DNA of 32,000 bases, taken from NCBI RefSeq assembly GCF_000007985.2, contig NC_002939.5, forward strand, positions 3,240,001 through 3,272,000, in the 5' to 3' direction. Positions 1 through 32,000 of this stretch are shown in pieces. Under the pieces are notes generated by a model. The model did no database searches. It saw nothing but the letters and a program-made list of their open reading frames with translations, and had not been told where the DNA came from. The translations under genes were made by a program, and so were the position numbers. Position 1 is the stretch's first letter. Every line of letters begins with the position of its first letter. Source of the DNA: Geobacter sulfurreducens PCA. Its GTDB lineage: Bacteria; Desulfobacterota; Desulfuromonadia; Geobacterales; Geobacteraceae.

Positions 1-606
1 ACGGTCGGCGAGATGGAGCGAATCGCCGAGCGGGTCCGCGAGACGGCCAGAACCGTGGAAAGTCTCGGGGCCCGGAGTGATCAGATCGGTGAAATCATCG
101 GCACCATTGAGGATATCGCCGACCAGACGAACCTTCTGGCCCTGAACGCGGCCATCGAGGCGGCCCGGGCCGGTGAACAGGGGCGCGGCTTCGCCGTGGT
201 CGCCGACGAGGTCCGGGCACTGGCGGAGCGGACATCCCGCGCTACCAGGGAAATCAGTACCATGATCAAGGCGATCCAGCAGGAGACCAAGGGGGCCGTC
301 GCCTCCATGGAGCAGGGGGTGCGGGAAGTGGAACGCGGCACGGCCGAGGCATCCCAGTCGGGCAAGGCCTTGGAAGAGATCCTGGAGCAGGTGGGCTGTG
401 TGACCATGCAGATCAACCAGATAGCAACGGCAGCCGAGCAGCAGACCTCGACCACGTCGGAGATCAGCGGCAACATCCAGCAGATTACCGATGTGGTTCA
501 GCAGACGGCCCGGGGTGCCCAGGAAACCGCGGCGGCCGCGCGGCAACTCTCGCAGCTGTCGGCAGAGCTGCAGCACCTGATCGGCCAGTTCCATCTCGCA
601 GCCTGA
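1..606 (+). CDS. methyl-accepting chemotaxis protein, C-terminal signalling domain (5' end upstream of window)
   Basis: Frame-1 ORF is open from base 1. It carries the MCP hairpin-tip signature [38 protein letters not shown] and flanking methylation-helix repeats. Stop TGA at 604-606. Confidence 0.9.
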
Positions 607-624
607 CCGTCTTCATCTGTTAAC

Positions 625-662
625 GAAAAAAGGACCCTCCGATCCGGGGGGTCCTTTTTTCG
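625..662 (+). terminator. rho-independent terminator after the MCP gene
   Basis: AAAAAAGGACCC-TCCGATCCGGG-GGGTCCTTTTTT: GC stem (631-637 pairs with 649-655) followed by a T6 run, with an A-run on the 5' side. Confidence 0.8.
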
Positions 663-761
663 TTACGTGACGCAGGCAGGGAACGCTATCGGGCGAGTAC
701 ATTTTTGATGACAAACAACGGACTCAATGGTAACTATGGGCAAACGCTAATGGGAGTACAC

Positions 762-1199
762 ATGAAGCAACTCAGTGCGGCCGCACTTTTCATATCCGGA
801 GCCCTGCTGCTCCTTTTGCCCCGGATTCTTGCCCCCGTCTGCATCCACGCTTCGAACATCGACCCTAAGCTCGGCGCATTCATGCCGTGCAGCGATGCGG
901 CTGCCATGACCTACGTAATCGGGGCCATCACCATGGCATGCAGTTGCGCTGTCATGTTCGCCCCCGACACTGCGACTGCGAAAGGGGCTCTCTGGTTGTG
1001 CCTGACGCTGGCGGGGCTCCTCTTCTACGGCTACCTGCTGACTCCCGGCGTCTGCCACGCGGAGGGAATGCCGTGCCGGGCAAGCACCCTGCCAGCGGCC
1101 CTCGCCCTGGGAGCCTTTCAGGTGTTCTTCAGCCTGCTGGGCCTTTTCTCGATCGGATCACTCGACCGGTTCCGCGCCTCGCTTCGCCGCCGCACCTGA
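762..1199 (+). CDS. DUF4418-like small integral membrane protein with paired conserved cysteines
   Basis: ORF 705-1199. The ATG at 762 is preceded by GGAG (752-755). Four hydrophobic helices with two C...MPC patterns (PVC...FMPC and GVC...GMPC), as I recall for DUF4418. Family assignment is from memory. Confidence 0.6.
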   Translation: MKQLSAAALFISGALLLLLPRILAPVCIHASNIDPKLGAFMPCSDAAAMTYVIGAITMACSCAVMFAPDTATAKGALWLCLTLAGLLFYGYLLTPGVCHAEGMPCRASTLPAALALGAFQVFFSLLGLFSIGSLDRFRASLRRRT

Positions 1200-1391
1200 G
1201 CAGTAACCCGTCGGAGAGCCCCTTTTACCCTTACACCCAGCCCCCTCAACAAGTCGATCACAGCAACCATGCTCCGCTCACCCGCCCCCGAACGGTAACA
1301 TGCACTATCCCATCGGGTTCACCTTCGTGCAATCTCTCCAACTCTATTCATAATTACAATGCCATTGTTTTAAATCATAAATATTATCAAT

Positions 1392-1420
1392 TTGACATAT
1401 GCATACAATGCAATTGAAAT
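1392..1420 (+). promoter_or_regulatory. sigma70-like promoter for the double-cubane protein operon
   Basis: TTGACA (1392-1397), a 17-nt spacer, then TGAAAT (1415-1420). It lies in the only AT-rich island of the region, 37 nt upstream of the ATG at 1457. Confidence 0.45.
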
Positions 1421-1456
1421 ACGCATTATTTTACCGCTTGTTGAGGAGGGGAACGG

Positions 1457-2752
1457 ATGACACCGGAACAGTTTGAAGTGAAGGCCAACCCGGCACTGTG
1501 GGAACGCCTGGGGATGAACGTTGAACGGTTTAGCGGCATGCCGAAAATGCTGACCGAGGCATTCCGAGGCATCTATCTGAGCCAGAAGAACAGGCCGGCG
1601 CGGATGGAGTACTTCGACGGCATGATTGCCGAGCTCCACAGCGGCCGGGTCGAGGAGCTCGTGACGGCCAAGGACGCCGGCCGCCCCGTAGTGGGAACGT
1701 TCTGCGTATATGTGCCCGAAGAGGTCATCATGGCAGTGGGCGGCATCTGCGTGGGGCTGTGCGGCGGCTCCCAGGGATCCATTCCCGATGCGGAGAAAGT
1801 CCTGCCCCGTAACATCTGCCCCATGGTGAAGTCGGCCTTCGGATTCAAGCTCGGCAAGATTTGCCCCTACTTCCAGGCCGTCGACCTGGTCTACGGCGAA
1901 ACTACCTGCGATGCCAAGAAAAAGACCTGGGAGCTCCTGGACCGCGAAGTGCCGACTCACGTAATGGAGATTCCCCAGATGAAGCGGGCGCGGGACAAAG
2001 CCCTCTGGCTGGAGGAGGTAAAGGATTTTACCTCAAAGATGGAGGAGGTATCCGGCAGGAAGGCAACGGCCGAAGGGATCGGCGCCGCCATCCGGGTCAT
2101 GAACGCCAAGCGCCTCGCCCTCCAGCGCCTCAACGACCTGCGCCACCACACCCCCTCGCCCATCAGCGGCAAGGATATGCTCCTCATCCAGCAGATCGCG
2201 TTCTATGATGATCCGGCCCGCTTCACCGCCAACGTGAACGAGCTCTGCGATGAACTGGATGAGCGGATCGCCGCCGGCGTGGCCGTTGCCCCCGCTGCCA
2301 CCCCACGGGTTATGGTATCGGGCACTCCGATGGCCCTCCCCAACTGGAAGCTCCATCACCTGATCGAATCCGCCGGCGCCGTGGTAGTTAATGAGGAAAG
2401 CTGTATCGGTACCCGGTACTACAAGGACCTGACCGACGAGAGCACCGCCACCGTCGACGAGCAACTGAGCCTGCTGACCGACCGGTACATGAAGATCGAC
2501 TGCTCCTGCTTCACCCCCAACGACGACCGGATCGAGCAGGTGCTGGTCGAATACCGGGCGTCCGGCGCCCAGGGACTCATCGACTACTGCCTCCAGTTCT
2601 GCCACACCTACAACATCGAAGCGGTCAAGCTGCGGGAGATGTGTGAGCGGGAGGGGATACCGTTCCTGGCCATCGAGACCGACTACTCCCCCGAAGATGT
2701 GGGGCAGCTCCAGACGCGGATCGAAGCGTTCATAGAGCAGATCCGGGGCTGA
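1457..2752 (+). CDS. double-cubane-cluster protein / 2-hydroxyacyl-CoA dehydratase (BcrC/BadD/HgdB) family iron-sulfur protein
   Basis: 431 aa with SD GAGGAGG upstream. Cys pattern typical of this family: FCVYVPEE, GICVGLCGG, ICPMVK, ICPYF, ETTCDAKKK, ESCIG, DCSCF, DYCLQFCH. Immediately followed by an activase gene. Confidence 0.85.
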   Translation: MTPEQFEVKANPALWERLGMNVERFSGMPKMLTEAFRGIYLSQKNRPARMEYFDGMIAELHSGRVEELVTAKDAGRPVVGTFCVYVPEEVIMAVGGICVGLCGGSQGSIPDAEKVLPRNICPMVKSAFGFKLGKICPYFQAVDLVYGETTCDAKKKTWELLDREVPTHVMEIPQMKRARDKALWLEEVKDFTSKMEEVSGRKATAEGIGAAIRVMNAKRLALQRLNDLRHHTPSPISGKDMLLIQQIAFYDDPARFTANVNELCDELDERIAAGVAVAPAATPRVMVSGTPMALPNWKLHHLIESAGAVVVNEESCIGTRYYKDLTDESTATVDEQLSLLTDRYMKIDCSCFTPNDDRIEQVLVEYRASGAQGLIDYCLQFCHTYNIEAVKLREMCEREGIPFLAIETDYSPEDVGQLQTRIEAFIEQIRG

Positions 2753-2756
2753 AACG

Positions 2757-3503
2757 ATGCTGATCGGGATCGACCTGGGCTCGCGTTCCATCAAGCTGGC
2801 CGCGGTTAAGGATGGAATCCTGGCGGAAAGCCTGGTCGTGGAGAGCGGGTTCGCCCCCCACGACCAGGCAGCACTGCTCCTGGCCCGCTTCAACGCCCGG
2901 CGGGTGGTGTCCACCGGTTACGGCCGCCACTTGGCCCAGCGGCACTTCGCCGGGGAGATCATCACCGAGATCAAGGCCCATGCCCTGGGGGCGCGACACG
3001 CGGACCCCTCATGCGAGACGGTACTGGACGTGGGGGGACAGGATTCCAAGGTGATCAACCTGGACGGCGCGGGGCGGGTGAAAAACTTCCAGATGAACGA
3101 CAAGTGCGCGGCCGGCACGGGTCGGTTTCTGGAGATCATGGCCGCCACCCTCGGCTACACCCTTGCCGAGTTCGGCGAGGCGGCCCTGGCCGCCCGGGAA
3201 GGGAACGCCATCGGAAGCATGTGCGCCGTGTTCGCCGAATCGGAAGTCATCTCCCTCAAGAACCGGGGGACACCTCCGGAGGCGATTGCGCGGTCCGTTC
3301 ACCTTGCCATCGTCGACCGCCTGGCCGCCATGCTGAACAAAGCCGGCCACGGTCGCCGGCTCGTCTTCTCCGGCGGTGCCGCCCGCAATCGTGCACTGGT
3401 CGGGCTGCTGGAGGAACGGCTGGGGGTTCGGTTCACGGTGCCGGAGCGCCCGGAAATAATGGGGGCACTGGGTGCAGCCCTTCACGCCGGCACCCTTGAC
3501 TGA
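2757..3503 (+). CDS. CoA-substrate-specific enzyme activase (BcrAD/BadFG/HgdC-type ATPase, [4Fe-4S]-bridged)
   Basis: 248 aa. ASKHA-fold N-terminus MLIGIDLGSRSIKLA, plus DVGGQDSK, NDKCAAGTGRFLE and a cluster-ligand Cys in SMCAVFAESE. Starts 4 nt after the upstream stop. Confidence 0.9.
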   Translation: MLIGIDLGSRSIKLAAVKDGILAESLVVESGFAPHDQAALLLARFNARRVVSTGYGRHLAQRHFAGEIITEIKAHALGARHADPSCETVLDVGGQDSKVINLDGAGRVKNFQMNDKCAAGTGRFLEIMAATLGYTLAEFGEAALAAREGNAIGSMCAVFAESEVISLKNRGTPPEAIARSVHLAIVDRLAAMLNKAGHGRRLVFSGGAARNRALVGLLEERLGVRFTVPERPEIMGALGAALHAGTLD

Positions 3504-3551
3504 CATCACCGGCCCCCTTCCCCCTGCCAGGCCACTACCTCCCCTCTCACC

Positions 3552-3591
3552 GGAGCGCCCGATCGGCAGCGCATCGCCGGCCGGGCGCTCC
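3552..3591 (+). terminator. GC-rich hairpin after the activase gene (terminator-like, no U-tract)
   Basis: GGAGCGCCCG (3552-3561) pairs with CGGGCGCTCC (3582-3591): a 10-bp perfect stem with a 20-nt loop. No T-run follows it. Confidence 0.45.
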
Positions 3592-3682
3592 CTCAGTTAA
3601 AATGGTTGCGACATCCCGACGCAGACGCTAAAATCACCAGAAAAATCCACCCCATCCGCCACCCCGGCGCCCCGACATCTCC

Positions 3683-4354
3683 ATGCGCGTCCTGATCATC
3701 GAAGACGAAAAGAAGGCCGCCGCCTACCTCCAAAAGGGGTTCGCGGAGAACGGCTTCACGGCCGACACCGCCGCATCCGGCGACGACGGCCTCCACTTGG
3801 CGCGTACCGAGAACTATGACCTGATCATCCTCGACATCATGCTGCCCGGCCGGGACGGATGGGAAGTACTGGAAGAGCTGCGGAAAGAAGGGAGCGAGGT
3901 GCCGGTCATCTACCTGTCGGCCCGGGATGCGGTGCACGACCGGGTGCGAGGGCTTGAACTGGGGGCCGACGACTACCTGGTGAAGCCCTTCGCCTTCTCG
4001 GAACTCCTGGCGCGGGCACGGACCATTCTCCGGCGAGGGCCGTCCCGCCAGCCGGAACGTCTGCGGGCTGACGACCTGGAGATGGATCTCGTGGGGCACA
4101 AGGCCCGGCGGGAGGGAAGGCCCATCGACCTCACCGCCAAGGAATTCATCCTGTTATCGCTGCTTTTGCGCCGTAAAGGCGAGGTACTTTCCCGCACCCT
4201 CATCGCCGAACAGGTGTGGGGAATCAATTTCGACAGCGACACTAACATCGTCGACGTAGCGATCCGTCGGCTACGGCGCAAGGTCGACGACCCCTTCGAG
4301 AGGAAGCTCATCCACACCGTCCGCGGAGCAGGCTATGTACTTGAAGCGAAGTGA
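3683..4354 (+). CDS. OmpR-family heavy-metal response regulator (CusR/CopR-like)
   Basis: 223 aa. Receiver domain with [14 protein letters not shown] and KPF, plus a C-terminal winged-helix Trans_reg_C domain ([11 protein letters not shown]...VRGAGYVLE). Confidence 0.9.
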
Positions 4355-5762
4355 CGGCCCCTCCCCGGGAACGCTCTCCCTTGCCGCGCGTCTCACCGTC
4401 CTCTCCACCCTCGCCACCACCGGCGTCCTCCTCTTTGCCATCGTGTTTCAGTTCCTTGCCCTGGTAAGCGACCTGGAGTTCGAGGACAACGACTTCATCA
4501 TCGACAAGATCCGGGTTATCGAGGCGATCATCGTCCGTTACCCCGAAGACAGAGTGCACCTTGAGCAGGAAGTCCAGTGGGAAGGGAGCATGCGCGAGGA
4601 TAGCCGGTACCTGGTCCGCATCGCCGACGCCCGGAAAAATATCATAATGGAGACGCGGGGAATGGACCGCATTGCCCCGCCCGCCATGTTTCCCCGGCCG
4701 GCCCGGGACACGCACGCCATCGGCCGGGGGAAGAAGCTCAAGACCCCCGAGGGCCGCGTCTACCTGGTAAACGCAGCCTGGACCGACGGGGGACGAGCGC
4801 CGGACAGCCGCCAGATCCAGGTGGCGCTGGACGTAACCGAAGAAGAGGAGATGCTTGAAGGATACAAGCAGAAGATGGCTTTTGTGTTTCTGGCCGGACT
4901 CTTTCTCTCGGCAGGTCTCAACGTGGTGGTGGTGCGACGGGGGCTGCGCCCCCTGGTCCAACTCACGGAGACGGCTGGCCGCATTGACGTGACAACCCTC
5001 CACGAACGGATCGATGCCCGGGTATGGCCTCGTGAGCTGGCCCGTTTCGCCGCCGCCTTCGACGCGATGCTCACCCGGCTCGAATCCTCCTTTGAGCGGC
5101 TTGAATCCTCCTCCGCCAACCTGGCCCACGAAATCCGCACCCCCCTCAACATCCTGCGGGGCGAAGCGGAAGTGACCCTCTCCCGGGCCCGTTCTCCGGA
5201 AGAATACCGCCGGGTCATCGAGTCGAGCCTTGAGGAGTACGAGCGGCTCTCGCGGCTCATCGACAACATTCTCTTCCTGGCCCGGGCCGAGCAGCGGATC
5301 GAACCGGTCCCCCTGGACGCGGGCCATGAACTGGAACTGCTTCAGGACTACTACGGCACCCTGGCAGAGGAAAAGGGAATCGCCATCTCGTGCACCGGCG
5401 AAGGAACGATTTCGGCCGATCCGCTCCTGTTCCAACGGGCCGTCGGGAACGTCCTCTCCAACGCCATCCGCTACACCCCAGCAGGGGGAACGATTACCGT
5501 CAGCATCGATCGGGCCGATGACGGCGCCGCACTCCTGACCGTCATCGACACGGGCATCGGTATCTCCGCGGACGACCTCCCACGGGTCTTCGACCGGTTC
5601 TACCGCAGCAGCGAGGCCCGTACCCTCAATGCCCAGGGAACCGGGCTCGGCCTCGCCATCGTTCGTTCTATCATGGAACTTCACCGGGGGAGCGTGACCA
5701 TCGATAGCGCTCCGGGCAGGGGGACCGCCGTGACGCTCCGCTTCCCACTCGCCAGCCAGTAG
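4335..5762 (+). CDS. heavy-metal sensor histidine kinase (CusS-like)
   Basis: 475 aa. Two TM helices flank a periplasmic domain of about 140 aa. H-box [11 protein letters not shown]-box NAIRYTP, G-boxes DTGIGI and GTGLGLAIV. Overlaps the regulator gene by 20 nt; SD GGAGCAGG. Confidence 0.9.
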
Positions 5763-5852
5763 TTTTTCTTTTCTTTCGAACTACCATTGGAGGCTCCCGA
5801 AGGGGACGGAGAGAGATCCTCAGCCACCGCCTCGCCACGCTCCAGTTACACC

Positions 5853-5874
5853 AGGATGACAAAATTGTCATCCT
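5853..5874. promoter_or_regulatory. CusR/HprR-type response-regulator box
   Basis: AGGATGACAA-AA-TTGTCATCCT: perfect 10-bp inverted arms. The core ATGACAA-NN-TTGTCAT equals the E. coli CusR box core. A TATGAT -10-like hexamer lies at 5905-5910. Confidence 0.7.
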
Positions 5875-5947
5875 TCCGTCATGATCCGGTCAGGTTCTCA
5901 CAGATATGATGGTCTGCTGAAGTATGATCCCTTCATGCGGAGCCTTC

Positions 5948-7849
5948 ATGAACCTGCGCCGTAACCTTGGCATCATCACCCTCTTTTCGCTCATCTACCT
6001 GGCCATCGCCACCGTGACCCGAACCGTGCTCCTCACCATGGTTCCGAAGGGGTCGGGGCTCACGCTCCCCCTTGTGGCAAAGGCCTACGCGGCGGGGCTT
6101 CTGTTCGACGTTGCCGCCCTTGCCTATCTTCTCATCCCGGCAGCCCTCTACCTGATCCTCGCACCACGACGGCTCGTGGAACACAGGAAGCACGCCTGGC
6201 TGGTCCAGGCGGCGTTCCTGGTCATCATCGCCGCCCTCATCTTCGGCGCCGTGGCCGAATACTTCTTCTTCGAGGAATTCGCCACCCGCTTCAACTTCAT
6301 TGCCGTGGACTATCTGATCTACACCGGCGAGGTGATCGGCAACATCCGCGAATCATACCCCCTCGTTCCGATCCTCGGCGCGATCCTGGCCGCGGCCCTG
6401 ATCCTCACCCGGCTGCTGCAGGGCGCCATCGACCGTGCAGCAGCCATCACCTTTTCGGGACGCAGGCGTCGCCTCGGCGCAGCGCTCCTGGCCCTTCCCC
6501 TGGCAGCCCTTCTCTTTGTGAACATCTCCACGACTGCAATCTCCGCCAACAGCTATGCCAACGAACTGGCAGGCAACGGTCTCTACGGCCTGTTCGCCGC
6601 CTTCCGCAACAACGAGCTGGACTTCACGCGCTTCTACGCAACCCGTGACAACCAGCAGGTCATGGCCCGCCTCCGGGACATGGTAGAAGAACGGAACAAC
6701 CACTTCGTTGCGCCCCCACCCCGCATGACCCGCCAGATAACCGGCGAAGGGAGGGAGAAACGGCTCAACGTCATCGTGGTGGTGGAAGAGAGCCTGAGCG
6801 CCGAATTCCTGGGAGCCTGGGGCGACACGCGGGGGCTGTCGCCGAACATCGACCGCCTGGCCCGGGAATCCCTCGTCTTCTCTCATCTCTACGCCAGCGG
6901 CACGAGGACCATCCGGGGGCTCGAAGCCCTCAGCCTCTCCATTCCGCCGCTCCCCGGGACCTCCATCGTCAAGCGCCCCGACAACGGCGGATTCCGCTCC
7001 TGGGGCGAGGTCATGAAGGAAAAGGGGTACGATACCCGCTACATCTATGCCGGTTACGGCTACTTCGACAACATGAACGCCTTCTTTTCCGCCAACGGCT
7101 TCGATATCGTGGACCGGAACAGCTTTGCCCAGGACGAAATCACCTTCGCCAACATCTGGGGAGTCTGCGACGAAGACCTCTTCCGCAAAACCATCCGGGA
7201 GTCGCGCGCATCCTTTGCCGCGGGCAGGCCGTTCTTCAGCATGGTGATGACCACCTCCAACCACCGCCCCTTCACCTACCCGGCGGGAAAGATCGACATC
7301 CCTTCAAAAACCGGCCGCGACGGGGGGGTAAAGTACGCCGACTATGCTATCGGCAGGTTCCTCGCAGAGGCGCGCAAAGAACCCTGGTTCAAGGATACGG
7401 TGTTCGTCTTCGTGGCCGACCACTGTGCCAGCAGCGCCGGCAAAACAGATCTGCCGGTGAAAAAGTACGAGATCCCGCTCCTGGTCTACGCACCCCATCA
7501 CGTCAAGCCGGGACGGGTCGATCGGATGATGGCCCAGATCGACGTGGCCCCCACCGTGCTCGGGCTCCTGAACATGAGCTACACCACCGATTTCCTGGGT
7601 CACGACATACTCAAGGCTGCCAACCGTCCGGAGCGGGCCTTCATCTCCACCTACCAGAAACTGGGTTACATCGAGGGTGACCGGCTCCTTATCCTGAGCC
7701 CCCAGAAGGGGGTGGGCGTCGTCCGCTTCGACCGCCGGAGCGGTGCCACCGAGCCGCTCCCCATGGATGAACGGCTCCTCCAGGAAGCCCTCGCCTGGTA
7801 CCAGGGGGCCAACTACATCTATAAAAACCGGCTCAACAGGATACCCTAG
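5948..7849 (+). CDS. LTA-synthase/MdoB-type membrane-anchored sulfatase-fold (alkaline phosphatase superfamily) transferase
   Basis: ORF 5924-7849. The ATG at 5948 has SD GGAG 5 nt upstream. Five N-terminal TM helices are followed by a sulfatase domain (VIVVVEESLSAEF, ASGTRTIRG, TTSNHRPF, VFVADHC). Confidence 0.85.
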   Translation: MNLRRNLGIITLFSLIYLAIATVTRTVLLTMVPKGSGLTLPLVAKAYAAGLLFDVAALAYLLIPAALYLILAPRRLVEHRKHAWLVQAAFLVIIAALIFGAVAEYFFFEEFATRFNFIAVDYLIYTGEVIGNIRESYPLVPILGAILAAALILTRLLQGAIDRAAAITFSGRRRRLGAALLALPLAALLFVNISTTAISANSYANELAGNGLYGLFAAFRNNELDFTRFYATRDNQQVMARLRDMVEERNNHFVAPPPRMTRQITGEGREKRLNVIVVVEESLSAEFLGAWGDTRGLSPNIDRLARESLVFSHLYASGTRTIRGLEALSLSIPPLPGTSIVKRPDNGGFRSWGEVMKEKGYDTRYIYAGYGYFDNMNAFFSANGFDIVDRNSFAQDEITFANIWGVCDEDLFRKTIRESRASFAAGRPFFSMVMTTSNHRPFTYPAGKIDIPSKTGRDGGVKYADYAIGRFLAEARKEPWFKDTVFVFVADHCASSAGKTDLPVKKYEIPLLVYAPHHVKPGRVDRMMAQIDVAPTVLGLLNMSYTTDFLGHDILKAANRPERAFISTYQKLGYIEGDRLLILSPQKGVGVVRFDRRSGATEPLPMDERLLQEALAWYQGANYIYKNRLNRIP

Positions 7850-7851
7850 CC

Positions 7852-8712
7852 ATGGAGACGCGATCCTCAGCCCCCCTGGATGCAGGGTTCTGGCTCCGGC
7901 ACTTTGCCGTACCGCTCCTTTTGTTCGGCTTCGCCGTCGCGGCCTGCGAAATAACCCACGTGGACCTGGCCCTGGCCGACCGATTTTACGATTTCGCTTC
8001 AGGCACCTGGCCCGCCCGGGAGTCATGGTGGGCCCAGTGGCTCATCCACAAGCGGGGCAGAGACCTGGTGGTGGTCGTGGCGAGTTTCTCACTGATCGCA
8101 TGGGTCCTCTCGTTCCAGATCGCACGCCTCAAGCGCTGGCGGTGGCAGGCGCTCTACCTGTTGCTGGTCATCTGTCTCGGCACCGGCCTGGTCGCCGTCG
8201 GCAAAAACCTGACCGGCCGCCACTGCCCCTGGGATATGGAGCGTTACGGCGGAACCGTTCCCTACACCAGGCTCTTTGAAGGTCCTACTCCCGGACCCGA
8301 CAAAGGGCGCTGCTTCCCCGCGGGGCACGCGGCAGGCGGCTATGCCCTCATGGGAATCTACTTCGCCCTGCGGGACCGTCGGGTGGCGACCGCCCGGGCA
8401 GGGCTCACGGCAGGCATTGCCCTCGGGACCATCTACGGCTACGGCCAGATGGCCCGCGGCGCCCATTTCCTCTCCCACACCATCTGGTCCGCTGCGGTCT
8501 GCTGGTTCGCGGCACTGGTGCTCTACGCTGCATTCAGGCCGCTCTTGGCCCCATCGGTGCGCAACAGCACCATCATGGATCGATCAGGAAACAATGGACC
8601 GGACGACGGTTGGAACGAGCGGAGGCCGCATCAGACCGTTCCCGACATGCCGGGCATGACGCAGTCGGCGCACGACGCAGGAGAAACCCTTGTCGTCCCG
8701 CGCCGGCCATAG
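7852..8712 (+). CDS. PAP2-family membrane phosphatase
   Basis: 286 aa, multi-TM. Acid-phosphatase motifs KNLTGRHCP, FPAGHAAGG and ARGAHFLSH. Starts 2 nt after the upstream stop. Confidence 0.8.
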   Translation: METRSSAPLDAGFWLRHFAVPLLLFGFAVAACEITHVDLALADRFYDFASGTWPARESWWAQWLIHKRGRDLVVVVASFSLIAWVLSFQIARLKRWRWQALYLLLVICLGTGLVAVGKNLTGRHCPWDMERYGGTVPYTRLFEGPTPGPDKGRCFPAGHAAGGYALMGIYFALRDRRVATARAGLTAGIALGTIYGYGQMARGAHFLSHTIWSAAVCWFAALVLYAAFRPLLAPSVRNSTIMDRSGNNGPDDGWNERRPHQTVPDMPGMTQSAHDAGETLVVPRRP

Positions 8713-10426
8713 CTTTCGTGAAACGCTCTCACTGCCGAATCTCTGGGACGTGGCGGCATTCCTGCTCGTCCTGGGAGTCGTGGCACTCCTGGCATGGGGG
8801 AGCCGGGAAATGGCCGCAACCTTTGTTCCGGGGAAAATCGTGCCCTCGCTCTCCCTGGACCCCCGGCATCTCCCCTATTATGCCCTGCGCACCGTAATCC
8901 GCATGGGAGCGGCACTCTGCCTGTCCCTCGCCTTCACCCTCACCTACGGCACTTTGGCGGCCAAGAGCCGGCGGCTCAGCCCGATCCTCGTCCCGACCCT
9001 CGACATACTCCAGTCGGTGCCGATCCTCGGCTTCCTCTCGGTGACCGTTACCGGCTTTATCGCCCTGTTCCCCGGCAGCCTCATGGGGGTGGAGGCTGCC
9101 TCCATCTTCGCCATCTTCACATCCCAGGCGTGGAACATGGCTTTCAGCTTCTACCAGTCCCTGAAGACCATTCCCCGGGATCTGGGCGAAGCGGCCACCC
9201 TCTTCGGCCTCTCCGGCTGGCAGCGGTTCTGGCGGGTGGAGGCCCCATTCGCGGTACCGCCGCTGGTCTGGAATATCATGATGTCCGTTTCGGGGGGATG
9301 GTTCTTCGTGGTGGCCTCCGAGGCGATCACCGTGGGCAAGACCGCCGTCACCCTCCCCGGAATCGGCTCCTACGTGGCCCTTGCCATTCACCGGCAGGAC
9401 ATGGGGGCCATCGCCTGGGCACTGGCAACCATGCTTGCGGTAATCCTCCTGTATGATCAGCTCTTTTTCCGTCCCCTCGTGGCATGGGCCGAAAAATTCC
9501 GGGTGGAACTCTCCCAGGCGCGCATCGCGCCGGAGTCGTGGTGCCTCACCCTCTTTGCCCGGACACGGTTTCTGGCCCGGGCACTGAGCCTGGCCGGCGC
9601 CCTCCCTGAGCTGCTCACCGAACGCCTTCCCCGGAGACGGAGACCTCGCACCGGCGAACATCGGCATCGCGGGCGACCTGCGGCGCGCATCATGGATCGG
9701 ATCTGGAACGCGGCGTTCGCAGTTGCGGCACTCTGGGCACTCTGGAAGCTGGCGCGCTTCGTGAGCGTGATCCCCTTCGGCGAGATCCTCTCCGTCTTCG
9801 GCCTCGGCCTGGCAACCATGGCGCGGGTTGCTGTCCTTCTGATCATGGCCTCGCTGTTTTGGGTCCCCATCGGGGTAACAATCGGCCTCAATCCCCGGTG
9901 GACAACGCGCGTCCAGCCGGTGGCCCAGTTTCTGGCCGCCTTCCCCGCGAACCTCCTCTTTCCCGCGGCAGTGGTCCTGATCGTGCGCTTCCGCCTCAAC
10001 CCGGAGATATGGACCGCTCCCCTCATGATCCTCGGCACCCAGTGGTACATCCTCTTCAACGTCATCGCGGGAGCTTCGGCCATCCCCAACGATCTGCGGG
10101 AGGCAGCCGCCAACCTGGGGTTGTCGGGGTGGGAGCTGTGGCGGCGACTCCTCCTTCCCGGCATCTTCCCCTCCCTGATCACGGGGCTCGTCACTGCGTC
10201 GGGGGGAACCTGGAACGCAAGCATCGTCGCCGAGGTGGTGAGCTGGGGGCCAACCACCCTTACCGCCACCGGCCTCGGCTCGGCCATCGCCCGTTGGACG
10301 GAGCAGGGCGACTACCCCCACATCGTCCTGGGTATCGCCGTCATGAGCATGTATGTCGTCTGCCTGAACCGCTTCTTCTGGCGCAGGCTCTACCTCCTGG
10401 CCCAGACCAGGTACCGCCTCGACTAG
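8690..10426 (+). CDS. ABC transporter permease, internally duplicated (NitT/TauT-like, two BPD_transp_1 units)
   Basis: 578 aa. TTG start with SD AGGAGA 6 nt upstream, overlapping the PAP2 gene by 23 nt. Two EAA loops: EAATLFGLSGWQRFWRVEAPF and EAAANLGLSGWELWRRLLLPG. Confidence 0.85.
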   Translation: MSSRAGHSFRETLSLPNLWDVAAFLLVLGVVALLAWGSREMAATFVPGKIVPSLSLDPRHLPYYALRTVIRMGAALCLSLAFTLTYGTLAAKSRRLSPILVPTLDILQSVPILGFLSVTVTGFIALFPGSLMGVEAASIFAIFTSQAWNMAFSFYQSLKTIPRDLGEAATLFGLSGWQRFWRVEAPFAVPPLVWNIMMSVSGGWFFVVASEAITVGKTAVTLPGIGSYVALAIHRQDMGAIAWALATMLAVILLYDQLFFRPLVAWAEKFRVELSQARIAPESWCLTLFARTRFLARALSLAGALPELLTERLPRRRRPRTGEHRHRGRPAARIMDRIWNAAFAVAALWALWKLARFVSVIPFGEILSVFGLGLATMARVAVLLIMASLFWVPIGVTIGLNPRWTTRVQPVAQFLAAFPANLLFPAAVVLIVRFRLNPEIWTAPLMILGTQWYILFNVIAGASAIPNDLREAAANLGLSGWELWRRLLLPGIFPSLITGLVTASGGTWNASIVAEVVSWGPTTLTATGLGSAIARWTEQGDYPHIVLGIAVMSMYVVCLNRFFWRRLYLLAQTRYRLD

Positions 10427-10435
10427 GAGCCCGCC

Positions 10436-11743
10436 ATGACCCAACCAGTTTCAGCCGAGCTGCTGCGGCTCGACGGCATCCGGCAATCGTATCGCAAGAC
10501 CGAAGGGGACGAGCACCTGGTCCTCGACGGCGTGACCCTCACCGTCCGCGAGGGGGAGATCGTTGCGCTACTGGGGCGGTCGGGGTCCGGCAAATCAACC
10601 CTTCTCCGGATAATTGCCGGGCTCATCCCCCCCGGCGGCGGCACCGTCAGCTACGGCGGCAGCCCGGTTACCGGCCCCGTGGAAGGGGTGGCAATGGTCT
10701 TCCAGACATTCGCCCTCATGCCGTGGCTCACGGTCCTGGATAACGTGGAGCTGGGCCTGCGGGCCCGCCGGATACCGGCAGCGGAGCGCCGCCGGCGCGC
10801 CCTGGAGGCCATCGACCTGATCGGCCTAGACGGTTTCGAGTCGGCCTTCCCCAAAGAACTCTCCGGCGGCATGCGGCAGCGGGTCGGCTTTGCCCGGGCC
10901 CTGGTGGTGGAGCCGGACCTCCTCCTCATGGATGAGCCGTTCTCGGCCCTGGACGTCCTCACCGCAGAAACCCTCCGGACCGACCTGATCGAACTCTGGA
11001 TCGAGCGGAGAATTCCCACCCGCGGCATTATCCTCGTCTCCCACAACATCGAGGAATCGGTCCTCCTGGCCGACCGGATCGTCATCCTGGGAACCAATCC
11101 CGGCCGGCTCGTGGCAGAGGTCCCGATCCCCCTCCCCCACCCCCGGGACCGGGAAGCTCCCCAGTTCCGCAAGCTCGTGGACGACGTCTACGCCCTCATG
11201 ACCGAGCAGCCGCGCGGTGCCGTACGCCCCGAGGGGGTCACCATCGGTCACCGCCTCCCTGATGCGTCCGTCTCCCGCCTGACGGGCCTCATCGACGCCC
11301 TGGCCCGAGAACCCTACCGTGGACGGGCCGATCTTCCTGAAATCGCCGATGATCAGGGGCTCGGCGTCGATCACCTCTTCCCCCTCCTGGAGGCCCTGGA
11401 GATTCTGGGCTTCGCCCGGGTGGAAGCCGGCGACGTGGAACTCACCCCGTCGGGCCGAAGCTTTGCCGAGGCCGACATCCTCCGGCAGAAGGAGATCTTT
11501 GCCGAGCACCTGGTGCGCCGGGTCCCTCTCGCGGCTCACATCCGCCGGGTATTGGATGAGCGCCCCGGCAACCAGGCGCCGGAAGAACGTTTCCTCCGGG
11601 AACTGGAGGATTTCCTGAGCGAGGACGAGGCTCAGCGGGTACTGCGGGTCGTCATTGAGTGGGGGCGCAACGCGGAGATCTTTGCCTATGATGAAAGCTC
11701 CGGCTTCCTGAGCCTGGAGAATCCCATCGAAGAGGGGCAGTAA
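10436..11743 (+). CDS. ABC transporter ATP-binding protein with C-terminal AAA-associated (winged-helix-like) extension
   Basis: 435 aa. Walker A GRSGSGKST, signature LSGGMRQR, Walker B LLLMDEPFSALD, H-loop VSHN. A C-terminal extra domain of about 170 aa. SD AGGAG. Confidence 0.9.
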   Translation: MTQPVSAELLRLDGIRQSYRKTEGDEHLVLDGVTLTVREGEIVALLGRSGSGKSTLLRIIAGLIPPGGGTVSYGGSPVTGPVEGVAMVFQTFALMPWLTVLDNVELGLRARRIPAAERRRRALEAIDLIGLDGFESAFPKELSGGMRQRVGFARALVVEPDLLLMDEPFSALDVLTAETLRTDLIELWIERRIPTRGIILVSHNIEESVLLADRIVILGTNPGRLVAEVPIPLPHPRDREAPQFRKLVDDVYALMTEQPRGAVRPEGVTIGHRLPDASVSRLTGLIDALAREPYRGRADLPEIADDQGLGVDHLFPLLEALEILGFARVEAGDVELTPSGRSFAEADILRQKEIFAEHLVRRVPLAAHIRRVLDERPGNQAPEERFLRELEDFLSEDEAQRVLRVVIEWGRNAEIFAYDESSGFLSLENPIEEGQ

Positions 11744-11758
11744 GTCACAACTAACGCC

Positions 11759-11787
11759 TTGACCGTATCCGCTTATCCGGATACACT
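11759..11787 (+). promoter_or_regulatory. arsR promoter with embedded ArsR-type operator (site 1)
   Basis: TTGACC (11759-11764), 17-nt spacer, TACACT (11782-11787). The spacer is the dyad GTATCCG-CTTATC-CGGATAC and contains the perfect palindrome TATCCGGATA. The arsR ATG is 6 nt after the -10 hexamer. Confidence 0.6.
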
Positions 11788-11793
11788 AGCCTC

Positions 11794-12135
11794 ATGAAAC
11801 AGGCGGCCCGTTTATTCAAGTCCCTTGCCGATGAAACCCGTCTCCGGATCCTGGCGCTCCTTCTGGCCGAAGAGAAGCTCTGCGTCTGCGATCTCATGGC
11901 GGCGCTGGAACTCCCTCAATCCACCGTATCGAGACACTTGGCCCAGCTCAAAAACGCCGGCTGGGTCGACGACCGCCGGGAAGGGGTGTGGGTGTACTAT
12001 TCCCTTGTAGCGCCCGACTCGCCCCAGCGCCGGGAACTGCAGGCCATCCTGACGCGACACCTTCACTCGGATCCGGTTGCCCGGGCCGACCATGATCGTC
12101 TCGTCGGATTCGGTCAGGGAAATCGTTGCGCCTGA
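11794..12135 (+). CDS. arsR: ArsR/SmtB-family arsenic-responsive repressor
   Basis: 113 aa. LADETRLRIL, As(III)-binding ELCVCDL-type motif (KLCVCDLM), and HTH QSTVSRHLAQLKNAG. Confidence 0.9.
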   Translation: MKQAARLFKSLADETRLRILALLLAEEKLCVCDLMAALELPQSTVSRHLAQLKNAGWVDDRREGVWVYYSLVAPDSPQRRELQAILTRHLHSDPVARADHDRLVGFGQGNRCA

Positions 12136-12153
12136 TTTTTTTTGCGACAAACC

Positions 12154-12170
12154 ATCCGCCTATCCGGATA
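12154..12170 (+). promoter_or_regulatory. ArsR-type operator (site 2) upstream of arsC
   Basis: ATCCGCCTATCCGGATA matches site 1 (ATCCGCTTATCCGGATA) at 16 of 17 positions. It lies 21 nt upstream of the arsC ATG. Confidence 0.6.
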
Positions 12171-12190
12171 TCCACTATCCAGGAGATTCA

Positions 12191-12613
12191 ATGAAACAGC
12201 GGGTCCTCCTTCTCTGCACCCATAACGCCAACCGATCCCAGATGGCCGAGGGGCTGGTGAACTACTTCCTCAGCGACCGGTGGGAGGCCTGCTCCGCGGG
12301 AACAGCCGCAACCTCGGTCAATCCCCGGGCGATCAGGGCCATGGCCGAATTGGGGATCGACATCTCCGGCCAGCGCTCAAAAAACCTCACCGAGCTCGAC
12401 GGTCAGACCTTCGACCGGGTCATCACCCTGTGCAGCGAGGCTGCCGATACCTGTCCCATCTTCGTCGGCGGAGTCCGGCGGAAGCACCTGGGGTTCGACG
12501 ACCCATCACGGGCGGCGGGCACGGACGAGGAGATCATGGACGAGTATCGCCGGGTGCGGGACGAGATGAGGTGCATACTAATCTCCTGCCTGAACAGAGG
12601 CGACCATGAGTGA
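12191..12613 (+). CDS. arsC: arsenate reductase, thioredoxin-coupled LMW-PTP type
   Basis: ATG at 12191 with SD AGGAG (12181-12185). P-loop CTHNANRS (CX5R) and a distal Cys pair CSEAADTC equivalent to Cys82/Cys89 of the pI258 enzyme. Confidence 0.9.
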
Positions 12614-13658
12614 GCATGTCTCCCGCAGGCTCTCCTTCCTCGACCGGTGGCTCACCGTGTGGATCTTTGCCGCCATGGCCCTGGGCGTGGGGCTCGGCTG
12701 GCTTGTCCCCGGCGTGGAGCAGTTCATCAACCGCTTTCAGGTGGGGACCACCAACCTCCCCATCGCCGCCGGCCTCATCCTCATGATGTATCCCCCCTTC
12801 GCCAAGGTGAAGTACGAGGAGATGCCCGAGGTCTTCAGGAACAAGAAGATCCTCGCCCTGTCGCTGGTCCAGAACTGGCTCATCGGCCCCGTTCTCATGT
12901 TTGTCCTGGCCGTCGTATTTCTCCCCGACAAGCCCGAATACATGGTAGGGCTCATCATGATCGGCCTGGCCCGCTGCATCGCCATGGTCATCGTCTGGAA
13001 CGAACTGGCCAAAGGAAACACCGAGTACGCCGCCGGGCTCGTGGCCTTCAACAGCATTTTCCAGGTCCTCTTCTACAGCGCCTACGCCTGGGTCTTCATC
13101 ACAGTGCTCCCCCCCCTCTTCGGCCTGTCGGGGAGCCTTGTGGAAGTGAGCATCGGCCAGATCGCGGAAAGCGTCTTCGTTTACCTGGGGATTCCGTGCC
13201 TCGCCGGAGCGCTGACCCGCCTCATCGGCGTTAACGTTATGGGTAAAGAGCGCTACCACCGGGAGGTTGTCCCCCGCATCGGCCCCATCACCCTCATCGC
13301 GCTCCTCTTCACGATCGTGGTCATGTTCAGCCTCAAGGGGAACCTCATCGTCCAGCTTCCCTTTGATGTGGTGCGGATCGCCATGCCGCTGCTCATCTAC
13401 TTCGTGGTGATGTTCCTGATCTCCTTTTGGATGGGAAAGCGGCTCGGGGCCGACTACTCGAAGACCACCACCCTCGCCTTCACGGCGGCCAGCAACAACT
13501 TCGAGCTGGCCATAGCCGTAGCGGTGGCGGTCTTCGGTCTCAACTCGGGGGCGGCTTTCGCGGCAGTCATCGGCCCCCTGGTGGAGGTGCCGGTGATGAT
13601 CGGGCTGGTGAACGTGGCGTTCTGGCTGCAACGACACTGGTTCCGGGCCGCTGCCTGA
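12606..13658 (+). CDS. acr3: ACR3-family arsenite efflux transporter
   Basis: 350 aa, 10 [15 protein letters not shown] and the conserved Cys motif [11 protein letters not shown]. Overlaps arsC by 8 nt. Confidence 0.9.
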
Positions 13659-13672
13659 AAAGGGAGTATCAC

Positions 13673-14620
13673 GTGTTCAAACCCTTCGCCGACTACCTTG
13701 TTTTCGATCTCTTCGGCCTCACCCCCGGCAGCCACCTGGGAGATGCCCTCAATTTCTTCATCTACGACACCCTTAAGATCTTTTTCCTCCTGACCGTCAT
13801 CATCTTCGTCGTGGCAATCATCCGCTCCTGGTTCCCGCCGGAGCGGACAAAACGCATCCTCTCCCACAAGCGGGAATATGTCGGAAACATCATGGCGGCA
13901 CTCCTCGGGGTAGTCACCCCCTTTTGCTCCTGTTCGGCGGTGCCCCTCTTCATCGGCTTTGTGGAATCGGGAGTCCCCCTAGGCGTCACCTTCTCGTTCC
14001 TCATTTCTTCTCCCATGGTGAACGAGGTGGCTCTCATCATGCTATGGGGCATGTTCGGCTGGAAAATCGCGCTACTCTACATCGGCACGGGACTCCTGGT
14101 GGCAATTGTTTCGGGCGCAGTCATCGGCCGGTTAAAGATGGAAAGATACGTCCAGGATTATGTCTGGGAAATGCAGGTGGGTAATGCCGAGATAGCTGAG
14201 CAAAGCTGGCCGGAGCGGTTCGCCTACGGCAAGGAGTACACAATGGGGCTTCTGAAGAAAATCTGGCCCTACGTGATCGTTGGCATCGGCATTGGCGGCT
14301 TCATCCACGGCTACGTCCCCCAGGACTTCCTGGCACACTGGGCCGGTCGCGACAACCCCTTCGCAGTTCCCGTGGCCGTGGCCCTTGGGGTCCCCCTCTA
14401 CAGTAACGCCGCAGGAGTTATTCCCATTGTCCAGGCTCTGACAGCCAAGGGGATGGCCATGGGAACGGTCCTCGCCTTCATGATGGCGGTGACGGCCCTG
14501 TCGCTCCCCGAAGCTATCATCCTGAAGAACGTCCTCAAAAATCGGCTCCTTGCGGTCTTTTTCGGCACGGTCGCCGTGGCCATAACCATGGTAGGATACC
14601 TGTTCAACGCAATTCTGTAG
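13673..14620 (+). CDS. ArsP-like / DUF318 permease with vicinal-cysteine motif
   Basis: GTG at 13673 preceded by AGGGAG (13661-13666). Multi-TM with TPFCSCSAVP. The upstream part of the track ORF (from 13427) overlaps acr3 and was discarded. Confidence 0.8.
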   Translation: MFKPFADYLVFDLFGLTPGSHLGDALNFFIYDTLKIFFLLTVIIFVVAIIRSWFPPERTKRILSHKREYVGNIMAALLGVVTPFCSCSAVPLFIGFVESGVPLGVTFSFLISSPMVNEVALIMLWGMFGWKIALLYIGTGLLVAIVSGAVIGRLKMERYVQDYVWEMQVGNAEIAEQSWPERFAYGKEYTMGLLKKIWPYVIVGIGIGGFIHGYVPQDFLAHWAGRDNPFAVPVAVALGVPLYSNAAGVIPIVQALTAKGMAMGTVLAFMMAVTALSLPEAIILKNVLKNRLLAVFFGTVAVAITMVGYLFNAIL

Positions 14621-14645
14621 TCGCTGGCGAAAGGAGATGCGGATC

Positions 14646-14873
14646 ATGAAAATCGAAGTGCTCGGTACCGGCTGCGCCAAATGCAAAACCCTCTATGAAA
14701 ATGTGCAAAAGGCCGTGGAGATGAGCGGCAAAGAGGCGGAAGTGGTCAAGGTGGAGGAAATCCAGAAGATCATGAAGTACGGCGTAATGAGCACTCCCGC
14801 TCTGGTGATTGACGGCGTCGTCAAATTTTCCGGTAAGGTACCGGCAGCGGATGAAATAAAGGGGATGCTGTGA
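14646..14873 (+). CDS. thioredoxin-fold redox-active disulfide protein 2 (Thioredoxin_3 family)
   Basis: About 75 aa with MKIEVLGTGCAKCK (CxxC). SD AGGAG lies 10 nt upstream of the ATG at 14646. This family is commonly paired with DUF318 permeases. Confidence 0.85.
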   Translation: MKIEVLGTGCAKCKTLYENVQKAVEMSGKEAEVVKVEEIQKIMKYGVMSTPALVIDGVVKFSGKVPAADEIKGML

Positions 14874-15250
14874 TGCGCTCTCTTGCCGCCCTGTCCCTTC
14901 TCCTCATCGCAACCGTTGCCCACGCGGAACTCCCCTCGGCCAGCGACGCCGCCATCAGCCAGGCCCTTGCGTCGGGAAAACCGGCGGTCATCGACCTGGG
15001 GGCCAGATACTGCATCCCCTGCAAAAAAATGGCGCCGATTTTGGAATCCCTGGCGGCGGAATACCGGGGCAGGGCAAACATCCTGTTCATTGACGTCAAT
15101 GGAAACCAGGCCGCGGCGAAGCGGTTCCGGGTGCAGATGATCCCGACCCAGATATTCTTCGACGCCCGGGGAACGGAAGTGAAGCGCCACATGGGCTTCA
15201 TGGACAGGGCCGACATCGTCAGGGAGCTGAGTGTCCTGGGGGTACGGTGA
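14873..15250 (+). CDS. secreted (periplasmic) thioredoxin-family protein
   Basis: Signal peptide MRSLAALSLLLIATVAHA/E, then a thioredoxin fold with active site YCIPC. The start overlaps the upstream stop (TGATG). Confidence 0.85.
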   Translation: MRSLAALSLLLIATVAHAELPSASDAAISQALASGKPAVIDLGARYCIPCKKMAPILESLAAEYRGRANILFIDVNGNQAAAKRFRVQMIPTQIFFDARGTEVKRHMGFMDRADIVRELSVLGVR

Positions 15251-15933
15251 GCTTCCTCGACAACATTGAACAGATTGTCGCGACTCAGCCTTTCCTGGCC
15301 TTCGTTGCGGTCTTTGTCGGGGGAGTGCTCTCGTCGGCCTCCCCCTGCGTCCTGGCCACGATTCCCCTGGTGGTGGGGTTCGTGGGAGGCTATGCGGCAG
15401 AGAGCCGGAAAAAGGCATTTCTCTACTCTCTGTCCTTCATCGTGGGCCTATCGCTCACCTTCACCATCTTCGGCGCAGCGGCGGCCCTCCTGGGGACCAT
15501 GTTCGGCACGGTGGGGGGATGGTGGTATGCGGCCGTGGGCGCCGTGGCGGTGGCCATGGGGCTCCAGATGATGGGGTTCTACGAACTGCGGCTCCCGGTC
15601 CTGCCGCAATTCAGACCGAAACGGGGCGGATTCTGGGGGGCCCTCCTCCTGGGACTCTTCTTCGGGGTCGCCTCATCCCCGTGTGCCACGCCGGTTCTCG
15701 TCGTCATCCTCTCCTTCGCTGCCCTGCAAGGAAACATCCTCTACGGCACGCTTCTCCTCTTCACCTACGCCCTCGGCCACTGCCTCCTCATGCTCGCGGC
15801 CGGCACCTTTACCGGCTTCGTTGAAGCCTTCGCCGCCTCCCGGGGAGTGGCCAACGTCTCCCACTGGGCAAAGCGGGGGAGCGGTGCCGTCATCGCCCTG
15901 GCCGGGGCATGGTTCATCTGGCGGGCGTTCTGA
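15247..15933 (+). CDS. ccdA: CcdA/DsbD-family transmembrane thiol:disulfide electron transporter
   Basis: 228 aa, 6 TM. Two conserved membrane-embedded Cys motifs, SPCVLATIPL and SPCATPVL. GTG start overlaps the upstream TGA (GTGA). Confidence 0.85.
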   Translation: MSFLDNIEQIVATQPFLAFVAVFVGGVLSSASPCVLATIPLVVGFVGGYAAESRKKAFLYSLSFIVGLSLTFTIFGAAAALLGTMFGTVGGWWYAAVGAVAVAMGLQMMGFYELRLPVLPQFRPKRGGFWGALLLGLFFGVASSPCATPVLVVILSFAALQGNILYGTLLLFTYALGHCLLMLAAGTFTGFVEAFAASRGVANVSHWAKRGSGAVIALAGAWFIWRAF

Positions 15934-15962
15934 CCCTATAGGCCCAAGGAGACTCATTCCCC

Positions 15963-16622
15963 ATGCCAGCCACATCTCCTCATTCCCCGGAACTCTACCG
16001 CAAAGCGGCGCTCCTGGCCCTCATCACCATCATCTACAACATCGCTGAGGGGGCCGTATCTGTAGGGTTAGGCGTAGCGGACGAGACCCTCTCCCTCTTC
16101 GGCTTCGGTCTCGACTCCTTTGTGGAAGTGATCTCCGGAGTGGGGATATGGCATATGGTACAACGGGTGCGGCGGGGGGGAACGGAAGACCGGGACGCCT
16201 TCGAGCGCCGGGCACTGCGGATCACCGGAGGCGCCTTCTACCTCCTGGCGGCAGGACTGGTAGTGACGGCGGGGCTCAGCATATACAGCGGCCACCGCCC
16301 CGAGAGTACCGTCTGGGGGATCGCAGTGTCACTGGTATCGATCTCGTTCATGTGGCTGCTGATCCATCACAAGACGAACGTGGGGAGAGCGCTCAACTCT
16401 CCGGCCATCTTGGCCGATGCCGCCTGCAGCCGGGCCTGCTTGCTGTTGTCGGCAGTCCTCCTGGCTGCCAGCGCCGGCTATGAGCTGACCGGCATCGCCT
16501 GGCTCGATTCCCTCGGCTCCCTGGCCATTGCCTGGCTCTCAGTGCGAGAGGGGCGGGAGGCCTTCGGCAAAGCCGACGGAATGGCATGCCCCTGCTCCTG
16601 CGGATGCAGCAACGGAGGCTAA
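15963..16622 (+). CDS. cation-efflux (CDF)-like membrane domain protein lacking the cytoplasmic domain, with Cys-rich C-terminal tail
   Basis: 219 aa. CDF-like TM motifs NIAEGAVSVGLG and SFVEVISG. The tail is ACPCSCGCSNGG. Confidence 0.6.
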   Translation: MPATSPHSPELYRKAALLALITIIYNIAEGAVSVGLGVADETLSLFGFGLDSFVEVISGVGIWHMVQRVRRGGTEDRDAFERRALRITGGAFYLLAAGLVVTAGLSIYSGHRPESTVWGIAVSLVSISFMWLLIHHKTNVGRALNSPAILADAACSRACLLLSAVLLAASAGYELTGIAWLDSLGSLAIAWLSVREGREAFGKADGMACPCSCGCSNGG

Positions 16623-16627
16623 CGGCC

Positions 16628-17683
16628 CTACCCCAGCCGACGAAACGCCGACGCCTTGATCGCCACGTAGACCTCGCTCCCCACCACCAGCTCCAGCTCC
16701 CGGGCCGCCTCGGCGGCCACCTCCGCCACCAGGCGCTCCCTGCCGCAGGCAAGCTCGACCCCTTCCTTGCGCCCCGATTTGAATACGCCCGCCACGGTGC
16801 ACCGGAGGAGATTCCGGGCACTGATGGCCTCGGGATGTTTCCTGAACAGGATCATGTCCTTGGATGACAGCTCGAAGAGGTGCTCTTCTCCGGCGGGAGG
16901 GGTGTTGAGCACCAGCCGGCTGTCGCCCCAGGCATAGGAAAAAAGGGTTCCCCGAGGCTGCGGGTCGGTCAACCGAAGGAGATTGATGTACCCGACCGGA
17001 CTGGTTCCCATCCGGACGCGGGCAAGCTCGTCCGGCGTGGTATCGGCTGCCTGGCGTCCCCGATCGTAGACGATCACCCGGTCGGTCATCAGGCGCATCT
17101 CCACCAGGGAATGGGAAATGAAGAGGTACGGGATGGAGAACGTTTCGCAGGCCCCACGCAGATACGGGATGATCTGGAAGCGCAGGGAATCGTCCAGCGC
17201 CGACAGGGGCTCATCCATCAACAGCAGCCGCGGATTGGAAAGGAGAGCGCGCCCAAGGGCCACGCGCTGTTTCTCGCCGCCGGAAAGATTCGTGACACCG
17301 CGGCCCAGGAGGTGGCCGATCCTGAGCACGTCAACGATATCATCGATGTGGATGTGACGGTTGGCCACGGCACAGCGTTTCCAGCCGTAGAGGAGATTGC
17401 CCTTGACCGACAGGTGGGGAAACAGGTGCGGATGCTGGAAGACCAGCGCGATCCGGCGCTTCTCGGGCGGCAGATCCAGCCGGGCGGCACCGGAGAAAAG
17501 CGTCTCGCCGTCCAGGACAATTTCACCGCTGTCGGGGCATGCGAGGCCGGCCAGCACATTGACCAGGGTCGACTTGCCGCTCCCCGACTCCCCAAAGATA
17601 CCGATCCTGCTCCCCGAAGCCGTAAAGTCGGCGCGGAGACGGAACTCGCCGAAGGACTTCGCCATCCTCACTATCAACTCCAC
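16628..17683 (-). CDS. modC: molybdate ABC transporter ATP-binding protein with TOBE domain
   Basis: 351 aa. Walker A GESGSGKST, LSGGEKQR, LLLMDEPLSALD, and a C-terminal TOBE/Mop-like domain. Follows modB with a 1-nt gap. Confidence 0.9.
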   Translation of the reverse strand: MELIVRMAKSFGEFRLRADFTASGSRIGIFGESGSGKSTLVNVLAGLACPDSGEIVLDGETLFSGAARLDLPPEKRRIALVFQHPHLFPHLSVKGNLLYGWKRCAVANRHIHIDDIVDVLRIGHLLGRGVTNLSGGEKQRVALGRALLSNPRLLLMDEPLSALDDSLRFQIIPYLRGACETFSIPYLFISHSLVEMRLMTDRVIVYDRGRQAADTTPDELARVRMGTSPVGYINLLRLTDPQPRGTLFSYAWGDSRLVLNTPPAGEEHLFELSSKDMILFRKHPEAISARNLLRCTVAGVFKSGRKEGVELACGRERLVAEVAAEAARELELVVGSEVYVAIKASAFRRLG

Positions 17684-17684
17684 C

Positions 17685-18368
17685 TCAGTCCCTCCTCATC
17701 ATGCGCCGCCCCACATATTCGTGAACAAAGAGAACAGCCAGGGAAAGCCCCGCCGACACGAGGCAGAGGGTGAGTGCAGCCTGTTCGCCGCCCGGAGAGC
17801 CGGCATACTCGTAGATGGCCAGGGGCATGGTCTGGGTGACACCGGGAATGTTGCCGGCGATGATGATCGTTGCTCCGAACTCGCCGAGACTGCGGCCGAA
17901 CATGAGAGATGAGCCGGCCACGATCCCCCGGAGCGAAAGGGGCAGAATGACCGTGAGCAGGGTATCGTACCAGTGGGCGCCCAGACTGCGGGATGCCTGG
18001 ATCAGACGTTCATCGATGGATTCCATGGCAATGCGGATGGAGCGGACCAGAAGCGGAAAGCCCACCACCGCGGAAGCGATCACCGCGGCATACCAGGTAA
18101 AAATGATCCGGATGCCCACCTCGTTCAGCATCCCGCCGAGCCAGCCCTTTTTCCCCAGCAGTAACAGGAGCAGGTAACCGATCACCACCGGCGGCAGCGT
18201 AAGCGGCAGATTGAGAAACGCCTCCACCAGCGTCTTCCCCCGGAACGGGAGATAGCTCATGACATACGCGACGGCAATGCCGAAGGGAAGGGATACGACG
18301 GTAGCCGCCACGGCCACCTTCGCCGACAATCGTATGGCATCAATGTCTGCCGGGGTGAATGGACCCAT
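17685..18368 (-). CDS. modB: molybdate ABC transporter permease
   Basis: 227 aa, CysTW/ModB-type permease with EAA loop QASRSLGAHWYDTLLTVILPL. Confidence 0.9.
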   Translation of the reverse strand: MGPFTPADIDAIRLSAKVAVAATVVSLPFGIAVAYVMSYLPFRGKTLVEAFLNLPLTLPPVVIGYLLLLLLGKKGWLGGMLNEVGIRIIFTWYAAVIASAVVGFPLLVRSIRIAMESIDERLIQASRSLGAHWYDTLLTVILPLSLRGIVAGSSLMFGRSLGEFGATIIIAGNIPGVTQTMPLAIYEYAGSPGGEQAALTLCLVSAGLSLAVLFVHEYVGRRMMRRD

Positions 18369-18371
18369 GGG

Positions 18372-19124
18372 CTACTTCACCGCAAAGCCGTATTTTTCGA
18401 GAACCTTCCGGGCCTCGGCCGACTGGAGGAAGCGCAGGAACTCCACGGCCTCCTTCTTGCCGGTCCCGGTCGTGGTGAGGGCCATGGGGTAGATGACCCG
18501 ATCATGGAGCCCTTCGGGCACGGCGAACAGAATACGGGCCTGCTTCCCCAGTAGCAGCGCGTCGGTCCGGTAGACGAACGCGCCATCCACTTCACCCAGC
18601 TCGGCGTACTTCATCGCTTCACGCACGTCCTTGGCCATGACGAGCTTACCATCCAGCGCCTTGTCGATGCCGGCAGCCTTGAACGATTCCATGGCGTACT
18701 CGCCAGCTGGTACGCTGCCAGGGCTGCCGATGGCGATCTTCCTGAGTTTCGCCAGGTCCTTCATCCCCGCTACCGGCTGTTTCGTGGTGCCCGCGAACAC
18801 CAGCGAGTTATACGCAAAAGCGCAACGGCTCGCCTCGTCTGTAAGTTTGCGGTTCTGGAGATAATCCACCCACTCCCTGTTCGCGGAAATGAACAGGTCG
18901 GCCGGCGCCCCCTGCTCGATCTGCTTGGCCAAGGCGCCCGATGCGCCGTAGTTCTTCAGAAACGTGATTCCGGGCTTCTTTTTCCCGTACTCGGCCGTGA
19001 GCTCATTGATCGCCTCCTTGAGACTCGCGGCCACGGAAAGGCTGAGCTCGGCGGCCGGGGCGGCGTTCGACAGAAACAGGATGCAACAGAAGGCGAAGAC
19101 CAGGTTTTTCATAACGGTTCGCAT
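18372..19124 (-). CDS. modA: molybdate ABC transporter periplasmic binding protein
   Basis: ATG at 19124 preceded by AAAGGAG. Signal peptide MRTVMKNLVFAFCCILFLSNAAPA followed by a ModA-type PBP2 domain (ISANREW, GSPGSVPAGEY). Confidence 0.9.
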   Translation of the reverse strand: MRTVMKNLVFAFCCILFLSNAAPAAELSLSVAASLKEAINELTAEYGKKKPGITFLKNYGASGALAKQIEQGAPADLFISANREWVDYLQNRKLTDEASRCAFAYNSLVFAGTTKQPVAGMKDLAKLRKIAIGSPGSVPAGEYAMESFKAAGIDKALDGKLVMAKDVREAMKYAELGEVDGAFVYRTDALLLGKQARILFAVPEGLHDRVIYPMALTTTGTGKKEAVEFLRFLQSAEARKVLEKYGFAVK

Positions 19125-19161
19125 CGATGAATCTCCTTTTGTATAAGAGTACCCCCTGGCT

Positions 19162-20013
19162 TCACACCACCGGCTCCAACCGCACGCCGATGTCAGCCGG
19201 CCGGCCGAAATAGGCCGACGAGAGGACCAGGATGTCAACGCCGGTGGCGGCGTAAACCGCCGCGTTCGACTCGTTGATGCCGCCTGCGGCCGAAATCCTG
19301 GTCATCGGCGCCAGCTTTCTCAGTTGCGGTACAAGCGCCGAAAGATCGGCGGGAGCAACCTTGTCGATCTGAAGGACATCGGGACCGGCGGCGGCCACGG
19401 CCACAGCATCGGCGACACTCTCCGCCTCGACCATGATGGCGGTCTCCGGCGCCCTTTTCCTAAGGTCGCCGATCATGCCGAGGAACGGCTCCAGTCCGCC
19501 CAGGAACGCAGTGTGCTGCCGGAAAACAAGAATCGTCTCCGACAAACCGAGCCGGTGAGGGACTGCACCGGCCGCGGTAATTGCCTTGATGGAAATCTTC
19601 CTCGTGCCGGGGAACGACTTGCGGGTGGTAGTCACCACAACGGCCGGGTTGACGGCCCGGGCCACCGCAATGATCCGGGCAGTGCGGGTGGCAATCCCCG
19701 AGGCATACTCCAGAAGGTTGAGGGCCACCTTCCAGCCCGCATGGAGGGATCCGGCCTCTCCGTCGGCAACCAGAAACTCCACCCCGGCAGAAAGGCGGGT
19801 TCCGCTTTCCTCCATCCGCCCCACACGGGCACCGCACCGATCCAGGAGGCGGCCGGCCTCCTCGGTACCGCAGAGAACGGTTTCTTCCCGGGTGGAAAAG
19901 GTGATTCGCCCCTTCTGACGGCCAATGCCGAGAAGATGTGTGGTGAGGTCGCCGTAGGGACAATCCTCTTCAAAAAAGCGATCGAGCTCGCTGTCCGGCA
20001 GACGGTCCAACAT
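19162..20013 (-). CDS. modD: ModD protein (quinolinate phosphoribosyltransferase-fold, molybdenum-utilisation associated)
   Basis: 283 aa. N-terminal FFEEDCPYGDLTT and a QPRTase-like TIM-barrel C-terminal region. First gene of the modDABC unit. Confidence 0.8.
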   Translation of the reverse strand: MLDRLPDSELDRFFEEDCPYGDLTTHLLGIGRQKGRITFSTREETVLCGTEEAGRLLDRCGARVGRMEESGTRLSAGVEFLVADGEAGSLHAGWKVALNLLEYASGIATRTARIIAVARAVNPAVVVTTTRKSFPGTRKISIKAITAAGAVPHRLGLSETILVFRQHTAFLGGLEPFLGMIGDLRKRAPETAIMVEAESVADAVAVAAAGPDVLQIDKVAPADLSALVPQLRKLAPMTRISAAGGINESNAAVYAATGVDILVLSSAYFGRPADIGVRLEPVV

Positions 20014-20146
20014 GTTGTTCTCCCGGGGCCCCCCTGGCGGTGCCCTTCAATTTCCTTTACGCAAGCTAGATGCCGAAAAGCCCGCCCGGGCCTAACCCAT
20101 TTGTTTGATTGTCTTTTCCGACAACACCTCATTCTCGCCAGGCAAA

Positions 20147-20170
20147 CGCTATAACCTTCATGACATAACG
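20147..20170. promoter_or_regulatory. ModE-binding box
   Basis: CGCTATAACCTTCATGACATAACG is CGnTAT-N12-ATAnCG. It has the same architecture as, and is close in sequence to, the E. coli modA operator CGTTATATTGTCGCCTACATAACG as I recall it. Confidence 0.65.
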
Positions 20171-20178
20171 ATAGGCAC

Positions 20179-20230
20179 AAAAAAAGGGGAGCGCACATTC
20201 TTTGGGCAGGCCGACCCCTGTGCTCTCCCC
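20179..20230 (-). terminator. rho-independent terminator of modE
   Basis: On the minus strand, GGGGAGAGCACA (20230-20219) pairs with TGTGCGCTCCCC (20197-20186): a 12-bp stem with one mismatch, followed by a T7 run (20185-20179). Confidence 0.8.
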
Positions 20231-20248
20231 CGGAACAACGGCCCCCTG

Positions 20249-21064
20249 TCAGCTGACGCCGAGAATCACACTCGATGCCTTGAACAGGGCGCAGGCGTGT
20301 CCACCCTCCTTGAGGCCGAGCCGTACGGCGCTTTCATGGGTAATGACGGCACTGATGGTATTCCCGGCGCCGATCTCCACATCCACCTCAGTACTGACCG
20401 GCCCCTCGATTACCTTGACGATGGTGCCGCACATGATGTTGCGGGCACTCACCTTGGCGTCGTGCAGGTCAGTGCCGATAATGATCGAACTGGCCTTGAC
20501 GATGGCATAGGCGTCCTTGCCAACGGCAAGCCCCAGGCTGTCGATGCTGGCATTGGTCACGACCGCCGTTACGGGGGTTCCTCCCTTGAGCGTGAGGGAC
20601 ACTTCGGCGTTGACCGCCCCCTTGGTGATCCCGCTGACCGTGCCGAGAAATACGTTCCGCGCGCTTACTTTCATGGCTATCCTCCTCAGGAATGTGTAGA
20701 GGCTGTCGCCGTTGACGAGCCGCTCCGAAATGGAGTCGAGAAATCTGCGATGTTCCTCCTGGATGATGCTGAACTGCTCAATGAGCTCTGTCCCCGCCTG
20801 GGTGAGACGGGTACCCCCTCCCCCCTTGCCGCCGGCCGTCCGCTCCACCAGCGGCCGATCGGCCATGTTGTTCAGGTGGTTCACCATGTCCCAGGCGGTC
20901 TTGTAGCTGACCCCCACGGCCTTGGCAGCTTTGGTTATGGAGCCGTACTCTCCGATCTTTTCCAGGAGCCCAATCCGATCGCTCCCCAGAAACTTGCGGT
21001 CCGCCTTGTGGAGCCAGAGTGTTCCCGCCACCTCCATATCATGCCCACTGCATTTCATGGTCAT
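20249..21064 (-). CDS. modE: molybdate-responsive transcriptional regulator ModE (HTH plus two Mop/TOBE domains)
   Basis: HTH SITKAAKAVGVSYKTAW, the GGKGGGGT motif, and two Mop repeats each beginning VSARN. The start is uncertain (ATG at 21064, 21058 or 21037). 21037 gives 262 aa and aligns with the E. coli ModE N-terminus. Confidence 0.85.
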   Translation of the reverse strand: MTMKCSGHDMEVAGTLWLHKADRKFLGSDRIGLLEKIGEYGSITKAAKAVGVSYKTAWDMVNHLNNMADRPLVERTAGGKGGGGTRLTQAGTELIEQFSIIQEEHRRFLDSISERLVNGDSLYTFLRRIAMKVSARNVFLGTVSGITKGAVNAEVSLTLKGGTPVTAVVTNASIDSLGLAVGKDAYAIVKASSIIIGTDLHDAKVSARNIMCGTIVKVIEGPVSTEVDVEIGAGNTISAVITHESAVRLGLKEGGHACALFKASSVILGVS

Positions 21065-21182
21065 TGGTATCCCGTGGTAACCAGACGAAGCACTCCGGCG
21101 CAGCATTTAGTAATCAAGCATATCGCCGTAATCCCGCCTGTAAAGCGCGAAGGGTTCAAAGTCCGGACATGCCCGGCCCGAC

Positions 21183-21731
21183 TCAGGCCAGCATCTTCTC
21201 GAGGATTTCGCCGGCCGTTTTCACGTAACCGGGACAGGCGCTGGTGAAGAGACCCTTGTCGGCTGCCGCCTTGATCCCCTCGGCGGTCCCCATGTCCACT
21301 TTGAGAAGTTTCGAGCAGGAGGTCTCTCCGCATCTCTTGCGGAATTCGGCTATGAATTCTGTAACTTTTACCATGGTCCTGCCGGTGTCGGGACCATATT
21401 TCAGCCCCAGCACGGCCACCGCGCCGGCGACGGCTCCGCACTCGCTCCCCAGCCCCATGCCGCCGGCAAACCCGGTTCCCATCTTACCCGCAACGTCAGC
21501 CGGCACGCCGAAGGACGGTCCGTAGACTTCGCAGATGGCCTGCGAGCAGTTCATGGATGCAAGAAAGCGTTTCGACGCTTTCGCGGGCCGATCAACCGGT
21601 TTCTCAATCGGCCCGGCCGCCTCGGCGGCGACGGCAAGCCCCCTGCCGGACAGCAGCACACCGGCCGCGTCTACGGATATTTTCAGGACCTGGCGCCTAC
21701 TTACCGCACTGTCCTTATCGACCACATCCAT
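21183..21731 (-). CDS. C_GCAxxG_C_C-family redox protein with twin-arginine signal
   Basis: ATG at 21731 with SD GAGG 8 nt upstream. Tat motif SRRQVLK. Family cysteines NCSQAI, ECGAVAG, CSKLL and ACPGYV. Confidence 0.8.
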   Translation of the reverse strand: MDVVDKDSAVSRRQVLKISVDAAGVLLSGRGLAVAAEAAGPIEKPVDRPAKASKRFLASMNCSQAICEVYGPSFGVPADVAGKMGTGFAGGMGLGSECGAVAGAVAVLGLKYGPDTGRTMVKVTEFIAEFRKRCGETSCSKLLKVDMGTAEGIKAAADKGLFTSACPGYVKTAGEILEKMLA

Positions 21732-22117
21732 TCCTGTCACCTCTTATCGGTTGTGAATTCGACCGGGATTCCCCCGGTTGAGCCGCATCAGTATAGCAGA
21801 ACCATTCGGAGCAGCAATCGCCCTGCCGGTACCGACCCATCGCGCCAGCTTCCGGCCACAGCCTGTCGAAGCTTTCAGCAGGTTTCATGCCGCACACTCC
21901 TCCGCATCGCAACAGCCTTTAATCATGGGACATTTGACAACTCGCCTTTCCGCGCCACAATCGGCCCTGCCTAATTACCCGGCAGAGCTGTTGTTTCATT
22001 AGGTACTGGAAAAAAATGAGGCATAAAAAAAATATACATATTGTAAACAAAATTCACAGTGCTACCATGAAATTTGTCTAACCAATTCCACCGATGGCAA
22101 AAGAGGAGGAGAAAGGA

Positions 22118-22609
22118 ATGAAAGTCATTGATTTTGCCTTGGAAATGGAGGAGATGGGAAAAGACTACTTTCGACGCCTGGCTTCCGAAGCGAGCATGAA
22201 TGGGGTGAGAACCGTCTTTACCATTCTTGCGGAGGAGCAGCAGGAACTCTACGACACCTTTCTGGCCATAAAACGGGGAGCGTCAGCCCACTGCAATGCG
22301 GACTCCCAAGCTCTGGAGCGGGCACGGGAAGCCTTTGCGAAGATATTCGCCCCCGATGGCGCCCACCTTGCCCTGCTCAAGACCGACCTGGCAGCCTACG
22401 AGCACGCCATGCAGGTGGAAGCGGCCATCGTCAGCTTCTGCGAAGAACTGGCCGAGCGGGAGCGCGACGAGGAAGCCCGGGCGCTCCTGCGGGAAATAGC
22501 CGCCGAGGAGCGCCGGCACTACGACACGGTAGAGAGCATTCACGACTTTGTCGCTGCGCCCCGGTGGCACCTCTGCTGGGGCGAATCCTGTAACCTGCGG
22601 GAGATGTAG
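22118..22609 (+). CDS. ferritin-like / rubrerythrin-family four-helix-bundle protein (no rubredoxin domain)
   Basis: ATG at 22118 preceded by GAGGAGGAGAAAGGA. Helical repeats with EMEEMGKDYF and AAEERRHYD (ExxH). C-terminus is CWGESC. Confidence 0.7.
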   Translation: MKVIDFALEMEEMGKDYFRRLASEASMNGVRTVFTILAEEQQELYDTFLAIKRGASAHCNADSQALERAREAFAKIFAPDGAHLALLKTDLAAYEHAMQVEAAIVSFCEELAERERDEEARALLREIAAEERRHYDTVESIHDFVAAPRWHLCWGESCNLREM

Positions 22610-22841
22610 TCGCCATCAGGGCGTTTCCCCGCAGCTGACCATTGGAGCCCGGCTCACGCCGCCGCGGAGCGCGGGGCTGCAATCTTATCGACGATCTGCC
22701 GGGCGGGCTGTTCCTGGCGGCAATGGTTGGCGCGAGGATAACGCGTGTTTTTTCTGCGGGAGGGTCGCCGGTCCCCGTTCATCCGCTGATAGTACCTGCT
22801 GGAAGACAGAGGCCCGACGTCGCTCCTGAAAGGAGGAAGCA

Positions 22842-23102
22842 ATGAAAGTACTTGGTTTAACCTTTGCCGTCATGCTTCTGGCGCTGCTCGTCGTCCTCTC
22901 CGTCCTGGCCCATGCGGCCGCTCCCGTTCCGCCGGAACCCGAGGATCCGGGCATGCTCGCGGGAGCGCTCCTGGGGTTTGCCTCCTTTGTAGTGGCCACC
23001 AAGCTTATTCCGGGCATCATCCGCTTCGCATCCATCATCGATGAGGAGACGGTCAGCCCGAACCACGCTGCCATCGCCGAAACCGGCGACGGTGGCACGT
23101 GA
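22842..23102 (+). CDS. small secreted/membrane protein of unknown function
   Basis: 86 aa with a strong SD (AAAGGAGG) 5 nt upstream. Signal peptide ending AHA/AA, a Pro/Glu-rich linker PVPPEPEDPG, a second hydrophobic helix, and an acidic tail. Confidence 0.55.
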   Translation: MKVLGLTFAVMLLALLVVLSVLAHAAAPVPPEPEDPGMLAGALLGFASFVVATKLIPGIIRFASIIDEETVSPNHAAIAETGDGGT

Positions 23103-23122
23103 TACCCGCCGCCACAGCCGTC

Positions 23123-23170
23123 CACCCTCCCCCCGGGTCGCCAACCGTCATGGCCGACCGGGGGAGGGTG
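23123..23170 (+). terminator. long GC hairpin after the small membrane protein gene (no U-tract)
   Basis: CACCCTCCCCCGG-type left arm (from 23123) pairs with CCGGGGGAGGGTG (23158-23170): a stem of about 13 bp. No T-run follows it. Confidence 0.45.
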
Positions 23171-23294
23171 TGCGCCCCGCCGACTTACGGCATGTCATCC
23201 GCACTGGTAATACGCATACGATTGTGATAGTGTTAGGCGTTTTCAAGTTCTGCCATCATGCGTTATGTCACCGTGAGCGGGATGCGGAGCGCCC

Positions 23295-24242
23295 ATGCCC
23301 AACAACGACAGCTTCTACAAGAAGGTCCTCGACAATCTCTACGACGGCATCTACTTTGTGGACGAACAGCGTCGGATCACCTACTGGAACAAGGGTGCGC
23401 AGATGCTGACGGGCTATGGGGAGAAGGAAGTCATCGGCCGAAATTGTCATGACATCTTTCTCCACCTCGATTCCAACGGCAACGGCATTTGCTCCGATGC
23501 GTGCCCCATCGAAAAGACCATCACCGACGGCCGAAAACGGGATGAGGAGAGCTTTCTCCACCACAAGGACGGCCACCTGGTTCCGGTCTGCCTCAGGGTG
23601 GCTCCGATTCAGGATACCGATGGCCAGATGGTGGTGGCAGTCGAGGTGACCGGCGACCACTCCCCGCGCCACGCCCTGCGCCAGCAGCTGGAAAATCTCC
23701 AGCGCCTCGCCCTCTGCGACCCACTTACCACCATCGCCAACCGCCGCTACGTGGAAATGAGCCTCAACTCGCGCCTGGAAGAAATGCGACGGTACGGCTG
23801 GCACTTCGGCATCCTCTTCCTGGACGTTGACCACTTCAAGCAGATCAACGACACCCATGGCCACGACACCGGCGACCGGGTACTCAAGATGGTGGCCAAG
23901 ACCCTGGTGAACAGCGCCCGCTCTTTCGACGTGGTTGGCCGCTGGGGGGGCGAGGAGTTCATTGCCGTGCTCGCCAACATATCGCGTCGGCAGCTGCCGC
24001 GCATCGCAGACAGGTTCCGGCACCTGGTTGAACAGTCGAGTTTCCGTCTGGACGATCGGCTGCTCCGGGTCACTGTCTCCGTTGGCGCCACCATGTCCCA
24101 CCTGGATGACACGGTCGAATCACTGGTGCAGCGGGCCGACACGCTCATGTACCGGAGCAAGCAGGCAGGCCGCAACTGTGTGAGCATCGGCTTCGGCGAA
24201 GAGATGCCGGAAACATCGGCCACCCCGTCCGCGTCACCCTGA
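23295..24242 (+). CDS. PAS-domain diguanylate cyclase (GGDEF)
   Basis: 315 aa. N-terminal PAS domain (YDGIYFVDEQRRITYWNKGAQMLTGY). GGDEF domain with DPLT, FLDVDHFKQINDTHGH and active-site RWGGEEF. Confidence 0.9.
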   Translation: MPNNDSFYKKVLDNLYDGIYFVDEQRRITYWNKGAQMLTGYGEKEVIGRNCHDIFLHLDSNGNGICSDACPIEKTITDGRKRDEESFLHHKDGHLVPVCLRVAPIQDTDGQMVVAVEVTGDHSPRHALRQQLENLQRLALCDPLTTIANRRYVEMSLNSRLEEMRRYGWHFGILFLDVDHFKQINDTHGHDTGDRVLKMVAKTLVNSARSFDVVGRWGGEEFIAVLANISRRQLPRIADRFRHLVEQSSFRLDDRLLRVTVSVGATMSHLDDTVESLVQRADTLMYRSKQAGRNCVSIGFGEEMPETSATPSASP

Positions 24243-24283
24243 CGCGGGGCACCCGTCCACTACCGACTGCAACGAGGAACCCC

Positions 24284-24574
24284 ATGATAACGCATATCGT
24301 ATTTTTCAAGCTGACCGACCCTTCAGCCCCCACCATCGCCGCCACCCGCGAAAAGCTGGAGAGCATGCGTGGCAAGGTTCCCCTGCTCAGACACATTGAA
24401 GTGGGGGTTGACGTGATCCGGTCCGAACGGTCCTACGATCTGGCCCTCGTGACCCGCTTCGACTCTCTGGCGGATCTCCAGGCCTACCAGGTAGACCCGT
24501 ACCATGCCGGAGAAGTGGTACCGCACATGAAGTCGGTCTGCTCCTCCATCGTGGCCGTGGACTACGAGTCGTAG
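24284..24574 (+). CDS. Dabb (stress-responsive alpha/beta barrel) family protein
   Basis: 96 aa. MITHIVFFKL and the ferredoxin-like pattern ending LQAYQVDPYH. SD GAGG. Confidence 0.8.
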   Translation: MITHIVFFKLTDPSAPTIAATREKLESMRGKVPLLRHIEVGVDVIRSERSYDLALVTRFDSLADLQAYQVDPYHAGEVVPHMKSVCSSIVAVDYES

Positions 24575-24600
24575 CTGCCGGCCGGGAGCGCATCCAGCAC

Positions 24601-24653
24601 AAAAAAAGCCCCGCAGTGCGTCTGTTCACAAACAGCGCGCCGCGGGGCTTTCT
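24601..24653. terminator. bidirectional rho-independent terminator between convergent Dabb and YtxH genes
   Basis: A7 run, stem GCCCCGC (24608-24614) pairing with GCGGGGC (24642-24648), then TTTCTC. Usable from both strands. Confidence 0.7.
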
Positions 24654-24684
24654 CATATCACGGAAAGCGGGAACACGTGCGGGG

Positions 24685-24930
24685 TCAGATCCAGCAACCG
24701 CCGCCTTCGTATTCGCCGGTGTCGTCCTTGGACTTGGGGGCAACCTTGTATTTCGCCTCACGGACGGCCGACCGGAGCTTGCACACCGCGTCATCGGTAA
24801 CATCACCCAGTTTTTCACGCACCTCGCGGCCGGTCTTGGGGGTCAGCAGGAGAGCCGCCCCAGCCGCAAGGGCGGCGCCGGCGAAGAAGGCGAGGATAGC
24901 CGCGGTTTCCGTGTGTTTGCTGTCTGCCAT
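24685..24930 (-). CDS. YtxH-domain protein
   Basis: 81 aa. N-terminal hydrophobic helix AAILAFFAGAALAAGAALLLTPKTGRE(V)RE, typical of YtxH. SD GGAG. Confidence 0.75.
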   Translation of the reverse strand: MADSKHTETAAILAFFAGAALAAGAALLLTPKTGREVREKLGDVTDDAVCKLRSAVREAKYKVAPKSKDDTGEYEGGGCWI

Positions 24931-25011
24931 GCTGTCGCTCCTTGTGGTTGATTGGATGTTCCTCTATACATAGCACAGAATGGCCGACAATAAAACCATC
25001 CGATGCTCACC

Positions 25012-25425
25012 CTACCTGAATTCGGGGGGCGGAGTCACCAGGAGCCATCGACTTCCCTTCTCCTCGTCCTCCACATAACGCCACTGCTGCTCATCAACCA
25101 AGGTCTTGAGACGGGTTGAGGGAAGGATGAAATAATCAACCTCAACCCTGACCGTGGCTGTCCCCTTGTTCACGTCAAGCTCCGTGCTCGTCACCCGGTA
25201 GTCGGCCACGGACACATCCTTGGCCGCCCTGGCCCGCTCCAGGCAGACATCCTTCACTTGTTCTCCGGCAAAGATGACGCATGACTGTTCGAGGCCCTGC
25301 CAACGCATGAGACGATTGTGCTCCCGGGAGCTGTCCTCGAAACGCTGAGCAATGAGGTAGGGGTTGCGGCAGCCGGCAAGGACAAGGGCCAGGAGGAGAA
25401 GTGACAGGTTTCGACGAACGTTCAT
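25012..25425 (-). CDS. lipoprotein of unknown function
   Basis: 137 aa. Signal peptide with lipobox LLALVLAGC. Lies 18 nt downstream of the MTHFR fusion gene. Confidence 0.7.
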   Translation of the reverse strand: MNVRRNLSLLLLALVLAGCRNPYLIAQRFEDSSREHNRLMRWQGLEQSCVIFAGEQVKDVCLERARAAKDVSVADYRVTSTELDVNKGTATVRVEVDYFILPSTRLKTLVDEQQWRYVEDEEKGSRWLLVTPPPEFR

Positions 25426-25443
25426 GGGCAGCCTCGCTGGGGA

Positions 25444-27261
25444 TCAGGTCCCCTTGATGTACCGCGTCAACTCCACGGCAATACCGTATTTGCCGAAGGG
25501 AGGGATGAGGTAGAATCCGCCCACCCGGTCCCGCACCGCATCAATGAACTCCCGGGCGATGGCGAGGCCTTCCCTCACTCCGTCCTCTTTTTCCTTTCCC
25601 CGCATCCGGTGCCGGATTTCTTCGGGGATCACGATGCCCGGCACCTCGTTATGGAGAAATTCGCAGTTGCGCTCGCTCACCAGTGGCAGAATTCCGGGCA
25701 GGATGGGGATACCCAGGTGCGCCGTCCGCTCCGCCATCTCCTCCAGCCGCGCCACATCATAGAGGGGCTGGGTTTGGACAAAACGGGCGCCGTTGGCCAC
25801 CTTCCTGGCCAAGCGCTCCACCTGGACCTCCATCCGGGCGCTGTTGGGATTGAAAGCGGCTCCGATGACGAACCCCGTCCCTCCGCCTATGGGCGAGCCC
25901 AGAGCGTTCACTCCGGCGTTCAAATCGGCCAGCAGCTTGATGAGGCCGAAGGAATTCAGATCGTACACCGATGTGGCCCCGGCCTGTTCGCCGATACGGG
26001 CGGGATCACCGGTGACGGCCAGCACGTGGCGAATCCCCAACAGGCTCGCCCCCATGAGGTCCGACTGGAGCCCCAGCAGGTTGCGGTCCCGGCAGGTCAC
26101 GTGAACAATGACGTCGATTCCCGCCTCCCGCTGAATGAGGCTCCCCAGGGCGATGTTACCCATCCGGATCCGGGCCAGCGGGTTCTCGGCGATGTTGATG
26201 GCGTCCGCCCCAGCCTCCCGCAGCGCCCTGCTCCCCTCGATGATCTTCGCGCAGTCGAGCCCCTTGGGCGGATCCAGCTCCACGGTGACAATGGGCTCAC
26301 GTCCCCAGCGGGCCAGGAAGCCGGCATACTCGCGGGACTCCGGTCTGCGCTCATCCTTGGGCAGGGCGGAAACGGCAACCGTGCGTGCCGCGGGCCGCAG
26401 CCCCGCCAGCCGCTGCGCCAGGCACCGCACGTGCTCCGGCGTGGTGCCGCAGCATCCCCCCACCAGTGCCGCTCCCGCCCCGACCATCTCCACGGCCCGG
26501 TCCGCGAAGTAATCAGGGGTGGTCCGGTAGACATGGCGGCCGTTCACGTATTCGGGAAATCCGCTGTTGGGATAGGCCGCCAGGGGAAGATCCGTCACCC
26601 GGCCCATCCGCTGGATGGTGCCGAGGATTTCCAATGGCCCGGCGCCGCAGTTGGCGCCCACCACGCAGGCACCGGCGGCAGTCAGCTCCACGGCTACCCG
26701 CTCCACCTCGATCCCGCCGGCGAGTCTCCCGTTTTCCAGGAACGCCATGTTGGCCACCACCGGCAGCCCCGTTTCCCGGGCCGCGGTCAGGGCGTGCCTC
26801 ATCTGCGCCAGATCGGTGAAGGTCTCCAGGATCAGGAGATCCACCTCCCCCTCGGCCAGGGCATGGGTCTGCCTCCGGAAGATGTCGACGGTTTCTTGGG
26901 CGGAGAGTTCCTGTTCGTCCCCCTTCATCCGGACCAGGGGCCCCACGGAGCCGGCCACGAAGGCGTCGGTGCCCTGGGCGGCCTCCCGGGCCAGTTGGGC
27001 ACCCCGGAGGTTGATCTCACGCTCCTTCTTCTCAAGACCGATGGCCGCGAGCCGGGTCCAGTTGGCGCCGAAGGTGTTGGTTTCGATAACGCGGGCCCCG
27101 GCCGCCAGGTACTCCCGGTGGAGTTCCAGCACCAGCGACGGGCGCACCAGGTTCAGGTGCTCAACGTTGGCGTCGAGGGATACCCCCTTGGCATAAAGCA
27201 TGGTGCCGATGGCTCCGTCGCCGATGAGGACCTCGTCATGCAGCCGTTCGAGAAAGGTCAT
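25444..27261 (-). CDS. metF: bifunctional homocysteine S-methyltransferase-domain / 5,10-methylenetetrahydrofolate reductase fusion
   Basis: 605 aa. N-terminal Hcy-binding domain with zinc-site cysteines (GANCGAGP, GGCCGTTP). C-terminal MTHFR TIM barrel (VELDPPKG, HVTCRDRN, LAVTGD). Confidence 0.85.
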   Translation of the reverse strand: MTFLERLHDEVLIGDGAIGTMLYAKGVSLDANVEHLNLVRPSLVLELHREYLAAGARVIETNTFGANWTRLAAIGLEKKEREINLRGAQLAREAAQGTDAFVAGSVGPLVRMKGDEQELSAQETVDIFRRQTHALAEGEVDLLILETFTDLAQMRHALTAARETGLPVVANMAFLENGRLAGGIEVERVAVELTAAGACVVGANCGAGPLEILGTIQRMGRVTDLPLAAYPNSGFPEYVNGRHVYRTTPDYFADRAVEMVGAGAALVGGCCGTTPEHVRCLAQRLAGLRPAARTVAVSALPKDERRPESREYAGFLARWGREPIVTVELDPPKGLDCAKIIEGSRALREAGADAINIAENPLARIRMGNIALGSLIQREAGIDVIVHVTCRDRNLLGLQSDLMGASLLGIRHVLAVTGDPARIGEQAGATSVYDLNSFGLIKLLADLNAGVNALGSPIGGGTGFVIGAAFNPNSARMEVQVERLARKVANGARFVQTQPLYDVARLEEMAERTAHLGIPILPGILPLVSERNCEFLHNEVPGIVIPEEIRHRMRGKEKEDGVREGLAIAREFIDAVRDRVGGFYLIPPFGKYGIAVELTRYIKGT

Positions 27262-28910
27262 GCCTGCACCTTCCCGAGCACCCCGAGCAAGTGGGGAACC
27301 ATCTGCTTCTTGCGGGACATGACCCCCTTGAGCTCATAGAGGTGAGGCTCCACTTGGGGATACCCCATCACGTGGGCGATCTCGTTCTTCCCCTCGGCCA
27401 GGAACAGCGTGGTTTCGGTATAGATGTCGGTCACCATGAGGCCGGCCAGGTCGAGGCGGTCGACCTCCTTCACCCGCCGGAGACAGTCGCGCAGGGCATC
27501 CTTCAGCTCGAAAAACTCGTCGAAGCCCACCACCTCCACCTGCCCCACGCCGAACTGCATGCCGCCAGCGGTGAACTGCTTGAAATCGGAGCGCAGGGCC
27601 TGCTCCGGCGTACCATGGGAGGCAAATCCGCCGCAGGCGGAGAAGATCTCCTTGCCAAAGGCAAGATGTTCCAGCCCGGACCGTTCCTCTAGCCAGGCGA
27701 TCATCTCACGGTCCCGGACGGTGCTGGTGGGAGATTTGAGGATCACCGTATCCGTGAGGATGCCGGCAAGCAGCAGGGCCGCGGTCCGCTCGCCCGGCTC
27801 GATCCCGGCCTCGCGGTAGAGGGAGGCAACCACGGTGCAGGTGCTCCCCACCGGCGCCGCCATGAAGGTGATGGGTTGATTGGTGGGCGGATTGCCGAGC
27901 TTGTGATGGTCGATGACCTCGAGGATATCCACTGTTTCTGCGCCGGGCACCGCCTGACTCAGCTCATTGTGATCCATGAGGATCAATGCGTAGGGGACCG
28001 GCGCCAGCAGGGACGACTTGGTGGCCACCCCGGCGATGGTGCCGTCTTCCTCCACCGCAATGACCGCCGGCTCCTGACTATGGAGGAGCTTGAGCCGCAG
28101 GTGCTCCAGTGGCTCGGCCACGCCGATCCGTTCGAAGCCGGGCTCCATGAACAGGGAGAGAGGAGAGGCGAGCCGTGCCAGCCAGGCGGCGGTGGCGGTA
28201 TCATGGGGGGTTGAAAGGACGACTACGCCCTTCTCCCGGGCGCGGGCCACCAGCTCGTCGGCAATGGGGAGCCCGCCGGTCACCACCAGCAGGCGCACAC
28301 CCCGCTCGATGGCGGCCTGGTGGATACTCCGCCGGTCGCCGGTCATGATCAGGAGCGTTGCCGGGTCATACCCCTCGATCCGGCTGGAAAAGGATTCTTC
28401 CAGCATGGCGCCGATGAACAGGTGCAGGTGCTCCACCTCGTCGGCAGGCCCGCCGGAAAGGAAGGTTCCGTCGAGGCAGGCGGCAAGGGAGCGCAGTGAG
28501 GTGTCGACACCCCGCCTGCGGTCGGTGCCGGCCACCAAGTGCTTTTCCGACAGCCTCAGAAGCGAAACCACCCCCACCGGGGTTCCCTCGGCGTCGACCA
28601 CCGGCAGAACACGAATCCCGTGGCGGTGAAAGAGCCCCAGAGCGTCCCTGAGGGCGACCTCCGGCCGGGCGGTGACCGGGCGGCGGTTCAGCACGTCGCG
28701 CACCTTGGGATTTACATCGGCCAGGTAGACCGGCGGCTCGATCCCGAGCCGCTCCAGGATGTAGCGGGTTTGGGGGTTCGGCTGGCCGGCCATGGCGGCG
28801 GTCACGTTCGCCACCCCCTGCTTCTTCTTGAATTGGGCGTAGGCAATGGCCGACGCAATGGAATCGGTGTCGGGATTGCGGTGCCCGATGACGTAAATCT
28901 GCTTCTTCAT
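27258..28910 (-). CDS. CBS/DRTGG-domain-containing family II (DHH/DHHA2) inorganic pyrophosphatase
   Basis: ATG at 28910 preceded by AGGAG. N-terminal DHH motif YVIGHRNPDTDSIAS, a central CBS pair plus DRTGG-like insert, and C-terminal DHH/DHHA2 (LMDHNE, VIDHHKLG, SPTST). Its stop overlaps the metF-fusion start (ATGA). Confidence 0.85.
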   Translation of the reverse strand: MKKQIYVIGHRNPDTDSIASAIAYAQFKKKQGVANVTAAMAGQPNPQTRYILERLGIEPPVYLADVNPKVRDVLNRRPVTARPEVALRDALGLFHRHGIRVLPVVDAEGTPVGVVSLLRLSEKHLVAGTDRRRGVDTSLRSLAACLDGTFLSGGPADEVEHLHLFIGAMLEESFSSRIEGYDPATLLIMTGDRRSIHQAAIERGVRLLVVTGGLPIADELVARAREKGVVVLSTPHDTATAAWLARLASPLSLFMEPGFERIGVAEPLEHLRLKLLHSQEPAVIAVEEDGTIAGVATKSSLLAPVPYALILMDHNELSQAVPGAETVDILEVIDHHKLGNPPTNQPITFMAAPVGSTCTVVASLYREAGIEPGERTAALLLAGILTDTVILKSPTSTVRDREMIAWLEERSGLEHLAFGKEIFSACGGFASHGTPEQALRSDFKQFTAGGMQFGVGQVEVVGFDEFFELKDALRDCLRRVKEVDRLDLAGLMVTDIYTETTLFLAEGKNEIAHVMGYPQVEPHLYELKGVMSRKKQMVPHLLGVLGKVQA

Positions 28911-28999
28911 TGCCGCTCCTGCTCTTTTTGTGGCTCCGGCACCGTTTCCGTGGTATAGAGGTGTGCTTTCACACTCCAGCGACACGAGGTTCGACCGCC

Positions 29000-29596
29000 A
29001 TGCATCAAGCCATCGACTGGCTCGTCGCCACCATCGGCGCCATGGGCTACCCGGGCATCTTCATCCTCATGGCCATGGAGAGTTCGGTCTTCCCGGTGCC
29101 CAGCGAACTGGTCATGCCCCCGGCCGGCTATCTCGCCCAGCAGGGCGAGATGAACATCTGGCTCGCCATCTTCCTGGGAACCGCGGGGAGCCTCGCCGGG
29201 GCCTATGCCAACTACTTCGCCGCCCACTACCTGGGACGGCCGCTCCTGCTCAAGTACGGGAAATATGTCTGGATTACCGAGGAGAAATTCGCTCGGGTCG
29301 AGTCATTCTTCCACAAGCACGGGGAGATTTCAACCTTCATCGGGCGCCTGCTGCCGGTGGTCCGGCACCTTATTTCCCTCCCCGCGGGCCTGGCCGGGAT
29401 GCACCACGGCACGTTCACCCTCTACACCCTGCTGGGAGCCTTCATCTGGTGTACCATCCTCGCCTGGATCGGCTACGTCATCGGCGAGAACCGCGACCTG
29501 ATCATGGAGTATTCCCACCAGGCCCTCATCGGAGTAGTGATCTTCAGCGTGGCTCTGGTAGCAGTCTATGTGTGGAGGCACCGGCGAAAGAAGTAA
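29000..29596 (+). CDS. DedA-family membrane protein
   Basis: ATG at 29000. Signature GYPGIFILMAMESSVFPVPSE and FIGRLLPVVRHLISLPAG. Confidence 0.85.
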   Translation: MHQAIDWLVATIGAMGYPGIFILMAMESSVFPVPSELVMPPAGYLAQQGEMNIWLAIFLGTAGSLAGAYANYFAAHYLGRPLLLKYGKYVWITEEKFARVESFFHKHGEISTFIGRLLPVVRHLISLPAGLAGMHHGTFTLYTLLGAFIWCTILAWIGYVIGENRDLIMEYSHQALIGVVIFSVALVAVYVWRHRRKK

Positions 29597-29616
29597 GCGC
29601 ATCGGCGCCAGTGAAT

Positions 29617-29657
29617 GAAAAGCCCCGGCAATGGACAGCATCGCCGGGGCTTTTTTG
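29617..29657. terminator. bidirectional rho-independent terminator between dedA and tal
   Basis: AAAAGCCCCGGC (stem 29621-29629), a 13-nt loop, then GCCGGGGC (29643-29650) and T6. Confidence 0.85.
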
Positions 29658-29680
29658 CATGGTGCACTGCACTTCTCCCC

Positions 29681-30325
29681 TTACTTGGGCACGCTTTCCC
29701 AGTCCTTCAGGAACCGCTCGATGCCGGAGTCGGTGAGGGGGTGCTTGGCCAGCTGGAGCATGACCGAGTAGGGGATGGTGGCGATGTCCGCACCGATGAG
29801 GGCCGCGTTCAGGACATGAACGGGGTTGCGGACGCTGGCCACGATGATCTCGGACTGGTAGCCGTAGTTGTCGAAGATGGTCTTGATGTCGTCGATGATC
29901 CCCATGCCGTCCTGGGAGATATCGTCCAGGCGTCCCACGAAGGGGGAGACGTAGGTAGCGCCGGCCTTGGCGGCAAGCAGGGCCTGCATGGGGGTGAAGA
30001 TCAGGGTGACGTTGGTCTTGATCCCCTCACGGGTAAGGGCGGCACACGCCTTGAGCCCCTCGGGGGTCATGGGGAGCTTGATGACGATGTTCTTGTGGAT
30101 CTTGGCCAGCTCCCCGGCCTCCCTGATCATGCCGGCAGCCTCCAGAGAAACCACTTCCGCGGAGATGGGACCGTCGACGATCTCGGTGATCTCCTTGATG
30201 ACGTCCTCAAACTTGCGGCCGGACTTGGCGATAAGCGACGGATTGGTGGTAACCCCGTCCACGAGTCCCAGGTCGTGGGCTTGGCGGATTTCCTTAACGT
30301 CAGCGGTGTCGATGAAAAATTTCAT
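29681..30325 (-). CDS. tal: transaldolase / fructose-6-phosphate aldolase (short type 3B)
   Basis: ATG at 30325 with [28 protein letters not shown], active-site VIKLP and FVGRLDD. Confidence 0.9.
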
Positions 30326-30368
30326 GCTGCAAACCTCCGGTTGATTATTGATGGCGCCATGGCGACAA

Positions 30369-30626
30369 TTACTTGCTTTCGAGCTGCTGCCGGTACTTTT
30401 CCAGACACTCCATGGAGCAGAAGTGGAGGCGCTCCCCCTCGTGACGACCAATGACGGCATCCTCCTCCGTCACATAGACGCCGCAGACCGGGTCCTGATA
30501 GGTCTCCTCCCGGACCGGCTCGGGCGGCGCAGGCTCGTCCTTCTTCTTGTCGGAGACGAAGCCCTTGACGATTTTGTATCCCACGTAGATGAGGACAGCC
30601 CAGACGAGCAGACGCATAAGTCCCAC
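30369..30626 (-). CDS. small membrane-anchored protein with C-terminal four-Cys ribbon (TRASH/YHS-like; PP0621-like)
   Basis: 85 aa. GTG at 30626 lies 6 nt after AGGAG, and the folK stop is inside this SD. N-terminal TM helix [12 protein letters not shown], a Lys/Pro linker, then DPVCGVYV...HFCSMEC. Confidence 0.6.
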
Positions 30627-30635
30627 TCTGATCTC

Positions 30636-31127
30636 CTAAGTTTTGGTGACGCGCTCCCCCGGCGGCAGGGAAGCGAGCAGCTCCCGCACCGGCTTCTCCT
30701 GCACGGGATGAATCATATCCGGCGCAATCTCCGCCAAGGGGACCAGTACGAAGTGCCGCTGATGGAGCCGGGGATGGGGAATGACGAGCCCTTCGACGGC
30801 AACGGTCAGGCTCCCGTAGAGGAGGATATCCAGATCCATTGAACGCGGCCCCTGATACATCTCCCGGCGCCTGCCGAACAGGCCGGTTTCGATCCGCTGG
30901 AGTTCTTCGAGGAGCCGGTGAGGGGTGAGCGAGGTTTCGATCCGCAGGACCGCGTTGAGGAAGTCGGGCTGTTCCGGCACCGGCCCCACCGGCTCGGTTT
31001 CGTAGAAGCCGGAAAGAGCGGTTATTCGGGTTTCCGGCAGTTTGCCGATCTCGGCAACTGCGCGCAGCAGGTTCAGCTCCCGGTCCCCCATGTTCGAACC
31101 GAGGGCTATGAAGACGTTGGATTCCAC
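30636..31127 (-). CDS. folK: 2-amino-4-hydroxy-6-hydroxymethyldihydropteridine diphosphokinase
   Basis: 163 aa. FIALGSNMGDR, YETEPVG, RPIDLDILLY-type motif (RSMDLDILLY), and IPHPRLHQRHFVL. Confidence 0.9.
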   Translation of the reverse strand: MESNVFIALGSNMGDRELNLLRAVAEIGKLPETRITALSGFYETEPVGPVPEQPDFLNAVLRIETSLTPHRLLEELQRIETGLFGRRREMYQGPRSMDLDILLYGSLTVAVEGLVIPHPRLHQRHFVLVPLAEIAPDMIHPVQEKPVRELLASLPPGERVTKT

Positions 31128-31187
31128 CGGACGATTAGAGCATAACGGGGATATTTTTGCAATCCATGAGCCGCGCTCCGGAAAGCG

Positions 31188-31607
31188 TCAGTGCAACTCC
31201 TCGCCGGTGGTGGTCATGACCAGCTTGCCGTGCTTAACCCCCTTCACGCCGATGAGCTCGTCGGCGATCTTCTTCACCTCCCGGGCCTTGCCGCGCACCA
31301 CCAGGACCTCCAGACAGTTGTGGGCATCCAGATGGACGTGGAGGGCCGAGATGACCTTGTCGTGGTGAGCGTGTTGCTGTTCGGTCAACTTATCGGAAAG
31401 GTCGCGGACATGGTGATCGTAGACGAGCGTCACCGTACCCACGGTCTCCTCGTCTCCCACTTCCCACTTCAGCTCCACCAATGCCGCGCGGATCAGGTCG
31501 CGGATCGCTTCGGAGCGGTTCATGTACCCCTTCTCCTCGATGAGCCCGTCAAAGCTCTCCAGCAGCTTCTCGTCGATGGATACGCCGAATCTGATGGTTT
31601 CTCCCAT
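31188..31607 (-). CDS. nikR: nickel-responsive regulator NikR (ribbon-helix-helix plus ACT-like metal-binding domain)
   Basis: ATG at 31607 with [22 protein letters not shown] (RHH), [11 protein letters not shown], and the high-affinity site residues in HHDKV...[12 protein letters not shown]. Confidence 0.9.
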
Positions 31608-31708
31608 AGAACACTCCGATGCGGGGATGCGAACAGCACAAAAACGGATGAAATGATAGACCACTTTCAACGGGAGATAAACAGAAAACCGCCGTAGTGG
31701 GTGCCCGG

Positions 31709-32000
31709 TCACTTCTCCGTGAGCCGGAAGGTGATAGGCACCTCGAAGGTGAGCTCCTCGCCGCCGAGTTCAGGCGGCACGGCGGGGAAGCGGCCCACTG
31801 TGCGGACGGCCCGCAGCGCCGCGTTGTCCAGGAGCGCGTGGCTCGAGGAACGGGCCACCTCATCGCGCCGGACGGCTCCGCTGCGGGCCAGGACCACGCG
31901 TACGACGGCTGTTCCCTCCATCCGTCCCCGACGGGCCAGGGGCGGATATTCCTTGCACCGCTCGATGAGCCCCCTGAGGACGGACTGGTAACCCACGCGG
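31709..32000 (-). CDS. TonB-family energy transducer, C-terminal domain (5' end beyond window)
   Basis: Open to the window edge. TonB_C signature [20 protein letters not shown]...G...V..S.G...LD.AAL.AV....F. Stop at 31709-31711. Confidence 0.8.

Follow-up and report, generated by a model that had tools for sequence, protein, structure and literature searches.

What does a heavy-metal-type two-component system control when the genes behind it encode enzymes of the cell envelope? In Escherichia coli, the output of CusRS is the RND efflux pump CusCFBA, whereas the predicted output in Geobacter sulfurreducens is an envelope transferase and a phosphatase, followed by an ABC permease and its ATPase (GSU2946 to GSU2951; the locus tag of the regulator gene was inferred from ArsR1 being GSU2952). 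A preliminary description of this locus proposed that all six genes form a single, undescribed, stress-responsive envelope system with a dedicated transporter. Our computational analysis points to a smaller unit. The best explanation, which we hold with moderate confidence, is an envelope remodelling carried out by the transferase and the PAP2 phosphatase under CusR-type control, with the ABC pair as a passenger.

Computational reconstruction of the gene structure confirmed six plus-strand open reading frames, with the overlaps and gaps first described, in the window, by which we mean the whole 32-kb stretch of DNA analysed (Table 1). Profile searches returned the same domains that had been described for the six proteins. 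No RND or P-type efflux pump or multicopper oxidase is encoded next to the two-component genes or anywhere else in the window, in line with the preliminary description; a CDF gene lies 4 kb downstream of the cluster, past the ars operon. The cluster is also without a gene for a periplasmic solute-binding protein, as had been noted, and within the window only the mod operon encodes one, ModA (18372-19238, minus strand). One feature had been passed over, namely a gap of 161-185 nt between the kinase and transferase genes that contains a perfect CusR-box palindrome. Since the box lies inside this gap, the cluster comprises at least two transcription units. The tags GSU2946-51 were not found in the main texts of the literature searched, and none of these genes is listed as responding to Co(II) in the supplements of PMC7726332.

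Table 1 Genes and predicted regulatory elements of the GSU2946-GSU2951 cluster, with positions counted from the first letter of the window
Feature	Position	Strand	Remark
Promoter-like TTGCGA-17-TAAAAT, 5' of regulator gene	3606..3634	+	Weak; consensus scan alone
GSU2946, response regulator gene	3683-4354	+	Open reading frame present
GSU2947, histidine kinase gene	4335-5762	+	20-nt overlap with regulator gene
CusR-box palindrome ATGACAAAATTGTCAT, predicted regulator site	5856..5871	(.)	Exact match to E. coli CusR box
Third half-site GTCATG	5878-5883	+	Conserved column of six-locus promoter alignment A6
-10-like TATGAT	5905-5910	+	Conserved column of alignment A6; transcription start inferred
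GSU2948, transferase gene	5948-7849	+	Open reading frame 5924-7849; start at 5948 matches 633-aa public-database proteins
GSU2949, PAP2 gene	7852-8712	+	Begins after 2-nt gap 3' of transferase gene
GSU2950, permease gene	8690-10426	+	23-nt overlap with PAP2 gene; AGGAGA, then TTG start
GSU2951, ATPase gene	10436-11743	+	9-nt gap after permease gene

GSU2946 combines Response_reg and Trans_reg_C domains, exceeds the cutoff of the heavy-metal response regulator model (TIGR01387, 338.2 against 279.2 bits) and shares 57% identity with E. coli CusR from end to end, the DNA-binding domain included. On sequence grounds it is an OmpR-family response regulator of the CusR/CopR/HprR type. GSU2947 (HAMP/HisKA/HATPase_c) likewise exceeds the cutoff of the heavy-metal sensor kinase model (TIGR01386, 377.4 against 292.55 bits), and both proteins thus share their families with E. 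coli CusRS-cusCFBA and HprRS. Their scores fall below the equivalog cutoffs, for the regulator those of HprR (291 against 353 bits) and CusR (284 against 420 bits), and for the kinase that of CusS (230 against 423 bits). Hydropathy places transmembrane helices of GSU2947 at residues 16-34 and 182-200, flanking a periplasmic domain of ~147 aa. Identity to CusS is 29%, and the sensor domain of the E. coli protein is not conserved: the periplasmic regions align poorly and share no metal-ligand motif, and the His/Met-rich segment of CusS is unmatched in the alignment. Family membership suggests either an oxidant or a metal, for instance Cu(I)/Ag(I), as the cue; because the sensor domain does not align with the metal-ligand region of CusS, Cu or Ag is at most a candidate trigger.

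The preliminary description had this system wired to the downstream genes, and for the transferase gene the proposal stands, since an exact CusR box lies 92 nt upstream of it in a promoter conserved among relatives. The palindrome ATGACAAAATTGTCAT agrees at all 14 specified positions with ATGACAATTTTGTCAT, which lies between cusR and cusC in E. coli. No second exact match occurs in the window, where ~0.37 matches would be expected by chance even with 3 mismatches allowed; the same scan found no box before the regulator gene. The resemblance to E. coli includes a similar distance between the box and the start codon of the target, and a third half-site, to which TGTCAC corresponds 3' of the box in the cusC promoter. 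Four other loci (L001, L002, L067, L030) keep the box at -73 to -111, L046 carries an exact copy, and box, third half-site and -10-like element align across six loci, one of them from Verrucomicrobiota. All five loci having a CusR-like regulator at at least 67% identity carry the box, which was not found in two syntenic loci of Geobacter relatives without the two-component system (L081, L083); box and two-component system thus co-vary. Judging from these sites, GSU2946 appears to switch on the transferase together with its partner phosphatase.

The first of these targets, GSU2948, is predicted to be an LtaS-like membrane phospho-head-group transferase of the VP1736/3LXQ family. Hydropathy indicates five N-terminal transmembrane helices followed by a soluble domain of ~440 aa, predicted to be periplasmic and of the alkaline-phosphatase superfamily, the five-helix and extracytoplasmic-domain arrangement of LtaS/LtaP and OpgB/MdoB. 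The protein matches Pfam Sulfatase (1.4e-43; PF00884 at residues 282-550) and, weakly, SGSH_C (domain search, E <= 0.01), and it contains no CxPxR sulfatase (formylglycine) motif. Its best solved relative, 3LXQ (1e-85), is annotated solely as 'uncharacterized protein VP1736', and LtaP and LtaS come next. Residues E280/E281, T319/T321, N438-H439 and D491-H492 do not vary among 10 orthologues; in the alignment they fall on LtaS/LtaP motif positions that we take to be the metal ligands and threonine nucleophile of LtaS; the nucleophile in GSU2948 would be either T319 or T321. The closest curated match is phosphoglycerol transferase I (OpgB, 1.3e-22), but the scores lie far under the equivalog cutoffs of OpgB (NF009027, 80.3 against 572 bits) and LtaS (NF053595, 61.5 against 970 bits), and also under that of NF003000 (39.9 against 574 bits). 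The family counts 1,704 clusters at 50% identity (E <= 1e-30). LtaS is the lipoteichoic acid synthase of Gram-positive bacteria, whereas all 80 orthologue-bearing genomes sampled belong to named phyla that are presumably diderm.

The partner phosphatase GSU2949 carries a Pfam PAP2 domain (PF01569, 1.6e-17, 63.9 bits). Among 13 transferase-adjacent PAP2 partners, P126, C154-x-P156-x-x-H159, G203-x-H205 and H209 are invariant; the catalytic His motifs PxGH and GAH...H/D are therefore present, and the first conserved motif has Cys in place of the canonical Arg. By these motifs, GSU2949 represents a distinct PAP2 subfamily. Its closest NCBIfam model is PAP2_lipid_A (NF028538), at 76.7 bits against a cutoff of 275, and it also falls below the cutoffs of NF028536 (59.6 against 475 bits), LpxF (38.3 against 400 bits) and PAP2_near_MCR1. 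As transferase and PAP2 protein score under all curated cutoffs, donor and acceptor are not readable from homology.

The pairing of transferase and PAP2, first proposed from this single locus, proved recurrent. A PAP2 gene adjoins the transferase gene in ~16-18 of ~68 loci from several phyla (Gamma-, Beta- and Alphaproteobacteria, Campylobacterota, Planctomycetota, Verrucomicrobiota, Magnetococcales), the 2-nt gap is found both in G. sulfurreducens and in L084, and one natural PAP2-transferase fusion protein exists (P0410), to whose N-terminal part GSU2949 is homologous (32% identity, 2e-39). In a survey of transferase loci from 80 species, a two-component system was nearby in ~25 and dgkA in 5; dgkA is also close to the cassette in a plasmid locus (L171). 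In ~20 loci the transferase gene directly adjoins two-component genes, which are arranged in three different ways, and the Bacteroidota loci show the order transferase-regulator-kinase, as in pmrCAB. The conserved unit is a two-component system, an LtaS-like transferase and a PAP2 phosphatase, and is smaller than the one first proposed. Neither a two-component system nor PAP2 is nearby in ~70% of orthologue loci, and the transferase stands alone in G. pickeringii and Geotalea; the enzyme can therefore work without these partners.

The transporter genes follow a different pattern. GSU2950 is an internally duplicated permease of the NitT/TauT type with two BPD_transp_1 stretches, its closest solved relatives being CmpB and NrtB. 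GSU2951 joins ABC_tran to a C-terminal AAA_assoc_C domain (PF09821, 8e-44), and together they show the features of NitT/TauT importers, a BPD_transp_1 permease and a TauB/NrtD-like ATPase. The suggestion that the C-terminal domain is winged-helix-like agrees with its AF2 model (pLDDT 92.5), in which two alpha-beta-alpha-alpha-beta-beta units form a tandem pair whose top Foldseek matches are, weakly, winged-helix domains. The ATPase gene lies directly 3' of the permease gene wherever the contig has room (ATPase match in 77 of 84 loci), and the GSU2951-type ATPase is an obligate partner of the permease. None of the 80 metagenome or 4 genome transporter loci contains a binding-protein gene or another conserved third gene; the absence of a binding protein is thus a trait of the transporter family and not of the G. 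sulfurreducens locus.

The idea that all six genes constitute one stress-responsive envelope system, in which the ABC transporter carries the substrate or product of the transferase and PAP2, draws on the tight gene packing and the 23-nt PAP2-permease overlap. In both G. sulfurreducens and G. grbiciae, no promoter-like site was found before the permease gene and no terminator-like site at the PAP2-permease junction, and G. grbiciae keeps the six-gene order at 76-93% protein identity. We nevertheless consider this idea unlikely. When the neighbourhoods of the proposed transferase/PAP2/permease trio were compared, its first two members recurred together but the third did not: permease and ATPase are missing from all 80 other-species transferase loci, and none of the 80 metagenome permease loci has the transferase or PAP2. 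Free-standing transporter pairs occur in Chlorobiaceae, in Geoanaerobacter and in G. pickeringii, whose transferase sits at a different locus. Even the overlap is not shared by G. grbiciae, in which 76 nt separate the two genes; in G. sulfurreducens it seems from the sequences to arise from a non-conserved C-terminal PAP2 tail of ~45 aa. The overlap suggests that the transporter is co-expressed in G. sulfurreducens. The dedicated transporter of the preliminary description accordingly seems unlikely, and GSU2950/GSU2951 look like an adjacent independent passenger, probably co-transcribed, not part of a conserved cassette.

Nor is the remaining unit undescribed as a whole, since the combination of two-component system, transferase, PAP2 and DgkA is documented as the context of eptA/mcr genes and of the ColR regulon (PMC10285318, PMC2689224). 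The eptA/mcr products are alkaline-phosphatase-superfamily enzymes with five helices and a periplasmic domain that move a phospholipid head group onto lipid A; their operons include an OmpR-type two-component system or diverge from one, the transferase gene is often followed by genes for a PAP2 lipid A phosphatase and/or DgkA, and a natural PAP2-transferase fusion is also known in this family (PMC10285318). All four context features of PmrAB-EptA, mcr-1-pap2 and mcr-3-dgkA recur around the Geobacter-type transferase, whose family loci include those with a two-component system, PAP2 or dgkA nearby. The differences lie in the proteins themselves: no EptA_N (PF08019) membrane domain was found in GSU2948 (domain search, E <= 0.01), which by its catalytic domain stands nearer to LtaS, LtaP and OpgB, GSU2949 remains under the cutoffs of both PAP2_lipid_A and PAP2_near_MCR1, and the regulator is of the CusR type with a CusR box instead of PmrA.

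A second parallel is provided by the Pseudomonas ColRS regulon, with the order colR-colS-PP0903 (methyltransferase)-PP0904 (InaA), in which ColR targets dgkA and the PAP2 gene PP0900. The Pseudomonadaceae orthologues of the transferase-PAP2 pair are oriented divergently from a regulator-kinase-methyltransferase-InaA (LPS kinase)-dgkA block whose genes are ordered as in colRS-PP0903-PP0904; in 6 of the 7 loci of this kind, the exact ColR consensus ACGNNTTTTTNAC precedes the pair at -83 to -89. One ColRS-like cassette locus is carried on a plasmid of clinical P. aeruginosa. The P. putida ColR regulon, as described in part of PMC2689224, lists no LtaS-like gene. The Geobacter locus differs in having a regulator of the CusR/CopR subfamily with another DNA site, and the window has no methyltransferase, InaA or dgkA genes. 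The EptA/LpxE-type logic invoked in the preliminary description is strengthened as an analogy by the dgkA neighbours and by the Pseudomonas ColRS-like locus with its InaA LPS kinase. By this analogy, GSU2946-49 are best read as a variant form of envelope remodelling of the PmrAB-EptA / ColRS / mcr-pap2-dgkA type.

For such a remodelling, the course of events that we infer begins with GSU2946/GSU2947 sensing the periplasmic cue; phosphorylated GSU2946 would then bind the box and activate the promoter before GSU2948. GSU2948 would act at the inner membrane, its periplasmic domain supplying the threonine nucleophile and binding a metal; it would take a phospho-alcohol head group off a membrane phospholipid and attach it to an envelope acceptor, releasing diacylglycerol. 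By likeness to LtaS and OpgB, the group would most likely be phosphoglycerol donated by phosphatidylglycerol, with phosphoethanolamine as the alternative. Diacylglycerol left over from head-group transfers is recycled by DgkA (PMC2689224, PMC10285318). Co-translated GSU2949 would act in the same pathway, either by LpxE-like removal of phosphate from the acceptor, creating or unmasking the acceptor site, or by processing a lipid phosphate intermediate. The expected effect would be an altered surface charge and cation binding. GSU2950/GSU2951 would be a separate two-gene module that came to lie downstream of the cassette in the clade of G. sulfurreducens and G. metallireducens and is probably read through from the promoter before GSU2948.

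The most probable acceptor would be lipid A or core lipo-oligosaccharide, with periplasmic glucans second. It is doubtful that GSU2948 modifies glucans in the manner of OpgB/MdoB instead of lipid A/LPS, with PAP2 and DgkA merely rebalancing phosphatidic acid and diacylglycerol. OpgB is the closest curated match of the transferase, but far under its cutoff (80 against 572 bits). Rhizobia, which make phosphoglycerol-substituted cyclic glucans, have transferase orthologues (L062, H3), but no opgG/opgH-type genes are among the conserved neighbours. PMC2689224 assigns PAP2 and DgkA reciprocal roles in regulating phosphatidic acid and diacylglycerol, and presents diacylglycerol as a by-product of membrane-derived oligosaccharide synthesis; against this, the Pseudomonas context with its InaA LPS kinase is LPS-centred, and the nearest models of the PAP2 partner are lipid A phosphatases.

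Much less probable is an incidental adjacency of the two-component genes, the box regulating something else or nothing, and transferase and PAP2 being constitutive housekeeping enzymes. The many orthologue loci without a two-component system nearby and the lone transferases of G. pickeringii and Geotalea would fit such an arrangement, but the box is confined to the transferase promoter and co-varies with the two-component system, the two-component genes abut the transferase in several arrangements, and an independent ColR box occupies the same position in Pseudomonadaceae. To our knowledge, no enzyme has been assigned to the glycerophosphate modification of the pilin PilA at Tyr32. This modification is reported for G. 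sulfurreducens in PMC6201914 (citing Richter et al. 2017) and an LtaS-type enzyme has the right chemistry, but that GSU2948 adds it as a protein phosphoform transferase is scarcely credible given the spread of the family over Bacteroidota, Planctomycetota, Verrucomicrobiota and many other groups, the lack of pil genes among the conserved neighbours, and PAP2, dgkA and InaA contexts that point to lipids or LPS. One ColRS-like cassette locus is carried on a plasmid of clinical P. aeruginosa.

The window is G. sulfurreducens chromosome, as its transferase matches NCBI proteins of this species at 100% identity. The arsR gene directly downstream of the cluster has been described as ArsR1, GSU2952 (PMC9488089), and the position of the genes therefore makes the six GSU2946–GSU2951. 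All the open reading frames, overlaps and gaps of the preliminary description were recovered as it gave them, and Pfam and NCBIfam agree with every one of its domain calls. Position 5948 is most likely the transferase start, since the resulting 633 aa equal the length of the database proteins. Regulator (338 bits, cutoff 279) and kinase (377 bits, cutoff 293) both pass curated models of the heavy-metal two-component subfamilies, and the 32 kb contain no RND pump, P-type ATPase or multicopper oxidase, bearing out the claim that efflux and oxidase neighbours are missing. Within the literature searched, GSU2946–GSU2951 are not mentioned in main texts and are not among the genes given in Co(II) transcriptome supplements, and a cation-envelope paper makes no mention of lipid A, PAP2 or the two-component system.

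Coordinates of features in the window and in homologous loci
Feature	Locus	Position	Remarks
Upstream flank of cluster	Window		MCP gene and 2-hydroxyacyl-CoA-dehydratase-like pair
Genes just 5′ of regulator gene	Window	705-3503	DUF4418 membrane protein, HGD-D family dehydratase-like protein, BcrAD/BadFG-type activator ATPase
CusR-box palindrome ATGACAAAATTGTCAT	Window	5856-5871	In the 161-185-nt kinase-transferase spacer; perfect palindrome
Box-bearing relative	L001		Geobacteraceae MAG
Box-bearing relative	L002		Geomonas
Box-bearing relative	L067		Unclassified deltaproteobacterium
Box-bearing relative	L030		Sulfurimonas
Box-bearing relative	L046		Verrucomicrobiota MAG; exact copy
PAP2 region compared	Window	8578-8712	G. 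sulfurreducens
PAP2 region compared	L084	10600-10675	G. grbiciae
ABC-pair survey	Window	8690-11743	Loci L085-L088 and L091-L170
Promoter-like TTGACC-17-TACACT	Window	11759-11794	Just upstream of arsR; overlaps inverted repeat GTATCCG...CGGATAC
Downstream flank of cluster	Window		arsR-arsC-acr3-arsP, DsbD-like gene, CDF gene, modCBA/modE
Open reading frame	Window	14693-15418 (minus)	No Pfam match; between ArsP permease gene and DsbD-like gene
Open reading frame	Window	28930-29736	No Pfam match
PAP2-transferase fusion P0410	L173	1168-3846	JGI metagenome contig, 4.6 kb
Plasmid region	L171	5864-18942	P. aeruginosa CP137941.1

Upstream of the transferase lies a CusR-type box, the predicted regulator site. 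Its pattern, ATGACAANNTTGTCAT, has a single exact match in the window, at the palindrome; even with three mismatches allowed, chance would yield about 0.37 matches. The E. coli K-12 cusR–cusC spacer, checked directly in the reference, carries AAAATGACAATTTTGTCATTTTTCTGTCAC, the same as the Geobacter box at 14 of 14 specified positions. The two boxes also stand at a similar distance from the start codon of their target and are followed by a similar third half-site, and the Geobacter regulator shares 57% identity with E. coli CusR across both domains. Box-like sites occur 73–111 nt 5′ of the transferase orthologues of five relatives, and a promoter alignment lines up box, third half-site and a −10-like hexamer in six loci. 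G. pickeringii and Geotalea uraniireducens carry the transferase at the syntenic site beside modCBA without the two-component system, and no box is found at these sites. This co-variation is the strongest evidence for direct control of the transferase promoter by the regulator, and such wiring is supported by the DNA sequence. As for the signal, the periplasmic domain of the kinase could not be aligned to the His/Met-rich region of E. coli CusS, the two sharing no conserved metal ligands, and a multi-kinase alignment was uninformative on the sensor ligand. Consensus promoter and terminator scans of the PAP2–permease junction in G. sulfurreducens and G. grbiciae gave nothing decisive.

Five transmembrane helices are predicted in the transferase, which also has a soluble domain of 440 aa and a highly conserved motif in loop 3, EYFFF-E-F-TRFNFIAVDYLIYT-EVIGNIRESYP. 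Soluble domain and motif probably face the periplasm, because loops 2 and 4 are positively charged. The closest solved relative is 3LXQ (1e-85), deposited just as ‘uncharacterized protein VP1736’, followed by LtaP and LtaS (1e-17 to 1e-15); neither VP1736 nor 3LXQ is mentioned in any paper of the literature searched. E280/E281, T319/T321, N438-H439 and D491-H492 are invariant in ten of ten orthologues and align with the LtaS motifs of metal ligands and nucleophile. The CxPxR sulfatase motif is absent from the protein. It is unlikely to act as a true sulfatase or hydrolase: it has five helices, LtaS-type residues and a Thr where the Cys/Ser-x-P-x-R motif would be. The protein scores below every curated equivalog cutoff, and its family is large: an all-against-library search returned 1,704 clusters at 50% identity (E ≤ 1e-30), with more than 150 full-length relatives below 1e-120.

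Scanning one genome per species gave at least 583 relatives, of which 80 loci (44–69% identical) were kept. They come from Desulfuromonadia, Nitrospirota, Bacteroidota, Campylobacterota, Alpha-, Beta- and Gammaproteobacteria, Verrucomicrobiota, Planctomycetota, Acidobacteriota and Elusimicrobiota, which are known as diderm groups. An OmpR-type regulator or kinase lies within 6 kb of the transferase in about 25 of the 80 and abuts it in about 20, in three arrangements: regulator-kinase-transferase, a divergent regulator-kinase pair, and transferase-regulator-kinase, which is the order of pmrCAB. In roughly 16–18 of the approximately 68 loci with room for one, the immediate neighbour of the transferase is a PAP2 gene of the GSU2949 subfamily, and dgkA is nearby in five of the 80. 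The six genes and the ars operon are also found together in G. grbiciae, where PAP2 and permease stand 76 nt apart. There the PAP2 open reading frame is 256 aa against 286 aa in G. sulfurreducens, where a non-conserved 45-aa C-terminal tail accounts for the 23-nt overlap with the permease start. Two motifs, PxGH and GAH(F)xS(H/D), are invariant among the PAP2 partners, and Cys takes the position of the canonical first-motif Arg; PAP2_lipid_A and PAP2_near_MCR1 come closest among the models, each scoring below cutoff, and no sequence relative was found among solved structures. A natural fusion of the two enzymes, P0410, encodes both in a single polypeptide of 892 aa, its N-terminal part matching GSU2949 (32% identity, 2e-39) and its C-terminal part GSU2948 (45% identity). 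From our reading of the translations, its gene is presumably flanked by thiC-like and pcm-like genes. As Rosetta-stone evidence, the fusion suggests joint action of transferase and PAP2; it comes from a single 4.6-kb contig and may itself be an assembly or gene-calling artefact.

The preliminary description also placed an ABC transporter in the system and proposed a conservation analysis of the transferase/PAP2/duplicated-permease trio. The transferase–PAP2 half of that trio recurs; the permease does not, as neither a duplicated permease nor a PF09821 ATPase lies near the transferase in any of the 80 loci. Conversely, 80 metagenome permease loci show no transferase, PAP2, binding protein or other conserved third gene, and the ATPase is always 3′ of the permease where the contig has room. 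Permease and ATPase form a stand-alone pair in unrelated contexts (G. pickeringii, Chlorobiaceae, Geoanaerobacter), which makes the transporter a self-contained module of a family that lacks a binding protein. The duplicated NitT/TauT permease and PF09821-tailed ATPase are a widespread, free-standing two-gene ABC module, and their juxtaposition with transferase and PAP2 is specific to the G. sulfurreducens/metallireducens clade. The ‘winged-helix-like’ label first given to the ATPase tail finds support in the predicted fold, two alpha-beta-alpha-alpha-beta-beta units at high confidence (pLDDT 92.5), and in the winged-helix domains that head its Foldseek matches (O-methyltransferase N-terminal domains, IclR, FokI, OhrR, SelB) at weak scores (E ≥ 2e-3, TM-score 0.3–0.6). 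With no sequence relative in the PDB, the tail is predicted to be a tandem winged-helix domain without a close solved relative; no paper in the literature searched mentions the term AAA_assoc_C.

Full-length transferase orthologues (46% identity) also occur on two Pseudomonas plasmids, P. aeruginosa CP137941.1, a clinical plasmid, and a P. veronii plasmid (L172), both adjoining Tn3-family/Tn4652-like transposase genes (tnpA–tnpC); one of the two comes from a clinical bronchoalveolar isolate. On CP137941.1, transferase, PAP2 and a dual-specificity phosphatase diverge from a block of regulator, kinase, SAM methyltransferase, InaA LPS kinase, dgkA and a second LtaS-like gene, whose first four genes follow the order of P. 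putida colR-colS-PP0903-PP0904. A PAP2 (PP0900) and dgkA belong to the P. putida ColR regulon (PMC2689224). The published ColR consensus, ACGNNTTTTTNAC, is exact at −83 to −89 of the transferase in six of seven Pseudomonadaceae loci and has one mismatch in the seventh. With a ColR box here and a CusR box in Geobacter, the cassette of transferase and PAP2 is therefore a predicted output of two regulator types, both belonging to families associated with metal stress. In Pseudomonas the cassette is embedded among LPS-modifying genes, and the plasmid cluster of ColRS-like, InaA, dgkA, PAP2 and two LtaS-like genes is possibly a mobile envelope-remodelling island.

Gene structure, family membership, DNA sites and neighbourhood statistics were computed; all else of the following mechanism is a proposal. 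The sensor kinase would detect a periplasmic cue, for which family membership alone points to an oxidant or a metal, Cu(I)/Ag(I) for example, and the phosphorylated regulator would bind the box and activate GSU2948–GSU2949. The transferase would then move a phospho-alcohol, at best guess phosphoglycerol from phosphatidylglycerol, from a phospholipid to an envelope acceptor, releasing diacylglycerol; the dgkA neighbours fit this by-product. PAP2 would take a phosphate off this acceptor or off a lipid intermediate. Three points favour lipid A/LOS as acceptor: the affinities of PAP2, the presence of InaA in the Pseudomonas context, and a distribution confined to diderms. The main alternative is periplasmic glucans; S. 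meliloti cgmB reportedly encodes a phosphoglycerol transferase for cyclic glucans. That the transferase is the enzyme of PilA Tyr32 glycerophosphorylation, a modification described in PMC6201914, is a long shot.

Taking lipid A/LOS as the acceptor, we tentatively propose, as a possibility rather than a probability, that the GSU2948/VP1736 family and its dedicated PAP2 partners perform a new head-group modification, for example phosphate removal and then addition of phosphoglycerol or another phospho-alcohol. They would form a further two-component-controlled envelope-charge class beside EptA/MCR and ArnT, under metal-sensing regulators that vary by lineage (CusR-type in Geobacter, ColR-type in Pseudomonas) and would already be mobile on Pseudomonas plasmids, beside Tn3-family transposases. 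Such a mobile, regulator-plugged class, if real, could therefore affect metal and cationic-peptide (polymyxin) tolerance, a question raised by the clinical P. aeruginosa plasmid copy with its ColRS-like, InaA and DgkA genes. In G. sulfurreducens, metal binding, vesiculation and extracellular electron transfer depend on surface charge. The architecture is shared by eptA/pmrCAB, mcr-pap2 and mcr-dgkA (PMC10285318), and the ColR regulon resembles the Geobacter cassette in this respect. Three things set the cassette apart from these systems: its transferase comes from another LtaS-like family, as yet uncharacterised; its PAP2 forms a subfamily of its own; and in Geobacter a CusR-type regulator goes with a canonical CusR box and lacks an efflux output. 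If correct, the proposal would give function and regulatory logic to a large diderm membrane-enzyme family (1,700 or more clusters at 50% identity, with hits in at least 583 species) with a solved crystal structure yet no assigned enzyme activity, and would have a CusR-type copper system drive envelope remodelling instead of efflux. G. sulfurreducens and Pseudomonas offer testable systems.

Other genes recur around the transferase. Most of those in Methylococcaceae and some Geobacteraceae were rejected as functional partners, as they look like syntenic housekeeping genes, by our own reading of the sequences rather than tool annotation presumably dapF, xerC, queC, tldD and lptF/G-like. Four Geobacteraceae MAGs (L004, L005, L007, L031) encode a transferase homologue (55–58% identity) without the two-component system, downstream of genes that we take to resemble lptF/lptG LPS-export permeases and a repeat-rich secreted protein; this context hints at LPS and could be plain synteny. 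The HGD-D family dehydratase-like protein and BcrAD/BadFG-type activator ATPase upstream of the cluster are also found upstream in G. pickeringii (L081). The inverted repeat upstream of arsR is plausibly an ArsR operator, in which case the ars operon would be a separate unit.
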